Shown here: positions 1 through 64,000 of the stretch, in pieces
Position numbering within the stretch: the stretch's first letter is position 1
How the letters are laid out: the number at the start of each line of letters is the position of its first letter
Sequence record: PQ843332.1
Length of the DNA stretch: 64,000 nucleotides
Strand: one strand, 5' to 3'
Source: Escherichia phage P-GXEC-L2P5
Program-made: the position numbers and the translations under genes
The notes under the pieces: generated by a model
Told to the model about the DNA's origin: nothing
Databases searched by the model: none
The model's input: only the letters and a program-made list of their open reading frames with translations

Positions 1-169
1 CGATGTTCTTTTCCACCCAATCGACGGCAACTTCGCTATAGCCGTCATCCAGCCAGCGGGTCGGATGGCGAATCATCCACGCCACCATTAACACGCCTTG
101 CACGCAATGCAGGATAAAGCCCAGCGCACCGAGCAAAAACATCAATAAGATTGCGAATACTTTATTCAT
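1..169 (-). CDS. small membrane protein, 5' part only (start codon 167..169; gene runs off the window start)
   Basis: Equivalent to the complete 80-aa ORF 49625..49867 in unit 2; hydrophobic N-terminus. Confidence 0.4.
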   Translation of the reverse strand, partial: MNKVFAILLMFLLGALGFILHCVQGVLMVAWMIRHPTRWLDDGYSEVAVDWVEKNI

Positions 170-1746
170 TGCTTAAGTCCTCGTCAGTAGCTTCCGACCA
201 CGCAGGGCGCGGGTCGTCGATTGGTGCTAACACCGGTTTGGCAGGTGCGCGCGTGATTTTATCACACAGCTTCGCCCACACTTTCGGTTTTTCGTCCTTC
301 AGTACCTTCTCGGCATCCGTAGGGCTGAGCAATGTTTCTTTGTACATCACATCGCGCTTGATCCGGGCCTTCGTGAAGATTTCAATAACTTCGCTCTCGT
401 CCGCCCACTTACGGATCCCTTCCTTACCGGCAACCATCTTGAGGCCCAGCGATTCGCCATCGCCCGCTCGCTCTCATCCGCCCACTTACGGATCCCTTCC
501 TTACCGGCAACCATCTTGAGGCCCAGCGATTCGCCATCGCCCGCCATTACCGCTTTGAATACCGCGGACTCGATAGCTTTGATGTGCTGGCGCATTGCGT
601 CCAGGCCTTCATAAGCCTTGCGCAGTTCTGCGGCGGTCATAGCGCCGGGGGCCGCTTCTTTCTTGCCACGCTTAGCACGTCGTGCCGCTTTGCGGGCTTC
701 GCGGGCCATATTGCGGTCGTGATTGGCGCATTCTTCCTCTGTCGCAATACTCACGTCGTCGCCCAGGTCTTCGTCTGTTGCCGTTGGTGGGGTCATCGTG
801 TCGATTGCAGCCTTAGCGCGGGCGCTACACTGATCCGCAAATCTGCACCACTGACACGCATCAACGCTCGGTCGGAAGTCGGCACGGGTTAGTCCCTTTT
901 TGCCGCGGGCGTACGCTTCCAGGGCGGCGATAGCACGCTTGGACGCAAACTTCGCGAATATCTCCAGGGCTTCTACCGAAATATCCCACTCCGACGCCCC
1001 GCCGCAATACGGCTGGAAGATAACCAGGCGCACGGTCGTAATGTCGTACATGGTTTTCAGCTTGCGCAGCAGGCCCAGCGCATACAACATAAGCTGTTTG
1101 TTTTCTTTCGCCTCGACCTTATGCCACCCAGTCTTCAGGTCGCCAACAATCAGCATGTACGTACCGTCGGTCTTCTTCATGACCATGACCATATCTGCAG
1201 TACCGAACGTCTTAACCCGGTTGCCGTCGATCTCGTAGTCTGAGTGAAGGACGCGGGTCAGATCGGCGCGCATCTCAAGCTGGACAAACTCTGCCACTTC
1301 GAGGAGCGGTCGCCACCTGAGTGAAGGACGCGGGTCAGATCGGCGCGCATCTCAAGCTGGACAAACTCCGCCACTTCGAGGAGCGGTCGCCAGTGGTCGA
1401 TGTACGCGTCGCACTGTTTCACCATGTCGTCGTTGACCAGTACGCCGCCTTTCGGCGCTTTCGGGTGCGCCTTTACTGGCCCCTTGCCTTCATTCTCGAC
1501 GTAGCACCCTTTGTACGTCTTCGCGGTTATCATCTTCTCACCGGCAATGATGCGGTTGAGCACGACTTCAGATACGGTGTGCATACTCGTACCGTTAATC
1601 GCCGCTTGCCCGGATTCGTTCGGGATATCTTTTTCCACCACCAGGGCGGCGGGGCAACCCATCCATTTTTTAGACCCGGACGGGCCGAGTAATGAATGCT
1701 CCGTGTTGCTACCGGATTGCGTTTTACGTTTTGGTTTAATCGCCAT
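162..1746 (-). CDS. DUF2800-type PD-(D/E)XK nuclease (Cas4/RecB-like); frame broken by tandem duplications 391..544 and about 1240..1392
   Basis: N-terminus LLGPSGSKKWMGCPA, IVGDLKTG...K core, C-terminal CQWCRFADQC cysteine cluster; the intact unit-2 fragment is a single 391-aa ORF. Confidence 0.7.
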
Positions 1747-1822
1747 TATTCCACCCGTGTAAACTGTAATGAGTGTTCTGTATTGCTACCGGATTGCGTT
1801 TTACGTTTTGGTTTAATCGCCA

Positions 1823-2002
1823 TTATTCCACCCGTGTAAACTGGACAATTACATATTTCACATTAGCCTTGCCCGCTTTTTCGCCGCGGCGCTTAACTTC
1901 ATTTTGTGCGTCCGCAAAGCAATTGCTTTCGTTGGTGTTTTCAACAATAAAAGAGCAATGGTCGTCTAATTTGTGGCATGTTGCCAGGACGAAGAATTTC
2001 AT
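1823..2002 (-). CDS. small hypothetical protein (59 aa)
   Basis: Hand-translated MKFFVLATCH...; GGGAGA RBS; TAATG stop/start overlap with the upstream gene; diverged homolog in unit 2. Confidence 0.4.
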   Translation of the reverse strand: MKFFVLATCHKLDDHCSFIVENTNESNCFADAQNEVKRRGEKAGKANVKYVIVQFTRVE

Positions 2003-2253
2003 TATTTTGTCTCCCAGCGGTCAATTGTTCTTGCTTCTGATGCAACGGCGAAGCGAACATATTCCAGATTGGAATCGGCCCAAATATAAAAGTCGGGATT
2101 AGTAAAGGTGGTGCGCTTAATTTGCGCGGGGGTGTTGCGGCGTTTGTCTATTACAGCCACGCGCGACCGAAAATTGCCGATGCGTTCGAATAGCCAATAA
2201 TATGGGCGTTGGTCGCGGGAGTCCACCGCCTCGATTAGCGTGAAGCGTGCCAT
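2002..2253 (-). CDS. hypothetical protein (83 aa)
   Basis: ORF conserved in unit 2 (51623..51874). Confidence 0.55.
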   Translation of the reverse strand: MARFTLIEAVDSRDQRPYYWLFERIGNFRSRVAVIDKRRNTPAQIKRTTFTNPDFYIWADSNLEYVRFAVASEARTIDRWETK

Positions 2254-2301
2254 TGTCTCGTCCTCTAAAAAGAGGCCCGCTAATATGCGGGCCGGATAAT
2301 A

Positions 2302-2427
2302 TTAATCTTCACCGCCGAGTTGTTTATAAACCTCGTCCGGGTCGTCGCCTCTTTCTTCGCAGAAGGCGGTGAATGCCGCCCAATTTTCTGCTATGAAATC
2401 GAGCATGATTCTCATTTCATAGTCCAT
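2302..2427 (-). CDS. small hypothetical protein (41 aa)
   Basis: Hand-translated MDYEMRIMLDFIAENW...; start directly after the upstream stop; conserved in unit 2. Confidence 0.35.
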   Translation of the reverse strand: MDYEMRIMLDFIAENWAAFTAFCEERGDDPDEVYKQLGGED

Positions 2428-2431
2428 GATA

Positions 2432-2950
2432 TTAGTCTTCCAGTTCGAAATAAGTCTCGACGATTTCTTTTAAATCTTTGTGGAAGTCTTCGACGTCGTC
2501 GTCTTCCAGCTTGGCGATTGATTTGATCTCGAACGCTTCCAGCAGGTCGTCAAATTCGTCGTTAGCATCGTCGTCATCACCACCGGCGATAATCGCGGCA
2601 TACTGTTTGATTTCGTCGCGCATCTCTGCCAGCGGATCGGCATCTTTCTTACCTTTGCCTTTCGCCGGTGCTTTTTTAGCCTTAGCCGGTTTTTCGTCTT
2701 CGGCGTCTTCGTCGTCGTCATCTTCTACGACTTCTTTTTTGGCCTTACCCTTCGCCGGTGCTTTTTTAGCTTTAGCCGGTTTTTCGTCTTCGGCTTCATC
2801 GTCGCCATCTTCGACAACTTCTTTTTTGGCCTTAGACGGCTTCTTGTCGTCCTGCTTACCAACGGCAGCGCCAACGGTTTCATAATGCTTAGCGATGACT
2901 TCCAGTGCTACTACGCCGCGAGTGATCAGGTTTACGATTTGCTCAAACAT
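2432..2950 (-). CDS. acidic/lysine-rich repeat protein, first gene of the leftward operon
   Basis: Internal in-frame repeat EVVED(D)..EDEKPAKAKKAPAKGK twice, poly-D/E tracts, GGAG RBS. Confidence 0.6.
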   Translation of the reverse strand: MFEQIVNLITRGVVALEVIAKHYETVGAAVGKQDDKKPSKAKKEVVEDGDDEAEDEKPAKAKKAPAKGKAKKEVVEDDDDEDAEDEKPAKAKKAPAKGKGKKDADPLAEMRDEIKQYAAIIAGGDDDDANDEFDDLLEAFEIKSIAKLEDDDVEDFHKDLKEIVETYFELED

Positions 2951-3264
2951 GGTATATCTCCGATTGGTTAAGTTTAGGTGTCGGCAGTTAACTTCGTCGG
3001 TGGCCTTAACATATTGCCAGGTTGCGCGTTCTCCCGTTCGGGTAGTGGACCTGGTTATATAATCACGGTTGGGAATCCTGACACTTCGATCCGGCCCCTG
3101 CGTTGCCCCTCCTTTCGGGTAGTGGACCTGGTTATATAATCACGGTTGGGAATCCTGACACTTCGATCCGGCCCCTGCGTTGCCCCTCTCCAGTTTGCGT
3201 CCTGCATCCTGTCGACGAGGTGAATGATAGATTGGTTGCAGGATGGGTGTCAACAACTAATTTC

Positions 3265-3298
3265 AAAAAAAAAGCGCCGAGGCAAAATGCGACGGCGC
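3265..3298 (-). terminator. rho-independent terminator on the minus strand inside the control region
   Basis: Stem GCGCCG/CGGCGC with 13-nt loop followed on the minus strand by a 9-10 T run; stem conserved in unit 2. Confidence 0.5.
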
Positions 3299-3369
3299 TA
3301 ACCAATAAGAGACAATGAGACGGGAATTATTATTACACGCGTGCGCGCCCGTTTCAATATCCAAAGGAT

Positions 3370-3398
3370 TTGACACCATGCAGTTTTAGGTGTAGTTT
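3370..3398 (+). promoter_or_regulatory. candidate sigma70-like promoter for the rightward operon
   Basis: Perfect TTGACA at 3370..3375, 17-bp spacer, weak -10 TAGTTT; conserved in unit 2. Confidence 0.35.
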
Positions 3399-3429
3399 CG
3401 TTGGTCATTAACCAACAGGAGACTGAATT

Positions 3430-3759
3430 ATGAATATCAAAGAAGCAATTGAAGTGTTATCTAATGCAATCCGCGGCGAAGCGGGTAAATCCTGGTATTA
3501 CACAAATGCGGTGGATACTCTGTTATTTGAAGTGTCCAGATTATCGCGTGCTGAGAAGGAGCTTACCGCGAAGCTGGAATTGCTCAACGGCACGGCAGCA
3601 AGCAAGCTGCAAAAACACAATGAAGAAATGGAAGAATACAAAAAGCAGGTTATCCGTTTGCGCAATGAGGGAAAGTCATGGGCAATGATCGCCGAGTTGA
3701 CCGGAATTAATCAGAGCACAGTGCGCTCCTGGGTACGCAATAATAAAACTTCAAAGTAA
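3430..3759 (+). CDS. HTH DNA-binding regulator
   Basis: C-terminal GKSWAMIAELTGINQSTVRSWV helix-turn-helix; first gene of the rightward operon. Confidence 0.6.
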   Translation: MNIKEAIEVLSNAIRGEAGKSWYYTNAVDTLLFEVSRLSRAEKELTAKLELLNGTAASKLQKHNEEMEEYKKQVIRLRNEGKSWAMIAELTGINQSTVRSWVRNNKTSK

Positions 3760-3846
3760 GGCAACGGCAATGAGCTTGATTAAATTCGCTGTAACACGAC
3801 CCGCTAAAAAAGGCGAAAAAGCCAGGTTCGAAGTAAGGCAACGGCA

Positions 3847-6111
3847 ATGAGCTTAATTAAATTCGCTGTAACACGACCCGCTAAAAAAGGCGAAAAAGCC
3901 AGGGCGGAAAACTTCCAGATGACTACCGAAGAGTTTTTCGAATTTATCAATGATGCGAAAGAAATCTCCTCGGTGCATATCAACAAAACGGAAGATAAAG
4001 CGGAGTATGCGCGCCGCAAGCGTAAGGCTGATGGGATTGTGGCTTATACCAGTGACGGATTACGCCGCAAGACCAGTGCGGTGGATCGCTCGATCCTGTT
4101 CTTCGATATTGACCGTACCGACACCCGCACCCTGCGCCGCTGCCGTAAGGCGTTCATCGACGCGGGACTGGAACATGTATTTCACACCACAACCGGCGAT
4201 CGCCACCCGCTGAAAGGTGGCACGCGTTGCGCTCGTTTCCTGGTGCTCACTGACAAGCCTGTACCGGCTGAAGACCTGGGCCGCGTCCAGTATGCACTAT
4301 TACACCAACTGGGCCTGTCAGATGTGGACTTCGACGATTGCACGAAAGACACAAACCGCCTTATGTACCTGCCTCACCAGCAATCGGTTGTTAAGTGTCA
4401 CTACGGCAAACGTGCCCGCGTCCGTCGTCTGCTTCGCCTGGCTGATAAGCTGGGAGTGGAAAAAGAGGAAGTACGCCGCGAGCTTACCCATGGCGACGAC
4501 GCAGTGGCAGACGGCATTCTGGACTGGTGCTTCCAGGCCGGATTCGAGGAGTTATCTTCTGGTCGCGGTTATGAAGTGCCGTGCCCGAACGAACATCTGC
4601 ATAGTGGCGAAGGGTCCACCGCTATCATGGTTAAGGATGGCGAGATCCGTTTCAAGTGTATGCACACCGGCAACGAGTGCTGTTCCGAACTGAACAGACA
4701 CCAGCACCTGGCGCTACGTCTTATCGGGATCCCGGACCACCTGAACGTCGAACCGCACAACATGTCACGTAAGCAAATCGCCGCCATCCTCCCAGGACTG
4801 GACGACGAGGAAGTGGAATCGTGCTATGCGCATATCGTTGATGCGGTCGGAGACGGCGACGAGTACGGCGGATGTACGGACGCAGACTTGGACAACGAGC
4901 CGGTTGCACTGTTCAGCAAGCACGACCCGATCATCGAGGGGTTGATTAACTTTAAATCGACCTGGTATCTTGCCGGTGAGTCGAACATCGGTAAGTCGTT
5001 CTATGTGCTGGGGCAAATGGGTGCGGTTGCCGCGGGGATTCCGTTCGGCGGCGCGAAGGTCGTCCAGTCTCATTGCTTCTATTTCGACGCGGAAGGTGGC
5101 GAAGCCTCCAACCAGCGTAAGGAAGCATTGCAGATTAAATATGAGCACGACCTGGACAAGCTGCACATTATCGATCTGCAATCACGCGGCTGGGATATCA
5201 CCAGCAAATCCGGCTTGCGTGAAGTTATCAGCTTCATCAACCGCACCGCTAACGGCGAGCCGGTTGGCCTGGTGGCGTTCGACTCACTCAACCAGACTGT
5301 TGCGCTGCGGTCCGCCGATGCTAAACCGTTCGACGAGAACAACGCCAGCGATATGGGTGAAGTGGTCAAAGCGCTGAAGGCCATTGCGGAAAATACAGGC
5401 GGCAGTGCGGGCGTCATCCACCACCCGGCGAAGGGTGCAAACGGCAGCAGATCTCCCCGTGGGTCCGGCGCGCTGCATGGCGCTGTCGATTCTGCGTTCT
5501 TCCTCGAGCAACCGGACGACAATCAGCCGGGCCAATTGAACCTGTATCACGAAAAGGCGCGTAACGGCATCAAGCAAGCGCCGCGCGGCTTCGTCCTGCT
5601 CAAGTGCAAGGTTAAGGTGGATCTCCGCAAGTCCGAAGCGTTCGAATCACACCAGTCCACCAGCACCGGGCCTGACTTCGGCGACGTGGTTGCCGGTTGG
5701 GACGTCAAGCCAATTGCATCCACGCCACGCGACGAGACTCTTTATCTCGTACCTGTCGCCCTGGCACCGTTCGCCATCGAACAGGCGAAGGCCGCGGGCA
5801 AGGCCGCAGTTAAGGATGAGAACGCCGCAGGACCGCGCAATGAAAAAGAGAAAGTGCTTTATGCGGCACTGGAAAAACTGATGGAAGATAACCCGGACCA
5901 TACCGGATTCAGTAAATCGGCAATTGTCCGCCAGGCGGGATTGGCAAAAGGTGGCACATCGACGAAGGCAATAGACGATATGGTGGAGCGCGGCGTGCTC
6001 GGTTTTTATACAGATCCGCACACCGGGGCCATCTATGGGTCGTCGAATATCGTCATTAAAACGAATATACCCATCACGCTTTCTGCGACCGATGACGATC
6101 TGAAAGATTAA
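3847..6111 (+). CDS. DNA primase/helicase (AEP primase-polymerase domain plus RecA-like P-loop NTPase)
   Basis: LFFDIDRTD and HVFHTTTG primase motifs; Walker A-like GESNIGKSFYVLG; 754 aa; start region duplicated at about 3770/3847. Confidence 0.85.
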   Translation: MSLIKFAVTRPAKKGEKARAENFQMTTEEFFEFINDAKEISSVHINKTEDKAEYARRKRKADGIVAYTSDGLRRKTSAVDRSILFFDIDRTDTRTLRRCRKAFIDAGLEHVFHTTTGDRHPLKGGTRCARFLVLTDKPVPAEDLGRVQYALLHQLGLSDVDFDDCTKDTNRLMYLPHQQSVVKCHYGKRARVRRLLRLADKLGVEKEEVRRELTHGDDAVADGILDWCFQAGFEELSSGRGYEVPCPNEHLHSGEGSTAIMVKDGEIRFKCMHTGNECCSELNRHQHLALRLIGIPDHLNVEPHNMSRKQIAAILPGLDDEEVESCYAHIVDAVGDGDEYGGCTDADLDNEPVALFSKHDPIIEGLINFKSTWYLAGESNIGKSFYVLGQMGAVAAGIPFGGAKVVQSHCFYFDAEGGEASNQRKEALQIKYEHDLDKLHIIDLQSRGWDITSKSGLREVISFINRTANGEPVGLVAFDSLNQTVALRSADAKPFDENNASDMGEVVKALKAIAENTGGSAGVIHHPAKGANGSRSPRGSGALHGAVDSAFFLEQPDDNQPGQLNLYHEKARNGIKQAPRGFVLLKCKVKVDLRKSEAFESHQSTSTGPDFGDVVAGWDVKPIASTPRDETLYLVPVALAPFAIEQAKAAGKAAVKDENAAGPRNEKEKVLYAALEKLMEDNPDHTGFSKSAIVRQAGLAKGGTSTKAIDDMVERGVLGFYTDPHTGAIYGSSNIVIKTNIPITLSATDDDLKD

Positions 6112-6255
6112 ATCCTGCGCGCATTGGTTGCCGGTATGGGAATTCCCATATCGCTAAAAGGTTAAATTTTGCGCGCATTGGTTGCCATTTTGAGTGTTTT
6201 TATCGGGTCGTATTGGTTGCCGTGTAGTGTAAATATAATGAATAGTTATGCAGTT

Positions 6256-6428
6256 TTATTGCATAAAGTAAGCGGGACAGAAAGCGGGACAAACAAGGGG
6301 CGGGACAAAGCGGGACAGCACCCCCGTCCCGCCCCGTATGGCGCGGCCTGGAGAGGAGCGGGACAGGCGGGACAACCCCCAGTCTTTCAGACTAGACGGG
6401 GGTCAGCGGCCCCCCTCGTCTGAGACTG
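6256..6428. repeat. iteron array: six GCGGGACA direct repeats preceded by TGCATAAA, then a GC-rich imperfect hairpin
   Basis: GCGGGACA at 6272, 6284, 6299, 6310, 6358, 6367; inverted repeat cagtctttcagactagacggggg / cccccctcgtctgagactg. Confidence 0.7.
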
Positions 6429-6645
6429 AATAAAATCCGGGGATTGCAAAATACACGGCAGCATGATGCGAAGTGCGGTCGCGGATGAACTAGGCAACCA
6501 ATGCGAGTTGCATTATGCGAAGTGAAAAATGCGGTTTGCAGTCACAGCAGATAGCGATCAACTTTTTCATGCGCGTGATTAATATTGGTTGCGTTCCGCC
6601 TGGCACCTTGCTATATTGGTTGCACCCCAACATGAGGACTGAACA

Positions 6646-6972
6646 ATGAAAGCGATTATCTGGAATTACGCAATGGCTATGGCGGCGGCACAAGAAGCGG
6701 CGGAGTTCGCCGGTGAAGGAGCGGAAGCGGTCGAAAGACTATCGGCAGCGTGGTCCGTTGTTCGCGTCACGCAGCAGGCCATCGCTTGTATGCTGGAGCG
6801 CCGCTTCGACACGATGGCGGAGATCCAGCCACTGGCGAACGCAATCCAGGACTACGCGCTTGCATTTGCCCGTGAGCGCCTTGCGTATCGCTTCGGGATC
6901 GGCGAGACGGCAGTGACAAACGTCGCCCGGATTAAAGCCCAGCGTGAACTATTCGCCCAGCTTGCGAAATAA
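6646..6972 (+). CDS. hypothetical protein (108 aa, alanine-rich helical)
   Basis: ORF conserved in unit 2 (56423..56749). Confidence 0.55.
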   Translation: MKAIIWNYAMAMAAAQEAAEFAGEGAEAVERLSAAWSVVRVTQQAIACMLERRFDTMAEIQPLANAIQDYALAFARERLAYRFGIGETAVTNVARIKAQRELFAQLAK

Positions 6973-7209
6973 GGGGCCAAAATGAGCCGTTGACGCAGAC
7001 TCGCTACTTGCACCAGTTCGCAGCGCAACACGATTTCAGGGTGCGGACTTCCTTGCAACCAATGGGAATACGCAGACACGCTACTTGCACCAGTTCGCAG
7101 CAAAACACGATTTCAGGGTGCGGACTTCCTTGCAACCAATGGGAATTCGTATTACATTACGCCGGAAGCCCGCCGTTGAGCGGGTAGGCAAACACTGGAG
7201 ACTGAGCAA

Positions 7210-7464
7210 ATGACGCCAATGCAAATAACGCTAATGGCAGGGTATTCGCAGGAGTTTATCGACCTCGTATCCTGCTATGACGACTACACCCATTACGGCA
7301 TCGCTACGGTATGCGACGGCGACAACCTTACAGCCGACGAGCTTGATGAGGTCGACGACTACACTACCGAGGAACTTTGCGCGCTGATGTGCGGCGTGCC
7401 TGTATGGGCGAAAGAGTCCCCACTAGCCGCAGACGGCGACAACATGTACAGGTACAGAAAGTAA
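7210..7464 (+). CDS. small protein whose C-terminal ~45 aa mimic the DNA polymerase C-terminus; absent from unit 2
   Basis: DDYTTEELCALMCGVPVWAKESPLAADGDNMYRYRK versus polymerase DDYTTEELCALMCDLPIWAKGFPLAAEGDCMYRYRK. Confidence 0.5.
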   Translation: MTPMQITLMAGYSQEFIDLVSCYDDYTHYGIATVCDGDNLTADELDEVDDYTTEELCALMCGVPVWAKESPLAADGDNMYRYRK

Positions 7465-7536
7465 GATTATGAAAGCATCGATTAGCAAAACATTAAACTT
7501 CCCCGCAGCACGGTTAAACTTTAAGGAGACAGAACA

Positions 7537-8109
7537 ATGAAATTACTATTCCGCCGTAAGCACGATGGCCGTATCCTGAAGCCGATCCAAACCCTGGATT
7601 CCCACGTCCGCTTACAAAACGCGGCTGGCGGTCGGGTGTGGTGGGCAAAGAAATACACGCTGCCGGAAAACTTCGACGTACTAACTCACGATATCGAGCG
7701 CGGCGATGTGCTGCGTGATATTCGCGACGGCGGATTGTGGGTCGTCGAGTATGTCGGCCGTCATGGCCTGCGTATGCAATCCCGCAAGGATGGCGTAGTG
7801 GGTAACATACAGAGGGGTATGACGTACTTTGGGCTAATCAACTACGAGCGAGTGGGGCGCAAGTACAGCCTGCGCGACCGCCAGCCTCATGAGCGCGTTG
7901 AGTTCCGCAAGTCGCAGCCCGCGTATGCCACTTACGACGCGAGCAAAGTGATGGAGCCGATCCGCCAGGCCACGCGTGAGATAGTCAATCGCTTTGATGC
8001 CGTGACGAATGCACAGCGCCAGGCGCGGGAATACGGTGTGGGATTTATCCGTGTCGAACCAGACGGCAGCATGAAGGCCATCGACCCGCGCTCGGTGATT
8101 ATGAAATGA
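7537..8109 (+). CDS. hypothetical protein (190 aa)
   Basis: ORF with GGAGA RBS; conserved in unit 2 (57025..57567). Confidence 0.55.
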   Translation: MKLLFRRKHDGRILKPIQTLDSHVRLQNAAGGRVWWAKKYTLPENFDVLTHDIERGDVLRDIRDGGLWVVEYVGRHGLRMQSRKDGVVGNIQRGMTYFGLINYERVGRKYSLRDRQPHERVEFRKSQPAYATYDASKVMEPIRQATREIVNRFDAVTNAQRQAREYGVGFIRVEPDGSMKAIDPRSVIMK

Positions 8110-8252
8110 GTGCGTCTATCCGTGATATGCTCATGCACAACCGCTTTGAGATAGGCGGTCGGGTGTTTCGCAATTACTTCGTGGCGCGTGCATGGGCGCG
8201 CCATATTGGCAAACCGGAAGGGGCAATTCGATGCTATACGTCTTCGCGGTAG
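8106..8252 (+). CDS. small hypothetical protein (48 aa)
   Basis: ATGA overlap with the upstream stop; conserved in unit 2. Confidence 0.3.
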   Translation: MSASIRDMLMHNRFEIGGRVFRNYFVARAWARHIGKPEGAIRCYTSSR

Positions 8253-8316
8253 TATGTGGCGGTAGTCTGGCGGCCCTGGTGCTGTTGGCGTCGGTTATTA
8301 GTCTGGTTAAATACCT

Positions 8317-8616
8317 ATGGGGCAGATTATGATTCATGATGTGATTTATTGGTTTGGTATGGCCAGCATGTTATGCCTGGTTACGGGAGTGCTGGGCGCA
8401 ATATGGGTATTCCTGGTATGGCCTGCGGTGGAAGCTGCCAGCATTACCCGGATGACATTCGAGATCTACAAGCGCCGTGGAATAACGGAGCACCCGACCA
8501 GGCTTCGGATGTGGTGGCTGTGGTATCGGGATATGATAGGCGGTCGAACATTCGAAGCCGTCCGCTCATCCGGGTGGGAGTGGAAAGGCGTCGGCAAGTT
8601 GTCCGTTTTCGATTAA
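8317..8616 (+). CDS. small membrane protein (lysis-associated candidate)
   Basis: Hydrophobic segment FGMASMLCLVTGVLGAIWVFLVW; identical ORF in unit 2. Confidence 0.45.
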   Translation: MGQIMIHDVIYWFGMASMLCLVTGVLGAIWVFLVWPAVEAASITRMTFEIYKRRGITEHPTRLRMWWLWYRDMIGGRTFEAVRSSGWEWKGVGKLSVFD

Positions 8617-8668
8617 TTATGCAAGCGTGATATAGTCCCAGTGAGCTAAAACTTACTGGGACTTTTTT

Positions 8669-9007
8669 ATGGATAAGCTAAACGAGTGGTTATTCGCCCT
8701 CGCATGTCTGGCTGGCGGCTTCGTAGGCGCACGCATTCATGGCGAGGCTACGAAAGGGCCGCTAAACTTCGTGTTATATATCGTGGTCGGCTTCTTGTGT
8801 GCCGTTTTTGGCGCTCCAGCGATTGCCGAGTGGGCGGGCTTATCTGGTGAGCGCACTGTCGCCGGTTTGGGGTTCGTAACTGCAATCTTCTGGATGCCAA
8901 TAGCCGCCCGGATCAGGGAGACTATTGAGTCGTTCCGACTTCCGGGGGCGCAAAATGATTATCTCCGTCCTGTTGTTTGTTATCATCGGGGCTTCGTCCC
9001 TGTTTAA
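8669..9007 (+). CDS. holin-like membrane protein; C-terminus differs from unit 2 by a 1-nt indel
   Basis: Two or three predicted transmembrane segments; directly upstream of the endolysin. Confidence 0.5.
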   Translation: MDKLNEWLFALACLAGGFVGARIHGEATKGPLNFVLYIVVGFLCAVFGAPAIAEWAGLSGERTVAGLGFVTAIFWMPIAARIRETIESFRLPGAQNDYLRPVVCYHRGFVPV

Positions 9008-9031
9008 CGTGTATGCGCCGGGGGGCGCAAA

Positions 9032-9277
9032 ATGATTATCTCCGTCCTGTTGTTTGTTATCATCGGGGCTTCGTCCCTGTTTAACGTGTATGCGCCGTCC
9101 GTCCGGGATGGCATTTTCGGTCGGGTGCTATATCTGCTAACGGCGATGATCTGCGTTATCGGATTGTTGCAAACAGGAGACGTATCTGACACCACCTGGA
9201 CCGCGTTAATCTGGCTGTTTGCATTGCGCACGCTGCGTAATGCTGTTTTGAATGGGGTAAAACATGCGATTCAGTGA
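9032..9277 (+). CDS. small membrane protein (holin/antiholin candidate)
   Basis: MIISVLLFVIIGASSLF and LLTAMICVIGLL hydrophobic segments; overlaps the endolysin start. Confidence 0.5.
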   Translation: MIISVLLFVIIGASSLFNVYAPSVRDGIFGRVLYLLTAMICVIGLLQTGDVSDTTWTALIWLFALRTLRNAVLNGVKHAIQ

Positions 9278-9755
9278 CAACGGTCTACGATTTACGGCAG
9301 CATGGGAGACGTTTAGCCCGGTGCCGTATTTCGCGACTAAGAAAGAGCAGGCCCGCGGCCTGTACACCTGGGGTTATGGTCACACTGGCACTAACCCGCC
9401 TCGAAGCATTACCCGCGCGGAAGCGCTGGAGCTACTTAAGCGCGATGTGGCGTATGCTGAGGACTGGGTGAACAAATACGCGCATAATAGCATTAACCAG
9501 GCGCAATTCGACGCGCTGGTGGACCTGGTTATCAATGCAGGTCAAGGTCCGATCGTACCGGACCATATTGCCAATGACTTCGACGACGCGGTGCGCTTGG
9601 GCGACTGGGCGAAGGTCCGTGCTACGCTGCCGCAGTTCCGCAAGCAAGGCGGCGAAGTGCTTAAGGGTCTGGTACGCCGTGCAATCGGCAGACAGGCGTT
9701 GTTTGATGGTAAGCAGTGGGACGTTGCCGAACGAATCGGTCGTAACGCTGCATAA
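9264..9755 (+). CDS. endolysin, GH24 lysozyme family
   Basis: GYGHTG and NQAQFDALVDLVINAG motifs typical of lambda R / P22 gp19-type lysozymes. Confidence 0.85.
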   Translation: MRFSDNGLRFTAAWETFSPVPYFATKKEQARGLYTWGYGHTGTNPPRSITRAEALELLKRDVAYAEDWVNKYAHNSINQAQFDALVDLVINAGQGPIVPDHIANDFDDAVRLGDWAKVRATLPQFRKQGGEVLKGLVRRAIGRQALFDGKQWDVAERIGRNAA

Positions 9756-9771
9756 TACGAGGGGACACGAT

Positions 9772-9939
9772 ATGTTAAAAAGTATTCTTGATCATAATGC
9801 GGACGCGCTTGCCGCACTGGCTAAAACCGAAGACCCAGGCGCACGCGCTATCATCGCGGACTCTATCAACCACGCGGGGGTCTTTGATGCGAAGCTGCCA
9901 AGCCCACCACCGCCGGAAGAACCCGGCCCCGCAGCGTAA
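9772..9939 (+). CDS. small hypothetical protein (55 aa, proline-rich C-terminus)
   Basis: GAGGGGA RBS; no cysteine, so not an Rz1-type lipoprotein. Confidence 0.3.
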   Translation: MLKSILDHNADALAALAKTEDPGARAIIADSINHAGVFDAKLPSPPPPEEPGPAA

Positions 9940-9946
9940 ACAATCA

Positions 9947-9971
9947 AGCCCGGATAATACCGGGCTTTTTA
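9947..9971 (+). terminator. rho-independent terminator
   Basis: AGCCCGG-ataata-CCGGGCT followed by TTTTTAT. Confidence 0.75.
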
Positions 9972-9975
9972 TTGC

Positions 9976-10005
9976 TTGACTCGCAACCAACATAGGGGCC
10001 ATACT
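9976..10005 (+). promoter_or_regulatory. candidate sigma70-like promoter overlapping two GCAACCAA motifs
   Basis: TTGACT, 18-bp spacer, CATACT (TATACT in unit 2). Confidence 0.4.
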
Positions 10006-10176
10006 GCAACCAACCAACGAGAGGAGTAATCAAGATGGCACGTAAAGATATTTGGGTATTGGCAATCTGGACCACCGCAGCTTTCATCGGCATGGTTATT
10101 TGCGAATTGATATAGCCCGCCGCCATATGGACCGTGGTATATTGTCCACGGTCAACTAATCAGGAATTAATTAAAT

Positions 10177-11473
10177 ATGCACCCGCAAACTAAAATTACC
10201 GATGAGCAATTGATCACAGAAATTCAGGCAGGGACTACGGTTAAAGAGATTGCGAAGAAATACGGCATTGCACTTCGAAATGTCTATATGCGCAAAGCCC
10301 GCCTGTCGAAAAAGGGGATTGGTCATGGCAATTATGCCGTGATCCGTAAGCGCGTTGCCGATGGCTTTGGGGTTAAGCGCGTATCGGCCCTGGTGCGCGG
10401 TAATGGCGAAGAGGTCATGTCGTGGGTCATCACTGAGCAGGACAAGGAGCGCCAACTCGAAGCTATGCGCGCTGTTGTCGAGGGTATGAACAGCGAAATC
10501 ACACCGGCAGCGCCAGTAAACGCCCCGCCAGTACCGATCCCATGCGCGCTGTTGTCGAGGGTATGAACAGCGAAATCACACCGGCAGCGCCAGTAAAAGC
10601 CCCGCCAGTACCGATCCAGGCGCTAGACTTGCTCAACCTGTACACCGTGTCCGACTTCCACCTGGGTATGCTGGCATGGGGCGAGGAGACTGGCGAAGAT
10701 TGGGATATGGCGATCGCCGAAGACCTGTTCTACCGCTGGTTTGTCGAAGCCTTCGCCCGCGCACCGGACGCAGGCACTGCCGTGATCAATATCCTCGGCG
10801 ATATGGCGCACTTTGATAGCCTTGATGCCGTCACACCGGCAAGCGGTCACGTATTGGACGCCGACACCCGATACCAGAAGTTAGTCCGCTACATGATCCG
10901 CATGGTGCGCAACGTGGTAGACCTGGCGCTGCAAAAACACCACAAAGTCAAACTGCTAATCGTCCAGGGTAATCATGACGAGTCAGGCATGATTTGGCTT
11001 GCTGAGATGTTCAACACGCTGTACGAGAACGAGCCGCGCGTCGATGTGGATACGATGAGTCGGGCATGATTTGGCTTGCTGAGATGTTCAACACGCTGTA
11101 CGAGAACGAGCCGCGCGTCGATGTGGATACGTCCCCGGACGTCTACAAGATGGTGCAGCACGGTAAGACCACACTATTTTTCCACCACGGGCACAAAGCG
11201 CGATTTGACGCTATCGAGCCGGTCATGATTTCGAAATTTCGTGAGGCGTTCGGGTCCAGCCAGTACAGCTATGCGCACGTAGGACACCTGCACCACCAGA
11301 AGATTGTCGAATCGCGCAACATGATTGTTGAACAGCACCGCACGCTTGCCGCGAAGGATGCCTACGCCAGCCGAGGCGGTTGGATGAGCGGACGCAGTGC
11401 AAACGTGATAACCTATAGCGCCAACTACGGCGAAGTAGCGCGCTTAACCATTAGCCCGGAAATGTTGAAATGA
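10177..11473 (+). CDS. HTH domain fused to calcineurin-like metallophosphoesterase; frame broken by duplications near 10490..10600 and 10980..11075
   Basis: N-terminal HTH TVKEIAKKYGIALRNVYMRKARL; phosphoesterase motifs DFHLGM, GDMAHFD, GNHDE, HHGH, GHLHH; reads as one ORF in unit 2 apart from a single duplication. Confidence 0.7.
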
Positions 11474-11715
11474 TCAGACAAGTATTCATGAGCACGCAGG
11501 CCACCCGCCTGAAAGAACTACGCAAGCAACTCGAAGGCTTGCGCCGATTTGAACGAACGGCAGCGGCAGTCGGAATGTCGATGGACGAGAGGATCGAAAT
11601 ACTGTCGCAAATACGCTACACAGAAGGCGCGATAAGAGAAGTACAAAGCATGTTAACCCGATACTACGGGCGCGGATACTATCGCAAATACGCTACACAG
11701 AAGGCGCGATAAGAG
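11470..11715 (+). CDS. small hypothetical protein present only in unit 1
   Basis: ORF with internal artefact duplication; the whole ~290-bp segment is missing from unit 2. Confidence 0.35.
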
Positions 11716-11767
11716 AAGTACAAAGCATGTTAACCCGATACTACGGGCGCGACGTTTAAACCGCGCA

Positions 11768-11793
11768 GCCCCACCGATTTGGTGGGCTTTTTT
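11768..11793 (+). terminator. rho-independent terminator
   Basis: CCCACC-gattt-GGTGGG followed by CTTTTTTGT. Confidence 0.7.
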
Positions 11794-11798
11794 GTGCC

Positions 11799-11807
11799 TG
11801 TTATAAT
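11799..11807 (+). promoter_or_regulatory. extended -10 promoter element upstream of the terminase genes
   Basis: TGtTATAAT perfect extended -10; conserved in unit 2. Confidence 0.45.
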
Positions 11808-11855
11808 CCCCTTAGATGGCAGGGCCGTCTCTTATGTTGCCGATGGTCGGCGCAT

Positions 11856-12428
11856 ATGCACAAAAGGGCTTATATCATGGCAGAAATTAAAGTTAAAGGC
11901 CGTCGCGCTAAACTGGACGGACGAGTAGCAGTTACCCCGCGCCGTAAACCAGGCGAGCAAACCGAGCACACCAATCTCGGACCTGAAATCGAGTACGGAA
12001 AGCGCCGTAAAGGCGGCAAATGTGGACGCCCTACTGACTACCGATCCGTTTACTGCGACCAGCTTCGCCGCTATTTTGCCGACGCCGACGCATGGCAGGT
12101 CAACTACTCCGATAAAGGCGCTGCGCAAGTAATCCCCCGGAACAAAATGCCAACCTTCGGCCGATTTGCCGCTGAAATCGGCGTGGGTGTAGCTTGCTTG
12201 TATCGCTGGGCGCGTGCGCATGAGGAGTTTGCCGAGGCGATGGCGGACGCAATGGAGTTGCAGAAAACTTTCCTGATGGAAGCTGGCGGCGTAACCATCG
12301 CGGCGGGCTTCGCTACGTTCCTGCTTAAAGCAAACCACGGCGTCCGCGACGATGTACCGCTGGATGACGACGAAGATGATAACGGCGACGTAGTTGTCGA
12401 ACCTTCCGGCAAAGGTCAGGGTGAATAA
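11856..12428 (+). CDS. terminase small subunit
   Basis: GRPTDYRSVYCDQLRRYFADA region and acidic C-terminus; immediately upstream of TerL; alternative start 11877. Confidence 0.65.
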   Translation: MHKRAYIMAEIKVKGRRAKLDGRVAVTPRRKPGEQTEHTNLGPEIEYGKRRKGGKCGRPTDYRSVYCDQLRRYFADADAWQVNYSDKGAAQVIPRNKMPTFGRFAAEIGVGVACLYRWARAHEEFAEAMADAMELQKTFLMEAGGVTIAAGFATFLLKANHGVRDDVPLDDDEDDNGDVVVEPSGKGQGE

Positions 12429-13890
12429 TGCGTAACTATGCGGCAGAACACCGCGCACTGGAACGCGCGATCGCAAAGCGTAACCGACCGCCACGCCCGA
12501 CACGCGTTGCGCAGGCCGTCCGCCTTTACCAGCCAGATTGCCTTCCGCACCAGGTCGAACTGCTGCGTGACACGAAGACTAAAATCCTCGGCCTGTGTTC
12601 CGGCTTCGGTGGTGGGAAGTCGTGGGTCGCAGCCCGTAAGGTAATCCAGCTTCTGACACTTAACCCCGGTCATGATGGCATCGTAACAGAACCGACGATT
12701 CCCCTCCTGGTTAAAATCATGTATCCGGAATTGGAAAAGGCATTCGACGAGGCGGGCTTCCGGTGGAAGTTCAATAAGCAGGACAAGATCTATAACGTGC
12801 TTGTGAAAGGCAAATGGACCCGCGTTATCTGTGAGTCAATGGAGAACTATACCCGCCTGATCGGGGTTAATGCCGCGTGGATTGTTGCCGACGAGTTCGA
12901 TACCACGAAGCAAGACGTCGCGCTGGCGGCATATCACAAATTGCTCGGTCGTCTGCGTGCTGGCTTCGTCCGCCAGTTCGTCATCGTGTCAACGCCTGAA
13001 GGCTACCGGGCGATGTATCAAATTTTCGAAGTGGAGAAGGATAGCCAGAAGCGTTTGATCCGGGCGAAGACCACCGATAACCACCACTTACCGGCAGACT
13101 TTATCGACACGCTGCGCAGCCAATACCCGGCTAACCTGATTGATGCGTACTTGAACGGCCTGTTTGTCAACCTTACGTCGGGCGCGGTGTACAAGATGTT
13201 CAACCGGGAGGAGAACGCCAGCACCGAAGAAGTGCAGCCGGAAGACACGCTGATTATCGGCATGGACTTTAACGTCACGAAGATGGCGGCGGTCGTGTAC
13301 GTCAGACGGCAGCGCATCACCGAAAACAAGGAGTTCCGCGACGAGATCCACGCAGTGGATGAATTTGTGGACCTGTTTGATACCCCGGCTATGATTGAGG
13401 CGATCGAGGAGCGCTACCCCGATCATTGTGCTGCCGGTCGTGTTGTCGTTTACCCGGATAGCAGCGGCAAGTCTCGCAAGACTGTTAACGCATCGTCGTC
13501 AGATATCGCACAACTGGAAGACGCGGGCTTCGAGGTGGAATACGACAGTGTTAACCCACCTGTGAAAGACCGATTGATCGCGATGAATACTATGATGTGC
13601 AACTCGAAGGGTGTGCGCCAGTATTTGTTAACCCGCCTGTGAAAGACCGATTGATTGCGATGAATACGATGATGTGCAACTCGAAGGGTGTGCGCCAGTA
13701 TTTTGTCAACCTGGATAAATGCCCTACACTAGCGAAATGTCTGGAACAGCAGGTTTACGACCTGAAGAAAGGCGAGCCGGATAAAACCGCCGGTGTGGAC
13801 CACATGAACGATGCCGCGGGCTATCCAATTGCGCACCTGTTCCCAGTGATTCGCCCAATCGCCGTTGTTCCAACTGTAGACTTCTACTAA
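12428..13890 (+). CDS. terminase large subunit (ATPase plus nuclease); 3' part frame-broken by duplication near 13560..13680
   Basis: Walker A GFGGGKS, Walker B IVADEFD, C-terminal nuclease region VDHMNDAAGYP. Confidence 0.85.
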
Positions 13891-13900
13891 GGAAACGACC

Positions 13901-15652
13901 ATGACCGTTAACGTAGACAACCAGCACCCGCTCTATGCGCGCATCGCGCCAGAGTGGAAAATGATCCGTGACTGCGTAGCAGGGGAGCGCGTGACAACCA
14001 GCACCCGCTCTATGCTCGCATCGCGCCAGAGTGGAAAATGATCCGTGACTGCGTAGCAGGGGAGCGCGCCGTGAAGGCGTGCGGGCCATTATACCTGCCA
14101 CACCCAGCAAGCGGCGACACCACCGACCCTAAATCGCGTGCGCGTTATAAGGCGTATAAGCAGCGCGCCGTCTTCCTGAACGCCACCGCCAGAACCCTTA
14201 ACGCACTGTTAGGCGTGGCCTTCGCGAAGCCGGTGAGTATTGACCTTTCCGGGGCAATGGCTGACCTGATTGATGACGTAGACGGCAGCGGGATGCCACT
14301 GGCGCAACTCCTGCGCGGTGCTATGTCGGAAGTGCTGCAATCAGGCCGTGCGGGCTTTATGGTGGACTACGATCGCCAGGCGCATTTTGATGAACTGGGT
14401 AACGTAGTTCCGCAGACAGCCGCCGAGATGGCGTCACACCGCCCTCTTATCCGCCTGTACACGGCAGAACAGATCATCAACTGGCGGCAGACCAACGGCG
14501 TCGATACGCTAATTGTGCTGAAGGAAACGGACGAAATCAGCACCGAAGACCCGGACGACTTCGCAAACCACGAAGTAACAATCTGGACCGAGCTTCGCAT
14601 GATTAACGGTGCGGCACACGCCCGCCGCTGGTACTACAACGCGGACACGTCCGAGGTGCAAATGGACTTGCCGCGCGGCTTCACCCGAACCGACCTTGTA
14701 CCACTGGTGGATGCTGCCGGTAACGCGCTTACGCAACTACCGTTTTGCTGGTGCGGTGCGGTGGACAACAACGCAACGCCTGACGCCGCTCCGCTGGCGG
14801 ATATCGCATCCATCAACATTAAGCACTACAACGCCGAAGCGGACGTCGCCGAGATTGCGCACATCGTGGGCCAGCCTACCCTAGTTGCGACGGGCTTGAC
14901 CCAATCATGGGCGGACAAGAACCTGAAGGGCGGCATTGCCCTCGGTGCGACTAAGGGCGTTATCCTGGGCCAGAACATGGACGCTAAACTGATCCAGGCG
15001 GAGGAGCGCAACTTGTCTGTTGCACTGTGTGAGCGTCGCGAATTGCAAATGGCTAAACTTGGCGCGGCCCTGGTCGAGAAGGGGACCGCACCTAAGACGG
15101 CAACGGAAGCGGCCTACGATGCGCAGTGGCTAAACTGGGCGCGGCCCTGGTCGAGAAGGGGACCGCACCTAAGACGGCAACTGAAGCGGCCTACGATGCG
15201 CAGACTGATAACAGTATCCTGTCACTGATTGCCGGTAACGTCGAGAAGGCTTTCAACCGTGCGCTGCAAATCGTCCAGCTATTCACGGGCGACACCGCCG
15301 ACCAGCGTGTGACGCTGAATAAGTTCTACACCGAAATCACGGTTGATGCGCAGCTTATGACCGCGATGATGTCGGGTGTGCAGACGGGTACGGTCCGCCT
15401 GGCTGACTTCATCAAGTGGATGATGGCGCAGGGTGTCATCGACGACTCGCAAACCGTCGAGCAGGTGGAAGACGAATTGCGAAATCAGAATCCATTGCCT
15501 CAAATGTCCCCGTTATTGATGACTCGCAAACCGTCGAGCAGGTGGAAGACGAACTGCGAAATCAGAATCCATTGCCTCAAATGTCCCCTGATGCGGTAGA
15601 ATCTACCGAAGAAGACCCGGACAAGGTAGCGGACAATGGCGAAGACAATTAA
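13901..15652 (+). CDS. portal protein; frame broken by three duplications
   Basis: Large ORF directly after TerL and before the head morphogenesis gene; assignment by position and size only. Confidence 0.6.
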
Positions 15653-16816
15653 TCAACATTTGGCGGATCGAATGATTCGCCGTCACATCTTCACCCAGCG
15701 CCTGAGCAATGATCAGGCGCGGAGGGTGCTGGCTATGTGGGAGAAGTTCCGGCCCACTTTACTTGGTAAGCTGACCGAGTTACTTGATGGCAAAAAGTCC
15801 ATGAGCAACAAGGCACTTACCACACTGTTAACCCAAATCGACAAGACCGTCAAAACGGAACTGCGCGCCGAGTTTAAAGTGCTGGCGGAGAGCCTTCAGG
15901 AGTTCGCCGACACCGAGGCTGATTATCTCGCGGACACACTAACGGCAGCGATCCAGCCCGCTGTCGCTGTACCAGCGGTTGAGGTGGTGGGTGTAGTTAC
16001 GGGCGCGCAGATTGCAGCGACTGCAATGAAAAACCCGTTCCAGGGAAACACCATGATGCAATGGCCTGATTCACTTTCCGAGTGGACTAGGACGCAGATC
16101 GGCAATCAGGTGCGCGCTGGATTCATCCAGGGCAAGCCGACGATGGAAATTATCGCGGATGTGAGGCGCGCGCTAGGCGGTCGTAGTGCGCAAGCAATCT
16201 CAAGCGTTGTTAAGTCCGCGGTCAACCACTATGCGGCGACCGCCCGCGAATTAATGGTAAAAGCTAATGACGATATTCTCGAAGGTCGCCAATGGTTGGC
16301 TACATTGGACACGCATACTTCTCCCATGTGCCAGCTACGCGATCGCCTGTTTTATCCGGTTGATGTCAATGGTTATCTACATTGGACACGCATACTTCTC
16401 CCATGTGCCAGCTACGCGATCGCCTGTTTTATCCGGTTGATGTTACTCCCGACACCAAAGGAAAGCGCGGCGGGAAAGTGGTGGCGGGGTCACAATATGG
16501 CGCTGGTCCGGGCAAGCTGCATTATTGCTGCCGTTCGACGGAGACGTGGAAAGTCAAAGGTATGGAAGATTGGCCCAGTGGTAAGCGTCCGGCACTGAAG
16601 GCTGACGCAGGCAGATTGCTGAGTGAGCAGGTCGACGCGCAGACTGATTTCTTCTCATGGGTGCAGCGCCAGCCGCGCCATATTCTGGAGGAATTATATG
16701 GGGTGCAGCGCGCCGATCAGATTATGCGCGGCGTGAAAGTGCCGAAGATGTTCACCGATACTGGCGAACTAATGACTATTGCACAGCTTAAAAACCGGGG
16801 GTTATGGCGTGATTAA
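15636..16816 (+). CDS. head morphogenesis protein (Mu F / SPP1 gp7-like)
   Basis: ATLDTHTSPMCQLRD motif typical of the family; duplication near 16300..16420. Confidence 0.7.
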
Positions 16817-17138
16817 GTATGCAGCGATTGGGCTGGTTATCGGTCTGGTGGTAGGATTCTGGCTAGGTGACTCCTATCGCGCTGGCGTAGTGGCGGAGGC
16901 GGCGCAAGAAGCGCAAGCAGAAGCCCAACGGCAGCAAACTAAAGTTATTGAGCGCTCCGTGCAGGCCGAACAAGCCCGCGACGTAGAATACCGGACTATC
17001 ACGAAAGAGGTTGTTAAATATGTTACGCGCCCTAACCGCCCTGATTGTAGTTTTGATGCTGAGCGCGTGCGGATCAAGCAACGTGCCGTTGATGCCGCTA
17101 ACGGAGTCGGCACTGCGACCGCCGTGCAAGTTCGATAG
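16809..17138 (+). CDS. i-spanin (Rz-like)
   Basis: N-terminal transmembrane segment AAIGLVIGLVVGFWLG then coiled-coil AEAAQEAQAEAQRQQ; GTG start with GGGGG RBS (alternative ATG 16779). Confidence 0.55.
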   Translation: MIKYAAIGLVIGLVVGFWLGDSYRAGVVAEAAQEAQAEAQRQQTKVIERSVQAEQARDVEYRTITKEVVKYVTRPNRPDCSFDAERVRIKQRAVDAANGVGTATAVQVR

Positions 17139-17327
17139 AGCGCGTGCGGATCAAGCAGCGTGCCGTTGATGCCGCTAACGGAGTCGGCACTGCGACCGCC
17201 GTGCAAGTTCGATAACCCGTCCGCGGACCCCGACGAAGATTTGATGATTGACGTGAAAAATATGGAATGCGGGGCGAAGCTGAGGGCGCAGGTCCTGGAG
17301 TTGCAGCAGATAATTCGGGGGCCGTAA
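17020..17327 (+). CDS. o-spanin lipoprotein (Rz1-like) overlapping the i-spanin in the +1 frame; interrupted by duplication 17140..17214
   Basis: Signal peptide with lipobox LSAC|G, proline-rich mature part, AAGAGG RBS. Confidence 0.55.
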
Positions 17328-17342
17328 TGGCCCCCTTTTATT
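17316..17342 (+). terminator. rho-independent terminator
   Basis: GGGGGCC-gtaat-GGCCCCC followed by TTTTATT. Confidence 0.75.
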
Positions 17343-18105
17343 AGCGCGGAATACCGCAGATTTCGTTTAACGTCTTCACGTCCAGTGCCACCGCCGTGGA
17401 CTTCGGCTTGTCCGGGTATGGAATAAACTGTTCCACTTCAGGCCACGCCTTGATCAGCTTCTTATCGGTATTGTGCATATCCAGCACACCGGTAACGGTT
17501 AGTTTGAACGCGTCATACTTAGCTCGCAACTCGCGGCGGGACTTGTCGTTGCGATCCAGGCACTTACAGAAATCATGGTCCGCCGGGTAGTCTACGCGAC
17601 CGCGCGGAAGATATATCGGCAGCGATTTTCCGTCCTCGTCCACTTCGCACACTGAAGCCAGCATAACTTCCTCGTACCCCGGTACGATATCACCGAGATC
17701 GGGAGATAGCTTGTTCATATATTTCTCTTCCCAGTATCCGCGGTGCAGGCGGTATCGGTATCCATCGCCGCTCAATGATACGGTGCGAACATTACCGCCT
17801 GCGTTGATATCGAATCCGGCGCTATAAACGCGGCCGATGCCTTTTGGCCGGTCGGAGTTATAGCTATACGTCGCCTTGTCGGTGTAAACGCTAACGCCAT
17901 ACATCTGCGACTGGTTATCGCGGATTTCTGCGATATATGCGCGTAACTCGGCGAACGTGCGAATGCCTTCCGGCATACAGTCCAGCGTAATGGCGTACGC
18001 CAAGTCGCGAGAGTCCATCATGATGGATTTTGCTTCGGTCGCGATTTCATGGTCGCGCAGGATGTTAGCCAGAATCTGGTTTTTAATGTCTTTCGTCAGT
18101 CTCAT
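17341..18105 (-). CDS. hypothetical protein (254 aa), opposite-strand moron gene
   Basis: ORF 17341..18192 with the likely start at MRLTKDIK (AAGAGG RBS); no recognisable motif. Confidence 0.5.
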   Translation of the reverse strand: MRLTKDIKNQILANILRDHEIATEAKSIMMDSRDLAYAITLDCMPEGIRTFAELRAYIAEIRDNQSQMYGVSVYTDKATYSYNSDRPKGIGRVYSAGFDINAGGNVRTVSLSGDGYRYRLHRGYWEEKYMNKLSPDLGDIVPGYEEVMLASVCEVDEDGKSLPIYLPRGRVDYPADHDFCKCLDRNDKSRRELRAKYDAFKLTVTGVLDMHNTDKKLIKAWPEVEQFIPYPDKPKSTAVALDVKTLNEICGIPR

Positions 18106-18119
18106 TTGTGTGTCCTCTT

Positions 18120-18281
18120 TTAGTGGTTGTATAATTCGCCGCGTGCGTCGGCATCTTCCATTTGGTGTAGTGCGTGTTTCTGGTCCTGGCAAGGAATCCA
18201 GCGTTCCTCTAATTTATGCCAGAAGTAAAACACCCCGTTATCCAGCTTAATCTCGGCAATACCGTTATTGAAAGTTAGCAT
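18120..18281 (-). CDS. small hypothetical protein (53 aa), first gene of the moron unit
   Basis: GAGGG RBS; ATTGGTTGCA tandem motif immediately upstream. Confidence 0.4.
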   Translation of the reverse strand: MLTFNNGIAEIKLDNGVFYFWHKLEERWIPCQDQKHALHQMEDADARGELYNH

Positions 18282-18430
18282 TTTGTTACCCTCATTTGTT
18301 GGTATGCAACCAATATACTGCAACCAATCCACCAATGCAAGCAAATTTTGCGATTATTTTTATCGCTGATAATATTAGAAGCGTGAAGTCGAGCGGGTGG
18401 CCTGCTCTGCCACAATCCCAGGGGGATAGC

Positions 18431-19212
18431 ATGAAACTTACTAAAGCAGAATATGACGCGTTGCCGGAAGGTATGAAGGCGCTTTTTGTTGCCGATGGCG
18501 ACGGGTATAAATCAACGTTCATGACCGCAGAAGAAGTACAGGCGGAAATCAAGGGTCTGAAAGACAACAACGCTAAGCTGGTGAGCGAGAAGAAAGCAGA
18601 AGCTGAACGCCGCGCCGAAGCTGAGCGCCTTGCGAAAGAGAAAGAGGAAGCCGCCGCGCGCAAAAATGGCGACCTCGAAGCGATCGATAAGTCCTGGAAA
18701 GATAAGTTTGCGAAACACGAAGCAGACACATCGGGAAAAATCGAAGCCTACCGCAAGCAGATCCACGACCTAACCATCGGCAGCGCTGCCAAAGACCTGG
18801 CATCGAAGCTATTCGGTAAGAATGCGGGCATCATGCAACGCCACGTAATGGACCGCCTGACGCTGGAAGACGGCGAAGACCGAAGCTGTTCGGTAAGAAT
18901 GCGGGCATCATGCAACGCCACGTAATGGACCGCCTGACGCTGGAAGACGGCGAAGACGGCAGCTTGAAAGTGCGTGTCTTGCAGGATGGCAAACCGTCCG
19001 CGCTGACTATGGAAGAGCTTGAAAAAGAGTTCCGTAATAACGCCGATTTTGCATCCGTCCTGGCTGGCACGCCAGCCGGTGGTGCGCCGAGCAAACCGAC
19101 GCAGGTTGTCGAAGATGTGAAGTCGAAAATCACTATGGGCCATAGCTTCGGTATCACTGACCTTACGAAACAGGCGGGGGATATCATCGCGAAGATGGGC
19201 GACGACGAGTAA
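18431..19212 (+). CDS. scaffolding protein
   Basis: Charged coiled-coil protein (AEAERRAEAERLAKEKEEAAARK) directly upstream of the major capsid gene; duplication near 18815..18960. Confidence 0.6.
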
Positions 19213-19216
19213 GCAG

Positions 19217-19243
19217 ATCGCCCGCGAAAGCGGGCGATTTTGC
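19217..19243 (+). terminator. weak terminator or attenuator
   Basis: ATCGCCCGC-gaaa-GCGGGCGAT with a short T run. Confidence 0.4.
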
Positions 19244-19386
19244 TAGCGCGGAAATCTAAGGTAACATTAACGTCACTGGGCGAATGCTCACAACTCAAAG
19301 GATTTCGATATGTCTTTAACAGTGTTCCAGCGTAAACTCGTTACCGCGGTTACGGGGCGAATGCTCACAACTCAAAGGATTTCGAT

Positions 19387-20641
19387 ATGTCTTTAACAGT
19401 GTTCCAGCGTAAACTCGTCACCGCGGTTACGCAAATGATCCCCGACAACCTGAACGTGTTCAACGCCGCCGCCAATGGCGCTGTTGTTCTCGGTACTGGT
19501 GAAGTGCTGAAGGATGTTATTGAGAAAATGTCCGTAGGCTTGATCGCCAACCTCGTTACCGACCGTAACGCCTACGCCCCTGTCGGCACTCCGGCAACCG
19601 CGAAAGTTCTGGCGCGTATGCTGACCAACTCGGTTAACCTTTCCGCAAAAGTGGGTCCGGTAGCAATCACTAAGGCTATGATGGCTAAGATCGAAACCAA
19701 CCCAACTCAGTTAACCTTTCCGCGAAAGTGGGTCCGGTAGCAATCACTAAGGCTATGATGGCTAAGATCGAAACCAACGTTAACAGCGTTGCGGCTGAGA
19801 TTGCGGCACAGGCTACTCAAGCGATTATGCTGCACTACCTGAAAGCTGGTATCGGCGCAAGTAAAGCGGCGATCGAAAGCAACGCAGCGGCAAAATACAC
19901 CCAACCGGCGCGCGTTGACGGCGTTGGCGGTCGTACCTTCCCGACCCTGTCGAAAGCAACGCAGCGGCAAACTACACCCAACCGGCGCGCGTTGACGGCG
20001 TTGGCGGTCGTACCTTCCCGACCCTGGCAGACTTCCCGCTGGCGGCTTCTAAGTTCGGCGATCAGGCGTCTTTGATTAAGTCCTGGTTTATGGACGGCGT
20101 TACCTGGGCAAACTTCATTGCGTACCAGGCACTCCCTTCCGCTGAACAGGTATTCGCAATTGGCGATCTACAGGTAATGGGTGATGGCCTGGGCCGTCGA
20201 TTCATTATCTCCGATGCCGCTGCCGATTCTATGGGCGCTGGTAACATGCTGGGTCTGGTTCCTGGCGCGGTTGCAGTTACCACCAACGGCCTCGATATGC
20301 TGGCGCAGGAGAAAGGCGGTAACGAGAACATCGAACGCTGGTGGCAGGGCGAGTTCGACTTCAACGTGGCCGTTAAAGGCTACCGTCTGAAGGCGTCCGC
20401 TCGTACCCCGATCGAAGGTGTGCGCTCGTTCAAGCTGGACGATATCACCACTTCCGCTAACTGGGAACTGGACCAGGGCCAGGTAGACAACGCACCGGCA
20501 ACCGTGCAGGATGTTGGCGCTGTGGGGGATGGCGATACTAAAGGCCGTCGTAAGACCCAGGCCGCACAGGCAGTGCCTACCCGCCACATCAAGGAAACGG
20601 CTGGCGTACTGGTTACGCTGACTGCGACTACCGCGTCTTAA
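19387..20641 (+). CDS. major capsid protein; frame broken by duplications
   Basis: About 370 aa once duplications are collapsed; follows scaffold and is followed by a strong terminator; assignment by position. Confidence 0.7.
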
Positions 20642-20658
20642 CGGGCGCAAATCCCAAA

Positions 20659-20685
20659 GGGGCGGGCTTATGCCCGCCTTTTTTA
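20659..20685 (+). terminator. rho-independent terminator
   Basis: GGCGGGC-ttat-GCCCGCC followed by TTTTTTAT. Confidence 0.8.
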
Positions 20686-20699
20686 TAGGAGTGAATACA

Positions 20700-21200
20700 A
20701 TGTATGGCGACCCGCAAACCTTTATTGATTATGCCGCTGCGCGAGGCGTTGAAGTCACGCTGAGCGATGCAACGCGACACCTTACCATCGTTAATGACTT
20801 CCTTAACGGCATCAACTGGATCGGCGAACCGGCGGACCAGACAGGAATAGACGCATGGCCCCGCATCAATTACCCATCGGACGGTAAGCCGGTGCGCGAC
20901 ACGCTAACCGAAGTCGTGGCGGTAGTGCCTGCCAGGCAAATCGTAGACTTTGCATCAATCCCCGTTGCCGTTGAGCAAGCTGTTTACCGGCTGGCGCTGT
21001 TGGTGGCGGACGAGATCGATATTTCTCCGGTCGGCGATGGTAAAGAGACTATCCGCGAAACGGTCGGCCCGATAACGATGGAATATGACCCGGCGTCGAT
21101 TGGTAGCGGGGTGTCGTTCCCGTGGTGGGATGGCTTGTTAGGGCACTGGGTTGATTCTGGCGGCAACGCCGCAGGCAATTTCGACGTATTCAGGGGGTAA
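20700..21200 (+). CDS. putative head-tail connector/adaptor protein
   Basis: ORF 20670..21200 with ATG at 20700; assignment by position. Confidence 0.4.
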   Translation: MYGDPQTFIDYAAARGVEVTLSDATRHLTIVNDFLNGINWIGEPADQTGIDAWPRINYPSDGKPVRDTLTEVVAVVPARQIVDFASIPVAVEQAVYRLALLVADEIDISPVGDGKETIRETVGPITMEYDPASIGSGVSFPWWDGLLGHWVDSGGNAAGNFDVFRG

Positions 21201-21307
21201 TATGAATCCTGCATTACTCGCGGCGATAATCGCCGCCAACACTAAACAGCCGCCGGAACAAGAACCGGAGCCAGAACCAGTACAACCGGCACAGGAGAGC
21301 GAAGAAG

Positions 21308-21661
21308 ATGGCGGGCTTTAATTACGCAGGATTAAAGCGGAAAGTGAATCCGCTGATTAAAAAATTCGGCATGACCGTTACGGTTACGCGTCCGGGATCG
21401 GTTGACCGTGTAGACGGCGACGAAGTGGTAATCCCGCCAACGTCGTTTGACGTCATCGGTCTTCGCGAGGAGTACAAGCCTAGCGAGATCGACGGAACGC
21501 GTATCGTTGCCGGTGATGTGAAGTTTTTATGTCGGGCGGTTGAGCAATTGCGGGTGGGCGACCTTGTTAACCTGAACGGCACTGACTACCGGGTAGTCAA
21601 CCCGAACCCACTGCAACCGGCTGGCACTACCATGCTGTTTCAACTACAGCTAAGGGGCTAA
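21308..21661 (+). CDS. putative head-tail joining protein
   Basis: 117-aa ORF in the head-tail junction block. Confidence 0.4.
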   Translation: MAGFNYAGLKRKVNPLIKKFGMTVTVTRPGSVDRVDGDEVVIPPTSFDVIGLREEYKPSEIDGTRIVAGDVKFLCRAVEQLRVGDLVNLNGTDYRVVNPNPLQPAGTTMLFQLQLRG

Positions 21662-21739
21662 CGTGGCTGAAGTCTACTCATTCGCCGCCACTATTGCTAC
21701 GTACGACCATGCTGTTTCAACTACAGCTAAGGGGATAAC

Positions 21740-22487
21740 GTGGCTGAAGTCTACTCATTCGCCGCCACTATTGCTACGTGGGTGGATAAGACGAAGGAGA
21801 ACAACGATAAGGCGGTGCGGGCGTACGGAATGCAAATACTCGGACGCCTTATTGAGATCTCCCCGGTGGGCGACCCTCGCCGGTGGAAGATTAACAAGGC
21901 CTACGCGCTTGCACGCGAACACGCGAACAAGGTGAACGCCGCGCAGCGCCGCAAGAATGGCGGCAAACTGAAGCGCGGGCAGAAGAAGCACGCCAGTGTG
22001 CTCATCTCATTCAAAACTAAAAACGGCAACGTCACGTTCCGCCAGCGTGGCTGGGCTGCGAAGAATTACACCGGCGGACGCTTCCATTCAAGACTAAAAA
22101 CGGCAACGTCACGTTCCGCCAGCGTGGCTGGGCTGCGAAGAATTACACCGGCGGACGCTTCCGGGGAAACTGGCAGGTTACGTTCGACCGACCGGCGGTC
22201 GGCGCTATTGACCGCGTGGACAAGGCCGGAACGGCAACATTAGCCGCAGGGCGTGAAGTGCTGGCGCATTACGATTCCGGTGAATACGCCGCGTGGACAA
22301 GGCCGGAACGGCAACATTAGCCGCTGGGCGTGAAGTGCTGGCGCATTACGATTCCGGTGAATACGGGTCGATCTGGTTTACTAACAACGTGCCATACGCG
22401 CAGCGACTTGAGTATGGCTGGAGTAAACAAGCGCCCGCGGGGATTGTTCGCGTCGTAGCGGCAGAAATTAATTCGAAGGTGAAATAA
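21740..22487 (+). CDS. putative head closure / tail attachment protein (HK97 gp10-like); frame broken by duplications
   Basis: ORFs 21740..22243 and 22293..22487 are contiguous once duplications are collapsed. Confidence 0.4.
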
Positions 22488-22909
22488 TGAGCAATACCGC
22501 AATCCGCAAAGCGCTTAACAGCGTGGTTGAAGAGTTATCGGCAAGCCTGAGCACAAGCCAGCGTCCGATTAGGGTTAACTGGGAGAACGTGAGCGGCGAC
22601 CACGCAAACGGCAGCGGTGTCTACCTGGAGCCGTACCTGCTACCGGCCCCGACCCAGTTTGTGGGCTTACAGCAGAAGGGTCGGATCTATGCTGGCGTAT
22701 ATCAGGTTGCCGTGGTGTTTCCCGCGGGAACTGGAACACAGTACGCGAGCGAACTGGCGGACGCCATCACTACGTCTGATAAGTGGCTGGCGGTGAAGAT
22801 TTCCGGTGCGTCATTTCAGATTCAGGACGCGCCATACACCAGTTCAGTGATTGAAGACGTTGATCGCGCCCGCATCGTGGTTACAGTACCCTACACCTGT
22901 TGCGCCTGA
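22487..22909 (+). CDS. putative tail completion protein
   Basis: 140-aa ORF immediately upstream of the major tail gene. Confidence 0.4.
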   Translation: MSNTAIRKALNSVVEELSASLSTSQRPIRVNWENVSGDHANGSGVYLEPYLLPAPTQFVGLQQKGRIYAGVYQVAVVFPAGTGTQYASELADAITTSDKWLAVKISGASFQIQDAPYTSSVIEDVDRARIVVTVPYTCCA

Positions 22910-22970
22910 TTTGGCGCTATTCTGCGCGTGCTGTATCATTAAACCGTATATCTAAACAGGAGCGTTCATT

Positions 22971-23850
22971 ATGGGTTATCAACTTCCTAACGGGTCTAGC
23001 GTCCAGATTGGGTCCGTACTGGGCAACGGCATCGCTGTTACGGCAGCTACCAACGCCGCCGCGTCGATCTCCGACCTTACGCAAGGTTGCGTAATTACCT
23101 GCGCGGAGTCTCACGGTCTGGCTGTTGGCGACGTTGTTATGTTCACTAAAACCCCGTGGGTCCGTGCGCTGAACCGCGCGTTCATCGTTGGTAAAGTATC
23201 GGGGAACGACGTTACACTGGCGCGCTTCGATACTCAAGACGCCACCAAATACCCGACCGGTGCTTTCGGCGTAGGCACACCAGGCGAGGTGGTGAAGGTG
23301 TCGAGCTTTATCGACTTCCCGTTTATCACTATACCGGTGCTTTCGGCGTAGGCACACCAGGCGAGGTGGTGAAGGTGTCGAGCTTTATCGACTTCCCGTT
23401 TATCACTAACGTCGCCGTGTCTGGTGGCGACCAGCAGACTACTACCTTCCAGCCGTTGCAGGTGAATACCGCGATTAGTCTGAACACCACGAAAAACCCG
23501 TTGGTCCAGACTTACACCTTCACCCATGACGAAGAAGACCCGATCCGCCCAATCCTGGAAGACCTGGACGACACACAGAAAACCACTGTGATTAAGTTCA
23601 CTAACCCGGCAGCGGCAAGCGGCAAAGGTGAGATCCGCATTTACCCGGCTAAGGTGTCTTTCCGGAAGATTCCATCGGCTGAAGAGCGGCAGCAAGCGGC
23701 AAAGGTGAGATTCGCATTTACCCGGCTAAGGTGTCTTTCCGGAAGATTCCATCGGCTGAAGTAAACAACGTGGAGACGGTGGAGTCCACTCTGACCATGC
23801 AATCCGATATGGTTATTTACCGTAAGGACCTGGTTGAAGCGCTGTCGTAA
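22971..23850 (+). CDS. major tail (tube) protein; frame broken by duplications
   Basis: About 250 aa; followed by a strong terminator and then the chaperone genes. Confidence 0.65.
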
Positions 23851-23878
23851 TTTGGTCGCTTAAATAGCGGGTGTTAAT

Positions 23879-23904
23879 ATGGGGCCAGTACGGCCCCTTT
23901 TTTA
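23879..23904 (+). terminator. rho-independent terminator
   Basis: GGGGCC-agtac-GGCCCC followed by TTTTTTATT. Confidence 0.8.
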
Positions 23905-23919
23905 TTGGAGAATACTACA

Positions 23920-24282
23920 ATGGCAAAAGCACCACTCTTTACACTTGACCCTAAGCCGACCTTTAAGCTGCCGATTGAGATCCCGCGCCCCGGTGAAAAC
24001 GAACCGGGAAAAATGACGTTTACCGTGCGCCACCGCCCGATCGACGAATTTTCGCAAACCATGCAGGACACCGAACGAAAGTTGTCGGAATATGACGACA
24101 ATGACCCGGACGGCTTTAACGTTATGGTCGAGGCCATCATGCACGTCGCAGAAGGCTGGAATCTGCCAGACGAATTTAACGCGGAGAACGTCCGCCGCCT
24201 GGTGGTAAACTATCCGCGCGCGTTCGGGGTGTTCCACACGTCGTACTATCTTGAACTGATGGGATTGCGTGAAAAAAACTAA
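23920..24282 (+). CDS. tail assembly chaperone (G-like)
   Basis: GGAG RBS and ATG at 23920; ends at TAA 24280..24282 just after the slippery heptamer. Confidence 0.65.
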   Translation: MAKAPLFTLDPKPTFKLPIEIPRPGENEPGKMTFTVRHRPIDEFSQTMQDTERKLSEYDDNDPDGFNVMVEAIMHVAEGWNLPDEFNAENVRRLVVNYPRAFGVFHTSYYLELMGLREKN

Positions 24283-24673
24283 TTGAGGCGGCGCGACGCT
24301 TTTATGGCCCGCCGCCTTCGTACTATCTCGAACTGATGGGATTGCGTGAAAAAAACTAATTGAGGCGGCGCGACGCTTTTATGGCCCGCCGCCACCCTCC
24401 GAAGATTTAGCCGCAAGTTTATGGGGTGCGGCCCCCGAAGATGTTTGTCCGCCTGTTGCGCTATGGCCTGACAACGCGAAGGTAGTCGCAGTCTTCACAG
24501 ATTGCTCCACGCAATGGCGCACCGGATTTGGTGGCGCATACGGCATCGACTACGGCGTGCTGGAGTGGTTATTTAAGATGCACGGTGTCGAAAACGAGCA
24601 GCGAGCGTTTAAAGATATCAAGCTAATGGAGCGAATCGCGCTTGATGAAATGGCGCAACAAAACCCCGCATAA
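23920..24673 (+). CDS. tail assembly chaperone frameshift product (GT-like)
   Basis: Hand translation of the -1 frame gives an ~130-aa extension (…KLIEAARRFYGPPPPSEDLAASLWGAAPEDV…) with no stop. Confidence 0.5.
24273..24279 (+). other. -1 programmed frameshift slippery heptamer A_AAA_AAC
   Basis: The -1 frame stays open to a TAA at 24671..24673; the site is repeated at 24350..24356 by an artefact duplication. Confidence 0.55.
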
Positions 24674-25160
24674 TGAAGCGGGACAAGCGGGACGTCCCGT
24701 TTTGTCCCGCCCCTCAAAAACTGCATACTTATTTACTATTATTGCATAAACTAAAAGCGGGACAAGCGGGACGTCCCGATCTGGCACCCCTCTGAAAAGC
24801 GCATACCTATTCAGTTTTACTGCATAAACCAAACGGGACAAAAAGCGGGACAAACAAGGGGCGGGACAAAGCGGGACAGCACCCCCGCCCCGCCAGTGCT
24901 GCCGCGGGGTTTAGCCGATCGGGACAGGCGGGACAAAGCCCAGTCTTTCAGACTAGACGGGGGTCAATGGCCCCCCTCGCGCGGTTTTTAGCCGATCGGG
25001 ACAGGCGGGACAAAGCCCAGTCTTTCAGACTAGACGGGGGTCAATGGCCCCCCTCGTCTGAGACTGAATAAGGTTTGTTTTAAATTCGCTGATACAATGT
25101 TTCAGACTAGACGGGGGTCAATGGCCCCCCTCGTCTGAGACTGAATAAGGTTTGTTTTAA
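24674..25160. repeat. non-coding iteron/hairpin region between the chaperone and tape measure genes
   Basis: agcgggacaagcgggacgtcccg twice (24677..24699, 24756..24778) with 12-bp palindrome CGGGACGTCCCG; GCGGGACA x4 at 24833..24895; GC-rich hairpin repeated; TGCATAAA boxes; AT-rich tract 24720..24760. Confidence 0.7.
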
Positions 25161-25211
25161 ATTCGCTGATACAATGTCAACCGGCAACTGCATAAAAAAG
25201 GGGGCTGCATA

Positions 25212-28008
25212 ATGGCAGATCAAGCAGCAGGCATCACGCTAAAGGCGGATGTCGCACAAATCAGAACGGCGAATACTGTGCTTGATTCATTCGCACAGAA
25301 ATCCGAGAACACAGAAAACAAGGTTAAGAAATTAAACGACACACTCGGCAAATCCAAAAAGGTTACGAGTGACGCCGCGGGTGGAATGGAGAAGCTGGCG
25401 ACTGAATCGCAGCGCGCCGCAGATGGCATGACGAAACAGGAGCGACTTGCCAACAGGTTAGGCATGTCGACCAAAAACCTGGGCTTTGCCTCGCGTAACG
25501 CCGCATTCCAGTTACAGGATATCGCAGTTACGCTTGAGATGGGGATGCCAGTTCACCGCGTCATGCTTCAGCAGTTACCACAGCTTACCGGGGCGTTCGG
25601 TGGATTGGGTAACACGCTGCGTTATGTTGCGGGCTTCCTCGGTCCGGTAGGGATCGGCATTGCAGCACTAACGGCAACGTTAGGCGTAGGAGTGGCGGTT
25701 ACGTCCCGTGCCGAAAACCAGGTCGCAGCGCTTAACAAGACGCTGGCGCTGTCGGGTAACATTTCCGGACTCACTGCAAACCAGATCCTGGTGCTATCCG
25801 AGAACGCCGAGCGCATGGGCGGGTCGTTCCGCAAGACGCGTGACACAATCCAGGCGCTGGCGGCGGCGGGTGTGAAAGCGGGTGGTGACTTCGGCGCACT
25901 GGCGACCGCAAGACGCGTGACACAATCCAGGCGCTGGCGGCGGCGGGTGTGAAAGCGGGTGGTGACTTCGGCGCACTGGGGAAGGTAGTGAATGACTTCG
26001 CGAAGGTGTCCAGCCAGCCGATCGAGGATGTGGTCGCGGCGGTGGCGAAGCTGTCAACCGACCCGGTAGGCGGCTTACGGGCATTGGCGGATAAGTATCA
26101 CGTCGTAAACGAAGCGCAGATCCAGCAGGTGCAGTCACTAGTGACGGCTGGTCGCGAAACCGAAGCGGTGGCGCTGGCTAACAAAACAGCCGCGGCGTCG
26201 TTTACCACTATGACCAACGATATTAAGTCCAACATGGGTACGCTTGAGCGGTCGATGAACGTCGTTACATCGGCAGCTAAATCTATGTGGGACGCCATCC
26301 TGGATGTGGGCCGCGCGCAGTCCTCGAATGAGTCAGAGATGAAAGCGCGTGAATCATTGCAGCGACTGACCACGGCTTACTATGCCGAGATGAAAGCGGT
26401 CAACGCTGCCGGTGGGGTGATGACCGAAGCGCAGAAAGCACGTATTAACATGCTTTATAGCGAAATGGTCGCCCAGGAGAAAGTAGTCGCGTCGCTCACC
26501 CTGCGCAACCGTGCAGAGCGTGACAACGCCAACGCCGCGGAACAATCAGCAAAGGCGAACGAGGAGGCAAACCGCACTGCCCGCGACCGCGCCGCGTTTG
26601 AGAAGGAGTACGCAACCAACGCTAAGCGGCGCGCCGACGAGATCGCCCGCCTCAATTTGCTTAATAAGCGCGGCGTGATTGACGAGAAAGAGCTTGCCGA
26701 GGCGGTGAAGCAGGTAAACGAGCGTTACAAAGACCCCGCCCCGAAGAAGGCCGCCGCTGTTCGAGTCGATGCCGGGCTGAAAATGCTGGAAGTCGCGCGA
26801 AGCGAACTGGCACAGCTTCGTGAGTCTGGAAAGCAGATCGAAGCCAACTCCTCGACGCAGACCCGAACGCAACGCGCTCAAGCGGCCCTAAACAAGCTGA
26901 TCGCGGATAATGAGCAGTTAATCGCAGCAAGCAAAGAAAGAGCACTAACGGCAGCAGAAAAGCAGCAGATGGTCGAATTCGGACGCGTGAAGGAAGTACG
27001 CGAGCAGATCGTCGAAGAAGCCAAATTGCTGGACGCGAAAGAGAAGCAGGTCAAGGCGCACGCGCAGATCGACTCCTTCGTTAAGAACCAGAACGCCGAG
27101 CTAAAAGCCACCGCGGCGGGCTATGCGCTTTCCACTCGCGAAGCGGCTAACCTGCGCGAAGAATTGCAGCTAATTGACCGCCTTAAGCGGGTGGGCGCTA
27201 GTGATACCGATATTGATCTGGCGGTGTCTAAACTGCGCGAAGTGCAGGAAGCACAGACCGGTGCTAACGCCTCACTATGGGATGGATTCAGCCGTGGGCT
27301 TAAGGATAGCGTGGATGAAATGGGTAACGGCTATACGCAGATGACGTCACTCACAAAATTCACGTTCGGCGCTATGCAGGACACGATGAACGAGTTTTTC
27401 GAGACTGGCAAGCTGAACGCAAAGGATATGGTTAAGTCCATCCTGAGCGAATTAATCAAGCTGGCTACCTCGCAGGCGTTCAAGTCCATCGTTAGCGCTT
27501 TCGGTGGCGACGGCGGCAAAAACGGATTGTTCGGCGCTATCTTCTCGGGCCTCACCAAGAATGCGGACGGCGGAGCGTACGTGGCGACGGCGGCAAAAAC
27601 GGATTGTTCGGCGCTATCTTCTCGGGCCTCACTAAGAATGCGGACGGCGGAGCTTACGCAGGGGGCAATCTCGCGGCCTATTCTGGGAAAGTGGTAAGCC
27701 AGCCTACCTTTTTCAGTTATGGCGTCCAGGCGTTCGCTAAGGGCGCAGGATTGATGGGCGAGGCTGGTCCCGAGGCCATCATGCCGCTGAAGCGCGGGCC
27801 GGACGGGAAACTGGGCGTTGCCGCGTCTGGCGCAGGCGGTGGTATGGTCGTGACGACTAACGTTTACACGGGGACCGGTAAAACGGATACCAGTGTCAGC
27901 GGGCCGGATCCCCGTACCGCGCAGGCGTTCGGCAAGCAAATCACCGAGGCGGTGAAGGCCGAGATCGTGAAGGCGACGAAACCGGGTGGTGTACTTTACA
28001 AACGATGA
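25212..28008 (+). CDS. tail tape measure protein; frame broken by duplications
   Basis: About 900 aa, alanine/coiled-coil rich, lambda gpH-like C-terminal region; GGGGG RBS. Confidence 0.85.
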
Positions 28009-28042
28009 TAAAATGGCCCTCACTACAACGTGGGGGCTTTTT

Positions 28043-28719
28043 ATGTCACAAGGTACAATCACACTAACGAAAGGAAGTAAGACCGTCACGGGCGCGGGAA
28101 CGGCGTTCCTTAGCGAGATCGGGAAGGTACTCGTATTCGCCCGCATCGACGGCAACGACTACACCGGCAAAATTGCGGCATTCAACTCGAACACGGTCAT
28201 TACTCTGAAAGATAACTGGGCCGGTCCGACGAAATCCGGTGCGGCATATGAGCTAATCGAAGCACACGACCCGCGATCAAACGAATGGCCCTATTACTGG
28301 CACCGACGAAATCCGGTGCGGCATATGAGCTAATCGAAGCACACGACCCACGGTCAAACGAATGGCCCTATTACTGGCACATGCAATTGCAGGGCGGCGG
28401 CGACGTGCAGTTAGCTTTCCGGTCGGAGGAATTGCAATTCGGTAATGGCTACGGACAGAACATCGCGGACGGACCGAACGCAGAAACGAAACAGTTCCCC
28501 GTGCAATTCGTCGGACTGACTACTGATAAGTGGTGCGACCCTAAACTGGTTTATAACTTTCTGCGCGGTCACTTCGTCAAGCCGTTTGTTGTCACCGCTC
28601 CAGATGGCGAAACAGGTTTATTCGTGGTCGAGCGTTCGAGCTTGTCGTACACTGACAACGGGCACTACACGGCAACTGTGTCCGCCACCCTTAAGACAGC
28701 TATTGGATTCGTAAGATGA
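28043..28719 (+). CDS. minor tail protein (gpM-position)
   Basis: Follows the tape measure gene; N-terminus resembles the tail fiber N-terminus (35730); duplication near 28230..28380. Confidence 0.5.
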
Positions 28720-29504
28720 ATAAACTATATCGCGAGGCGACGCGCTTTGACCCATCGGGACGCGTTCGCCTGATTCACATTGACGCGCAGGACGTGGAGC
28801 CTGGCGACGGCGCGATCGGCGCGGGCCATCACTATTTTCACTACTGCTTTATTCCGCACACTGCCGAGGATATTGCTGCCGCGGGCGGAGACGAGGACAA
28901 GCTAAAGCCCAAATCTATCTTCTTCGGCGGGCAGGAATTCGAATTCTGGCCCTTCGATTTGTCCGGCCTTAACTTCTCCACATCAACGGCAGCAGAACCG
29001 CAGCTAACCATCGTTGATATTGGCGGCATAATCACCCGGCTGTCGCTGAATCACGACCAGCTACTGGGCGCGAAGGTTGAAATAATCGACACGTTTGCGA
29101 AGTTCCTGGATAACGGGTCGGATCCAGACCCGACGCAAAAACGTGTCCAGGAGTATTACATCGACTCACAGGTTGGGCGCAATCCAGGCAAGCAGATCAC
29201 CTTCGCATTATCCTCACCCGCGGATATGGAGGGGCAAGTAGTTCCCCGCCGCCAGATCATGAACATGTGCGAATGGGCGCTCAATGGGAAGTACGCCAGC
29301 GGGGACGGCTGCACGTGGAACCTTGCGAAGCCTGGCATCAAGTATTACGACGAGCGAGGTAATGAAGTCATCGCGATGAACATGGACCGATGCGGCGGCT
29401 GTTTGTCCGACTGTTATCTTCGATTTGGGCAAGGGCTTGCGGACCCTAAAGCGGCGGTGCTGGACTTCGGCGGCTTTCCGGGGTCCAGATTAATTAAGGG
29501 GTAG
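28716..29504 (+). CDS. minor tail protein L-like (Fe-S cluster cysteines)
   Basis: C-terminal CGGCLSDC cysteine cluster as in lambda gpL; gene order M-L-K-I-J. Confidence 0.7.
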   Translation: MNKLYREATRFDPSGRVRLIHIDAQDVEPGDGAIGAGHHYFHYCFIPHTAEDIAAAGGDEDKLKPKSIFFGGQEFEFWPFDLSGLNFSTSTAAEPQLTIVDIGGIITRLSLNHDQLLGAKVEIIDTFAKFLDNGSDPDPTQKRVQEYYIDSQVGRNPGKQITFALSSPADMEGQVVPRRQIMNMCEWALNGKYASGDGCTWNLAKPGIKYYDERGNEVIAMNMDRCGGCLSDCYLRFGQGLADPKAAVLDFGGFPGSRLIKG

Positions 29505-29506
29505 TC

Positions 29507-30247
29507 ATGTTAACGAAGAAGGTTAAAAGCGATATCGCCGCACACGTCGCGGCATGTCTGCCGGAAGAAGCCTGCGGCCTGGTTGTCATGGTGGGCCGCA
29601 AACAAGTTTTTATCCCGTGCGTTAACGTATTCGAAGATCCTACCGGTGCGCGCTCGCGTAAGGACGCGTTTACAATCAGTGATACGGCCTGGATGGATGC
29701 TGAGGATATGGGCGATGTCGTTCGCGTAGTCCACTCACACCCAGGTCAGCGCGAGTTAACCCCGTCATTGGGTGACGTCAACGGCTGCAACGGCAGCGGC
29801 GTCGTCTGGACAATTACCAATGAGTATGGCGACTTTATCGAGATCGACCCGGAAGACCCGCCACTGGTGGGTCGCCGATTTGTTCTCGGAATTACGGATT
29901 GTTATGGCCTCGTTATGGACTGGCATAAAAAGCATGGCGTAAACCTGCCAGACTTCCGCGTACCGTACAACTGGTGGGAGACAGGCGAAAACCTGTATAT
30001 GGACAATTGGTATGGAGCGGGCTTCCGGGAGTGTGCGGAGAATACGCCAGGGGCGATGGTCATCATGCAGATTAGCGCGCCAGTGCCTAACCACGCCGGA
30101 ATCTACCTTCCGGGCAACCAACTACTACACCATATCTACGGCAGCCTGTCGAGCGTGATCCCCTTCCGGGCAGGATTTTTCCGCGACAATGTGGTTAAAT
30201 GGGTACGTCATAAAGACTTACCGTGGGATATCACAGAATGGCAATGA
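29507..30247 (+). CDS. tail assembly protein K-like (MPN/JAB plus NlpC/P60 domains)
   Basis: EACGLV...HSHP (JAB-like) and DCYGLV...HAGIY (NlpC/P60-like Cys/His). Confidence 0.7.
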   Translation: MLTKKVKSDIAAHVAACLPEEACGLVVMVGRKQVFIPCVNVFEDPTGARSRKDAFTISDTAWMDAEDMGDVVRVVHSHPGQRELTPSLGDVNGCNGSGVVWTITNEYGDFIEIDPEDPPLVGRRFVLGITDCYGLVMDWHKKHGVNLPDFRVPYNWWETGENLYMDNWYGAGFRECAENTPGAMVIMQISAPVPNHAGIYLPGNQLLHHIYGSLSSVIPFRAGFFRDNVVKWVRHKDLPWDITEWQ

Positions 30248-30855
30248 CCACATTTAAATTATACGGCGTCTTAGGGCGTCGTTTTGGTAAAGTGCACAAG
30301 CTGGATTGCTTCACCCCGGGCGAAGGTATCACAGGCCTATGCGTGAAGCTGCCTGGCTTACAGGACTTTCTAATGTCGGCCCACCTGGAAAATATTATGT
30401 TCAAGGTGCGCAAAGGCAATCACACAATGACCGGATACGACGAGTTAGGAGAGTTCCACGGCGACCGCGTAGTTACCATCGCACCGGTTATGACCGGCGC
30501 AAAACGCGGACTAGGCCAATTACTGGCGGGCGTAGCCATCGTGGTGGCGTCGTTCTACACCGGCGGGCTTGCTACTGCCGCTTTCGGAGCTTCCGCCGCG
30601 ACCGCTGCCGCTATCGGTACGGCAACGTTTTCGTTCGGGATGTCGATGGCGCTGGGTGGCGTTATGCAATTGCTGTCACCGCAACCGAAAGGATTGCAGA
30701 CACGGCAGGACGTGGATAACAAGGCGTCTTATGCGTTCGGCGGACCGGTAAACACGACCGCGCAAGGTACGGCACTTGGTGTATTATGGGGCGAGCGTGA
30801 GATCGGCGGCGCTATTATTTCCGCCGGAATCGTAACCGAGGACTTGAACGAATGA
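30244..30855 (+). CDS. tail assembly protein I-like
   Basis: ATGA overlap with the K stop; glycine/alanine-rich hydrophobic middle; TGA/ATG overlap with J. Confidence 0.6.
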   Translation: MTTFKLYGVLGRRFGKVHKLDCFTPGEGITGLCVKLPGLQDFLMSAHLENIMFKVRKGNHTMTGYDELGEFHGDRVVTIAPVMTGAKRGLGQLLAGVAIVVASFYTGGLATAAFGASAATAAAIGTATFSFGMSMALGGVMQLLSPQPKGLQTRQDVDNKASYAFGGPVNTTAQGTALGVLWGEREIGGAIISAGIVTEDLNE

Positions 30856-30928
30856 CGATTATCTACGACGTCACAGGCCATAAAGGCGGCGGCGGCAAAG
30901 CCGGAATCGTAACCGAGGACTTGAACGA

Positions 30929-33900
30929 ATGACGATTATCTACGACGTCACAGGCCATAAAGGCGGCGGCGGCAAACAGCACACCCCACAGGAGACGCCG
31001 GACAGCCTGCATTCGCTGGCTAAAATCCGCATCTTGCTCGCACTGGGCGAAGGTGAGTTCGAAGGCATTACCGACCCTAACGAATTACGGCAGCGCGTAT
31101 ACCTGGACGGAACACCGATCCAGAACGCCGACCTGTCAGAAAACTTCCCCGGCGCGCGCGTGGAGTTCCGCCCAGGCACACAGCACCAGGACGTGATCCA
31201 CGGATTTTCAGCGGTGGAAAGTGAGCAATCCGTAGGCGTAAAACTGGAAAACGGCACGCCGTGGGTGCGCCAGATTAACGACACCAGTCTTGACGCCGTG
31301 CGCATTCGAATCGGCATTCCGGCCCTGTACACCAACGAAGACAACGGCGACCTGGTGGGCGGGCGCATCGACTACAAAATCGTTGTGTATACGGACAACG
31401 CTGATCCGCGTGAGTTTACCTTCGCTGCCGTTGGTAAAACAATGTCGCTGTACGAGCGCGACCACCGCATCGAGTTACCGCCGAACGTGAATACCGGCTG
31501 GCGCGTGGAAGTTCACCGCACAACGGCAGATTCCACATCGGCGAAAGTGGTGAACGATATTCAGGTACAGTCCATCACTGAGATTATTGACGCCCGCCTG
31601 CGTTACCCGCTAACCGCGCTGTTGTTTGTGGAGTTCGACGCCAAAGCGTTCCAGAACATCCCGCGCGTGTCCATTAAGTGCAAAGGTCGCAAAGTTCTAA
31701 TACCGAACAACTACGACCCGATCAATCATACCTATGCCGGGTACTGGGACGGCACGTTTAAACGCGCATGGACGGATAACCCTGCGTGGCACTGGTACGA
31801 TATTTGTATTACTGAGCGCTTCGGCCTCGGTCGGTTAAACGCGCATGGACGGATAACCCTGCGTGGCACTGGTATGATATTTGTATTACTGAGCGCTTCG
31901 GCCTCGGTCGCCGGATCAAGCCGCAAATGCTAAACAGATATGCGCTCTACCAGATTGCGAAGCGCTGCGATCAACTGGTCAGCGACGGCAACGGCGGGCA
32001 GGAAATCCGATTTAAGAATGATATGTACATCCAGTCGCAGACCGACGCCTGGACCGTGCTTAAGGATTTAGCCGCCATCTTTGCCGGTATGACCTGGTGG
32101 GGCAACCAGATGTTGAATATTGTAAGCGATCAGCCGGTCGCAGCGGTATCGCACACTATCACCAACGCCTCGGTCATTGATGGTCGATTCGACTACGCGT
32201 CAGGGAGCCAGAAAACTCGGTATTCCACGTTCGCTGTAGCATACGGCAACCCGAAGAACCACTATGAAGATGCCATTGCTACGGGACAGCGTGTCGAACT
32301 GGTACGCCGCCATAAGATTAACCGTCTGGATATAACGGCGATCGGCTGTACGCGTGAGTCAGAAGCGCAACGCCGCGGGCACTGGGCGCTAATCTCCAAC
32401 CAGCTTGACCAGCAAGTTAGCTTTAAGGTTGGCATGGAGGGACTTTTCTTTATTCCGGGTAGTGTAGTCGCGATCGCCGATACAAACATTTCTGGCGGCT
32501 TCGAGACACGCGGCGGTCGCCTGTTGTCAGATCCTGGCACGCGGACTGTGCTGAACACAGACAGCGAAATCACGTTCCGCCCTGGGGATAAATTCCTGGT
32601 ACGCACCGATAGCGGTAATGTGGAGACTCGCGAGATTGCCAGCGTCAACGGCAACAAGGTTACGCTAAAAACCGCACTGGACGCCGACCCGATTCCTGAT
32701 CAGCCGTTTTGCGTCGATGGCAACGATATCCAGTTGCAGAAGTTCCGCATCACCGACCTGGAATATGACGACTCTACCAGCACTTTTTCAGTGCGCGGGA
32801 TCGAATACAACGATAGCAAATATGATGCCGTTGATAATGGCGCTCGCCTTGACCCAGGCATCTTTACGCAAGTTCCTGACGGCGTAATGAAGGGGCCGGA
32901 GTCCGTGACCATTACCCCGTCGCAGATTTCATCGCAAGGCCAGCTAATCACCAACGTGGATATTGTGTTCCCGCCGGTGAAGGATGCCGTTGTTTATGAG
33001 ATCCAGTGGCGACGTACCAGCTTGCAGAATATGGCGGTACAGTGGGGAAACGACTGGGTAAACATCCCCCGCACGGCATCGAACGGCGCGCACATCCCTA
33101 ACGTGTTCTCCGGTAACTACCAAGCGCGCGTCCGCGCGATCGGTATGGGCGAGATTTCATCCCCGTGGGTGTCGTCCGCTATCACGCCGGTGGAAGGTCG
33201 TCTCGGCGGTCTTAACGCGCCTATCATCACCAACGCGATTTCGGGCCTTCACCAAATTTTGTGGAAGTGGAACCACAACAACGCCGCGACGGATATTTCG
33301 TACACCGAGCTTGAAGTTCGCAAGACGGGTGAAACGGAATGGAAATTCCTAACCAACGTCCCATACCCGGGGTCGGAGTATGCGCAAACGTCGCTGGAGT
33401 TCGGCATCTATCAGCAGTTGCGCGCCCGTGTAGCGGATAAAATCGGCAACCTGTCGGACTGGTCGGCCCCGTTTGAAGGGCAGGTGAGCAGCAGTTGCGC
33501 GCCCGTGTCGCGGATAAAATCGGCAACCTGTCGGACTGGTCGGCCCCGTTTGAAGGGCAGGTGAGTGACAATGTTGACGAGTACATGAAGGGGCTGGACG
33601 ACGAGTTCTTGACTTCTGAGGACGGTAAACGCTTCCAGGAAGCGATCGACACCATGCCGCAAGGCATTTATGAGGCTATGCTCACCGACGCACAGCAATT
33701 GTTTAACGCCCGCGCCGAGTACAAGGGGATTTATGCAGAAATCTCGGTCGCGTATAACGTGGCGGCAGATGCCCACCAGGCGGTAGCGCAACTGGAAACG
33801 TTGATCGGTACTCGCCTTGACGATGCGGAAGCGGCAATCCACACGTTGCAGACCGCGCAAAGCACGCACGAGCAAGCGTTCGCCCAGTACCAACAAACTG

Positions 33901-34433
33901 TTGCCGCTAAGTTCGGTCAGCAGTCCGCCGCGATCGAGCAGAAGATGACGTCCTCGTTTAACCACTCCGGTGGTAGCGCCACATACAGCCTTAAGGCGGG
34001 TGTGACGTATAACGGTACTTACTATGATGCGGGTATGCAGCTTTCCGTTGTAACGTCGGGCAGCGCGGTTAAATCTCGTATCGCGTTCAAAGCCGACCAG
34101 TTCTACATCATGCACCCATCTAATGGGTCGCTTTCGTCCGCGTTCATCGTCGACGGAGGACAGGTGTACATCGACACGGCACGAATCAAGAACGCGTCCA
34201 TTAACTTCGCACAGATCACGGACACGCTGCGGTCTAATAACTTCGTTGCGGGGTCGTCAGGGTGGAACCTGCCTAAATCGGGTAACGCGGAATTGAACAA
34301 CGTAACGGTCCGCGGCAACCTGTACGCCACATCGGGTAACTTCGGGTTTTCTGGTGGGACCGTGACGATCGACAAGACAGGCGTAAACGTGCCGTTACCT
34401 GGCGGGGGGAGGGTGAAAGTCGGGACGTGGTAA
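30929..34433 (+). CDS. central tail fiber / host specificity protein J-like; frame broken by duplications
   Basis: About 1150 aa; lambda J-like N-terminal region; last gene of the tail tip module. Confidence 0.8.
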
Positions 34434-34436
34434 ATG

Positions 34437-34460
34437 CGAAGGGGCCATCCGGCCCCTTTT
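34437..34460 (+). terminator. rho-independent terminator between convergent genes
   Basis: GGGGCC-atcc-GGCCCC followed by TTTT. Confidence 0.7.
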
Positions 34461-35434
34461 CAATACATATTCGGGATGACGAGTAGCGGGGTGGGTACGG
34501 CAATATTTTTACCTGGCATCTGGAATTGCTGCCGTGAGTAGTTGCCGATGACGCGGTTTTTAGCGACGCGCACATTATTACCCGCCATGCGTATTCCGTT
34601 CATGCGGACGTGGTTATAGCCCCCGTTGTTCTGAATCAGCGCGCCGGTGTATGAAAGCTGGATCAGGCTGTTTCCTATATTCTGGTCGCCCGTGCCGATG
34701 TTAATCGTGCGGTCATATACGAACGGCTTGTTCACCGTCGAGAACGTGACCTGATTCTGGTTATTTGTCATAGTGATCCCGGCCCCTGGCGTGGGTGGTG
34801 TATTGTTGAATATGACAAGGTCCATGTCCACCGAAGCCGCCACATCGTCGATGCCACCATAGGCCGCGTTGCGGACGATAATACTGCCACCATCGAAGCC
34901 TACTGATACGTTGCCGTCATCCCAGCGGGCGAACGGGACACCGCTAACGGGCAAGGCCATACTACCGTTGACGCGTACTCGCTGTGCGTATCGGCAGGTC
35001 ATTAGCTTAGACACGTTGGATATGGCGGTGAAGTCCGTCGAGTTCTCCACCAGTAAGCCCGCGTTGCGTGAACCAACCGGCAGCACTTCCATTATGACGC
35101 CAGCCCATTGTGGTAAGCCAGAGTACGCGCCATACGCATCCTCCCCGCGCAGGGTGATACCACTATTCCCGTTGCGGGTAACAGACGTAACGTAAAACGG
35201 GTCGGGAATTACCAGGGTCTGGTCGAATACCTCAATCACTTCTACCGGGCGAGTGAGCGCGACGACGACCTGCGACCCCTCCGTAAGCGGGGTGTTAATG
35301 GTTAGCGTCTTGTTGGACTGTGCCCGCTGGTTAAAGCTGGTGCAGTATGCTGGCGCGCGAAGCCCTGCGGTGATCTCCATGCGCGGTCTTCCGTCGTTGT
35401 AGTCGATAAGTATTCCAGCACCCATTATTACCAC
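34460..35434 (-). CDS. hypothetical protein (324 aa, Asn/Gly/Thr-rich), possible fiber-like or receptor-binding protein
   Basis: ORF convergent with J, downstream of the lipoprotein gene; no catalytic motif. Confidence 0.45.
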   Translation of the reverse strand: MVIMGAGILIDYNDGRPRMEITAGLRAPAYCTSFNQRAQSNKTLTINTPLTEGSQVVVALTRPVEVIEVFDQTLVIPDPFYVTSVTRNGNSGITLRGEDAYGAYSGLPQWAGVIMEVLPVGSRNAGLLVENSTDFTAISNVSKLMTCRYAQRVRVNGSMALPVSGVPFARWDDGNVSVGFDGGSIIVRNAAYGGIDDVAASVDMDLVIFNNTPPTPGAGITMTNNQNQVTFSTVNKPFVYDRTINIGTGDQNIGNSLIQLSYTGALIQNNGGYNHVRMNGIRMAGNNVRVAKNRVIGNYSRQQFQMPGKNIAVPTPLLVIPNMY

Positions 35435-35649
35435 TCCCGTGATTTAACTGATACTGTGCCTGAGAAATTGCCGTCGCTATCTGAAGACAGCCCAGTGAAT
35501 CGCATGTCCACATCTCCTGCCGGGACTTTTTGCCCATCAACGTAGCGCAACATGCAGCTACCGTACGCAACCGTAATGCACTCGCCGTTGTTGCGTTCTA
35601 CGGCGCAACCGGATAAAAGAACCGCACAAATCATAATTAAAGTTTTCAT
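35428..35649 (-). CDS. small lipoprotein, candidate superinfection-exclusion factor (Llp/Cor-like)
   Basis: Signal peptide MKTLIMICAVLLSGC with lipobox LSGC, four further Cys, GGGGA RBS. Confidence 0.5.
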   Translation of the reverse strand: MKTLIMICAVLLSGCAVERNNGECITVAYGSCMLRYVDGQKVPAGDVDMRFTGLSSDSDGNFSGTVSVKSREW

Positions 35650-35729
35650 GGTATCATCCCCTATATTTGGTTGAGTTTTAGTATTACACCGCTCAACCAG
35701 GATTGCAACCAATTTAAGAGGATTTAGCT

Positions 35730-37508
35730 ATGGCAGCGGGTACGCTATCCGTAACGAACAATAGCAAGGCTGTAGTAGGGGTCGGCACAACGTTTACCGC
35801 GTTTAAAGCGGGCGACTTCTTAACGCTGGTGGTAGGACAAGTCCCATACACCGTGGCAATCGCGTCCATTGAAAGCGCAACCGCGCTCACGCTGGTACTG
35901 CCGTTCGACGGCCCAACGGCAACCGGCCTTGCGTGGGATGGCGTTAAGCGCGATACCATGTCGCTGGCAACGATGGGCGTTACCGTACAGGCCCAAAAAG
36001 CATTGCGCTTGATGATTGCAGATGAAAACAACTGGCGTGCAATCTTCGGCGATGCTGAAGAAATCACAGTCACGCTCCCGAACGGGCAAGTTATGCAGGG
36101 TATGTCGTGGGGCTACCTGTCGTCTTTGCTGAAGGAAGTAGACCCCGTTGAGATGCGCAACCTGCAACAACAAGCCGCCGCATCGGAAGCAGCCGCGCAA
36201 GGATTCCGTAACGAGGCGGAAGGCTTCAAGAACGACGCCAACACCATCAAGACGCAGACCAGCCAACTTAAGGCAGATACGCAGGCTATCAAGGACCAAA
36301 CGAATCAGATCAAGACTGACACTGGCGTTATTCGTGATGAAGCCAATACCGCGAAGGAGGACGCGCAATCTGCCCGCACTGCCGCGCAAGGATTTCGCAA
36401 TGAGGCTGAACAATTCGCTAATAGTGTTAACCCGGAAAACCTACTTGCGAAGGCCAACAACTTAAGTGATGTTGCGGATGTGGCTGTGGCGCGCGAAAAC
36501 ATTGGCGTAGACCGCCTAACGCAAAACATAACCAGCGGCGAAACACAAATCAGGACTGCGGCGAAGAATAAATGGATCTTCGTTAAGGAAAATGGCGACT
36601 GGGGCGGGTGGGATAATGCCAACAATAAAGCCATGCCGCTGCCGATTGCATTCGGTGGTACGGGGCGCGGCGATAACGTCGCCGAGTTCCGCCAATTCAA
36701 ATCAAACGGCGACACCCAAGATGGGTTAATCATTACGCAGAACGGGTCTGGATTTGGTGGTGTATGCTGGGGGGATTCCGCCAATAAAGTACGCTGGCGC
36801 ATGGGGATTAACGACGCCGCGGGTAATTTTAAGTTGCACTCATATGACGCGTCGGGCGCGTACCGCGATACCTTTATGGAGATCTCTGGATCGGGGATAA
36901 GCGGCATGGTGTGTCATCGAGATATCATGGTCCGCCCAACAGAGACAGTTCCAGTGTTGTCTTTCGTCCTAAACAACGGAAAAGCTACCGTCCCGGCTGG
37001 TAACGTCCGCACGATGTGGGATACGGTTAACATCAATAGTAATATAATCTATAAATATTTTGAGAAGGGAGACGGCACTGGCTTCACAGTCAACTGGCCC
37101 TCATCTGGTGGTGTTATTGCCCTCCAGGGTACATCAGGAAGGGACTTTAAGAAAGATATTACCGACGCGGACGTTACAGAAGCGGTTGCACGCATTGAAC
37201 AAATGCGCATGGTGCGCTACGTGTATAAGGACGATGTGCAGGAGCGCGTCCGCTTCGGCATCATTGCCGAGGAAGCAGAAGAGATTGCGCCTCAATACAT
37301 CAAACACCGTGAGGAGACGTACGATGTGGAGGTGGACCCCGAGACTAACGCCATCGTCGGGGGTAAGACGCGCGACCGTCCGTCGGTAGACGTTAACCCT
37401 ATCGTGATGGACTTGATGGGGTGCGCACAATATGCGATCGCTGAGTGTAAACGCCTGGCGGCGGAAGTGGAGGATTTGAAAGCCGAGATCGCGGCGTTGA
37501 AGAAATAA
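35730..37508 (+). CDS. side tail fiber with C-terminal S74 intramolecular chaperone domain
   Basis: Central coiled-coil repeats (AQGFRNEAE twice); C-terminal RFGIIAEEAEEIAPQY resembles the S74 chaperone signature. Confidence 0.75.
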   Translation: MAAGTLSVTNNSKAVVGVGTTFTAFKAGDFLTLVVGQVPYTVAIASIESATALTLVLPFDGPTATGLAWDGVKRDTMSLATMGVTVQAQKALRLMIADENNWRAIFGDAEEITVTLPNGQVMQGMSWGYLSSLLKEVDPVEMRNLQQQAAASEAAAQGFRNEAEGFKNDANTIKTQTSQLKADTQAIKDQTNQIKTDTGVIRDEANTAKEDAQSARTAAQGFRNEAEQFANSVNPENLLAKANNLSDVADVAVARENIGVDRLTQNITSGETQIRTAAKNKWIFVKENGDWGGWDNANNKAMPLPIAFGGTGRGDNVAEFRQFKSNGDTQDGLIITQNGSGFGGVCWGDSANKVRWRMGINDAAGNFKLHSYDASGAYRDTFMEISGSGISGMVCHRDIMVRPTETVPVLSFVLNNGKATVPAGNVRTMWDTVNINSNIIYKYFEKGDGTGFTVNWPSSGGVIALQGTSGRDFKKDITDADVTEAVARIEQMRMVRYVYKDDVQERVRFGIIAEEAEEIAPQYIKHREETYDVEVDPETNAIVGGKTRDRPSVDVNPIVMDLMGCAQYAIAECKRLAAEVEDLKAEIAALKK

Positions 37509-37512
37509 ATAG

Positions 37513-37536
37513 AAGGGGCCATGCGGCCCCTTTTTT
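37513..37536 (+). terminator. rho-independent terminator between convergent genes
   Basis: GGGGCC-atgc-GGCCCC followed by TTTTTT. Confidence 0.8.
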
Positions 37537-38187
37537 AGTTTGAGTTTTCCCAGTCCATTTTGCGCCGCACCAGATGGCTTTCGTAATATTCCTTGCCCTC
37601 AACTTCCACTAAGGGCCAATCGTTAACAATCACGTACGGTTCCGCAATATCCTCAATCACGCCGTGCGCGCTTTGCGGCCCTAACGACACGCCCACCAGG
37701 ATAACACCGGCAACACGACGGGCAAGATACTCACGAGCGCAGCGCGCCTCTACCAGTCCGCGACGGATGCCGCTGGTGGCCTTAACTTCGTAGGTCCATA
37801 CGGCATCGATCACATGCTCGCGGAAGTCGGGACCGGACTTCACCTTGCGCTTGCCGACCATGATGATATCGCCGCGACGGCATCGATCACATGCTCGCGG
37901 AAGTCGGGACCGGACTTCACCTTGCGCTTGCCGACCATGATGATATCGCCGCGGTCAATGGTATTGGCGCTAAACAGGCCGGTACGCATGAGCAAGCCTT
38001 GAGGAATACAACTGCGCCCTCCTGCCTGCCCTTCAAGATACATGCCTGCAAACATCTCGCCCAGCACACCGACCAGTCGGCTTTGCTTGCACGCGTCAGA
38101 CTTTAAGCGCCACTGGTCAAACTCGATGCTTGCTATCATTGCCGCCAGGTGGAATTGTTTACCGGATATTTCATATTCGCCGTACAT
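37535..38187 (-). CDS. hypothetical protein, possible PD-(D/E)XK-like nuclease; frame broken by duplication
   Basis: ORFs 37840..38187 and 37535..37861 are contiguous when collapsed; weak ID...EVK motif. Confidence 0.35.
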
Positions 38188-38229
38188 CGTGTGGTCCTCA
38201 TTGATGCGGGCCGAAGCCCTCGATTAGAA

Positions 38230-38947
38230 TTATTTCAGTGCGCCAGTCACCAGTGTTTTTTCCATGTTGCGGAAATCTTCCGGCGTCATGAGGATTTTCG
38301 ATCCGTCCTCGCCAGTGAGCACGACCATAGGCTGGACGTCCTGATCTGCGATGCCAAAATTAGCGGCTTTAACAGTCTTGCCCACAGATGAAGAAGGATG
38401 CCGCGTCCCGGCGGAGGCGATGGGCCGGCCTTTGAGGCTGTCGAATTGTGCTGCCGTTGTATCGATCTGAATCTCGTCATGTACGGTCATGTAAGACTCG
38501 CCCAGCAGGGCGGCATACCGAATTGTGCTGCCGTTGTATCGATCTGAATCTCGTCATGTACGGTCATGTAAGACTCGCCCAGCAGGGCGGCATACGCCAC
38601 CAGATCCACGATGTTATCTTCCTGGTGCTTACGGTGCTGGCGCACCAGCTTCAGGCAGATCAGGAAGGTCCAGGCTTCTTGCTCTGTAAGTTATCTTCCT
38701 GGTGCTTACGGTGCTGGCGCACCAGCTTCAGGCAGATCAGGAAGGTCCAGGCTTCTTGCTCGGACAGGTCGCGACCGGTAATCGCGTTAAACACGGCCGC
38801 GATTTGTTTAGCGCTGCGTTCTTCTTTCGCGTTGTCATAGCCGTTTTCTTTCCCGCGCTGTTCCATAGTGGTGGCGGCGTTTTTGCAGTATTCGTATGCT
38901 TTCACAGTATTACCCTTTTTAGTGAAGGGGCGGTATTGCCCCGACAC
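38230..38947 (-). CDS. hypothetical protein; frame broken by two duplications
   Basis: ORFs 38660..38947 and 38230..38490; GCAACCAA palindrome just upstream. Confidence 0.4.
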
Positions 38948-38997
38948 GTTTACTATAGTGCAACCAACCTATTGGTTGCAAGTGAATTTTGCAACGT

Positions 38998-39516
38998 TTA
39001 TTGCGTAAATTTTCGGGACCAAATCACCACACGCCCGACGAATTGCCGCGATGTTCTTCTCGCAATCTTCAATGATGACCAGTTCAGACACGTCCGCGTA
39101 GCAGACCATTTTGAACACGGCGCACGCTTTAAACTCAGGCGGCGTTCAATGATGACCAGTTCAGACACGTCCGCGTAGCAGACCATTTTGAACACGGCGC
39201 ACGCCTTAAACTCTGGCGGCGGGGTGTCGTCCAGCATGTGGCGCATAAACAACCGGCCTACGGGGAAGACCTCCAATTGCTCGGCGGTGGTGTCCCAGCA
39301 TTCTCGCTGCCGGTTGGTCAGATATGCGATCTCGAAGCCTTGCTCTTTATACATGCGCAGTAGCGGCAGCATATCCATGTTCAGGTCTTCGCGGACGTGC
39401 GCCTTGTGCCACTTCGCCCAAAAGGTGGATTTAGTTTTTATCCCCGGCACCAGGTCGGCGCGCGCATCGCTTGATCCATTAATAACGCCATCCAGGTCAC
39501 AAATCAGTAATTTCAT
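38998..39516 (-). CDS. HAD-superfamily phosphatase-like protein
   Basis: N-terminal MKLLICDLDGVI (HAD motif I DxDG). Confidence 0.5.
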   Translation of the reverse strand: MKLLICDLDGVINGSSDARADLVPGIKTKSTFWAKWHKAHVREDLNMDMLPLLRMYKEQGFEIAYLTNRQRECWDTTAEQLEVFPVGRLFMRHMLDDTPPPEFKACAVFKMVCYADVSELVIIERRLSLKRAPCSKWSATRTCLNWSSLKIARRTSRQFVGRVVIWSRKFTQ

Positions 39517-39606
39517 TTCAATTCCTCAATCAAATTTGCACGAACAATTGATCCATTAATAACGCCATCCAGATCACAAATCAGTAATTTCATTTCAATT
39601 CCTCAA

Positions 39607-39816
39607 TCAAATTTGCACGAACACTACGGGCGGAAAACGTGTCACACACACAAGATGACAGCGGGCAGTCATTACAAGCCAGCCAGTAAGGTCCATGCCC
39701 AGGATGTGTTCCGGACGTGACACACGACGCACTTTGTTCTCCCTCGGGTTTATTTGGTAGCGTTTAACAATTTCGTCCACGACGCGCATACTGCGATCAA
39801 CGACTAAGATATTCAA
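39607..39816 (-). CDS. small hypothetical protein (69 aa)
   Basis: ORF only. Confidence 0.3.
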   Translation of the reverse strand: MNILVVDRSMRVVDEIVKRYQINPRENKVRRVSRPEHILGMDLTGWLVMTARCHLVCVTRFPPVVFVQI

Positions 39817-39882
39817 GGAGTTCTCCTTCGCTCATTATTTCAATTTGTGCGCTGCCGGTGGGCGGCGCTTCGTCAAAGATTA

Positions 39883-40436
39883 TCAATTGCTGGCACTTGT
39901 TATTGCTCGGCCCGTTTCAATTTGTGCGCTGCCGGTGGGCGGCGCTTCGTCAAAGATTATCAATTGCTGGCACTTGTTATTGCTCGGCCCGACTTCGCCG
40001 GTTACAGCATGTATGAATCGGATCCGCCAGTCCAGAAGAATTATCAGGTTTGCAGTCTTCCGGGCCAGCTTCGCCCACTTCGTCGACGTGTCCTGATTCA
40101 GTAGCATGACGGTCCGGCGTCCGTGCGCCGCGCACTCGACCCACGGCAGCGGATCGGAATACGGCGGGTTGCACCACTTCCACCCTTTCAACTCTGACCA
40201 GTCCGCATCGAGCGCGCTGTGCTCTGCCGTGAAGTAACGCGGTAGCAGGTGGTTGGCATCGCTCGCCGCCATGTCATAACGGAATCTGTACTTCCGGCGC
40301 AGCGGTTTAAATAAAGCTGGCGGCGTGCGCCAGCTATCTTTTTGCTCACTCTTCTGCATGATCGGTACTTCCGGCGCAGCGGTTTAAATAAAGCTGGCGG
40401 AGTGCGCCAGCTATCTTTTTGCTCACTCTTCTGCAT
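39883..40436 (-). CDS. DNA N6-adenine methyltransferase (phage Dam family); frame broken by duplications
   Basis: MQKSEQKDSWRTPPALF N-terminus, DMAAS, NPPY catalytic motif. Confidence 0.75.
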
Positions 40437-40887
40437 GGTCTGTGTCTATCGCATAAAGTGGAGTCTTACCACCTTTATTGATGACGCGCTGCACGCGCTT
40501 TGCTTCTTCGACACTAAGCGGGCGCGCGTTATGGTAGATGCTGCCGTTTGTAGGGTTGCGCCACGCCATGAGCACAAGGTCTTTACGGTCGATCTTCGTT
40601 GTGCGACCTTTTGGGCGCACGTACTCCTCGGCACGTTTGCAATGCTCGCGCAAACCTTCGGCAGTGATGCGGTTTAGTGCAACGCTGGTTGTGTATCCGG
40701 TGCGCTGCATAATCCCCATCAATTCGAAAAGCAGTTCGAAACGCTCCTCTAGCTCCTGGCGCACTTTCTTCTCTCCTTCATATAGCGCCTGGTTGGTGTC
40801 AGCCACCGCGTTCGCACGTTCGGCCTGTTCGCGGGCTTCGAGGCATTGCGCGGCCCAGTAATTTTTCTCTTCTTGTAAAATTTTCAT
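40423..40887 (-). CDS. hypothetical protein (154 aa)
   Basis: ORF; tandem ATTGGTTGCAT motif upstream. Confidence 0.5.
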   Translation of the reverse strand: MKILQEEKNYWAAQCLEAREQAERANAVADTNQALYEGEKKVRQELEERFELLFELMGIMQRTGYTTSVALNRITAEGLREHCKRAEEYVRPKGRTTKIDRKDLVLMAWRNPTNGSIYHNARPLSVEEAKRVQRVINKGGKTPLYAIDTDHAEE

Positions 40888-40968
40888 CGTGTCGTCTCCG
40901 GGTATTAAAAAGGGCGTCCAAACCGGACACCCTCAATATAATGCAACCAATCTAATTATGCAACCAAT

Positions 40969-41292
40969 TTACGAATAAAAATTTGGGTCGCGTGCAACGT
41001 CTACCAGATACAGATTGCTGATTCGGTTGCCGTAGTGGCCTGGTGTTCGCTGGCGGCACACAACGGCGTAGCCTGGAGGAATTGTATTGCCGGTCGCGAT
41101 AATCCACGCCACGCGTGCGCCAGACAGCGTCTTTCCGTTGCATTCGATACGTGTTCCGCCGTCGGCAGTATTGATGTTGCCAATCTTGCAGCCGGTGGAC
41201 TTCAGACGAATGACGCCGGTTTTGCTGTCGTAGGAGAATAACTGGTTAGTCATTGCGACCGAAAAGTCGATGGCTTCGAATGTCGTATTCAT
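40969..41292 (-). CDS. HNH-like endonuclease, possibly degenerate
   Basis: NGK...ARVAWI...GN..SNL pattern of phage HNH proteins but no clear His/Cys metal ligands. Confidence 0.4.
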   Translation of the reverse strand: MNTTFEAIDFSVAMTNQLFSYDSKTGVIRLKSTGCKIGNINTADGGTRIECNGKTLSGARVAWIIATGNTIPPGYAVVCRQRTPGHYGNRISNLYLVDVARDPNFYS

Positions 41293-42138
41293 TTTAAATT
41301 TTCCTCGTTAACCGCTATCGCGAAGCCGCGCGGAGTGAGCGACCGGATTAATTTTGTGCGGGCTGATTTGCCTCCGAGGCGACTATACTGCTTCGAGTAC
41401 CCTTTTTCAACGAAAACAGGTTTCTTCTCTGGCATACGGAAGCCGTTGCCGGTCCATAAGCAGGTCAGCTTCGGATATGAATCGCGGGCGTTGATGTATT
41501 CTTCTCTGGCATACGGAAGCCGTTGCCGGTCCATAAGCAGGTCAGCTTCGGATATGAATCGCGGGCGTTGATGTATTCCGGGAAGAGCGGGTGTACGTCA
41601 TCATCCGGCAGATATCCCCCATACTCCCACGGGTCGAATGAGTGATCCGGTTTGCGCCACTGTGTGGAAAGCACACTGCGCGGATTCTCAATCATATACG
41701 GCACTTCGAAGAAGTCACCCAGGTAAGCGGCGATCTTCGCGGTGCGCACCGCCTTAAGCTGAAAGGCTGGGTCTTTTGCACGCCGAAGAAGTCACCCAGG
41801 TAAGCGGCGATCTTCGCGGTGCGCACCGCCTTAAGCTGAAAGGCTGGGTCTTTTGCACGCTTGCGCGGGAAAGCTGGCGCACCGCTCACTGCCAGATCCG
41901 TGCACGGAGGAAACGCATAGATGATATCTGGCGTACCGAAATCGCCATTCATCGCACGGTCTACAAAGTCCAGATCGATAAACTCATTGCGATAGCGGAT
42001 TCCGCGACCATAAATCCGGTAGTCAAGGTACGACCCGTGATCGGCTTCGGAGTAGTTGAAGCAATAACACTTATGCCCCATCTCGGCAGCACGCTCAATC
42101 ATCAAGCCGCTGCCGTCAAACAATGACCAGATTATCAT
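41289..42138 (-). CDS. DNA cytosine-5 methyltransferase-like protein; frame broken by duplications
   Basis: LFDGSG (motif I), FPPCTD (PC motif), ENP (ENV-like motif). Confidence 0.6.
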
Positions 42139-42211
42139 TTATAACACTTATGCCCCATCTCGGCAGCACGCTCAATCATCAAGCCGCTGCCGTCAAACAA
42201 TGACCAGATTA

Positions 42212-43942
42212 TCATTTGCGCGCCTTTTTAGCTTTCATGTATTCCATCAAGTCGTCCTGTATATCTCGCTTACTGTCGCGACGCTCGGCGACCAGTTCGT
42301 CTAGTGTTCCGCGCGCCTGGATAATGTAGACGAATACCGGTCGAGGGTGTCCGGCCTGCATCTGGCGAACCGGCCCGATACGTTCAACGATCTGCGAAAA
42401 GTGCTCAAAGTTCCAGGTATCGGAGAAGATTGCCAGGTGATGACCGCCGTCCTGCAAGTTAAGGCCGTGGCCCGCCGATGCCGGGTGTGCAAACATGATG
42501 GGGATCTCGCCCCTGTTCCACGCTTCCATATCCTTATTGCCCTGCTTACCCTTACCCAACGCGACGCCGTGCGGAAATTTCTTCTTAAGACGTGCCAGGT
42601 CATGCTTATACTGATACGCAACGAGCAACGGCGCGCCGTTCAACTCCTCCACGATACTTTCCAGTGCGTCCAGCTTCGCGTCGTGAATCTTCACCCACTC
42701 GTCGGTCCGTTCGCCGTCTTCGTCCACCTTATACACAGCGCCGGAAGCAAGCTGAAGGCACTTAATTGTCTTCGATGCCGCGTTCGCCGCTTCCACTGTT
42801 CCGCTTTCCAGTTCGGCAAATAGCTCGCTTTCAAACTGGTCGTAAATCTTGCGGGCTTTCTTCGGCAGGTCCACAACAACCGGCGTATAGATTGGCTTGT
42901 CGCACCCGAAGTATTCAGCCGCGTCAACGGTGAGGGATACATCTGACAGACGTTGTTGTATCTCTTTCTCGGAGTTCTTTAGCGGAGCGTGCTGCATAGT
43001 GAAGCTGCCAGGCTTAACAGGCTTGCTAATGAACCAGCGGTCGGTGAATGCCTTATAGCTACTACCGAGGCGTTCACCACCGTCGACGAACCACGTCTGA
43101 CCCCATAAGTCTTTCAAGCCGTTTGGTGCGGGTGTGCCGGTCAAGTTAATCCAGCGCTTGACGTGCTTATGTGCAATCGCCGCCAGTGCGCGTGCGCGCT
43201 TACTGCCCTGCTTGCTTCGATAGCCTTTCAGCTTAGTCGATTCATCGGCAACAACGACCGTAAAGGGCCACGCATCGCCGTAATAGTCGACCAGCCACTC
43301 AACCACATCGTAGTTAACACAAACCACGTTAGCGTCGCTCTCAAGCGCCGCAATACGGTCCTTCTCCGGCCCGGTGCCGTCTACAACCAGCAGGGATGAG
43401 AACCGCCATTTCTCCTGCTCCGGGGGCCATGTACCTGACGCAACACGCAGCGGGGCCAGCACCAGTACGCGGTCCTCATGATGGGACAGGACGCCAGTCT
43501 GGAACATTTTATTCAGCGCCCACATTGTCGCGCCGGTTTTACCCGATCCCATTGTCGCCCAGATATTACATCGCTTATGCTTGAGGATGAACGCGGTTAT
43601 CAACTTCTGATATTCGCGGCGTCGGAATCGTGCCATATCTTTATTCCGCCTTTTTCCAGACTTCGGTTTCACTGTTCCAGTTCCTTTTTGTAGCGTCGTA
43701 GTTGGTGGCGTGTCCGATGTGGACGCCTTTTTCCAGACTTCGGTTTCACTGTTCCAGTTCCTTTTTGTGGCGTCGTAGTTGGTGGCGTGTCCGATGTGGA
43801 CACCAGTAGCCCGGAAGCTCTTAAATTTTTGCCAGCACACCGTCAACGGCAGCGGGTCATTCATGCCAGCAATAAACCACACGCGATCGCCCGGTTTGCA
43901 TTCGCCCAGCTTGGTGAGTCGGTAATGTTCTTTCATCGTCAT
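42212..43942 (-). CDS. SF2 helicase (SNF2/DEAD-like)
   Basis: Walker A ATMGSGKT, DExx box VVADEST, C-terminal helicase domain; ATG 43942 with GGGAG RBS; duplications in the N-terminal extension. Confidence 0.8.
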   Translation of the reverse strand: MTMKEHYRLTKLGECKPGDRVWFIAGMNDPLPLTVCWQKFKSFRATGVHIGHATNYDATKRNWNSETEVWKKASTSDTPPTTTLQKGTGTVKPKSGKRRNKDMARFRRREYQKLITAFILKHKRCNIWATMGSGKTGATMWALNKMFQTGVLSHHEDRVLVLAPLRVASGTWPPEQEKWRFSSLLVVDGTGPEKDRIAALESDANVVCVNYDVVEWLVDYYGDAWPFTVVVADESTKLKGYRSKQGSKRARALAAIAHKHVKRWINLTGTPAPNGLKDLWGQTWFVDGGERLGSSYKAFTDRWFISKPVKPGSFTMQHAPLKNSEKEIQQRLSDVSLTVDAAEYFGCDKPIYTPVVVDLPKKARKIYDQFESELFAELESGTVEAANAASKTIKCLQLASGAVYKVDEDGERTDEWVKIHDAKLDALESIVEELNGAPLLVAYQYKHDLARLKKKFPHGVALGKGKQGNKDMEAWNRGEIPIMFAHPASAGHGLNLQDGGHHLAIFSDTWNFEHFSQIVERIGPVRQMQAGHPRPVFVYIIQARGTLDELVAERRDSKRDIQDDLMEYMKAKKARK

Positions 43943-44056
43943 GTCTCCCAAAAATGGCGGGACAAGCCCGCCGTATTAATTATTTTTGCTCTGCGCCGGT
44001 AATGTTCTTTCATCGTCATGTCTCCCAAAAATGGCGGGACAAGCCCGCCGTATTAA

Positions 44057-44230
44057 TTATTTTTGTTCTGCACGGTAGCGGCGCTGCCGTTCGCGCTCTT
44101 TCTTATTGCGGCACGATTTGCACTCTGCCCGATACCCGTCTGGACTGCGCGCAGTCTTACCGGTGTATTTGTGGAACTGGGATAGCGGCTTTACACAGCC
44201 GCAATTACTACAACGTTTTTCTTCAATCAT
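44057..44230 (-). CDS. small zinc-ribbon-like protein
   Basis: CSNCGC...CKSC cysteine pairs; ORF 44057..44365 with likely start at MIEEKR. Confidence 0.4.
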   Translation of the reverse strand: MIEEKRCSNCGCVKPLSQFHKYTGKTARSPDGYRAECKSCRNKKERERQRRYRAEQK

Positions 44231-44270
44231 CTCTAAAATCCTCGATATGGCTAACCGGCACACTATACCG

Positions 44271-44549
44271 CTATGCGACCAATTCAGCAACCAATAAATC
44301 GCAGTCGGATATGTTGTCGATAACGCGAACGTCAGCACCGCGGCGGGCCATTCGCTCATGTTCACGTACCTGGTGCGGCTTCGGTTTTCCTCCGGGGCGC
44401 TTCACTTCGACGAACACTATTTTGCCGTTGATGATAATAATCAGGTCGGGCGCACCCGCGCGCCCCTCCCATGCCAGTTTTCGGCAGAAGCCGCCAACCT
44501 CTTTCACCCGTCGCATCAGGTGGCTTTGAATCTTGCCTTCTGGTGTCAT
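44271..44549 (-). CDS. VRR-NUC domain nuclease
   Basis: GAPDLIIIINGKIVFVEVKRPGGK PD-(D/E)XK core; ATGA overlap with the HNH stop. Confidence 0.6.
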   Translation of the reverse strand: MTPEGKIQSHLMRRVKEVGGFCRKLAWEGRAGAPDLIIIINGKIVFVEVKRPGGKPKPHQVREHERMARRGADVRVIDNISDCDLLVAELVA

Positions 44550-45148
44550 TGTCGGCTTTTCCTTACGGCCGCGATGGCCGGTCCGATAAACTTCTTCATT
44601 TCGTCCGGGGTAAACCGGTCCCCGCGGGCTATGTTGCACTCTACGCAGCACGGCACGCAGTTATCTTTCGTATGGCCTACTGCGTTGTCGAGTCGGTCCG
44701 CGCCATTGTCGCCGGTGAATCCGCAGTATGCGCATGGTTGAGAAGTAAGGCGTAGCACGTCCTCGGTGGTTAGGTCGGTGGTTAGCCCCTTCCTTTCGTC
44801 CGCCTTACGGTACTGAAAGAGCTTATAGTAAGCTCGGATCTCTGGTGTCCGGTGGTTGTACTCACGGCGGGACTTATTAGAGCACGACCTGCATTCTTTA
44901 CGAATGTGTGACTGGCTTGCCCGGTTTCCGGGCCGGAAGTTTTCCGGCGTAAGCGGCTTGCGTTCCCCGCACTGACGGCACGTTACGATCTCCCCGGTAT
45001 ACTCTCGCCATACTTCGCGCGGCGGCGCTCCTCTTTCCTTATCACGTCTCTCTTTCTTATACGCCGCCATGCATTTGGCACACCACGACTGACCCTTGTT
45101 GAAAGCGGACTCATCTTTATCCGTATTACAACGCCCACAATGTTTCAT
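44546..45148 (-). CDS. HNH endonuclease (zinc-finger rich)
   Basis: CAYCGFTGDNGADRLDN...GHTKDNCVPCCVECNIAR HNH core, several CxxC pairs, GGGGGG RBS. Confidence 0.7.
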   Translation of the reverse strand: MKHCGRCNTDKDESAFNKGQSWCAKCMAAYKKERRDKERGAPPREVWREYTGEIVTCRQCGERKPLTPENFRPGNRASQSHIRKECRSCSNKSRREYNHRTPEIRAYYKLFQYRKADERKGLTTDLTTEDVLRLTSQPCAYCGFTGDNGADRLDNAVGHTKDNCVPCCVECNIARGDRFTPDEMKKFIGPAIAAVRKSRQ

Positions 45149-45214
45149 ATACCCCCCGAAAAAGAAAACGCCAGACAATATTGCCTGACGTTTCCGCTAA
45201 AAGCAACATTTCCG

Positions 45215-48200
45215 CTACTTGCGGTATCGATACATACAATCGCCCTCTGCGGCAAGTGGGAAGCCTTTCGCCCAAATCGGCAGGTCGCACATCAGCGCGC
45301 AAAGTTCCTCGGTCGTGTAGTCGTCAGTGTCCGGCACTTCGGTGATCAATTCATCGTGCACTGACAGGACGATTTCATAGCCCGCAGCTTCAACGCCAGG
45401 CATGGACCACGCGAGAATATCGCGACACAACGCTTGCACGATGTTCTCCGTAAGTTTGCCGCCGTAGGTGTACTGGAATCCCCACTGGCGCGTCGTCTGA
45501 TTCTCGCCCTGATATTTGATGCGGGTACTGGTGCGCTTCTTGCCGGTGTCTTCGTCGATCTCGGTCGTGACAGACAGTGCGATGCCGGGGTAGCTCATGA
45601 TGCGCCCCGACGGCAACTCAATTTTTAACCACCACCCCGCGGCGTTCGGGTCGTCGCGCTCCTCGTCAAAGGTTGGGTCGTGCTTCGCCTTCGTACGGAC
45701 AATCTTGAGCGCTTTTCTACCGTCCGGGCGAACGTTCGCACCAGCCCAGTATGCTTTGCCCGGATTGCGGATTGCACACAACACCGCGTCCTCAAGCTCG
45801 GCCCAAAAGGCTACCGTCTTCGGGTGAGCCTCACGCCACATACGTTTGATCGCGTCACAAGTAAGCCATACGTTTTTCGGCAGTATGTAAGTCGGGCGCT
45901 CGTCCTTCTTGCCCGGCTTCGGTGGGCGTTTCGCTTCGTTAATGCGGGCGTACTCATAACCGCGCTTCGCCGCCGCCCAAATGTGATCCGGGAACGTGCC
46001 TTTCATCACGTCCGCCATAGTGTAAAGGTCGAGTCCCAGGTTTTTAGCGAACTGCAAGAACGCCGCGACGCCGCCACCATAGCCCAGGCCAAGCTCGCAG
46101 TTATGCGCCACCAGAAAACCAGACTTAGACGCAATAAGGAACCGGTTTCCGTCTTCCACATCAATCAGGTCGTAAACCGGCTCGCAATAGGTTAACTTCC
46201 CGTTCCAGTTCAGCAATGCGGGTAAGGGCTTCATCGTACTTTCTCTGAAGCTCGGGCACGCTGCGCCGGTTACGGCAGTTTTCCGAACGGCTGACAAACC
46301 GAAGGTTTCCAGGCTCATAGTTGCCGTCTGTATCGATCCGGTCCATTTCGAAGTCGGGATTATCCCAGCCGTCCAGCGTTTGAACGTAGAGAAGAAACGA
46401 CCTTTTATCTCTCTTCCATTCGTCACATACGGCAATCCCACGACTGCCGTAGTTTTTATACCCTTTGGCGCGGGGGTTTGTCGTTCGTGATATTGCCGCT
46501 GACAGCCGGTTGAGCAGCCGCGTTCTGTGCGCATCGTCTGGCATTGCGTCATCGTAGCAAAAATACTGTTTACGATACCGCTTTGTCGCTTCAATTGCGC
46601 AGAGGTTGCATTGGGATGTTTTACCCCTTCGGACGTTGTCATACCCGACGCGTCCTGGCATCGCTCCGCAATCACATTGGGCCAGCAGTTGTCTGTGCCC
46701 CTGTCGTTTTGGTAATTCGCGCAGGATAACCAGGCGTCCATACCTCTCGCCAGGGCGCGGGCCATCGTGCACCTGTCTGAAACGAGTTGCCTTGCCTCCT
46801 TCCATGAATGCGTCAAGATTTTGTGGTCTTCTGTCATCAAGACCCCGTCCACGTCTATCACTGGTTTCCACCCCATAAGGTGCGCGCCTTGTGTACTCAC
46901 CCATTTTTCGCCGTTCCATACTTTATCCGTTGATGTTACGGCCATAATATCCTTGAACCCGCCATTGGTCAATACTTGGGTATGGCGGTGCAAGCAAGCC
47001 TTACCGATCTGGCGTAAGTCCTTGCGGTTAGCTTTAATGTAATCCGGGTCCAGGCCGAACATTTTACCGGCAGTCTCGCAATAAATATCGCGACCGGCCT
47101 TAAACACCATTAACGCGGTTTTCTCGCCAGCGACCCAGGCAAGGCCGCGCCCTTCCACGTTGGAGTAGTCCGCGACGACAAACTTCTTGCCCTTAGCCGG
47201 AATGATGCACCCGCGAACGGTCGAGGCGGTTAGCTTCGATATGTCATACGCCCAGTGCGCTGTCCCGCGTAACAGGGAGTTGATGCCGTTGGTGAGCATG
47301 TGCGACCGAACCCAAAACGAGACGTCGCTTTCACCCTCGCGGCGTTTAATCTTCCCTTCGTGGTCGTCGCTGTACTCGCCACGCGCCAGGTTTTGAGGTT
47401 GAAAGCCTTTACCGGCCCAGCGTAGCGTGCGCTTTGCCCCACCATACTGAAGACACCCACGGCGGCGACCATCTGCGGATAAGCCGTTAACTAGCGGATT
47501 GTACTTAGTCGATGCCGTTGATGACGCTCCGAGGCGCATTTCTATAAGCGCTTTGCCTTCGTCGGGGAAGTCCGGGTCTTCAAGCAGGTCGTTAAGTGTG
47601 GATTTCTGCGCGTTGTGGATTGTGAACGCCGGGGCGATATCACGCAGGATTGGCAGGAAGTCATTGCCTGTCAGTTTACCACCAAATCGCTCCCAGGCTT
47701 CTTCCTTCAATTCTTCCTTATGCGCCTGCACCGCTTTGATCGCGGCGTTCGCCAGGTCAACGTCGACGTAGAAGCCGCGGTCGTTAATCAACTGGTCGAT
47801 GAGCAGGATTTCATCTTCCTTAGGCGAGTTTCCCCAGTCCGGTATGCGCCAGTAGACTTCACGCATTGCGATAATATCCAGCGCGGCATAGCGCAGAAAT
47901 TTGGCCCATTCTTCCGGGTGAGTCTCGCGAGTGTAGCGGCGGATTTTGTAGGTCTTAGGGGTAGGCTTACAGAATCGGTTAATCAGCGCCTTGCCTGCCT
48001 TATCCTTCGCGTGCTCTGCGTCAACGCCCAGAACCTGGCACTGCATATCGAGGCTACCGGGCAGCGCGTGGCGAAAGGCCATAATCATAGTGTCTTCGAT
48101 CTGGCTTACCGGCAGGTCAATACCCCACTTCTCGCGGATAACCAGGCGGTCAAACAGGAGGCCGTTAGCCATCACTATTTTAGCCTTCTTGCGGGATACC

Positions 48201-48403
48201 CGGCGGAGCGCCTTGCGCAGTTCACGCGGCATTGTGGGGGATTCAGTGGCATCCCATGTCTGCACGCGGCCCTCGTCTATGGCGTAGGTGCAAATCATAA
48301 TCTCTGTGGTTGGGTGCTCCGCGTAGGCGTACGCCCCAACTTTCTTCAGGTCCACCCCGCTAAATGTCTCGGTGTCGAGAAACAGGCGTTCGAAGTCTTT
48401 CAT
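45215..48403 (-). CDS. DNA polymerase, family A, with 3'-5' exonuclease domain and an intein inserted in motif B
   Basis: Exo LDTET; motif A DYSNVEGR; motif B split as RQIGK | intein | ELGLGYGGG; motif C VHDE; continuous 1062-aa ORF. Confidence 0.85.
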   Translation of the reverse strand: MKDFERLFLDTETFSGVDLKKVGAYAYAEHPTTEIMICTYAIDEGRVQTWDATESPTMPRELRKALRRVSRKKAKIVMANGLLFDRLVIREKWGIDLPVSQIEDTMIMAFRHALPGSLDMQCQVLGVDAEHAKDKAGKALINRFCKPTPKTYKIRRYTRETHPEEWAKFLRYAALDIIAMREVYWRIPDWGNSPKEDEILLIDQLINDRGFYVDVDLANAAIKAVQAHKEELKEEAWERFGGKLTGNDFLPILRDIAPAFTIHNAQKSTLNDLLEDPDFPDEGKALIEMRLGASSTASTKYNPLVNGLSADGRRRGCLQYGGAKRTLRWAGKGFQPQNLARGEYSDDHEGKIKRREGESDVSFWVRSHMLTNGINSLLRGTAHWAYDISKLTASTVRGCIIPAKGKKFVVADYSNVEGRGLAWVAGEKTALMVFKAGRDIYCETAGKMFGLDPDYIKANRKDLRQIGKACLHRHTQVLTNGGFKDIMAVTSTDKVWNGEKWVSTQGAHLMGWKPVIDVDGVLMTEDHKILTHSWKEARQLVSDRCTMARALARGMDAWLSCANYQNDRGTDNCWPNVIAERCQDASGMTTSEGVKHPNATSAQLKRQSGIVNSIFATMTQCQTMRTERGCSTGCQRQYHERQTPAPKGIKTTAVVGLPYVTNGREIKGRFFSTFKRWTAGIIPTSKWTGSIQTATMSLETFGLSAVRKTAVTGAACPSFRESTMKPLPALLNWNGKLTYCEPVYDLIDVEDGNRFLIASKSGFLVAHNCELGLGYGGGVAAFLQFAKNLGLDLYTMADVMKGTFPDHIWAAAKRGYEYARINEAKRPPKPGKKDERPTYILPKNVWLTCDAIKRMWREAHPKTVAFWAELEDAVLCAIRNPGKAYWAGANVRPDGRKALKIVRTKAKHDPTFDEERDDPNAAGWWLKIELPSGRIMSYPGIALSVTTEIDEDTGKKRTSTRIKYQGENQTTRQWGFQYTYGGKLTENIVQALCRDILAWSMPGVEAAGYEIVLSVHDELITEVPDTDDYTTEELCALMCDLPIWAKGFPLAAEGDCMYRYRK
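46100..46996 (-). mobile_element. intein (Hint domain) within the DNA polymerase
   Basis: Block A CLHRHTQVLTNGGFKDI, block B LMTEDHKILT, block F/G PVYDLIDVEDGNRFLIASKSGFLVAHN followed by Cys. Confidence 0.75.
46161..46919 (-). CDS. HNH homing endonuclease domain encoded inside the intein in a different frame from the polymerase
   Basis: GERYGRLVIL...CDCG...SQCNLC zinc region, GYKNYGSRGIAVCDEW, DRIDTDGNYEPGNLRFVSRSENCRNRR. Confidence 0.6.
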   Translation of the reverse strand: MERRKMGEYTRRAPYGVETSDRRGRGLDDRRPQNLDAFMEGGKATRFRQVHDGPRPGERYGRLVILRELPKRQGHRQLLAQCDCGAMPGRVGYDNVRRGKTSQCNLCAIEATKRYRKQYFCYDDAMPDDAHRTRLLNRLSAAISRTTNPRAKGYKNYGSRGIAVCDEWKRDKRSFLLYVQTLDGWDNPDFEMDRIDTDGNYEPGNLRFVSRSENCRNRRSVPELQRKYDEALTRIAELEREVNLLRAGLRPD

Positions 48404-48570
48404 TGCTTTATCCTCACTACGGCGTCAGCGCTGCCGATCATGGAGAAGATGCCGTCGGACAGGGCGATCTCTTCGCCGTTGTTGCGAATCTCGGCAACTG
48501 TGAAATATTCCCCCAGTAGCTTGGACCATACTTGCATTCCGACTTTTACTTCGCTGGCTTTAATACGCAT
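48400..48570 (-). CDS. small hypothetical protein (56 aa) overlapping the polymerase start
   Basis: Hand-translated MRIKASEVKVGMQVW...; ATGA overlap with the polymerase ATG. Confidence 0.3.
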   Translation of the reverse strand: MRIKASEVKVGMQVWSKLLGEYFTVAEIRNNGEEIALSDGIFSMIGSADAVVRIKQ

Positions 48571-48583
48571 TTTTCATTGTCCT

Positions 48584-48609
48584 GTTAAAAAGCCCGCATT
48601 AAGCGGGCT
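48584..48609 (-). terminator. rho-independent terminator on the minus strand
   Basis: AAGCCCGC-ttaat-GCGGGCTT followed by a T run on the minus strand; copied again at about 48663 by an artefact duplication. Confidence 0.6.
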
Positions 48610-48782
48610 TGAATAGTGGGCTTTGCCCTTAACGGCGGCGACGGTTACGTGGTGCTTCGTCTTAAAAAGCCCGCATTAAGCGGGCTTGAATAGTGGGCTT
48701 TGCCCTTAACGGCGGCGACGTTTACGTGGTGCTTCGTCTTCGTCGTCGTCCATTAAGCGGGCTTGAATAGTGGGCTTTGCCC

Positions 48783-49478
48783 TTAACGGCGGCGACGTTT
48801 ACGTGGCGCTTCGTCTTCGTCGTCGTCTTCGTCATCGTCATCACGACGTTTTGACTTTTTGGACTTACGCGGGCTTTCATCTTCGTCATCGTCGCCCAGG
48901 TCTTCGTCGGAACATGAAGACCCGCCACCGCCGAAGGCTTCGCCGTCATCACGGAAGCGCATACCCAGCAGACCACAGCCTAAGCCTTTGCCGTTGGTAT
49001 TGTTCCAGGCCCAAATATCTAAGGAAACGTTGCAATAGCAACCGGAATAGATTTCCTTCCCTTCGATTTCGTCGCCGTCGATGGTCAGACCCTGCTCCGT
49101 CTGCTTCTCGCCTTCGGAAGTCTGGATGATCGGCTGTTTGAACGATTTGGCGTTGATGTACAACATGCCTTCGAATTCTTCGGTTACTTCGTCGCGCTCG
49201 TCACCGTCGCGAACTGCGCATTCCTTAGAATCCTGGGCGTAGTGGCGGTCCATCCACTTATCGGCATTCTTCTCGGATTTCAGCTTGTCGGTGAGCACTG
49301 CGCGCGCTGCCGCTTCCACTTTGTCCACCTGCGGATCTTCTTTATCAAGAAGAATCACGGCGCGGTATGCCGGTTTTTGTCCATCCTGTTTAGGGGTATC
49401 ACGTTCCCAAATTTTAAGGAAACATACACGCACATTTTTCAGGTTGACTTTAGCCATTTTCCAATTCCTCATTTTCAC
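48783..49478 (-). CDS. DUF2815-type SSB-like protein
   Basis: N-terminus MAKVNLKNVRVCF; acidic C-terminal tail; adjacent to DUF2800 and the polymerase. Confidence 0.7.
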   Translation of the reverse strand: MKMRNWKMAKVNLKNVRVCFLKIWERDTPKQDGQKPAYRAVILLDKEDPQVDKVEAAARAVLTDKLKSEKNADKWMDRHYAQDSKECAVRDGDERDEVTEEFEGMLYINAKSFKQPIIQTSEGEKQTEQGLTIDGDEIEGKEIYSGCYCNVSLDIWAWNNTNGKGLGCGLLGMRFRDDGEAFGGGGSSCSDEDLGDDDEDESPRKSKKSKRRDDDDEDDDEDEAPRKRRRR

Positions 49479-49624
49479 ATGTATCGGGGTTATTGGAAGC
49501 CACCCCGTTCGGCTTGGTTGCTAATTTACTCCATTTTCCAATTCCTCATTTTCACATGTATCGGGGTTATTGGAAGCCACCCCGTTCGGCTTGGTTGCTA
49601 ATTTACTTGGTTGCGCCTGAGCGG

Positions 49625-49867
49625 TCAAGCATTTTCATTAAAAAGATTTCGGGTAACGTAGTTGGTCGCGTTCTCGATCCAGCTTAACGGCGGGCGGTTG
49701 ATGTTCTTCTCCACCCAATCGACGGCAGCTTCGCTATAGCCGTCATCCAGCCAGCGGGTCGGATGTCTAATCATCCATGCCACCATTAACACGCCTTGCA
49801 CACAATGCAGGATAAAGCCCAGCGCGCCGATAACAAACATCAATAAGATTGCGAATACTTTATTCAT
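49625..49867 (-). CDS. small membrane protein (80 aa)
   Basis: Hydrophobic N-terminus MNKVFAILLMFVIGALGFIL; same gene as the partial ORF at 1..169. Confidence 0.45.
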   Translation of the reverse strand: MNKVFAILLMFVIGALGFILHCVQGVLMVAWMIRHPTRWLDDGYSEAAVDWVEKNINRPPLSWIENATNYVTRNLFNENA

Positions 49868-51367
49868 TGCTTAAGTCCTCGTCAGTAGCTACAGACCACG
49901 CAGGGCGCGGGTCGTCGATGGGTGCTAATACCGGTTTAGCTGGTGCGCGCGTGATTTTATCACACAGCTTCGCCCATACTTTCGGCTTCTCGTCCTTCAA
50001 TACCTTCTCGGCATCAGTAGGGCTGAGTAATGTTTCTTTGTACATCACATCGCGCTTGATCCGGGCCTTCGTGAAGATTTCAATCACTTCGCTTTCGTCC
50101 GCCCACTTGCGAATCCCTTCCTTACCTGCAACCATCTTGAGGCCCAGCGATTCGCCGTCGCCCGCCATCACAGCCTTGAATACCGCGGACTCGATAGCCT
50201 TGATGTGCTGGCGCATTGCGTCCAGGCCTTCATAAGCCTTGCGCAGTTCCGCGGCGGTCATAGCGCCGGGGGCCGCTTCTTTCTTGCCACGCTTCGCACG
50301 TCGTGCCGCTTTGCGGGCTTCGCGGGCCATATTGCGGTCGTGATTGGCGCATTCTTCCTCTGTCGCAATACTCACGTCGTCGCCCAGGTCTTCGTCTGTT
50401 GCCGTTGGTGGGGTCATCGTGCCGATTGCAGCCTTAGCGCGGGCGCTACACTGATCCGCAAATCTGCACCACTGACACGCATCAACGCTCGGTCGGAAGT
50501 CGGCGCGGGTGAGTCCCTTTTTTCCGCGGGAGTACGCTTCCAGGGCGGCGATAGCACGCTTGGACGCAAACTTAGCGAATATCTCCAGGGCTTCTACCGA
50601 AATATCCCACTCCGACGCCCCGCCGCAATACGGCTGGAAGATAACAAGGCGCACGGTTGTAATGTCGTACATAGTTTTCAGCTTGCGCAGCAAGCCCAGC
50701 GCATACAACATAAGCTGTTTGTTTTCTTTCGCCTCGACCTTATGCCGCCCCGTCTTCAGGTCGCCAACAATCAGCATGTACGTGCCGTCGGTCTTCTTCA
50801 TGACCATGACCATATCGGCAGTACCGAACGTCTTAACCCGGTTGCCGTCGATCTCGAAGCCTGAGTGAAGGACGCGGGTCAGATCGGCGCGCATCTCAAG
50901 CTGAACAAACTCCGCCACTTCGAGGAGCGGTCGCCAGTGGTCGATGTACGCGTCGCACTGTTTCACCATGTCGTCGTTGACCAATACGCCGCCTTTCGGT
51001 GCTTTAGGGTGTGCCTTTCGATGTACGCGTCGCACTGTTTCACCATGTCGTCGTTGACCAGTACGCCGCCTTTCGGTGCTTTCGGGTGGGCCTTTACCGG
51101 CCCCTTACCTTCGTTCTCTACGTAGCACCCTTTGTACGTCTTAGCGGTTATCAGCTTCTCCCCGGCAATGATGCGGTTTAGCACCACTTCAGATACGGTG
51201 TGCATACTCGTACCGTTAATCGCCGCTTGCCCGGATTCGTTCGGGATATCTTTTTCCACCACCAGGGCGGCGGGACACCCCATCCATTTTTTAGCACCGG
51301 ATGGGCCAAGTAATGAGTGTTCTGTATTGCTACCGGATTGCGTTTTACGTTTTGGTTTAATCGCCAT
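49860..51367 (-). CDS. unit 2: DUF2800-type nuclease; frame broken by duplication near 50950..51070
   Basis: ORFs 49860..51035 and 50963..51367 with the same motifs as 162..1746. Confidence 0.7.
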
Positions 51368-51443
51368 TATTCCACCCGTGTAAACTGGACAATTACATAT
51401 TTCACATTACCGGATTGCGTTTTACGTTTTGGTTTAATCGCCA

Positions 51444-51623
51444 TTATTCCACCCGTGTAAACTGGACAATTACATATTTCACATTCGCCAAGCCCGCTTT
51501 TTCGACACGGCTGCGCACTTCATGCTGCGCATCGGTCCAGCACATCGAGGCGTCCTTGTTAACAACAAGAAAAGAGAAATGGTCGTTTAATTCGTGGCAA
51601 GTTGCCAGCACGAAAAATTTCAT
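51444..51623 (-). CDS. unit 2: small hypothetical protein (diverged homolog of 1823..2002)
   Basis: Hand-translated MKFFVLATCHELNDH... Confidence 0.35.
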   Translation of the reverse strand: MKFFVLATCHELNDHFSFLVVNKDASMCWTDAQHEVRSRVEKAGLANVKYVIVQFTRVE

Positions 51624-51874
51624 TATTTTGTCTCCCAGCGGTCAATTGTTTTTGCTTCGGATGCAACGGCGAAGCGAACATATTCCAGATTGGAGTCAGC
51701 CCAAATATAAAAATCGGGGTTAGTAAAGGTGGTGCGCTTAATTTGCGCGGGGGTGTTGCGGCGTTTATCTATTACGGCAACGCGGGATTGAAAGCTGCCG
51801 ATGCGTTCGAATAGCCAATAGTACGGGCGCTGGTCGCGGGAATCCACCGCCTCGATTAGCGTGAATCGTGCCAT
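51623..51874 (-). CDS. unit 2: hypothetical protein (homolog of 2002..2253)
   Basis: ORF, 83 aa. Confidence 0.55.
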   Translation of the reverse strand: MARFTLIEAVDSRDQRPYYWLFERIGSFQSRVAVIDKRRNTPAQIKRTTFTNPDFYIWADSNLEYVRFAVASEAKTIDRWETK

Positions 51875-51922
51875 TGTCTCGTCCTCTAAAAAGAGGCCCG
51901 CTAATATGCGGGCCGGATAATA

Positions 51923-52048
51923 TTAATCTTCACCGCCGAGTTGTTTATAAACCTCGTCCGGGTCGTCGCCTCTTTCTTCGCAGAAGGCGGTGAATGCCGC
52001 CCAATTTTCTGCTATGAAATCGAGCATGATTCTCATTTCATAGTCCAT
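51923..52048 (-). CDS. unit 2: small hypothetical protein (homolog of 2302..2427)
   Basis: Same start/stop arrangement as unit 1. Confidence 0.3.
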   Translation of the reverse strand: MDYEMRIMLDFIAENWAAFTAFCEERGDDPDEVYKQLGGED

Positions 52049-52052
52049 GATA

Positions 52053-52644
52053 TTAATCTTCCAGTTCGAAATAAGTTTCGACGATTTCTTTTAGCTCTTT
52101 GTGGAAGTCTTCGACGTCGTCATCTTCCAGCTTAGCGATTGATTTGATCTCGAACGATTCCAGAAGGTCGTCGAATTCGTCGTTCGCATCGTCGTCATCG
52201 CCACCGGCGATAATCGCGGCATACTGTTTGATTTCGTCGCGCATCTCCGCCAGCGGATCGGCATCTTTCTTACCTTTGCCTTTCGCCGGTGCTTTCTTAG
52301 ACTTAGCCGGTTTTTCGTCTTCGGCATCGGCATCGTCGTCGTCATCTTCTACGACTTCTTTTTTGGCCTTACCTTTCGCCGGTGCTTTTTTGGTTTTCGC
52401 CGGTGCTTCGTCTTCAGCGTCGTCATCTTCTACGACTTCTTTTTTTTACCTTTCGCCGGTGCTTTTTTGGTTTTCGCCGGGGCTTCGTCTTCAGCGTCGT
52501 CATCTTCTACGACTTCTTTTTTGGCCTTAGACGGCTTCTTGTCTTCCTGTTTACCAACGGCAGCGCCAACGGTTTCATAATGCTTAGCGATGATTTCCAG
52601 TGCTACTACGCCGCGAGTGATCAGGTTTACGATTTGCTCAAACA
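52053..52644 (-). CDS. unit 2: acidic/lysine-rich repeat protein; frame broken by duplication near 52370..52500
   Basis: ORFs 52053..52244 and 52430..52873 share the KPAKAKKAPAKGK repeats. Confidence 0.5.
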
Positions 52645-53123
52645 TGGTATATCTCCGATTGGTTAAGTTTAGGTGTCGACCATTAACTTCGTCGGTGGCC
52701 TTAACATAGTGCCAGGTTACGCGTTCTCCCTTTCGGGTAGTGGACCTGGTTATATAATCACGGTTGGGAATCCTGACACTTCGATCCGGCCCCTGCGTTG
52801 CCCCTCTCCAGTTTGCGTCCTGCATCCTGTCGACGAGGTGAATATTAGATTGGTTGCAGAAGGGAGTCAACAACTAATTTCAAAAAAAAAGCGCCGAAGC
52901 AAAATGCGACGGCGCTAACCAATAAGAGACAATGAGACGGGAGTATTATTACACGCGTGCGCGCCCGTTTCAATATTCCAAAGGAGTTGACACCACCAAT
53001 AAGAGACAATGAGACGGGAGTATTATTACACGCGTGCGCGCCCGTTTCAATATCCCAAAGGAGTTGACACCCTGCGGTTTTAGGTGTAGTTTCATTGGTC
53101 ATTAACCAACCGGAGACAGAATA

Positions 53124-53453
53124 ATGAATATCAACGACGCAATCGAAATGCTAACGAAGACTGTCTGCAGTGAGACTAGCCGGTCCTGGGCGTATACCGA
53201 TGCCGTGGGGGCGGTGCTATTTGAAATCGAACGTCTGCGACTTACCGAAAAAGAATTGCGCGCCAGGCTGGAATTACTCAACGGTACGGCAGCCAGCAAG
53301 CTGCAAAAGCACAATGAAGAAATGGAAGAATACAAAAAACAGGTTATCCGTCTACGTGAGGAAGGTAAATCCTGGGCTATGATCGCCGAGCTAACCGGAA
53401 TCAACCAGAGCACCGTGCGCTCCTGGGTACGCAATAATAAAACTTCGAAGTAA
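53124..53453 (+). CDS. unit 2: HTH regulator (diverged N-terminus, conserved C-terminal HTH)
   Basis: 109-aa ORF homologous to 3430..3759. Confidence 0.6.
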   Translation: MNINDAIEMLTKTVCSETSRSWAYTDAVGAVLFEIERLRLTEKELRARLELLNGTAASKLQKHNEEMEEYKKQVIRLREEGKSWAMIAELTGINQSTVRSWVRNNKTSK

Positions 53454-53463
53454 GGCAACGGCA

Positions 53464-55959
53464 ATGAGCTTAATTAAATTCGCTGTAACACGACCCGCTA
53501 AAAAAGGCGAAAAAGCCAGGGCGGAAAACTTCCAGATGACCACCGATGAATTTTTCGAATTTATCAATGATGCGAAAGAAATCGCGAAAAAGCCAGGGCG
53601 GAAAACTTCCAGATGACCACCGATGAATTTTTCGAATTTATCAATGACGCGAAAGAAATATCATCGGTGCATATCAACAAGACCGAGGATAAAGCGGAGT
53701 ATGCGCGCCGCAAGCGTAAGGCCGATGGCATCGTAGCGTATACCAGTGACGGCTTACGCCGCAAGACCAGCGCGGTGGACCGCTCGATCCTGTTCTTTGA
53801 TATTGACCGCACCGACACTCGCACCTTACGCCGCTGCCGTAAGGCGTTCATTGACGCGGGTCTGGAACACGTATTCCACACAACCACCGGCGACCGCCAC
53901 CCGCTTAAAGGCGGCACGCGTTGCGCTCGCTTCCTGGTACTCACTGATAAGCCGGTCCCGGCTGAAGACCTGGGCCGTGTCCAGTATGCGCTATTACATC
54001 AACTTGGTCTGTCGGATGTGGACTTCGACGATTGCACGAAAGACACAAACCGCCTGATGTACCTGCCGCACCAGCAATCGGTTATTAAGTGCCACTACGG
54101 CAAACGTGCCCGCGTCCGTCGTCTGCTTCGCCTGGCGGATACGCTTGGCGTGGAGAAGGAAGAAGTACGCCGCGAGCTTACCCAGGGCGACGACGCAGTG
54201 GCGGACGGGATTCTGGACTGGTGCTTCCAGGCAGGATTCGAGGAGTTATCTTCCGGTCGCGGTTATGAAGTGCCGTGCCCGAACGAACATCTGCACAGCG
54301 GCGAAGGGTCGACGGCTATCATGGTCAAGGATGGCGAGATCCGTTTCAAGTGTATGCACACCGGCAACGAGTGTTGCTCTGAGCTGAACAGACACCAGCA
54401 CCTGGCGCTACGTCTTATCGGGATACCGGACCACCTGAACGTCGAGCCGCACAACATGTCACGTAAGCAAATCGCCGCCATCCTCCCAGGGCTGGACGAC
54501 GAGGAAGTCGAATCCTTATATGAACATATTGTTGATGCGGTTGGCGACGGCGAAGAATACGGCGTGTGCACCGATGCGGATCTGGATAACGAGCCGGTCG
54601 CACTGTTGTTGATGCAGTTGGCGACGGCGAAGAATACGGCGTGTGCACCGATGCGGATCTGGATAACGAGCCGGTCGCACTATTCAGTAAGCACGACCCG
54701 ATCATCGAAGGCCTGGTCAACTTCAAATCGACCTGGTACATGGCTGGCGAGTCGAACATCGGTAAATCGTTCTACGTGCTGGGCCAAATGGGCGCGGTTG
54801 CCGCGGGGATTCCGTTCGGCGGTGCGAAGGTCGTCCAGTCTCATTGCTTCTATTTCGACGCGGAAGGTGGCGAAGCCTCCAACCAGCGTAAGGAAGCATT
54901 GCAGATCAAATATGAGCACGACCTGGACAAGCTGCACATTATTGACCTGCAATCACGCGGCTGGGATATCACCAGCAAATCAGGCTTGCGTGAAGTTATC
55001 AGCTTCATCAACCGCACCGCTAACGGCGAGCCGGTTGGCCTGGTGGCGTTCGACTCACTCAACCAGACTGTTGCGCTGCGGTCCGCCGATGCAAAACCGT
55101 TCGACGAGAACAACGCCAGCGATATGGGCGAAGTGGTCAAAGCGCTGAAGGCCATTGCGGAAAATACAGGCGGCAGTGCGGGCGTCATCCACCACCCGGC
55201 GAAAGGTGCAAACGGCCGCAGATCTCCCCGTGGGTCCGGCGCGCTGCATGGTGCTGTCGATTCTGCGTTCTTCCTGGAGCAACCGGACGACAACCAGCCA
55301 GGTCAATTGAACCTGTATCACGAAAAGGCACGTAACGGCATCAAGCAAGCGCCGCGCGGCTTCGTCCTGCTCAAGTGCAAGGTTAAGGTGGATCTCCGCA
55401 AGTCCGAAGCGTTCGAAGCCCACCAGTCCACCAGCACCGGGCCAGACTTCGGCGATGTGGTTGCCGGTTGGGACGTCAAACCAATTGCGTCCACCCCGCG
55501 CGACGAGACTCTATACCTCGTACCGGTAGCCCTGGCACCGTTCGCGATAGAACAGGCGAAGGCGGCGGGCAAAGCCGCAGTTAAGGAAGAGAACACCGCC
55601 GGTCCGCGCAACGAAAAAGAGAAAGTGCTTTATGCGGCCCTGGAAAAACTGATGGCAGATAACCCTGACCATACTGGATTCAGTAAATCGGCAATTGTAC
55701 GCCAGGCGGGACTCGCTAAGGGTGGCACTTCGACGAAGGCAATAGACGATATGGTCGAGCGCGGCGTGATTGGTTTCTATACAGATCCGCACACCGGGGC
55801 CATATATGGGTCGTCGAATTTAGTCATCAAATCTGATATCCCCTGATTGGTTTCTATACAGACCCGCACACCGGGGCCATATATGGGTCGTCGAATTTAG
55901 TCATCAAATCGGAGATCCCCATAACGCTTTCGGCGACCGATGACGACCTGAAAGACTAA
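53464..55959 (+). CDS. unit 2: DNA primase/helicase; frame broken by duplications
   Basis: ORFs 53613..55148 and 54641..55846 homologous to 3847..6111. Confidence 0.8.
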
Positions 55960-56030
55960 ATCCTATTTTGAGTGTTTTTAGCTGGTCGCATTGGTTGCCG
56001 TGCAGTATAAATATAGTGAATAGTTATGCA

Positions 56031-56210
56031 ATAAAACTGCATAAAGTAAGCGGGACAAAAAGCGGGACAAACTTGGGGCGGGACAAAGCGGGACAGCACC
56101 CCCGTCCCGCCCCGGATGACGCGGCCTGGAGAGGAGCGGGACAGGCGGGACAACTCCCAGTCTTTCAGACTAGACGGGGGTCAGCGGCCCCCCTCGTCTG
56201 AGACTGCATA
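56031..56210. repeat. unit 2: GCGGGACA iteron array plus GC-rich hairpin
   Basis: Same TGCATAAA / GCGGGACA / hairpin architecture as 6256..6428. Confidence 0.7.
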
Positions 56211-56422
56211 AAATCCGGGATTGCAAAATACACGGCAGCACATTGGAAATCGCGGTCGTCGATGAACTGGGCAACCAATGCGAGTTGCAGAATGTGGTGT
56301 GAAAAATGCAGTTTGCAGTCACAGCTGATAGCGATCAACTTTTTCATGCGCATGATTAATATTGGTTGCATTCATGCCAGCACCCTGCTAGATTGGTTGC
56401 ACACCAACATGAGGGCTGAACA

Positions 56423-56749
56423 ATGAAAGCGATTATCTGGAATTACGCAATGGCTATGGCGAAGGCACAAGAAGCGGCGGAGTTCGCCGGGGAGGGGGCG
56501 GAAGCAGTAGAGAGACTATCGGCAGCGTGGTCCGTTGTTCGCGTCACGCAGCAGGCCATCGCCTGTATGCTTGAGCGCCGCTTCGACACGATGGCGGAGA
56601 TCCAGCCGTTGGCGAACGCTATCCAGGACTACGCGCTTGCATTTGCCCGTGAACGCCTGGCGTATCGCTTCGGGATCGGAGAGACGGCAGTGACAAACGT
56701 TGCCCGGATTAAAGCCCAGCGTGAGCTATTCGCCCAGCTTGCGAAATAA
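56423..56749 (+). CDS. unit 2: hypothetical protein (homolog of 6646..6972)
   Basis: ORF, 108 aa. Confidence 0.55.
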   Translation: MKAIIWNYAMAMAKAQEAAEFAGEGAEAVERLSAAWSVVRVTQQAIACMLERRFDTMAEIQPLANAIQDYALAFARERLAYRFGIGETAVTNVARIKAQRELFAQLAK

Positions 56750-57024
56750 GAGGCCAAAATGACCCGTAGACGCGCAAAACAGCTTTCGTGGCATATCCCC
56801 CTGCATTGCATACGAATATGGGCTAAGAATGCGAATGCGGGGGACTCTGTGTACTGGTGCTATCGCGACGACGTTAAGCCGTTGACGCAGACTCGCTACT
56901 TGCACCAGTTCGCCGCGCAACATGATTTCTATGTGCGGACCTCCTTGCAACCAATGGGGATCCGTATTACATTACGCCGGAAGCCCGCAGTCGAGCGGGT
57001 AGGCAAACACTGGAGACTGAGCAA

Positions 57025-57567
57025 ATGAAATTACTATTCCGCCGAAAATCAGATGGCCGCATTCTTAAGCCAATACAGACCCTTGACACCCATGTGCGAC
57101 TTCACCACGCCGCAAGCGATCGTGTCTGGTGGGCGAATAAGGCAAAGCTGCCGGAGAAATACGAAATCCTCACGCATGATATTGAGCGCGGCGATGTGCT
57201 GCGTGATATTCGCGACGGGCAATTGTGGGTCGTTGAGCACACCAGCCAGCACGGCTTGCGTATGCAAACCCGCAAGGGCGGAGTAGTGGGTAACATACAG
57301 AGGGTTATGACGTACTTCGGGCTAATCCACTACGAGCGCGTGGGGCGCAAATACTGCCTGCGCAACCGCCAGCCTCATGAGCGCGCAACCTACGACTCCC
57401 ACCAGGTGCAAGCGAAGATGGGCCGCGCCGTACACCAAATCGTCAATCGCTTTGATGCCGTGACGAACGCACAACGCCATGCGCAGGAATACGGTGTTGG
57501 ATTCATCCAGGTGGAACGAGACGGCAGCATGAAAGCCATCGACCCGCGCTCGGTGATTCTGAAATGA
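57025..57567 (+). CDS. unit 2: hypothetical protein (homolog of 7537..8109)
   Basis: ORF, 180 aa. Confidence 0.55.
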   Translation: MKLLFRRKSDGRILKPIQTLDTHVRLHHAASDRVWWANKAKLPEKYEILTHDIERGDVLRDIRDGQLWVVEHTSQHGLRMQTRKGGVVGNIQRVMTYFGLIHYERVGRKYCLRNRQPHERATYDSHQVQAKMGRAVHQIVNRFDAVTNAQRHAQEYGVGFIQVERDGSMKAIDPRSVILK

Positions 57568-57710
57568 GTGCGACGATCCGTGATATGCTTCAGCACAACC
57601 GCTTTGAGATAGGCGGTCGGGTGTTTCGCAATTACTTCGTGGCGCGTGCATGGGCGCGCCATATTGGCAAACCGGAAGGGGCAATTCGATGCTATACGTC
57701 TTCGCGGTAG
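57564..57710 (+). CDS. unit 2: small hypothetical protein (homolog of 8106..8252)
   Basis: ATGA overlap conserved. Confidence 0.3.
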   Translation: MSATIRDMLQHNRFEIGGRVFRNYFVARAWARHIGKPEGAIRCYTSSR

Positions 57711-57774
57711 TATGTGGCGGTAGTCTGGCGGCCCTGGTGCTGTTGGCGTCGGTTATTAGTCTGGTTAAATACCT

Positions 57775-58074
57775 ATGGGGCAGATTATGATTCATGATGT
57801 GATTTATTGGTTTGGTATGGCCAGCATGTTATGCCTGGTTACGGGAGTGCTGGGCGCAATATGGGTATTCCTGGTATGGCCTGCGGTGGAAGCTGCCAGC
57901 ATTACCCGGATGACATTCGAGATCTACAAGCGCCGTGGAATAACGGAGCACCCGACCAGGCTTCGGATGTGGTGGCTGTGGTATCGGGATATGATAGGCG
58001 GTCGAACATTCGAAGCCGTCCGCTCATCCGGGTGGGAGTGGAAAGGCGTCGGCAAGTTGTCCGTTTTCGATTAA
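57775..58074 (+). CDS. unit 2: small membrane protein
   Basis: Identical in protein sequence to 8317..8616. Confidence 0.45.
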   Translation: MGQIMIHDVIYWFGMASMLCLVTGVLGAIWVFLVWPAVEAASITRMTFEIYKRRGITEHPTRLRMWWLWYRDMIGGRTFEAVRSSGWEWKGVGKLSVFD

Positions 58075-58203
58075 TTATGCAAGCGTGATATAGTCCCAGT
58101 GAGCTCGGGTGGGAGTGGAAAGGCGTCGGCAAGTGGTCCGTTTTCGATTAATTATGCAAGCGTGATATAGTCCCAGTGAGCTAAAACTTACTGGGACTTT
58201 TTT

Positions 58204-58494
58204 ATGGATAAGCTAAACGAGTGGCTATTCGCCCTGGCATGTCTGGCGGGTGGCTTCGTAGGCGCACGCATTCATGGTGAGGCTACGAAGGGGCCGCTAA
58301 ACTTCGTTTTGTATGTTGTAGTTGGCTTCCTGTGTGCCATATTTGGCGCACCGGCTATTGCCGAGTGGGCTGGTTTGTCGGGTGAGCGCACTGTCGCCGG
58401 TTTGGGCTTCGTAACTGCGATCTTCTGGATGCCAATCGCCGACCGGATCAGGGAGACTATTGCGTCGTTCCGACTTCCGGGGGGCGCAAAATGA
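58204..58494 (+). CDS. unit 2: holin-like membrane protein
   Basis: 96-aa ORF ending with ATGA overlap into the next gene. Confidence 0.5.
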   Translation: MDKLNEWLFALACLAGGFVGARIHGEATKGPLNFVLYVVVGFLCAIFGAPAIAEWAGLSGERTVAGLGFVTAIFWMPIADRIRETIASFRLPGGAK

Positions 58495-58736
58495 TTATCT
58501 CCGTCCTGTTGTTTGTTATCATCGGGGCTTCGTCCCTGTTTAACGTGTATGCGCCGTCCGTCCGGGATGGCATTTTCGGTCGGGTGCTGTATCTGTTAAC
58601 GGCAATGGTCTGTATTATCGGATTGTTGCAAACAGGAGACGTATCGGATACCACCTGGACCGCGTTAATCTGGCTGTTTGCATTGCGCACCCTGCGTAAT
58701 GCTGTTTTAAATGGGGTAAAACATGCGATTCAGTGA
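58491..58736 (+). CDS. unit 2: small membrane protein
   Basis: Homolog of 9032..9277. Confidence 0.5.
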   Translation: MIISVLLFVIIGASSLFNVYAPSVRDGIFGRVLYLLTAMVCIIGLLQTGDVSDTTWTALIWLFALRTLRNAVLNGVKHAIQ

Positions 58737-58799
58737 TAACGGTCTTCTGGCTGTTTGCATTGCGCACCCTGCGTAATGCTGTTTTGAATGGGGTAAAAC

Positions 58800-59445
58800 A
58801 TGCGATTCAGTGATAACGGTCTACGATTTACGGCAGCCTGGGAGGCTTTCAGCCCGGTGCCGTATTTCGCGACCAAGAAAGAGCAGGCCCGCGGCCTGTA
58901 CACCTGGGGCTATGGTCACAGGCTTTCAGCCCGGTGCCGTATTTCGCGACCAAGAAAGAGCAGGCCCGCGGCCTGTACACCTGGGGTTATGGTCATACCG
59001 GCACTAATCCGCCTCGAAGCATTACCCGCGAGGAAGCGCTGGCACTGCTCAAGCGCGATGTGGCGTATGCTGAGGACTGGGTTAACAAATACGCACATCC
59101 GAGCATTAACCAGGCGCAATTCGACGCGCTGGTGGACCTGGTAATCAACGCCGGTCCGGGTCCGATCGTACCGGATGACGTCGCGAATGATTTCGATGAT
59201 GCGGTGTGGTGGACCTGGTAATCAACGCCGGTCCTGGTCCGATCGTACCGGATGACGTCGCGAATGATTTCGATGATGCGGTACGGTTGGGCGACTGGGC
59301 GAAGGTCCGTGCTACGCTGCCGCAGTTCCGCAAGCAAGGCGGCGAAGTGCTTAAGGGTCTGGTACGCCGTGCAATCGGCAGACAGGCGTTGTTTGATGGT
59401 AAGCAGTGGGACGTTGCCGAACGAATCGGTCGTAACGCTGCATAA
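58800..59445 (+). CDS. unit 2: GH24 endolysin; frame broken by duplications
   Basis: ORFs 58934..59221 and 59206..59445 carry the GYGHTG and NQAQFDALVDLVINAG motifs. Confidence 0.75.
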
Positions 59446-59461
59446 TACGAGGTAACACAGT

Positions 59462-59629
59462 ATGTTAAAAAGTATTCTTGATCATAATGCGGACGCGCTT
59501 GCTGCACTGGCTAAAACCGAAGATCCGGGCGCTCGCGCTATCATCGCGGACTCTATAAACCACGCTGGGGTCTTCGATGCGAAGCTGCCTAGCCCACCAC
59601 CGCAGGAGGAATCTGGTCCTGCAGCGTAA
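59462..59629 (+). CDS. unit 2: small hypothetical protein (homolog of 9772..9939)
   Basis: ATG 59462; same proline-rich C-terminus. Confidence 0.3.
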   Translation: MLKSILDHNADALAALAKTEDPGARAIIADSINHAGVFDAKLPSPPPQEESGPAA

Positions 59630-59943
59630 ACAATCAAGCCCGGGGGGTCTTCGATGCGAAGCTGCCAAGCCCACCACCGCAGGAGGAATCTGGTCCTGCA
59701 GCGTAAACAATCAAGCCCGGAATTAACCGGGCTTTTTATTGCTTGACTTGCAACCAACATAGACTCTATACTGCGACCAATCAACGAGAGGAGTAATCAA
59801 GATGGCACGTAAAGATATTTGGGTATTAGCGATCTGGACCACCACGGCTTTTATCGACATGGTTATTTGCGAATTGATATAGCCCGCCGCCATACGGACC
59901 GTGGTATATTGTCCGCGGTCCACTAATCAGGAATTAATTAAAT

Positions 59944-61163
59944 ATGCACCCGCAAACTAAAATTACCGATGAGCAATTGATCGCAGAAATTCAGGAAGGG
60001 ACTACAGTTAAAGAGATTGCGAAGAAGTACGGCATCGCACTTCGAAATGTCTATATGCGCAAAGCCCGCCTGTCTAAAAAGGGGATTGGTCACGGCAATG
60101 ATGCAGTGATCCGTAAGCGCGTTGCCGATGGTTTTGGTGTTAAGCGCGTATCGGCCCTGGTACGCGGCAATGGCGAAGAGGTCATGTCGTGGGTCATCAC
60201 TGAGCAGGACAAAGAGCGCCAACTCGAAGCCATGCGCGCTGTTGCAATGGCGAAGAGGTCATGTCGTGGGTCATCACTGAGCAGGACAAGGAGCGCCAAC
60301 TCGAAGCCATGCGCGCTGTTGTCGAGGGTATGAACAGCGAAATCACACCGGCAGCGCCCGTAAACGCCACGCCAGTCCCGATTCAGGCGCTCGACTTGCT
60401 CAACCTGTACACAGTGTCCGACTTCCACCTGGGTATGCTGGCGTGGGGCGAGGAGACTGGCGAAGACTGGGATATGGCGATTGCTGAAGACCTGTTCTAC
60501 CGCTGGTTTGTCGAAGCCTTCGCCCGCGCACCGGACGCAGGAACTGCCGTTATCAATATCCTCGGGGATATGGCCCACTTTGATAGCCTTGATGCCGTCA
60601 CACCGGCAAGCGGTCACGTACTGGACGCCGACACACGATACCAGAAGTTGGTCCGCTATATGATTCGCATGGTGCGCAACGTGGTTGACCTGGCGCTGCA
60701 AAAACACCACAAAGTAAAACTGCTAATCGTCCAGGGTAATCATGACGAGTCGGGCATGATTTGGCTTGCTGAGATGTTCAATACCCTGTATGAGAACGAG
60801 CCGCGCGTCGATGTGGACACGTCCCCGGACGTCTACAAAATGGTGCAGCACGGTAAGACCACGCTATTTTTCCACCACGGGCACAAAGCGCGATTCGATG
60901 TTATCGAGCAGGTTATGATCGCTAAATTCAGACAGGCGTTCGGGGCGAGCGAATACAGCTACGCGCACGTAGGCCATTTGCACCACCAGAAGATTGTTGA
61001 ATCCCGCAACATGATTGTCGAACAGCACAGGACGCTCGCAGCGAAAGACGCCTACGCCAGTCGTGGCGGCTGGATGAGCGGTCGCAGCGCAAACGTCATC
61101 ACCTATAGCGCCAACTACGGAGAAGTAGCGCGCTTAACCATTAGCCCGGAAATGTTGAAGTAA
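59944..61163 (+). CDS. unit 2: HTH-metallophosphoesterase fusion; one duplication near 60170..60290
   Basis: ORFs 59944..60333 and 60261..61163 are contiguous when collapsed; all phosphoesterase motifs present. Confidence 0.7.
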
Positions 61164-61349
61164 CGGCGACCCGTAACCAGCCCAGCCTGCCGATTTGGTG
61201 GGCTTTTTTGTGCCTGTTATAATCCCCGTTAGATGGCAGGGCCGTCTCCTATGTTGCCGATGGCTGCCGATTTGGTGGGCTTTTTTGTGCCTGTTATAAT
61301 CCCCCTTAGATGGCAGGGCCGTCTCCTATGTTGCCGATGGTCGGCGCAT

Positions 61350-61922
61350 ATGAACAAAAGGGCATATATCATGGCAGAAATCAAAGTTAAGGGCCGACGC
61401 GCCAAACTGGACGGACGAGTAGCAGTTACCCCGCGCCGTAAACCAGGCGAGCAAACCGAGCATACCAATCTCGGACCTGAAATCGAGTACGGAAAGCGCC
61501 GTAAAGGCGGCAAATGTGGACGCCCTACGGACTACCGATCCGTTTACTGCGACCAGCTTCGCCGCTATTTTGCCGACGCCGACGCCTGGCAGGTCAACTA
61601 CTCCGATAAAGGCGCTGCGCAAGTAATCCCCCGCAACAAAATGCCAACCTTTGGTCGATTTGCCGCGGAAATCGGTGTGGGCGTAGCTTGCCTGTATCGC
61701 TGGGCGCGCGCACATGAGGAGTTCGCCGAGGCGATGGCGGATGCTATGGAGTTGCAGAAAACTTTCCTGATGGAAGCTGGTGGCGTAACCATCGCGGCGG
61801 GCTTCGCTACGTTCCTGCTTAAAGCAAACCACGGCGTCCGCGACGATGTACCGCTGGACGACGACGAAGATGATAACGGCGACGTCGTTGTGGAACCTAC
61901 CGGCAAAGGTCAGGGTGATTAA
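61350..61922 (+). CDS. unit 2: terminase small subunit
   Basis: Homolog of 11856..12428; N-terminal MNKRAYIMAEIK conserved. Confidence 0.65.
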   Translation: MNKRAYIMAEIKVKGRRAKLDGRVAVTPRRKPGEQTEHTNLGPEIEYGKRRKGGKCGRPTDYRSVYCDQLRRYFADADAWQVNYSDKGAAQVIPRNKMPTFGRFAAEIGVGVACLYRWARAHEEFAEAMADAMELQKTFLMEAGGVTIAAGFATFLLKANHGVRDDVPLDDDEDDNGDVVVEPTGKGQGD

Positions 61923-63384
61923 TGCGTAACTATGCGGCAGAACACCGCGCACTGGAACGCGCGATCGCAAAGCGCAACCGACCACCACGCCCCACACGCG
62001 TTGCGCAGGCTGTGCGTCTTTACCAGCCAGATTGCCTTCCTCACCAGGTTGAACTACTGCGCGACACGAAGACTAAAATCCTCGGCCTGTGTTCCGGCTT
62101 CGGCGGTGGCAAGTCATGGGTTGCCGCACGTAAGGTCATCCAGCTTCTGACACTTAACCCTGGTTATGACGGCATCGTGACCGAACCGACTATTCCACTC
62201 CTGGTCAAAATCATGTACCCGGAACTGGAGAAGGCATTCGACGAGGCTGGCTTACGGTGGAAGTTCAATAAGCAGGACAAGATCTACAACGTGCTGGTGA
62301 AAGGCAAATGGACTCGCGTTATCTGTGAGTCAATGGAGAACTATACCCGCCTGATCGGGGTCAACGCCGCGTGGATTGTTGCCGACGAGTTCGACACCAC
62401 GAAACAAGACGTCGCAATGGCGGCATACCACAAATTGCTCGGTCGTCTGCGTGCGGGCTTCGTCCGCCAGTTTGTCATCGTGTCCACGCCGGAAGGCTAC
62501 CGGGCGATGTATCAAATATTCGAGGTGGAGAAGGGTAGCCAGAAGCGCCTGATCCGGGCGAAGACCACGGACAACCACCATTTACCGGCAGACTTTATCG
62601 ACACGCTGCGCAGTCAGTACCCGGCTAACCTGATTGATGCGTACCTGAACGGCCTGTTTGTTAACCTTACGTCGGGCGCGGTGTACAAGATGTTCAACCG
62701 CGAGGAGAACGCCAGCACCGAAGAAGTGCAGCCGGACGACACGCTGATTATCGGTATGGACTTTAACGTCACGAAAATGGCGGCGGTTGTGTATGTCAGA
62801 CGGCAGCGCATCACCGAGAACAAGGAGTTCCGCGACGAGATCCACGCAGTGGATGAATTTGTGGACCTGTTTGACACCCCGGCTATGATTGAGGCGATCG
62901 AGGAGCGCTACCCGGAACATTGTGCCGCCGGTAGGGTCGTCGTTTACCCGGATAGCAGCGGCAAATCCCGCAAGACGGTCAACGCGTCGTCGTCCGATAT
63001 CGCACAACTGGAAGACGCGGGCTTCGAGGTGGAGTATGACAGCGTTAACCCGCCTGTGAAAGACCGATTGATCGCGATGAATACGATGATGTGCAACTCG
63101 AAGGGCGTGCGCCAGTATTTGTTAACCCGCCTGTGAAAGACCGATTGATTGCGATGAATACGATGATGTGCAACTCGAAGGGCGTGCGCCAGTATTTTGT
63201 CAACCTGGATAAATGCCCTACACTAGCGAAATGTCTGGAACAGCAGGTTTACGACCTGAAGAAAGGCGAGCCGGATAAAACCGCCGGGGTGGACCACATG
63301 AACGATGCCGCGGGCTACCCTATTGCGCACTTGTTCCCTGTGATTCGTCCGATCGCCGTTGTTCCAACTGTAGACTTCTACTAA
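61922..63384 (+). CDS. unit 2: terminase large subunit; frame broken by duplication near 63050..63180
   Basis: Walker A GFGGGKS, Walker B IVADEFD. Confidence 0.85.
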
Positions 63385-63395
63385 GGAAACCGACC

Positions 63396-64000
63396 ATGAC
63401 CGTTAACGTTGACAACCAGCACCCGCTCTATGCGCGCATAGCGCCAGAGTGGAAAATGATCCGTGACTGCGTAGCAGGGGAGCGCGCCGTGAAGGCGTGC
63501 GGGCCATTGTACCTGCCACACCCCGCAAGCGGGGACACCACCGACCCGAAATCACGGGCACGCTATAAGGCATATAAGCAACGCGCTGTCTTCCTGAACG
63601 CCACCGCCCGCACACTGAATGCGCTGTTAGGTGTCGCCTTCGCCAAACCGGTGAGTATGGACCTTTCCGGGGCAATGGCTGACCTGATTGATGACGTAGA
63701 CGGCAGCGGGATGCCACTGGCGCAACTACTGCGCGGCGCTATGTCGGAAGTGCTGCAATCAGGCCGTGCCGGTTTTATGGTGGACTACGACCGCCAGGCG
63801 CATTTTGACGAACTGGGTAACGTAGTGCCGCAGACCGCCGCTGAAATGGCGGCACACCGCCCGCTTATCCGCCTGTATACGGCTGAACAGATCATCAACT
63901 GGCGGCGCAGACCGCCGCTGAAATGGCAGCACACCGCCCGCTTATCCGCCTGTATACGGCTGAACAGATCATCAACTGGCGGCAGACCCACGGGGTAGAC
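63396..64000 (+). CDS. unit 2: portal protein, 5' part (runs off the window end)
   Basis: Homolog of the 13901 start; duplication near 63830..63960. Confidence 0.55.

Follow-up and report, generated by a model that had tools for sequence, protein, structure and literature searches.

The lysis genes in the 64,000-nt stretch analysed here (the window; sequence record PQ843332.1, Escherichia phage P-GXEC-L2P5) are very probably the usual multi-gene set by which a Dhillonvirus lyses its host, seen here through a defective metagenome assembly. This is a canonical holin–endolysin–spanin system and is already known. The separation of the spanin genes from the other lysis genes is real, is standard for Dhillonvirus and is already annotated in public genomes.

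Phage identity and state of the assembly

To place the window, a 10-kb region was compared with public records. It matched 157 records, and in at least 95 of them the collinearity extended over 80% or more of the region. Nucleotide identity in this region was 99% to the Escherichia phages slur05 and slur06 and 92–96% to many other members of Dhillonvirus. This similarity and collinearity over the 10 kb place the window in Dhillonvirus as an HK578-like E. coli siphophage. The gene order is identical to that of slur05 and slur06 (NC_028901, LN881730, LN881731) and is also found in the complete isolates Pandora71, Sponge, PC2, WFI, BEK2-2 and Zar3M.

The window itself is a faulty, chimeric assembly with un-trimmed 77-nt overlaps. 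It contains 64 tandem duplications, each of exactly 77 nt, which are absent from real phages. We compared every junction with slur05: in each case the additional 77 nt were present in the window only and the gene order was unaffected, the other differences from slur05 being small strain differences. Removal of one copy per duplication restored all the broken genes. In addition, the self-comparison revealed a second, divergent copy of the holin/endolysin region, about 88–96% identical to the first, in which open reading frames (ORFs) were identified after de-duplication.

9021..9097, no strand: artefactual second 77-nt copy, equal to 8944–9020 with 0 mismatches; +77 nt relative to slur05
17138..17214, no strand: artefactual second 77-nt copy, equal to 17061–17137 with 1 mismatch; absent from slur05
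57650..59629, plus strand: second divergent copy of the holin/endolysin region
58204..58494, plus strand: second-copy holin 1 (96 aa)
58491..58736, plus strand: second-copy holin 2
58723..59445 (raw coordinates), plus strand: second-copy endolysin

The holin–endolysin unit

8192..8332, plus strand: 46-aa ORF with one transmembrane (TM) core (KD17 maximum 2.52 at residues 17–33)
8317..8616, plus strand: 99-aa membrane ORF; phrog_2531, "unknown function" (1.8e-34)
8634..8663, plus strand: terminator-like hairpin with T-run; 12-bp stem, MFE -19.8 kcal/mol, z = -7.5
8669..9007, plus strand: predicted holin 1, 112 aa, three hydrophobic TM cores; phrog_2359 holin (1.6e-32)
9032..9277, plus strand: predicted holin 2, 81 aa, 2–3 TM cores; phrog_2508 holin (3e-27)
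9264..9755, plus strand: GH24 (T4-lysozyme-type) endolysin, 163 aa; PF00959 Phage_lysozyme (3.7e-21), phrog_7 endolysin
9772..9939, plus strand: 55-aa proline-rich ORF; phrog_11068, "unknown function" (KD17 maximum 0.75, no Cys)
9946..9967, plus strand: terminator-like hairpin; 8-bp GC-rich stem with T-run, MFE -14.5 kcal/mol, z = -3.9

The preliminary description of this DNA had regarded the small membrane proteins upstream of a GH24 endolysin as holin-like. This holds for two of them: both are small, carry TM domains, match a PHROG holin family and are encoded directly upstream of the endolysin gene, which marks them as probable holins. Judged by the same features, the 99-aa product of 8317..8616 was not recognised as a holin; it has one strong TM core (residues 18–34), its family has no assigned function, it is a hypothetical protein in slur05 and Pandora71, and a hairpin stands between its gene and that of holin 1. 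The 46-aa ORF preceding it matched no Pfam or PHROG family and is hypothetical in relatives.

Holin 1 is annotated as "holin" in slur05 and Pandora71. It has 112 aa here and in slur05 and 96 aa in the second copy of the window and in Pandora71, a difference caused by a G5/G6 run. The start of holin 2 is duplicated by the artefact at 8944–9020/9021–9097, and its true start corresponds to position 8955 in the first copy, so that in the real genome the gene overlaps holin 1 by 53 nt; the slur05 holins lie at 2170..2508 and 2456..2701.

The endolysin was borne out as described. Its PF00959 score was 76.2 bits against a gathering cut-off of 22.3, it matched PDB entry 8hp8 (endolysin mtEC340M; 9e-32) and other lysozyme/GH24 muramidase chains, and the conserved Glu of its AAWE/AAFE motif aligned with that of solved GH24 enzymes. 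The protein is soluble and not of the SAR type, with a KD17 maximum of 1.13 and no hydrophobic N-terminus, SAR or signal sequence. The 55-aa ORF that follows was rejected as a spanin, as it has neither a TM segment nor a lipobox, and a hydropathy and lipobox scan of the endolysin neighbourhood found no other spanin candidate. The hairpin at 9946..9967 closes the unit.

Genes between the endolysin and the spanins

Gene identities were taken from the slur05 and Pandora71 annotations, the de-duplicated ORFs and the analysis of the junctions.

10177..16816, plus strand: intervening genes
within 10177..16816, upstream of TerS, plus strand: HTH/calcineurin-like exonuclease gene, then a small ORF
11856..12428, plus strand: TerS
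12428..13890, plus strand: TerL
13901..15652, plus strand: portal
15636..16816, plus strand: head morphogenesis

Eight of the 77-nt artefacts interrupt these genes in the raw window and leave only TerS intact; after de-duplication, intervening ORFs of 380, 461, 506 and 367 aa were obtained. In the raw window 7053 nt separate the end of the endolysin gene from the beginning of the i-spanin gene; this figure includes the eight artefacts, and the real gap is thus 6437 nt, as in slur05. The lysis genes are therefore indeed divided, as proposed, but by less than the approximately 7 kb read from the raw sequence.

The spanin pair

16809..17138, plus strand: i-spanin (Rz-like), 109 aa, GTG start; phrog_2536, "Rz-like spanin" (3e-36)
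17020..17327, plus strand: o-spanin (Rz1-like), 76 aa without 17138–17214; phrog_5672 (1e-26) and phrog_1267 (6.6e-12), "Rz-like spanin"
17317..17335, plus strand: intrinsic-terminator-like hairpin; 7 pairs in the fold, T-run, MFE -17.1 kcal/mol

We searched for TM segments with a simple Kyte–Doolittle scan (KD17) and for the lipobox with a regular expression. A spanin pair had been proposed to follow the head morphogenesis gene, and both diagnostic features, the TM segment and the lipobox LSAC, were found, in agreement with the PHROG matches. The GTG of the i-spanin gene overlaps the head morphogenesis stop codon by 8 nt, an overlap conserved in Dhillonviruses; its raw stop codon, TAG, spans an artefact junction and the true one is TAA. 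The protein starts with a type II TM segment at residues 1–17 (MIKYAAIGLVIGLVVGF; KD17 = 2.09) with Lys3 ahead, and its single periplasmic cysteine, C80, is kept in 7/7 Dhillonvirus sequences, making it a candidate for a homotypic disulfide. It is 37% identical (1e-16) to the i-spanin of the Jerseyvirus Shelanagig annotated by the Center for Phage Technology (CPT). This homology, the match to phrog_2536 and the listing of genus members in the "Jersey" family of i-spanins (see below) agree on the membership of the protein in a recognised spanin family.

The o-spanin starts with ATG at 17020, in the +1 frame relative to the i-spanin. In the raw window this frame runs only to a stop at 17169 and the C-terminal end of the protein is read in another frame (17160..17327), because the artefactual duplication of 17061–17137 as 17138–17214 shifts the frame. 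The de-duplicated 76-aa protein matches the proteins of relatives and is 44% identical to the Shelanagig o-spanin (3e-18). Its N-terminus (MLRALTALIVVLMLSAC) contains the lipobox LSAC with Cys17 and has Gly, not Asp, at +2, in keeping with sorting to the outer membrane; in relatives the lipobox is LSAC, LTAC or MSAC at an unchanged position. Further cysteines are Cys36 and Cys58, and the mature part is short (60 aa) and proline-rich; the precursor as a whole (76 aa) has 7 Pro. In de-duplicated coordinates of the segment, the i-spanin occupies 110–439 and the o-spanin 321–551. The o-spanin had been described as embedded in the +1 frame; the frame was correct, but the genes share 119 nt and the o-spanin runs 112 nt beyond the i-spanin stop, so that the pair is overlapped. 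The slur05 pair (9617..9946 and 9828..10058) is likewise overlapped. The 7 Dhillonviruses, whose i-spanins are 75–99% identical, retain GTG as the start codon, the TM segment, the lipobox and the positions of the cysteines.

The hairpin directly 3' of the o-spanin overlaps its stop codon and faces a convergent minus-strand gene. A consensus scan counted 8 pairs, 7 of them G–C, and the annotation of phage WFI has a putative terminator here. By fold and hairpin scan, both gene blocks are flanked by hairpins with T-runs, and the transcription units were drawn from these hairpins only; in a sigma-70 scan, shuffled sequence gave more promoter-like sites than the real one. Neither the holins nor the spanins are recognised by Pfam or NCBIfam models, only by PHROGs. 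In the literature searched, no Dhillonvirus lysis gene was the subject of an experiment, and the assignment of all lysis functions is therefore based on homology and sequence features.

Comparison with other phages

A lysis cassette divided in this way had been called uncommon. This was not the case: the layout is invariant in annotated Dhillonviruses, with 95 collinear records, and RefSeq NC_028901 (slur05) already carries the labels holin, holin and endolysin, then further on head morphogenesis and Rz-like spanin. Pandora71 is annotated with the same layout; it has only the o-spanin annotated, and the o-spanin ORF is missing from the RefSeq slur05 annotation. In vB_EcoS_P78 the holins are genes 31–32, the endolysin gene 33 and the spanin gene 40 (PMC12677095). 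The overlapped "Jersey" families of i- and o-spanins in Kongari et al. (2018; BMC Bioinformatics 19:326, PMC6139136) include the Dhillonvirus type phages HK578, EP23, JL1, SSL-2009a and SO-1, and the EP23-to-SO-1 subfamily has the overlapped architecture and the short i-spanin seen in the window, with no difference of substance; the window represents a further strain. Identity of its spanins is 83–99% to Dhillonvirus homologues, against 37–44% to those of Jerseyvirus.

The suggested comparison with relatives thus recovered the same arrangement within the genus, and in Jerseyvirus and Kagunavirus homologous spanins occupy the corresponding position among the head genes. In Shelanagig the holin and endolysin lie at 39.6–40.4 kb, TerS at 55 and the spanins at 6023–6518, between head morphogenesis/decoration and scaffold; homologues of its endolysin and of both its spanins are present in the window. 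In the part of the Kagunavirus Bas74 record covered here, the spanin pair is likewise flanked by the head-morphogenesis/decoration genes on one side and the scaffold gene on the other. Sequence comparison found no similarity between the holins of the window and those of the related genera.

In lambda, Rz1 is embedded in Rz along its whole length, the two genes come immediately after R, and R is a transglycosylase. The S-R-Rz/Rz1 system shares its parts with the window, namely a class I-type holin with three TM domains, a soluble muralytic enzyme, a type II i-spanin and a +1-frame lipoprotein o-spanin, and in both phages lysis genes precede the terminase genes and share their strand. The window differs in that its spanin pair is overlapped and is found 6.4 kb further downstream, behind head morphogenesis, and in that its endolysin is a GH24 lysozyme. 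The T7 spanins 18.5/18.7 sit between the small and large terminase genes. In T4, the spanin genes pseT.3/pseT.2 are likewise remote from those of holin and endolysin (Kongari et al., 2018; PMC6139136). Both phages are textbook examples of such unlinked spanins. The T4 spanin genes are separate and those of T7 embedded, they show no sequence similarity to the window and their neighbours differ. T1 gp11 is a unimolecular spanin, the last gene of a contiguous cassette (PMC6139136), and the Drexlerviridae, the group of small siphophages to which T1 belongs, have been described as relatives of Dhillonvirus (Maffei et al., 2021); gp11 serves the same step of outer-membrane disruption, as a single protein instead of a two-component spanin in the head block.

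Proposed lysis pathway and alternative explanations

By analogy with the lambda/T4 lysis model, the holin with three TM domains would accumulate in the inner membrane and trigger hole formation, and the second, adjacent holin-family protein may be a co-holin or antiholin. The soluble GH24 endolysin would then reach the periplasm and degrade the peptidoglycan. Loss of the murein meshwork would free pre-assembled spanin complexes, made up of the type II inner-membrane i-spanin with its helical periplasmic domain and the outer-membrane o-spanin lipidated at Cys17, for fusion of the inner and outer membranes; the conserved cysteines would be available for disulfides in the complex. The spanin pair would be the last cistrons of a terminase–portal–head-morphogenesis unit. 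As spanins do nothing before the peptidoglycan has been broken down, only their late synthesis would be needed and their position would be free to drift. The position common to Dhillonvirus, Jerseyvirus and Kagunavirus was probably inherited.

Given a mis-assembled window with 64 duplications and a second genome pass only 87–96% identical to the first, the spanin separation might be thought a product of the chimeric assembly, found in no real genome. This explanation has almost no probability: it is refuted by the collinear complete isolate genomes and the 6437-nt gap in slur05, and each artefact lengthens its junction by no more than 77 nt and leaves the gene order intact. It is also very improbable that the ORFs at 16809..17327 encode small head-assembly or other membrane proteins and that the outer membrane is disrupted otherwise or need not be disrupted. 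The ORFs do lie inside the head gene block and match no Pfam or NCBIfam spanin model; against this stand the strong PHROG "Rz-like spanin" matches (3e-36 and 1e-26), the out-of-frame overlapping pair with type II TM segment, lipobox and periplasmic cysteines kept in relatives, the homology to the CPT-curated Shelanagig spanins, the Jersey family assignment by Kongari et al. and the lack of a rival spanin next to the endolysin, where the 55-aa ORF has no TM segment or lipobox.

The position in the head operon might instead be selected, with translational coupling to head morphogenesis adjusting the amount or the timing of spanins to capsid assembly, apart from the holin–endolysin transcript. 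The place is kept in Dhillonvirus, Jerseyvirus and Kagunavirus despite the exchange of the holins, Dhillonviruses retain the 8 nt shared by the i-spanin start and the head morphogenesis stop, and hairpin terminators bracket separate units. Common descent, however, explains the conserved synteny equally well, the Jerseyvirus/Kagunavirus pair follows other small genes and is uncoupled from head morphogenesis, and in the established model lambda spanin function is independent of precise timing, so we consider such selection unlikely. That the placement was kept because spanin synthesis is functionally coupled to capsid-gene expression and not to the holin/endolysin transcript is likewise a quite improbable conclusion; if true, capsid-coupled spanin synthesis would be an independent control point for the last lysis step.

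The practical value of the case lies in the assembly artefact. The duplications frameshift many genes, and any other conclusion about this window that depends on disrupted genes, on short tandem repeats or on recurring peptide motifs needs a second look once the extra copies have been removed. For the biology of these phages, the inherited Dhillonvirus layout confirms that spanin genes need not sit in the lysis cassette, as has already been documented; their placement is a trait shared by inheritance among Dhillonvirus and Guernseyvirinae genera and carries little biological weight.

Identity of the phage and structure of the contig

By megablast against phage records, positions 8000-18000 of the window matched 157 records, nearly all of them Escherichia phages of the genus Dhillonvirus, and in 95 records a single place accounted for 80% or more of the 10-kb query. 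Since slur05 and slur06 were the best matches (99% identical), the window is, judging from these alignments, that of an HK578-like E. coli siphophage.

Genes for exonuclease, terminase, portal, head morphogenesis and o-spanin all showed, in the ORF list, identical peptide stretches at the end of one ORF and the start of the next. Searching for repeats and scanning the sequence directly revealed 64 tandem duplications, each exactly 77 nt long with 77-nt spacing, whose copies differed at 0-4 positions (for example 391-544, 8944-9097, 10463-10616, 13549-13702, 17061-17214, 30823-30976, 41422-41575 and 63829-63982). As 77 is not divisible by 3, any duplication within a gene shifts the reading frame, and most long genes of the window are frameshifted in this way. 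Compared with slur05, the window was 77 nt longer at each junction within 7000-19000, and no other rearrangement was found across this range. When one copy of each duplication was removed, full-length exonuclease (380 aa), TerL (461 aa), portal (506 aa), head-morphogenesis (367 aa) and o-spanin (76 aa) proteins were obtained. Real repeats, such as regulatory repeats or programmed frameshift sites, were rejected as an explanation: the duplications have a single length and are always tandem over 64 occurrences, none was present at the slur05 junctions checked, and the genes were all restored by removal. They look like untrimmed k=77 k-mer overlaps joining concatenated unitigs.

Past one genome length the window enters a second pass, displaced by about 49.4-49.8 kb when the artefacts are counted (1-14500 against 49700-64000). 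Because the second pass was only 87-96% identical to the first in a self-comparison, the contig looks like a chimeric path through the assembly graph, from at least two co-occurring related Dhillonvirus strains, and not a clean circular wrap-around. At 48597-48827 the 77-nt copies occur three times in succession rather than twice, with the 3' end of the first copy divergent; the triple copy suggests two artefact junctions back to back. Given the duplications, findings from this window that rest on broken genes or short repeats are suspect. Imperfect repeats at 2655-2821 and 52276-52522 (81-93 nt spacing, 71-75% identity, in a T/C-rich stretch) look genuine and are separate from the 77-nt artefact at 52369-52522. 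They probably code for a minus-strand protein segment that is repetitive, charged and of low complexity.

Holins, endolysin and neighbouring genes

Features of the two lysis regions (raw window coordinates)
8192..8332: 46-aa ORF, one TM core, without family match
8317..8616: 99-aa membrane protein, phrog_2531, 'unknown function'
8634-8663: strong hairpin and T-run, -19.8 kcal/mol
8669..9007: holin 1, 112 aa, three hydrophobic cores, phrog_2359 'holin' (1.6e-32)
9032..9277: holin 2, 81 aa, phrog_2508 'holin' (3e-27)
9264..9755: endolysin, PF00959 (76 bits, cut-off 22.3), PDB 8hp8 (9e-32)
9772..9939: orf55, 55-aa proline-rich ORF after the endolysin, no TM segment, no Cys
9946-9967: second hairpin
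17317-17335: GC-rich hairpin and T-run, -17.1 kcal/mol, overlapping the o-spanin stop codon and facing a convergent minus-strand gene

The preliminary description had placed lysis functions both in this upstream block and behind the head-morphogenesis gene. Family matches bear this out for the holins and the GH24 endolysin upstream and for the spanins downstream; the protein at 8317..8616, however, belongs to a family of unknown function. Searches of Pfam and NCBIfam gave no significant match for either holin, either spanin or the 99-aa ORF, all of which were recognised by PHROGs alone. No hydrophobic N-terminus was found in the endolysin. The ORF that follows it, orf55, was considered as a missing endolysin-proximal spanin and rejected, as TM segment, Cys and lipobox are all absent.

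The start of holin 2 is duplicated by the artefact at 8944-9097; in real genomes holin 2 starts before holin 1 has ended, and in slur05 the two overlap by 53 nt. As in slur05, the first copy of holin 1 encodes 112 aa, whereas the second (58204..58494) encodes 96 aa, as in Pandora71. A single G within a G5/G6 run close to the 3' end makes the difference; it alters the cytoplasmic tail and changes the overlap with holin 2 from a 4-nt ATGA to 53 nt; this may be either a real polymorphism or a homopolymer error.

Between the lysis and terminase genes, a 380-aa protein (10177..11473 in the raw window, with two artefacts inside) combines a calcineurin-like phosphoesterase/SbcD-type nuclease domain with a helix-turn-helix-like region at its N-terminus. 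The Jerseyvirus Shelanagig has a similar 'HTH-type regulator/nuclease SbcD', but at a different position and on the opposite strand.

The spanin pair

The i-spanin starts with GTG at 16809, 8 nt ahead of the end of the head-morphogenesis gene (TAA, 16814-16816). The protein, of 109 aa, matches phrog_2536 'Rz-like spanin' (3e-36) and has an N-terminal TM core and a single cysteine, Cys80. The o-spanin is read in the +1 frame from an ATG at 17020, with AAGAGG ahead of it. This gene is broken in the raw sequence: its frame ends at 17169, since the duplicate at 17138-17214 shifts it, and a protein of 76 aa is recovered once the duplicate is removed. Its signal, MLRALTALIVVLMLSAC, has Cys17 with Gly at +2; further cysteines are at positions 36 and 58, and the protein matches phrog_5672 (1e-26) and phrog_1267. 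The two genes overlap by 119 nt and the o-spanin extends 112 nt past the i-spanin, so the architecture is overlapped, not embedded as first proposed.

Both overlapping frames are open in seven Dhillonviruses, whose i-spanins are 75-99% identical to that of the window and retain GTG as start codon, the TM segment and Cys80. Their o-spanins all have 76 aa, a lipobox at the same position (LSAC, LTAC or MSAC) and Cys17, Cys36 and Cys58. Such conservation is what a functional spanin pair would be expected to show. With a TM segment and a lipobox both found, the spanin labels stand; that the pair at 16809..17327 is something other than spanins is very unlikely, as the family matches and the conserved features contradict it.

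At the site of the 17317-17335 hairpin, phage WFI carries a putative-terminator annotation. Beyond it, a minus-strand gene (17341..18192, 283 aa), 'Nmad5 domain-containing protein' in Pandora71, is the sole gene in reverse orientation, with the spanins on one side and the scaffold gene on the other. Next to this gene, about 178 nt at 18118-18295 are absent from slur05 and overlap a 74-aa minus-strand ORF (18120..18344).

Predicted transcription units and lysis

Hairpins with T-runs were located at 8634, 9946, 11770 and 17317. Judging from their positions, holin-holin-endolysin-orf55 would form one unit and TerS-TerL-portal-head morphogenesis-spanins another that ends with the spanin cistrons, and the i-spanin start may be translationally coupled to the head-morphogenesis stop. 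In a sigma-70 promoter scan, hits were rarer than in shuffled sequence, and the scan was uninformative on transcription starts.

The observations bear directly on the parts list for lysis and the sequence features of its members. By analogy with the established lambda/T4 model, the holin would perforate the inner membrane, the soluble GH24 endolysin would escape and break down the peptidoglycan, and the spanin complexes, already spanning the periplasm, would then be freed to fuse both membranes. A position in the head block may be tolerated because spanins would be harmless until the wall is gone, so that any late transcript would suffice.

The split layout in Dhillonvirus and its relatives

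In the RefSeq annotation of slur05 the order is holin, holin, endolysin, hypothetical, exonuclease, hypothetical, terminase, terminase, portal, head morphogenesis, Rz-like spanin. There, 6437 nt separate the endolysin stop from the spanin start; the 7053 nt of the raw window equal this distance plus eight 77-nt artefacts, and the separation of about 7 kb reported at first was therefore inflated. That the split itself was made by the assembly is excluded, since collinear complete genomes contradict it. The same layout is found in vB_EcoS_P78, where genes 31-32 are listed as holins, gene 33 as the endolysin and gene 40 as an Rz-like spanin (PMC12677095), and a 'putative spanin' is annotated at the o-spanin position in Pandora71. 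Kongari et al. (2018; PMC6139136) assigned HK578, EP23, JL1, SSL-2009a and SO-1 to the 'Jersey' families of overlapped i- and o-spanins and also described a shorter EP23-to-SO-1 subfamily. Literature searches for explicit comment on the split in Dhillonvirus or Jerseyvirus returned gene lists only, with no discussion.

A tblastn search with the i-spanin gave 666 records, which outside Dhillonvirus were mainly Salmonella Jerseyvirus, Kagunavirus and some Klebsiella phages. In the carefully annotated Shelanagig, holin and endolysin lie at 39644-40400 and TerS starts at 55, while the i-/o-spanin pair (6023-6518) has capsid morphogenesis/decoration genes on one side and scaffold/major capsid genes on the other; in the Kagunavirus Bas74, compared for spanin position only, the pair occupies the same place. 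Shelanagig proteins homologous to those of the window are the endolysin (49% identity, 6e-42), the i-spanin (37%, 1e-16) and the o-spanin (44%, 3e-18). Holin 1 was compared with the class I holin of Shelanagig as a test of whether the whole cassette is ancestral; no similarity was detectable, and sharing is thus shown for the endolysin and spanins only. Elsewhere, the T7 spanin genes 18.5/18.7 sit between the two terminase genes. In T4 the spanin genes lie apart from t and e (Kongari et al., 2018; PMC6139136).

The preliminary description was real in outline and right on function, but wrong on rarity and in three details, namely the embedded architecture, the o-spanin ORF, which is broken in the raw sequence, and the inflated distance: the split arrangement is already known and annotated in a common coliphage genus and is not unusual. 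It is rather unlikely that the spanin position was selected as well as inherited, the one point in favour being the conserved synteny. Since the spanins of Shelanagig and Bas74 occupy the head block, and the endolysin and spanins of Shelanagig are homologous to those of the window, head-block placement of the spanins is an inherited feature across the Dhillonvirus/Jerseyvirus/Kagunavirus group.

Follow-up and report, generated by a model that had tools for sequence, protein, structure and literature searches.

A helix-turn-helix–metallophosphoesterase gene in Dhillonvirus DNA, reconstructed from a copy broken by artefactual 77-nt duplications

Between the lysis and packaging genes of the 64,000-nt stretch of DNA analyzed here (the window), the initial annotation placed a single gene at 10177-11473 that joins an N-terminal helix-turn-helix (HTH) to a calcineurin-like phosphoesterase. 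The locus raises two questions, namely whether the two domains are fused in one protein and which activity such a protein might have. A DNA-targeted nuclease, a phosphatase or a regulator with enzymatic output had been considered.

The reading frame and the 77-nt duplications

The proposed ends of the gene were confirmed: the start codon ATG is at 10177 and the stop codon TGA at 11471-11473. However, the interval is not one ORF in the window. Three ORFs in three frames were found, 10177-10566 (129 aa), 10542-11069 (175 aa) and 11066-11473 (135 aa), which carry the HTH part, motifs I-III and motifs IV-V of the phosphoesterase, respectively. Thus, the single-ORF reading of 10177-11473 was rejected. 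Two tandem duplications of 77 nt were detected in the interval by Tandem Repeats Finder. An insertion of 77 nt does not add a whole number of codons, and each of the two therefore shifts the frame, the first between the N-terminal module and the catalytic domain and the second between motifs III and IV.

Duplications of the same period occur across the whole window. They were counted at 63-65 sites, depending on the threshold, at about one per kb and with 0-4 mismatches each; examples are 391-544, 8944-9097, 13549-13711, 25023-25177 and 63829-63983. A whole-window scan at ten further periods between 50 and 100 detected no duplications. The window is a Dhillonvirus genome, and in the region of the gene it shares 99.7% identity with Escherichia phages slur05 and slur06. 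In the BLAST comparison with the complete slur05 genome, all the duplications were absent from slur05, and the alignment stepped back by 76-77 nt in the reference at every junction. Most genes of the window are broken by the duplications, including that of the essential large terminase (TerL). The window holds about 1.3 copies of the Dhillonvirus genome in two units about 49.7 kb apart (unit 1, 1-49700; unit 2, 49700-64000), a spacing that equals a genome of about 44 kb plus about 5 kb of duplicated segments. Unit 1 is a mosaic relative to slur05 (at least 99% identical to about 22.3 kb, thereafter 80-97%), and unit 2 is a different, related strain (84-97% identical). The duplication sites differ between the two units. 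A biological origin of the repeats was rejected on these grounds, that is, the single period, the absence from slur05, the unit-specific sites and the broken TerL gene. Since all of them are absent from the near-identical isolate slur05, the period-77 duplications in the window are artefacts. They look like untrimmed k = 77 overlaps in the path of an assembly graph, although the 0-4 mismatches per duplication are not explained by such an overlap alone. The window is not a faithful genome, and readings that depend on the frame need the collapse of its approximately 65 period-77 duplications first. The gene and its artefacts are as follows.

10177-11473, + strand: HTH-metallophosphoesterase gene, orthologue of slur05 gp35 (T1 p16 family, PHROG 704), defined by the ORF list, collapse and alignment
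10465-10617, no strand: artefactual 77-nt tandem duplication no. 1, two copies with 1-2 mismatches, absent from slur05 and unit 2
10980-11131, no strand: second artefactual 77-nt tandem duplication, which immediately follows motif III, absent from slur05 and unit 2
59944-61163, + strand: unit-2 copy of the gene, with one 77-nt duplication at 60167-60321; 380 aa after collapse

When one copy of each duplication was deleted, an intact ORF of 1143 nt (380 aa) without internal stop was obtained, whichever copy was kept. The collapsed gene is 99.7% identical to slur05 gp35 (YP_009208121.1), which is a single 1143-nt CDS for a protein of the same length. A three-way DNA alignment showed that the window gene is slur05 gp35 with two 77-nt insertions, and these duplications are the only difference of the window copy from gp35. 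Separate genes for the two domains in undisturbed sequence would have spoken against the initial annotation; slur05 has one CDS. Thus, the HTH-metallophosphoesterase fusion is genuine once the artefact is removed.

The gene had also been described as conserved in unit 2, and this was borne out. The collapsed proteins of the two units are identical at 369 of 380 residues (97%), and the codon differences between them comprise 66 synonymous against 11 non-synonymous changes. Furthermore, each unit's copy is intact exactly where the other unit's copy is broken. The two-module protein is under purifying selection. The gene, whose phage family is very common, is already deposited and annotated: for slur05 gp35, RefSeq gives the name "DNA repair exonuclease", and GenBank has "Calcineurin-like phosphoesterase superfamily domain protein".

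The phosphoesterase core and the N-terminal module

The complete set of calcineurin-like motifs (DxH, GD, GNHD, H and GHxH) was found in the gene, as had been claimed. The parts of the protein map to the window as follows.

10201-10311, + strand: tri-helical HTH, residues 9-45, with the basic recognition helix LRNVYMRKARLSKKG
10366-10539, + strand: rest of the N-terminal module, namely a beta-hairpin (64-88), a long helix (90-107) and a Pro-rich linker (about 108-120), from the alignment and the model
10618-11473, + strand: metallophosphoesterase core, residues about 121-380, which runs to the C-terminus
10653-10661, + strand: motif I, D134-x-H136 (DFH)
10797-10802, + strand: motif II, G182-D183
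10968-10979, + strand: motif III, G239-N-H-D242
11183-11194, + strand: motif IV, H285-H-G-H288 (HHGH)
11282-11293, + strand: motif V, G318-H-L-H321 (GHLH)

We aligned 127 diverse representatives of the family, which are 33-81% identical to the reference. D134, H136, G182, D183, T194, N240, H241, H286, G318 and H321 were invariant among them, and H186, D188, D242, H285, H288 and H319 were nearly invariant. All five motifs of the classical metal-ligand set are thus present, and selection on them is strict.

The protein matched PHROG 704 ("DNA repair exonuclease") at E = 6.5e-161, with residues 5-380 aligned to positions 2-390 of the 390 positions of the profile. This match is far above chance, and the family name itself is an annotation by similarity. 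An exhaustive HMMER search against 1.84 billion cluster representatives matched 4674 clusters at a cut-off of E <= 1e-3, and 1132 when the cut-off was E <= 1e-30; the majority are 360-420 aa long. With the window protein alone, the Pfam models Metallophos_2 (1e-4) and Metallophos (1e-3) did not reach their gathering thresholds, and the NCBIfam search gave only matches at noise level, with none to SbcD or Mre11. Literature searches found no published experimental characterization of the T1 p16 / PHROG 704 family. The papers on Metis and PUA-Cal-HAD were rejected as studies of this family because they concern host metallophosphatases.

The AlphaFold2 model made with the family alignment (mean pLDDT 93, pTM 0.81) has a beta-sandwich phosphoesterase core at residues 121-380. 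Fold comparison gave the following scores.

PolD DP1 proofreading exonuclease: 15.6
S. aureus SbcD: 15.1
T. maritima Mre11: 15.0
LpxH: 13.9
MJ0936: 13.5
GpdQ: 12.6
Rv0805: 12.2
PPP-type protein phosphatase PP5: 9.1

Additional entries of Mre11, SbcD and polymerase B-subunits scored 12-13.5, and Foldseek concurred in placing Mre11 and DP1 at the top. The nucleases are favoured by a small margin, and the fold search is hence not decisive for the substrate. The sequence-based PDB searches detected no solved relative: the search with the single protein gave only spurious matches to designed armadillo-repeat proteins, and that with the family profile gave only matches below the threshold. The family profile matched T. 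maritima Mre11/SbcD only at E = 0.32. The initial annotation had proposed a domain search to separate protein phosphatases from Mre11/SbcD-like nucleases. The modelled core is best placed with the nuclease/diesterase branch (Mre11 / SbcD / PolD-DP1-like), by likeness and not by membership. Among the activities that had been considered, nuclease or diesterase likeness is thus supported, whereas a PPP-type protein phosphatase is not.

A protein phosphatase of the PPP family such as lambda NinI, or a transcription factor with an enzymatic sensor or output domain, is given very little weight. The calcineurin-like superfamily is common to the window protein and to lambda NinI and the PPP Ser/Thr phosphatases, and the HTH resembles those of sigma region 4 and LuxR regulators. 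The genomic position is also comparable in one lambdoid Pseudomonas phage; MPK9 has the gene in a nin-like region that precedes the lysis genes, which is also where lambda has NinI. Of the PPP signatures GDxHG, GDxVDRG and GNHE, the window protein lacks the first two, in place of which it has SDFHLG and GDMAHFD.

In the AlphaFold2 model, the helices of the HTH are at residues 9-17, 22-29 and 33-45, and the third is strongly basic. This tri-helical fold with a basic recognition helix is of the resolvase / LuxR / sigma region 4 type. The Pfam models HTH_28, GerE and HTH_7 matched the window protein alone at 0.02-0.05, below their gathering thresholds. When members of the family were scanned singly, HTH models were matched with a best E-value of 1.5e-9 (HTH_1 in 26 members, HTH_8 in 16, HTH_50 in 15 and Sigma70_r4_2 in 14), and the KP36 homologue exceeds the gathering score of Sigma70_r4_2. 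G77 and W83 in the beta-hairpin are near-invariant in the 127 diverse representatives. In each of the 127 aligned representatives, motif I is preceded by at least 109 residues, and the architecture of an N-terminal module of about 110-140 aa with an HTH followed by a metallophosphoesterase core is shared in the family; short relatives of 274-341 aa may comprise the phosphoesterase alone. The fusion in one protein that had been proposed from the window is found both in the single 1143-nt CDS of slur05 and in the collapsed ORF of 380 aa.

The retention of this DNA-binding domain bears on another possible substrate. The enzyme could be a phosphodiesterase of small nucleotides, such as cyclic or linear defence signalling nucleotides, dinucleotides or dNTPs, with the HTH serving for localization or regulation. 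We consider this quite unlikely. A DNA-binding domain kept in the 127 aligned representatives and in the homologues of the named phages is hard to explain in that case, the top fold matches are DNA nucleases, and no PADLOC defence model was matched.

In Rogunavirus phiJLA23 (locus 2989-3321), all that is left is a stand-alone ORF for the 110-aa N-terminal HTH module; the phage lacks the phosphoesterase domain as well as the adjoining genes for the kinase and the phosphatase. Either the ORF arose by natural truncation, or it encodes a free-standing HTH protein.

Genomic neighbourhood and distribution

The gene lies between the lysis and packaging genes, as the initial annotation had it: the holin genes and the endolysin gene (9264-9755) are upstream, and the genes of the small and large terminase subunits, TerS (from 11856) and TerL (from 12428), are downstream. 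The order in Dhillonvirus slur05 is two holins, endolysin, a 55-aa ORF, gp35, a 70-aa ORF, and the small and then the large terminase subunits. The following features flank the gene in the window.

9946-10005, + strand: upstream boundary, with a terminator-like hairpin and T-run (9946-9967) after the lysis cassette and a match to a sigma-70-like promoter (9976-10005), both by consensus scan only
10035-10115, + strand: unannotated ORF of 26 codons, MARKDIWVLAIWTTAAFIGMVICELI
11470-11759, + strand: small downstream ORF, counterpart of slur05 gp34 (70 aa, phrog_20931), which overlaps the stop codon of the HTH-metallophosphoesterase gene by 4 nt (ATGA)
11770-11786: terminator-like hairpin before TerS, by consensus scan only

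The ORF at 10035-10115 has a good Shine-Dalgarno sequence (GAGGAG) and is located between the terminator and promoter that follow the lysis genes and the HTH-metallophosphoesterase gene. Its translation looks like a small hydrophobic peptide.

In Dhillonvirus the HTH-metallophosphoesterase gene and the overlapping 70-aa ORF make up a small unit, with the terminator-like hairpins on either side. Because of the ATGA overlap, the gp34 counterpart is probably translationally coupled to the HTH-metallophosphoesterase gene. In the window this counterpart is broken by the 77-nt duplication at 11599-11751. Jerseyviruses have a 76-aa ORF in the same arrangement with a 4-nt overlap. However, the small proteins of Dhillonvirus and Jerseyvirus are unrelated, so that a conserved small downstream partner was ruled out; none is kept across the lineages compared.

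A tblastn search of the phage collection matched 2063 records, 1671 of them at a coverage of at least 80%, and about 150 Dhillonvirus records were matched at 95% or more. The carriers include Dhillonvirus, Kagunavirus, Jerseyvirus, T1-like Drexlerviridae (T1 p16 and KP36 gp63), Casjensviridae, Vibrio and Pseudomonas phages and the SP6-like podovirus Era103. slur05 gp35, T1 p16 and KP36 gp63 (PHROG 704) represent the same gene family, and gp35 has the same position as the window gene, from the lysis cassette to the terminase. The T1-like homologues show 43-48% identity along the entire protein, the N-terminal HTH included.

The surroundings of the gene vary. In Jerseyviruses it is in an island among the tail genes, and in Vibrio and Rhodobacter phages it adjoins the lysis genes. 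Pseudomonas phage MPK9 has an unrelated DUF3310 "nucleotide kinase" gene directly upstream. In KP36, the gene is followed by genes for a Pnkp-type HAD phosphatase (PF25109, 1.3e-18) and a dNMP kinase (phrog_139), and then by the lysis cassette. Era103 has this set of three as well, with 48%, 51% and 38% identity to the KP36 genes, between exo/endonuclease genes and a DNA ligase gene. The three-gene cassette is located as follows.

KP36, locus 3992-6226: HTH-metallophosphoesterase, Pnkp-type HAD phosphatase and dNMP kinase
Era103, locus 3504-5750: the same three genes

Since KP36 and Era103 share the three-gene set, the comparison suggests that the cassette moved between phage families, by horizontal transfer of a nucleotide-salvage or end-processing module.

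The variable position also bears on packaging. The HTH might recognize the pac or cos region, and the enzyme might cut or process concatemers as an accessory nuclease of the terminase, a function in which HNH proteins encoded beside HK97-type terminases help. The proximity to the terminase genes in Dhillonvirus is not general, as the gene is away from them in T1-like phages, Era103, MPK9, Jerseyviruses and the Rhodobacter phage. Between the gene and TerS the window has a terminator-like hairpin, and the TerS match stands far down the list of generic HTH domains. A packaging nuclease is therefore most improbable.

Elsewhere in the window, a repeated intergenic element, GGGACAGGCGGGACAA with a long GC-rich hairpin (CAGTCTTTCAGACTAGACGGGGGTCA...CCCCCCTCGTCTGAGACTGAATAA), was found at 6341-6433, 24902-25148 and 56119-56211. 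There are two loci per genome, and two loci in slur05 gave cross-matches to the element, for which a role in regulation or termination is possible.

Possible role and comparison with known systems

The reading to which we lean, with somewhat less than even confidence, is that of a DNA-tethered nuclease that acts independently of Rad50 and takes part in DNA breakdown and nucleotide salvage. The HTH would hold the enzyme on DNA, and a di-metal centre (with D134, H136, D183, N240, H286, H319 and H321 as ligands) would hydrolyse DNA phosphodiester bonds, with H241 as the putative transition-state histidine. The enzyme would act without a Rad50/SbcC partner and without the capping domain of Mre11. 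During infection it would most likely break down or process DNA and thereby supply nucleotide salvage, analogous to T5 A1; salvage is suggested because the gene is repeatedly linked with those of (d)NMP kinases and a 3'-phosphatase.

The differences from the cellular nucleases are considerable. Mre11/SbcD structures (PDB 3qg5, 7dog, 6s6v and 4o43) are only 12-19% identical to the window protein, and the Mre11/SbcD sequence models are not matched. The C-terminal capping domain of Mre11/SbcD is absent, the chain ending with the core at residue 380. By annotation, no SMC-like ATPase that could serve as a Rad50/SbcC partner is encoded among the 58 annotated genes of slur05. Instead of these, the protein has the N-terminal HTH module. 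Archaeal DP1 has an OB fold and acts inside the polymerase complex with DP2; neither has a counterpart in the window protein. The identity to the PolD DP1 3'-5' proofreading exonuclease (PDB 5ihe) is 13%.

These features also weigh on the possibility that the protein is an Mre11-like nuclease for end processing or repair of DNA (or RNA). Such an enzyme, together with the Pnkp-type phosphatase, the kinase and the ligase, would trim ends for recombination-dependent replication or end-healing, and would not degrade host DNA in bulk. This is unlikely, although it deserves clearly more weight than the packaging, phosphatase and small-nucleotide readings. It is opposed by a phage that lacks a Rad50/SbcC-like partner and a protein that lacks a capping domain. 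Furthermore, Dhillonvirus already carries a separate exonuclease for recombination (phrog_69, the 476-aa 'exonuclease' of slur05) and a Gp2.5-like annealing protein, and the gene is variable in position and often stands beside lysis rather than replication genes.

The DNA-tethered nuclease has its closest precedent in T5 A1 (phrog_1745, a predicted metallophosphatase), which is likewise a phage metallophosphoesterase without a Rad50 partner. A1 is a pre-early gene of T5 and is needed also for the second-step DNA transfer. In a 2026 preprint it was shown to be necessary and sufficient for host DNA degradation and was described as resembling nucleases of double-strand-break (DSB) repair and proofreading subunits of polymerases (10.64898/2026.04.02.716235). 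These structural neighbours are the same as those found for the window protein. However, T5 A1 is of a different family: hhalign aligned only 19-31 columns around motif III, with a probability of 19-23%, and the part of A1 that precedes motif I is longer by about 170 residues. With T5 A2 nothing was aligned. Homology to A1 or A2 was therefore rejected, and the comparison is kept as an analogy.

According to the re-annotation of TLS (PMC11447400), the host genome is degraded by T1 and TLS and its nucleotides are used again, through gene products that have yet to be identified; a "proof-reading exonuclease (gp66)" is listed there among the possible genes of replication or recombination. We suspect that gp66 is a candidate TLS member of the T1 p16 family. 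A wider proposal is that the T1 p16 / slur05 gp35 family is the nuclease that destroys the host chromosome and recycles its nucleotides in T1-like, Dhillonvirus-like and related siphophages. It would be an Mre11-like DNase, independent of Rad50 and tethered by its HTH, that parallels T5 A1 in function and often travels in one mobile cassette together with genes for a Pnkp-type phosphatase and a dNMP kinase. This remains doubtful, clearly more so than the DNA-tethered nuclease as such. The finding itself matters little, as annotated near-identical copies are present in roughly 150 Dhillonvirus genomes and the family in more than 2000 phage genomes. However, the family is large and its active site strictly conserved, and it is a reasonable and cheaply testable candidate for host-DNA degradation in T1-like phages, because of the nuclease-like fold, the fused DNA-binding domain, the linkage to nucleotide kinases and the T5 A1 precedent.

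In T5 A1 itself, no HTH was seen in Pfam. Four T5 A1 homologues that are 45-48% identical (P0343, P0346, P0373 and P0385) carry an N-terminal HTH of the resolvase/homeodomain type at residues about 8-42. Since several T5 A1 homologues have such a domain, an HTH before a stand-alone phage metallophosphoesterase is a recurring design.

Follow-up and report, generated by a model that had tools for sequence, protein, structure and literature searches.

Within the late structural region of an Escherichia phage, two genes lie on the strand opposite to their neighbors, between the spanin and head scaffolding genes. The question raised by this locus is whether they form an autonomous, acquired moron with an exclusion, defense or anti-defense function, as a first-pass annotation proposed, or belong to the phage's own gene program. 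The window, the whole stretch of 64,000 nucleotides analyzed here (Escherichia phage P-GXEC-L2P5, PQ843332.1), is longer than one genome length and derives from a virulent E. coli siphophage of the genus Dhillonvirus that resembles EK99P-1 and slur05. A region of 2.6 kb around the locus is matched by 158 phage records, nearly all Escherichia Dhillonvirus, with EK99P-1 at 95% over its full length and slur05 at 98%. About 70 tandem duplications of 77 bp occur in the window and have the look of an assembly artifact. A scan of the window found none of them inside 17341-18345; the nearest lie at 17061..17214 in the spanin gene and at 18804..18964 in the scaffold gene, and both of these flanking genes are interrupted.

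The arrangement itself is as first described, with two minus-strand genes of 53 and 254 aa between the spanin and scaffold genes, both ORFs possessing an ATG and a Shine-Dalgarno sequence. Rz/Rz1-like spanin genes stand on one side and the head scaffolding gene on the other, as in EK99P-1 gp05-gp09, where the RefSeq counterparts gp07 (765 nt) and gp08 (162 nt), also on the minus strand, are both labeled "hypothetical". Rfam returned no credible RNA family in 16000-19500. The two reading frames are:

17341..18105, minus strand: nmad5 ORF, 254 aa, ATG start, ribosome-binding site GAGGA
18120..18281, minus strand: 53-aa ORF, ATG start, ribosome-binding site GAGGG 8 nt before the ATG; homolog of EK99P-1 gp08

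The larger protein had been described as lacking recognizable motifs. This description does not hold, as the 254-aa protein matches Pfam family PF18757 (Nmad5) along its full length (E 1.1e-55, 189.4 bits, where the gathering cut-off is 27; residues 1-253 aligned to profile positions 1-206 of 206) and also matches PHROG 1965. The slur05 protein is 99.6% identical in amino acids to the window Nmad5, and the window allele is of the slur05 type. Within the genus, variation is mostly confined to aa 51-150, with the N-terminal helix and aa 181-254 almost invariant. Distant phages share with the window protein only a C-terminal module, with tblastn matches in Stx and lambdoid, Yuavirus, Bordetella and Vibrio phages covering only aa 157-253:

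17347..17580, minus strand: C-terminal module of Nmad5, about aa 176-253, with the signature T-x2-K-L-x3-W-P-E ... L-N-x2-C-G-x-P

All residues of this signature are present in the window protein (T213, K216, L217, W221, P222, E223, L246, N247, C250, G251 and P253). Across 35 diverse Nmad5 sequences, the only invariant columns are G104, L217, W221, P222, L246 and N247.

The distribution and evolution of nmad5 bear directly on the moron question. The gene occurs in about 149 of 158 Dhillonvirus records, and tblastn recovers Nmad5 at ≥80% coverage in 145 phage records, at 84-99.6% identity. Its GC content is 52.8% compared with 54.4% for the window, and with pairwise dN/dS values of 0.05-0.18 it is under purifying selection. 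These explicit values ruled out diversifying selection, an impression given by amino-acid identities close to the nucleotide identities. Between strains, dS is 0.28-0.69 for nmad5 against 0.08-0.19 for the adjacent Rz (about 0 in one near-identical Rz pair), so that the synonymous divergence of nmad5 is 3-4 times that of its neighbor. Natural loss of the gene is tolerated, since SM_S24 carries a 238-bp deletion (equivalent to window 17359..17596) that removes the C-terminal module and Opt212 carries an nmad5 frameshift.

The proposal that both genes are a horizontally acquired moron for exclusion, defense or anti-defense is, in our assessment, unlikely. The opposite orientation, the unit's own promoter-like element and terminator, the 3-4-fold greater synonymous divergence of nmad5 than of its flanks and a hypervariable slot upstream of the gene would all suit such an origin. 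However, nearly every member of the genus has nmad5, the GC content of the gene is native, and it evolves under purifying selection and is preceded by the phage's own promoter motif; for these reasons it is core to the Dhillonvirus genus and is not a moron. The phage also lacks lysogeny genes, with no integrase, excisionase or CI-type repressor listed in the complete EK99P-1 annotation, which makes the suggested expression in lysogeny-like states inapplicable and leaves the locus without the temperate host and prophage expression of a moron. Patchy presence and deviant base composition, a further moron feature, are found in the 53-aa cassette and not in nmad5. The idea of a two-gene accessory unit therefore survives only in part: the 53-aa ORF behaves as an accessory gene (3 of 50,697 phage records, GC 44.6%), but nmad5 is genus-core. 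For the 53-aa ORF alone, the moron reading may still hold.

The signals that delimit the unit are as follows:

17317..17342, both strands: convergent bidirectional intrinsic terminator, GGGGGCC-GTAAT-GGCCCCC then TTTTATT on the plus strand
18305..18314 and 18319..18328, minus strand: two exact ATTGGTTGCA copies, members of a genome-wide intergenic motif family
18312..18340, minus strand: predicted sigma-70-type promoter, TTGCAT (18340..18335), 17-nt spacer, TATATT (18317..18312)
18348..18375, plus strand: predicted divergent promoter of the scaffold and capsid genes, TTGCGA, 16 nt, TGaTAATAT (extended -10)

The terminator that had been placed at 17316..17342 was recovered by a terminator scan as a G+C-rich hairpin at 17317..17335, followed by a T-run that reaches 17342. 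The hairpin can fold on either strand (-19.9 and -20.7 kcal/mol, z-scores -2.6 and -3.8) and is kept, with stem-length and loop variants, in six other Dhillonviruses (slur05, SM_A8, JLBYU60, ZCEC10, LM40P1 and Dru_SM5). This hairpin is predicted to terminate both the spanin operon on the plus strand and the nmad5 unit on the minus strand.

A tandem motif had likewise been noted upstream of the unit and is borne out as two exact ATTGGTTGCA copies, but it is not private to this locus. When up to one mismatch is allowed, the window contains 27 matches to ATTGGTTGCA where 5.0 are expected, and none of 100 shuffles yields as many. The motif stands at about a dozen intergenic sites, mostly before replication and other non-structural genes. 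In EK99P-1, 18 of 22 matches are intergenic, though non-coding sequence makes up 8% of that genome. There it lies 24-71 nt upstream, in the correct orientation, of gp08-nmad5, gp26-gp25, gp29, gp34, gp39 (Lar-like) and gp51, with a further correctly oriented site 199 nt upstream of gp49, and no match precedes a plus-strand structural gene. The gp26-gp25 genes of EK99P-1 are a second antisense pair, located in the tail region. Among the small early proteins scanned, a helix-turn-helix was found only in the gp49 homolog (HTH_23, sigma-70 region-4-like), which is a candidate for binding the motif.

At the nmad5 promoter, one ATTGGTTGCA copy falls within the spacer and the second extends from the -10 hexamer to the predicted transcription start near 18305. 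Identical hexamers, spacing and motif placement recur at window 40942..40968, and TATAGT or TATATT follows straight after the motif at several other window sites. A stricter, generic promoter scan called nothing in 16600-19000; this promoter escaped it because its -35 hexamer agrees with the consensus at just three of six positions. Every Dhillonvirus examined retains the promoter and leader, whatever the adjoining slot contains. The predicted scaffold/capsid promoter is arranged back to back with that of nmad5, in a region conserved across Dhillonviruses. We found no literature on Dhillonvirus promoters or transcription. The genes that share its motif suggest that the nmad5 unit is early, and it probably belongs to the phage's own non-structural, early promoter class. 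The autonomy claimed for the unit is consistent with its promoter-like element and conserved convergent terminator, both read from sequence, but the promoter is of a class that the phage uses recurrently.

These features also bear on the possibility that the two genes encode head-assembly or other structural proteins, which we regard as very improbable. Their position among head morphogenesis, spanin and scaffold genes is the one point in its favor. They lie, however, on the opposite strand, under a promoter class seen otherwise at non-structural genes, and homologs occupy early or replication operons in other phages. Deletion mutants are moreover viable (PMC11846954), and natural truncations occur in SM_S24 and Opt212.

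The molecular role of Nmad5 can be approached through its relatives. The family takes its name from its gene neighborhood in M6-like phages, and a thymidine hypermodification cluster around Nmad5 was confirmed in Yuavirus PAC6, Bordetella CN1 and one metagenomic relative, where the gene is flanked by aGPT-Pplase1 (or the HMUDK kinase) on one side and the dUMP hydroxymethylase on the other. A context survey covered 11 other phage lineages, including nine single-protein context look-ups. Hypermodification genes adjoin Nmad5 in those three of the 11 lineages, while the remaining 8/11 lack them. In all, Nmad5 is co-directional within early, replication, recombination or nucleotide-metabolism operons. 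In the latter eight it follows N in lambdoid phages, is next to RdgC and Kil, opens operons leading to a DUF2800 exonuclease, a single-stranded DNA-binding protein and a DNA polymerase, stands beside primases and helicases, lies among small early genes, or accompanies RNR, ThyX and dUTPase genes.

In the window, by contrast, the neighbors of nmad5 are spanin and scaffold genes, not base-modification genes. A tblastn search of Yuavirus hypermodification proteins against the 64-kb window, which exceeds one genome, returned at E ≤ 0.01 only Nmad5 itself, with no homolog of the dUMP hydroxymethylase, the HMUDK kinase, the aGPT-Pplases, the PLP enzyme or the radical-SAM enzyme; the EK99P-1 annotation similarly lists no dUMP hydroxymethylase, HMUDK kinase or aGPT-Pplase. 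The predicted fold of Nmad5 matched no solved structure and was not enzyme-like, its sequence profile found nothing below E 0.19 among PDB chains, and no catalytic-type residue is invariant across the 35 sequences. No PADLOC-DB defense HMM matched either protein at E ≤ 1. An NCBIfam sigma-factor match of Nmad5 (13 bits, E 0.064) was treated as noise. Profile and structure-prediction searches of both proteins, proposed earlier as a check, identified the 254-aa protein as Nmad5 but yielded no family for the 53-aa protein and no known fold for Nmad5.

One reading, offered in PMC11846954 and also implied by the family name, holds that Nmad5 modifies the bases of Dhillonvirus DNA, either as the enzyme or as an essential cofactor, and that the Tmn defense system senses the modified DNA. 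The presence of Nmad5 in the three hypermodification clusters speaks for it, as does the fact that the Tmn-escape mutation falls on a conserved residue. Nevertheless, the kinase, aGPT-Pplase, PLP, radical-SAM and hydroxymethylase partners have no homologs in the window, most other contexts lack such genes, and neither conserved catalytic-type residues nor an enzyme-like fold was found. Dhillonviruses are also comparatively sensitive to type I and II restriction-modification in the BASEL study, and the unchanged Tmn sensitivity of nmad5 deletions is hard to reconcile with sensing of a modification made by Nmad5. We therefore consider this reading improbable. Lacking an enzyme fold, invariant catalytic residues and hypermodification partner genes, the label "DNA modification enzyme" is unsupported here, although a protein with neither a known fold nor conserved catalytic residues could still be an enzyme of a novel type or an obligate cofactor.

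The link between nmad5 and Tmn was established for Dhillonvirus phages SM_A8 and SMS22 by Yamashita et al. (2025, Commun Biol; PMC11846954). Tmn escapers shared one nmad5 missense change, K216E in the 254-aa SM_A8 protein, which corresponds to K296E in the longer annotation of SMS22; reverting the change brought Tmn sensitivity back and introducing it conferred resistance. Deletion of nmad5 gave viable phage that was still Tmn-sensitive, and the gene could not be cloned, apparently through toxicity. These phenotypes were measured on orthologs 86-90% identical to the window protein (PMC11846954). The site concerned is:

17458..17460, minus strand: Lys216 codon (AAG), site of the published Tmn-escape change

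Residue 216 is lysine in the window protein, in SM_A8 and in 34 of 34 Dhillonvirus sequences, as well as in 25 of 35 distant family members, and it adjoins the invariant L217, W221 and P222. By orthology, the window nmad5 should be deletable, should be toxic when cloned and, when changed to K216E, should allow escape from Tmn. Since deletion leaves Tmn sensitivity in place, wild-type Nmad5 is not the sole trigger of Tmn, and the link may be indirect. The direct trigger in phage T2 is RIIB, an early replisome-associated protein, and RIIB nonsense mutants escape Tmn (bioRxiv 2026, PMC13001434). A relationship between Nmad5 and RIIB was considered and rejected, with hhalign of the Nmad5 profile against T4 RIIB giving a probability of 0.4%.

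The suggestion of a defense or anti-defense role is thus only partly upheld: K216E in the orthologous Nmad5 does give Tmn escape (PMC11846954), but the wild-type gene offers no protection against Tmn. The same results weigh on an origin of the two genes as a moron, to which the effect of nmad5 mutations on the Tmn outcome would lend some credit, whereas the protection comes from a missense allele and not from the wild type, and deletion is neutral.

The 53-aa ORF occupies a variable slot upstream of nmad5:

18118..18294, minus strand: accessory cassette, 177 bp, which follows the promoter leader and precedes the ribosome-binding site of nmad5; a gap in the alignment to SM_S24

Comparison of this slot across eight phages revealed at least four states:

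Slot empty: slur05, Opt212, LM40P1, SM_S24
Slot with the 53-aa ORF: EK99P-1, Dru_SM5, the window
Slot with a 104-aa gene (phrog_24635): 60 Dhillonvirus records, and also a Pantoea phage and large myoviruses
Slot with a 172-aa gene: SM_W22

The 104-aa cassette matches its PHROG family at E 3.5e-67. The 104-aa and 172-aa cassettes have a common 5' leader and 3' hairpin GGGGCGAAAGCCCC, whereas the flanks of the 53-aa cassette differ. No similarity was detected among the cassette proteins, nor any paralogy to other genes of the phage. Lacking a promoter itself, the 53-aa cassette relies on that of nmad5.

The 53-aa ORF was present in three of 50,697 phage records, and the three phages agree in 162/162 nt of it, while the adjoining nmad5 is only 85-89% identical in nucleotides. 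The GC content of its cassette is 44.6% against 54.4% for the window. Identity of this extent beside a divergent nmad5, together with the low GC, is the basis for proposing recent horizontal spread, and these sequence features point to a rare accessory insertion. Its protein falls in only two clusters among 5.8e9 proteins, with no divergent homolog. Besides the window, it occurs only in EK99P-1 and Dru_SM5 among the phage records and only in EK99P-1 in IMG/VR, and it has no match in Pfam, PHROG, NCBIfam or PADLOC. A single-sequence AF2 model shows three beta strands followed by one helix (pLDDT 71).

It is conceivable that the 53-aa ORF is not a gene and that the 177-bp insertion is non-coding, serving as a leader or regulatory RNA or representing a recombination scar. 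This would be in keeping with the existence of identical copies as the only homologs, the lack of a family match and the zero substitutions available for judging coding constraint. Nonetheless, the ORF takes up 162 of the 177 nt and has its GAGGG ribosome-binding site at 8 nt from the ATG, the AF2 model is a compact beta3-alpha arrangement, the other slot states are clearly protein-coding, including the 104-aa PHROG family, and Rfam has no match there. We judge a non-coding insertion to be quite unlikely.

Taken together, we favor, with moderate confidence, the reading of the locus as the Dhillonvirus nmad5 transcription unit, an early-type unit encoding a non-enzymatic Nmad5 and carrying a swap-slot cassette. 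A promoter of the phage's own TTGGTTGCA class would fire leftward, against the flow of the structural genes; at other places in the genome, members of this class stand ahead of replication, recombination and other non-structural genes. The leftward transcript would stop at the hairpin terminator common to the converging spanin operon, and the nmad5 unit would be of an early type, set in reverse orientation within the late region, as inferred from sequence. The predicted architecture of Nmad5 combines a helical bundle with a variable, beta-rich middle (aa 51-150) and a C-terminal module that hardly varies. Most likely the protein serves in binding or as an adaptor, with no enzymatic activity, and would work alongside the machinery for replication or DNA metabolism at an early stage of infection. 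The varied early and replication contexts, the absence of hypermodification enzymes from the window and the restriction sensitivity are the reasons for favoring a non-enzymatic role. The C-terminal module sets the response to Tmn, as published for orthologs (PMC11846954), and may be the interaction surface altered by K216E. Between the promoter leader and nmad5, a swap slot would admit small accessory genes, among them the 53-aa ORF, which was probably spread recently by recombination and would be co-transcribed with nmad5. A putative counter-defense or host-takeover role for this ORF is plausible.

A more far-reaching version of this scheme is speculative and, on balance, doubtful. In it, the slot would be a dedicated exchange site for small counter-defense genes, the 53-aa protein a new anti-defense factor or a modulator of Nmad5, and Nmad5 itself a non-enzymatic, replisome-associated protein of orphan fold that Tmn-like immunity monitors through the C-terminal module.

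The nmad5 gene and its Tmn link are already known. Incremental additions to this are the cassette slot, the family of promoter motifs and the missing support for enzymatic activity, and these points concern a known gene rather than a new kind of system. Nmad5 is nonetheless a widespread phage family with a published, unexplained link to Tmn, in which a missense change leads to escape and deletion does not. The absence of partner genes, the absence of a solved-structure match and the early and replication contexts narrow the possible functions of Nmad5, and these three results speak against carrying the label "DNA modification enzyme" over into annotations. The hypervariable slot and the TTGGTTGCA promoter motif could in addition provide handles for engineering Dhillonviruses, which are therapy candidates, and for seeking small counter-defense genes.

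Several known systems offer comparisons with the locus. Classical morons are found in temperate phages, such as bor and lom of lambda and the insertions of HK97 and HK022. Like these, the locus is small, sits between conserved late genes and is furnished with a promoter-like element and a terminator of its own, and its 53-aa cassette is confined to a few close relatives and has deviant GC. In contrast to them, the locus belongs to a virulent phage, its large gene is genus-core and its cassette depends on a promoter that is not its own.

The Nmad5-like gene of lambdoid and Stx phages, as in PhiR12_5 and the HK244 immunity region, lies directly downstream of N and has the C-terminal module in common with the window gene, with about 32% identity over aa 157-253. 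It too counts as early, with recombination and host-takeover genes in its vicinity, although it differs from the window gene in belonging to a temperate phage, in being co-directional within the pL operon and in encoding about 207 aa. The Nmad5 of Yuavirus (M6-like) phages and Bordetella CN1 belongs to the same Pfam family, with about 38% identity in the C-terminal module over aa 169-253, and is co-expressed with DNA-metabolism genes. It has, however, a shorter length of about 186 aa, and its neighbors are aGPT-Pplase, HMUDK kinase, PLP and radical-SAM enzymes and dUMP hydroxymethylase, for which the window has no homologs.

RIIB of T2 resembles Nmad5 in that escape mutations in either abolish Tmn defense, RIIB being early and replication-associated. 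The two proteins have no sequence relationship, and loss of RIIB leads to escape whereas deletion of nmad5 does not. The closest comparison is with nmad5 of SM_A8 and SMS22, the same gene at the same locus beside the capsid genes, with K216 also present in the window protein. The SM_A8 and window proteins are both 254 aa long and 86% identical, and the two phages differ in the slot before nmad5, where SM_A8 carries the 104-aa cassette and the window the rare 53-aa cassette.

The motif TTGGTTGCA, which lies in two copies upstream of the nmad5 unit, recurs in intergenic positions genome-wide, often as tandem or inverted pairs. TATAGT or TATATT hexamers resembling -10 elements often directly abut it, 5′ of non-structural genes. 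Two motif halves make up a 14-bp palindrome, TTGGTTGCAACCAA, an arrangement suggestive of recognition by a dimeric protein. No description of the motif was found in the literature. The sites and associated units are as follows.

Window 3231, 6123-6221, 6493, 6584-6624, 7054, 10005, 35704, 38959-38980, 40942-40968 and 44274-44295, with second copies beyond 52 kb: TTGGTTGCA sites
Window about 34.4-35.7 kb (motif at 35704), minus strand; EK99P-1 20909-22098: second opposite-strand unit
Window 6584-6650 and 56361-56430; EK99P-1 39490-39550: close match to the promoter and leader of nmad5, before the gp51 homologue
Window about 10005 and 59749-59781; EK99P-1 42725-42760: outward-pointing motif pair

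A candidate regulator of the TTGGTTGCA sites is encoded at 36467-36796 of EK99P-1, an annotated related Dhillonvirus. This small 109-aa protein, annotated as a "transposase", carries a helix-turn-helix of HTH_23 and sigma-70 region-4-like type, and its candidacy follows from its being the sole recognizable DNA-binding protein among the ten small proteins scanned. The window encodes a homologue of it, roughly 200 nt downstream of the 3231 motif.

Further units carry the motif. A second opposite-strand two-gene unit, flanked by the tail-tip and tail-fibre genes within the late region, encodes a DUF6453 protein (321 aa) and a 73-aa ORF. Its upstream region contains TTGGTTGCA, as in nmad5, with TTGCAA followed after 16 nt by TGTAATAC. 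Ahead of the homologue of gp51, an EK99P-1 gene product, the promoter and leader of nmad5 recur almost unchanged as TATATTGGTTGCAcACCAACA, with GAGGA and ATG after them; the TTGGT...ACCAA part could form a 5′-terminal hairpin in both the nmad5 and gp51-homologue mRNAs. Elsewhere, two motif copies accompanied by a TATAGT hexamer are oriented away from the adjacent plus-strand genes, and a terminator-like hairpin follows within about 40 nt. This pair, at 42725-42760 in EK99P-1, may drive a short antisense transcript or small RNA, or may serve as an operator only.

The window itself contains approximately 70 tandem duplications, spaced roughly every 900 bp along its whole length (for example 391-544, 17061-17214, 18804-18964 and 63829-63983). 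The unit is exactly 77 bp in almost all of them, each with two copies that are 94-100% identical. Many genes are interrupted in this way, among them the spanin and scaffold genes on either side of the nmad5 unit, and the duplications look like untrimmed 77-bp overlaps between joined assembly pieces rather than biology. At about 44 kb, a single Dhillonvirus genome is shorter than the window, which wraps round with an offset of about 49.6 kb, such that 1-14400 corresponds to about 49600-64000. The two copies resemble each other without being identical, differing for instance in some repeat units and in the flanks of the motif; since the copies differ, the sequence may be a join of two related strains.

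In relatives, the slot between the nmad5 promoter leader and nmad5 holds different cassettes. In SM_W22 (locus 2356-2874), the cassette encodes a 172-aa protein within which a stretch of 36 aa is exactly duplicated in tandem. Outside the genus, proteins 57-64% identical to the 104-aa cassette protein (phrog_24635) occur in a Pantoea phage and in Escherichia and Salmonella myoviruses of 150 kb; judged by this distribution, its gene is an accessory gene that travels widely. The nmad5 gene itself also varies: in SM_S24 (locus 1520-2074), the conserved C-terminal module is lost through a natural 238-bp deletion, and with it K216, the residue whose K216E change gives Tmn escape. SM_S24 is listed among the Tmn-inhibited phages (PMC11846954).

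Follow-up and report, generated by a model that had tools for sequence, protein, structure and literature searches.

In the cluster A mycobacteriophage L5, gp71 operators and stoperators are short asymmetric sites in some 20-30 copies, nearly all of them short-intergenic, and the stoperator binder is a phage helix-turn-helix (HTH) protein acting on single, non-palindromic sites (Brown et al. 1997, PMID 9312049, as cited in PMC11447400). The same source describes 21-nt intergenic direct repeats, aaATAGCACnnnTTGnTAAAA, in the T1-like phages TLS, T1 and Rtp (PMC11447400). Here we describe a short box that recurs in a 64,000-nt stretch of Escherichia phage P-GXEC-L2P5 (PQ843332.1), the whole of which is called the window. 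The box is most likely the binding site of a phage regulator, which would make it a gene-control element of a conventional kind. From the sequence, we lean towards reading it as an operator embedded in the cores of some 12 predicted sigma-70-type promoters of a virulent Dhillonvirus, with the gp46-like protein as the best candidate binder. Full-text literature searches with the motif string and for Dhillonvirus promoters and transcriptomes returned no description of the box, which is apparently undescribed. The literature likewise yielded no transcription-start or transcriptome data for the genus and no description of a Dhillonvirus transcription programme.

The phage is a Dhillonvirus (HK578-like coliphage), and the window is a chimeric assembly of it that is full of artefacts. 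One genome segment is present in two versions, 87-96% identical, at positions 1-14500 and about 49700-64000, and the window is interspersed with dozens of exact tandem duplications, each about 77 bp long. The 9-mer ATTGGTTGC/GCAACCAAT occurred 22 times, against 0.84 ± 0.87 copies expected from dinucleotide-preserving shuffles, and none of 100 such shuffles of the window reached 22 copies of ATTGGTTGC. The 8-mer core, TTGGTTGC, was found 31 times. Non-coding sequence, taken as sequence without mapped gene cover, made up 11.9% of the window and held 20 of the 22 9-mers and 27 of the 31 8-mer cores (binomial p = 2e-21). The recurrent intergenic motif claimed in the preliminary description is thus real. 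The comparison of coding with intergenic density that it had proposed was run, and equal density was not found: genes lay far below intergenic sequence. In the sequence logo the box is A-TTGGTTGC-V, a compact asymmetric 10-mer, and no more than 10 positions carry information; position -1 is A in 73% of sites, and T was never seen at -1 or at +9. Boxes occur singly or paired and in either orientation. Most pairs are direct repeats with a variable spacing of 9-35 bp. Palindromic arrangements were present at a few loci only, as TTGGT-N5-ACCAA, found at three predicted start sites, and as GCAACCAA-N4-TTGGTTGC.

The positions given earlier for individual copies were approximate, by about 30 nt at most, and most of them corresponded to true 9-mers, which start at 3231, 6123, 6177, 6212, 6494, 6584, 6615, 18306, 18320, 35705, 38971, 40943, 40960 and 44287. 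The copies placed near 9984 and 10008 match the 8-mer only, at 9983 and 10006, and the copy placed near 2958 is just a 2-mismatch variant, ATTGGTTAA (2963-2971). The palindrome reported near 38965 was recovered exactly as GCAACCAA-ccta-TTGGTTGC at 38960-38979. The TATATT and TATAGT said to follow some copies were recovered too when each box was taken in its own orientation: the copy at 18320 reads TTGGTTGC-ag-TATATT and the one at 38960 reads TTGGTTGC-ac-TATAGT. Copies absent from that list were found at 7055/7132, at 49514/49591/49607, at 26612 and 30114, which are coding, and seven times in 52850-59757. Two of these are assembly duplicates (7055 of 7132, 49514 of 49591), and second-strain copies of the same box loci lie at 52850, 55991, 56271, 56362, 56393, 56947 and 59750.

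The clean genome of slur05 (NC_028901) contained 22 copies, 18 of them in the non-coding 8.2% (p = 1.5e-16). The intergenic share was 12/19 in HK578, 13/21 in SSL-2009a and 15/21 in SO-1, so that these four genomes carry 19-22 copies each, 12-18 of them intergenic. About 12 loci bearing the box are conserved among the clean genomes. In syntenic relatives of which about half the length aligns to slur05, at about 72% identity, GCAACCAA was the top or near-top over-represented 8-mer, with intergenic shares of 11/14, 10/13 and 9/10; in L011, ATTGGTTGC ranked first among 9-mers. Across 7 genomes the box formed an invariant island amid diverged flanks in the early divergent region; among 20 unique sequences, box columns were conserved at 1.00 versus 0.81 for the others (p = 4e-5). 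The same box registers recurred at different loci of diverged genomes. As an attempt at phylogenetic profiling, viral contigs were scanned for TTGGTTGC-N(1-25)-TTGGTTGC, which gave at least 120 loci; among the matches listed, two were Dhillonviruses and the others were unrelated coding repeats sharing no slur05 protein.

The positional relation to transcription, which the preliminary description had put up for checking, was found as a clear tie to promoter elements that are predicted: among the 45 intergenic copies, 37 were in register with a -10-like hexamer, versus 45% of background intergenic positions (p = 3e-7). Relative to the -10, the register peaks were +4/+5 forward, -27 forward, -10/-9, and +6/+7 reverse; boxes span predicted core promoters from about -28 to +10. 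At register -27 the 8-mer begins 27 nt 5' of the -10 hexamer, the box is centred near -35.5, and its TTGC is part of the predicted -35. The resulting TTGCnn matches the consensus at 3 of 6 positions with a 17-nt spacer, and promoters whose -35 comes from the box are missed by a strict consensus scan. At register -10/-9 the box fills the spacer, stopping 1-2 nt short of the -10; at +4 to +7 it lies over the predicted start site and the edge of the -10. The conserved TTGG upstream of TTGC and the copies at other registers argue that the box is more than a -35 element. The -27 register was retained despite diverged flanks, for example in L011 and L005, and in these two genomes a direct box pair at 17 nt recurs at other loci. 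Nine of the 11 boxes at promoters with a TTGCnn -35 were forward, at registers -27, -10 and +4. In SO-1, about 11 boxes were co-directional with transcription and 8 opposed. Two canonical promoters have no full box: the rightward early promoter, which is gp46's own, and the second leftward one. Two identities had been offered for the motif, an operator for a phage regulator and a phage-specific promoter element. The operator fits better, since a dedicated element is expected at one fixed position whereas the boxes occur in both orientations and at several registers.

The locus flagged at the outset, 18282-18345, is one predicted box-bearing promoter with two minus-strand boxes. This promoter, P_A (18312-18340, minus strand), consists of a -35 TTGCAT (18335-18340), a 17-nt spacer and a -10 TATATT (18312-18317). 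Its position-weight-matrix score was 11.4, and it was not called by the strict consensus scan because its -35 matches only 3 of 6 positions. The box at 18306-18313 takes in the final 2 nt of the -10 together with the predicted start (register +4), and the box at 18320-18327 lies in the spacer, ending 2 nt before the -10 (register -10). The arrangement at 18306, TATATTGGTTGCAcaCCAAca, is conserved in slur05, HK578, SSL-2009a and SO-1. P_A would drive a small ORF with its ATG at 18281 and then the minus-strand Nmad5 gene (17344-18105).

The predicted leftward early promoter P_L (3224-3253, minus strand; TTGACA, 18-nt spacer, TATCAT) matches the consensus at 11 of 12 positions and was called by the strict scan, with a matrix score of 15.3. 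A plus-strand box (3232-3239) lies in its spacer, reversed relative to P_L, and ends 2 nt before the -10. The block tagaTTGGTTGC at P_L is invariant in the 7 divergent genomes and the 20 unique sequences. P_L would drive the gene for gp47 and then those for the exonuclease, SSB and DNA polymerase. Three plus-strand boxes, starting at 6124, 6178 and 6213 (6124-6220), lie just past the helicase-primase stop codon, where region B has its left end, the last followed 13 nt later by TATAAT (6234-6239). Relatives have an equivalent box pair, in either orientation, flanking a -10-like hexamer past the helicase-primase gene. Three or four region B copies, including the single minus-strand box at 6494-6501, are without a convincing promoter. 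The predicted promoter P_B (boxes at 6585-6623, plus strand) would drive the gp44-like gene (6646), then small genes and the lysis cassette. Its box at 6585-6592 gives the -35 (TTGCGT, 6589-6594), the box at 6616-6623 overlaps the -10 (TATATT, 6612-6617) and the predicted start site, and this -27/+4 register pair is conserved in SO-1, HK578 and SSL-2009a. Upstream of the gp43-like gene, a minus-strand box at 7132-7139 lies within TTGCAACCAA, which gives a -35 TTGCAA (7130-7135), followed on the plus strand by TACATT (7153-7158).

The predicted plus-strand promoter P_D (TTGACT 9976-9981, 18-nt spacer, CATACT 10000-10005), which follows the terminator of the lysis cassette and precedes the exonuclease and terminase genes, carries two reversed, minus-strand boxes (9983-9990 and 10006-10013); its second-strain version at 59743-59772 reads TTGACT-18-TATACT. 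On the minus strand, a box at 35705-35712 supplies the -35 (TTGCAA, 35703-35708; -10 AATACT, 35680-35685) of the predicted promoter of a lipoprotein (Cor-like) gene, whose product matches Pfam Phage_lipoprotein. The predicted minus-strand promoter P_F contains the inverted pair at 38960-38979, with a -35 TTGCAA at 38976-38981 and a -10 TATAGT at 38952-38957. P_C, predicted upstream of the ligase and methylase genes, has a direct pair 17 nt apart on the minus strand (40943-40967) at registers -27 and -10 (-35 TTGCAT, 40958-40963; -10 TATATT, 40935-40940). Within the 3' end of the VRR-NUC gene and upstream of the Lar-like gene, the minus-strand box at 44287-44294 gives the -35 (TTGCTG) of the predicted P_I, whose -10 is TATAGT (44262-44267). 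At P_E, the predicted minus-strand promoter of the SSB and DNA polymerase genes (TTGACC 49623-49628, 17-nt spacer, TAAATT 49600-49605; matrix score 14.5), two reversed, plus-strand boxes flank the -10 (49591-49614).

The gene of the candidate binder, the slur05 gp46 homologue (3430-3759, plus strand, 109 aa), lies directly upstream of the helicase-primase gene (3847-6111), and the second-strain copy is at 53124-53453. In slur05, 10 nt separate the end of the gp46 gene from the helicase-primase gene. The protein consists of a long coiled-coil helix and a C-terminal HTH, with Pfam matches to HTH_23 and Sigma70_r4_2 at about 27 bits. Its AlphaFold2 model (pLDDT 85.8) has a rigid long helix leading directly into the HTH; the predicted fold suggests a symmetric dimer, at odds with box pairs that are mostly direct repeats. 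Like the box, the HTH is near-invariant: variation is slight in the C-terminal 60 aa, and the first 45 aa are hypervariable. Among the 39 slur05 proteins scanned against Pfam, gp46 had the sole recognisable sequence-specific DNA-binding domain, and it was present in every box-bearing genome examined. The recognition helices VSTIKNWIYRK (L011, P0025, the most distant full-length homologue) and RSTIRQWAK (HK578 gp45) differ from VSTVRSWVRN by several substitutions, and the box is identical in all. Relatives of gp46 formed 24 clusters among 5.8 billion proteins, and there were 3 full-length representatives among 1.8 billion proteins, where the other matches were generic HTH only. Searches of the PDB with the model fold and the sequence gave HTH-level matches (LuxR/NarL/GerE, resolvase, IS21 and TnpE types) and a vimentin-like coiled coil, with no informative homologue. 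The other universally conserved small early protein, gp47, was rejected as binder because it is highly acidic, of low complexity and variable in length. The genus Dhillonvirus is lytic according to the literature, and neither an integrase nor an immunity repressor is annotated in slur05, HK578, SSL-2009a or SO-1.

We infer that a phage-encoded, sequence-specific protein binds the boxes and that the best candidate, the gp46-like protein, would be expressed from the rightward early promoter. Most boxes overlap the -35, spacer, -10 or +1, and for this reason binding would mainly occlude host RNA polymerase. Early and middle transcription units would be turned down, including the moron, replication and lysis promoters, and nearly all early and middle promoters would be modulated by the box binder, probably by occlusion. 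Such a role would be Cro-like but spread genome-wide. Autoregulation of gp46 is likely, through a TTGGT-N5-ACCAA or GCAACCAA site just past the -10 of its own promoter. As a counterpoint, promoters whose -35 (3/6) comes from the box could be activator-dependent and not repressed, and where the box TTGC is the sole -35, binding could help polymerase instead. Repression of every promoter would also leave late-gene expression to be explained.

That second behaviour is the general rule if the box is a positive, phage-specific promoter element, at which a bound factor, gp46 or another, replaces or assists sigma-70 region 4 at a poor -35, as likened to T4 MotA/AsiA, Mu Mor/C and phi29 p4. Box-bearing promoters would then form a middle/late class that is switched on rather than off. 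We consider this possible but on balance unlikely. The predominantly forward boxes of the TTGCnn promoters at their fixed registers, the failure of the strict scan to call these promoters, as would be the case for activator-dependent ones, and the -27 register kept amid diverged flanks in L011 and L005 all speak for it. So do the Sigma70_r4_2 match of the gp46 HTH and the two canonical early promoters lacking a full box, which would fit an early-to-middle cascade. However, the box also lies in the spacer or over the +1 of the near-consensus TTGACA-18-TATCAT and TTGACC-17-TAAATT promoters, which need no activator, so that a protein bound there should block polymerase. Moreover, neither orientation nor register is unique, and no MotA, AsiA or Mor family match was found among the small proteins scanned (Pfam/PHROG). 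Both effects are combined if the gp46-like protein and the box make up a genome-wide reprogramming of promoters, the HTH reading the box at three registers of nearly every promoter of a phage without its own RNA polymerase or sigma factor; we regard this as unlikely. A forward box at the -35 would act as a stand-in for sigma region 4, activating a weak -35, and at canonical promoters a reverse box, placed at +1 or within the spacer, would keep polymerase out. The early-to-middle/late switch would thereby be run by a single factor, and the hypervariable N-terminal domain of gp46 would contact host RNA polymerase or escape host defence.

The reader of the box could instead be an enterobacterial host transcription factor or nucleoid protein recruited by the phage, with gp46 acting elsewhere, and the unchanged box beside the varying recognition helices of L011 and HK578 would agree with this. 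The half-site ATTGGT resembles GntR/FadR-type half-sites, such as those of the PdhR box, ATTGGT-N3-ACCAAT, and the palindromic form at the three predicted start sites points the same way. Its N5 spacing does not suit PdhR-type boxes (N3), however, and hosts span Sodalis and Escherichia; no E. coli factor is known to have the box 10-mer as its site, which also counts against a host reader. Resemblances to sigma-54, CytR and PdhR sites were set aside for a mismatch in spacing or in conserved positions. A density of about 20 copies per 44 kb within a single phage lineage favours a dedicated phage-encoded factor, and a host reader appears quite improbable. We find it very improbable that the boxes are replication-origin iterons or initiator sites, with the promoter overlap secondary as for DnaA boxes and with gp46 or the C-terminal part of the helicase-primase as the binder that recruits the helicase-primase. 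In its favour, non-coding region B, which spans 480-534 bp, contains a cluster of 5-6 copies directly 3' of the helicase-primase gene, which the gp46 gene closely precedes in slur05, the C-terminal ~220 aa of the helicase-primase have no domain assignment, and regions A and B were flagged as repeat regions by the SO-1 depositors. But these two regions share a different and far more iteron-like GCGGGACA array, with 6-7 direct and inverted units per region B, and a conserved GC-rich hairpin, and region A is without any TTGGTTGC. The GCGGGACA array becomes GGTGCCA in L007, L009 and L011 while TTGGTTGC stays constant, and gp46 does not follow this switching. About two-thirds of the boxes are dispersed at promoters genome-wide, and the region B spacings (54, 35, 31 and about 90-280 bp) have no helical phasing. 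The separate GCGGGACA/GGTGCCA arrays suit the iteron role, which disfavours it for the box. A role at the RNA level, through a 5' hairpin from TTGGT-N5-ACCAA, is unlikely, since at register +4 the predicted start would lie within or after the box and leave the left arm untranscribed; Rfam gave no family match anywhere in the window. The operator for a phage regulator is the reading that we prefer.

Dhillonviruses are among the most often isolated virulent coliphages; the BASEL collection includes them, and so do the candidates for therapy and biocontrol. One 10-bp box marks essentially all of their predicted non-structural promoters and so provides an immediate map of transcription units. Together with gp46 it forms a testable candidate regulator-operator pair. 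The box is also an engineering handle, for orthogonal repressible promoters and for switching off moron and lysis genes.

Compared with lambda, the boxes overlap the -35/-10 of divergent early promoters as the Cro/CI sites of OR and OL do, and the gene of an HTH regulator (here the candidate gp46), likely autoregulated, adjoins the divergent promoter region. During the lytic cycle a lambda Cro-type regulator is expected to turn down early transcription. Sites overlapping the -35, -10 or +1 of predicted promoters were found, but the dyad symmetry of a lambda-type operator of about 14-17 bp was not: lambda has six 17-bp dyads bound by dimers, whereas the Dhillonvirus has about 20 asymmetric 10-mers genome-wide, of which a minority are palindromic. 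The T4 MotA box likewise contains TGC and occupies the -35 region where a promoter combines a good -10 with a poor -35, but it is fixed at about -30 in one orientation, whereas the Dhillonvirus box occupies several registers in both orientations and also occurs at promoters with a canonical -35. L5 and the Dhillonvirus both have many asymmetric intergenic sites, with one copy overlapping the -35-like TTG of an early promoter. In contrast, L5 is temperate and its gp71 is an immunity repressor, while the Dhillonvirus is virulent; and stoperators lie downstream of promoters in a single orientation and block elongation, while the boxes lie inside predicted core promoters in both orientations. The box also parallels the unexplained 21-nt intergenic repeats of the T1-like phages, which are virulent coliphage siphoviruses without their own RNA polymerase or sigma factor as well; in both cases about 18 intergenic copies with TTG inside are tied to gene starts. 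The TLS repeats are co-directional with transcription and about 76 nt upstream of start codons (PMC11447400). The box, in contrast, has another sequence and a length of 10 bp, is found at other distances and in both orientations, and takes its position from -10 hexamers. On this parallel, promoter-linked boxes genome-wide may be a common, unstudied timing device of small virulent siphoviruses that use host RNA polymerase.

The window contains 22 copies of the 9-mer ATTGGTTGC where 0.84 would be expected (none of 100 shuffles gave as high a count), and its 8-mer core TTGGTTGC occurs 31 times; two of the window copies, at 7055 and 49514, arose by duplication in the assembly, and a further seven come from a second strain. 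The preliminary description of a motif recurring in intergenic regions was borne out: 27 of the 31 core copies lie within the 11.9% of the window outside mapped genes (p = 2e-21). Its coordinates were right within ~30 nt, except that the copy placed near 2958 is a mere degenerate ATTGGTTAA. The inverted pair described as a palindrome is exact at 38960-38979, and the remark that some copies are followed by TATATT or TATAGT also proved exact.

BLAST assigned the window to Dhillonvirus, a genus of virulent, HK578-like coliphages with genomes of ~44 kb. Identity to slur05 and slur06 was 99.8% at positions 3000-8000, and identity at 17000-20000 was 98.4%. The window reaches 64 kb because its assembly is faulty. 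Positions 1-14500 and ~49700-64000 represent one genome segment in two versions, the genome wrapping round into a second strain with 87-96% identity, and the repeat period of 49.7 kb equals a ~45-kb genome plus ~4.6 kb of duplications. Exact tandem duplications, each of 76-78 bp, occur by the dozen all over the window (for example 8944-9020 = 9021-9097, 30823-30899 = 30900-30976 and 49454-49530 = 49531-49607) and break or frameshift many ORFs. The duplications look like untrimmed k-mer overlaps at unitig joins.

The counts were therefore repeated on four clean annotated genomes: slur05, HK578, SSL-2009a and SO-1. The 8.2% non-coding share of slur05 holds 18 of its 22 box copies (p = 1.5e-16). 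Intergenic copies numbered 12 of 19 in HK578, 13 of 21 in SSL-2009a and 15 of 21 in SO-1, several of the "coding" copies in these three lying within gene ends or doubtful small ORFs. The same dozen or so loci carry boxes in all four genomes. At 6117-6170 the window and slur05 carry ~54 bp extra with one added copy (6124-6131). This segment, apparently taaatyytgcgcgcaTTGGTTGCc duplicated locally, is missing from SO-1, HK578, SSL-2009a and the second strain of the window.

Four diverged relatives (L005, L007, L009 and L011) are syntenic with slur05, aligning over about half their length at ~72% identity. An unbiased k-mer count put GCAACCAA at or near the top among all 8-mers in each of them, and ATTGGTTGC is the top 9-mer of L011. 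In diverged relatives 11 of 14, 10 of 13 and 9 of 10 copies were intergenic. In a seven-genome alignment of the early divergent region, tagaTTGGTTGC and the adjoining -35 stand as invariant islands amid diverged sequence; box columns were 100% conserved versus 81% in other non-coding columns (20 unique sequences; p = 4e-5). A logo was built from 45 intergenic copies of four divergent genomes. Its information is held by ten positions, with A at 73% of sites and T at none at position -1, then TTGGTTGC, and T at no site at position +9. Since the flanks are uninformative, the box is a compact, asymmetric 10-mer. One copy in the divergent clade is joined to a stem, GCATCCTG-(13 nt)-CAGGATGC, that is conserved except for its loop, which differs by genome (L005:14400-14450, L007:13960-14010 and L009:4510-4560).

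Sigma-70-type promoters were predicted on whichever strand carries the gene downstream, and the offset of each box is the position of its 8-mer start relative to base 1 of the -10 hexamer. The boxes lie within predicted core promoters at recurrent registers. At -27 the box is forward and its last four bases, TTGC, open the -35 hexamer, as in P_B (gp44-like gene and lysis), P_C (ligase/methylase), P_G and P_I (upstream of a Lar-like gene). At -10 or -9, in either orientation, it ends 1-2 nt 5' of the -10; this register is found at the flagged promoter P_A, P_C, the leftward early P_L, P_E (SSB/DNA polymerase) and P_F, which carries the exact inverted pair. At +4 to +7, again in either orientation, it overlies the edge of the -10 together with the start site (P_A, P_B, P_E and P_D, after the lysis cassette). 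Such a register with a -10-like hexamer was found for 37 of the 45 intergenic copies versus 45% of other intergenic positions (p = 3e-7). Identical registers reappear at different loci in diverged genomes; L005 and L011 have a direct box pair 17 nt apart with a -10 hexamer 2 nt further on.

The predicted promoter P_A is on the minus strand, with the -35 TTGCAT at 18335-18340 and the -10 TATATT at 18312-18317. One box is in the spacer (18320-18327) and the other lies over the -10 edge and +1 (18306-18313). Downstream are a small ORF from 18281 and the gene of Nmad5 (nucleotide-modification-associated domain 5). This minus-strand slot (17344-18281) lies among the clustered late structural genes, which are on the other strand, and varies in content between phages: the small ORF and Nmad5 in the window, and unrelated genes annotated as "possible moron" in HK578 (5078-5500) and SO-1 (5082-5600); the SSL-2009a equivalent is 5080-6213. 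The promoter and both boxes are conserved at this variable slot. A box-free plus-strand site picked by eye (TTGCGA, 16-nt spacer, TAATAT; 18348-18375) is back to back with P_A, with 7 nt between the -35 hexamers, and is aimed at the scaffold/major-head genes (start 18431). Given this layout, occupancy of the P_A boxes might affect a late promoter through promoter competition. No box was found at promoter-like sites within the structural operon.

An independent, stricter consensus scan called canonical promoters such as TTGACA-18-TATCAT (3253 to 3224), whose spacer holds a box; promoters with a mere TTGCnn -35 (3/6 matches) were not called by it. Boxes of canonical -35 promoters are reversed (5 of 5 copies) and those of TTGC-type promoters mostly forward (9 of 11), a split with Fisher p = 0.005, although copies sharing a promoter are not independent. 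A minus-strand hairpin, GCGCCG...CGGCGC, followed by T9 (~3265-3300) separates two tandem leftward promoters (3357-3329 and 3253-3224) and reads as an intrinsic terminator, so the upstream promoter would yield only a ~50-nt transcript, which would be a small RNA or attenuated leader. L007 and L009 keep a hairpin and T-run at this position with a different stem sequence.

The boxes might alternatively be read as origin elements. Five or six of them cluster in region B, 480-534 bp of non-coding DNA downstream of the helicase-primase gene (SO-1 40178-40657), and the SO-1 depositors marked this region and region A as repeat regions. Region A (window ~24800-25180, between the tape-measure gene and that of its chaperone; SO-1 11214-11597), ~29 kb from region B in SO-1, has zero copies of TTGGTTGC, however. 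What the two regions share is another repeat, GCGGGACA, arrayed as both direct and inverted copies, 6-7 of them in each region B (window 6240-6480). Also common to both regions are ctgcataaa repeats and a GC-rich hairpin that is conserved, cagtctttcagactagacgggggg...ccccc.cgtctgagactg. The arrays look like the true iterons, and both regions are probably replication origins. In L007, L009 and L011 the arrays become GGTGCCA, a modular switch not mirrored in the helix-turn-helix (HTH) of gp46 (slur05 numbering), while TTGGTTGC and this HTH are unchanged; L005 and L007 have the same gp46 HTH and different iterons. Thus the iterons do not seem to be what gp46 reads, and the separately switching arrays and the box-free region A set the box apart as a distinct, promoter-linked system.

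Among 39 slur05 proteins compared with Pfam (ten of these also with PHROGs), gp46 was the only one with a recognisable sequence-specific DNA-binding domain. This 109-aa protein, annotated as "transposase", "resolvase" or "Gam", belongs to a tiny family limited to this phage lineage and turned up in all the box-bearing genomes examined. In slur05, 10 nt separate the end of its gene from the helicase-primase gene; gp46-like genes are at 3430-3759 and 53124-53453 in the window. The last 40 residues match both HTH_23 and Sigma70_r4_2, and the AlphaFold2 model (pLDDT 85.8) has one very long helix (22-79) leading into a two-helix HTH. The coiled-coil character of this helix makes a dimer likely. The C-terminal 60 residues are almost invariant and the N-terminal ~45 are hypervariable or swapped for unrelated sequence, even among close phages (window 3430-3570 and 53124-53260), which suggests a partner-contact surface subject to diversifying selection or module swapping. 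Right after the -10 of its own rightward promoter lies TTGGT-N5-ACCAA, or the full GCAACCAA in the divergent clade, suggesting autoregulation. In a co-variation comparison, L011 and HK578 had several recognition-helix substitutions with the box unchanged; all versions share only TGIN-x-ST-[VI]-[RK]-x-W. The one other small early protein that is conserved throughout, gp47 (window 2435-2950, minus strand, first gene of the leftward early operon), is not a plausible box binder, being highly acidic, of low complexity and variable in length (115-239 aa). It consists of a helix at the N-terminus, a low-complexity linker that is rich in K/E/D and varies in length, and a very acidic C-terminal domain; it matched no Pfam family and recalls DNA-mimic or host-takeover proteins.

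The box, a conserved asymmetric element of 10 bp, lies at defined registers of predicted sigma-70-type promoters of early, replication, moron and lysis units. The promoter registers and intergenic bias support the operator or promoter element proposed in the preliminary description, and we infer an operator for a phage-encoded protein, with gp46 the best candidate. Most copies lie over the -35, spacer, -10 or +1, near-consensus promoters included, so occupancy should occlude RNA polymerase. The result would be a genome-wide, Cro-like turn-down of transcription with autoregulation. As the main rival reading, the same protein could assist polymerase at weak -35 promoters, where the regulatory sign is uncertain.

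The DNA polymerase gene (45215-48403, minus strand) is a continuous ORF of 1062 aa, versus 763 aa in slur05. An insertion of ~700 nt (~46202-46903) overlaps an internal 252-aa ORF (46161-46919); the SO-1 record labels its equivalent a group I intron carrying an ORF. Within the window, no Rfam intron family scored above threshold, and Pfam found DNA_pol_A alone in the polymerase ORF. Intein, intron and homing element are the candidates for it.

Full-text literature searches found no account of this box or of Dhillonvirus promoters; unexplained 21-nt intergenic repeats are known in T1-like phages (PMC11447400). L5 stoperators are likewise many asymmetric intergenic sites, but they belong to a temperate phage, have one orientation and block elongation. 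Lambda Cro/CI operators also overlap promoters, but are dyads and few. T4 MotA boxes stand in for the -35, but at a single fixed position and with MotA and AsiA required. None of these nearest analogues (L5, T1-like, lambda, T4) shares all the features compared. The observation is confirmed as real, and the box most likely belongs among phage operator networks.
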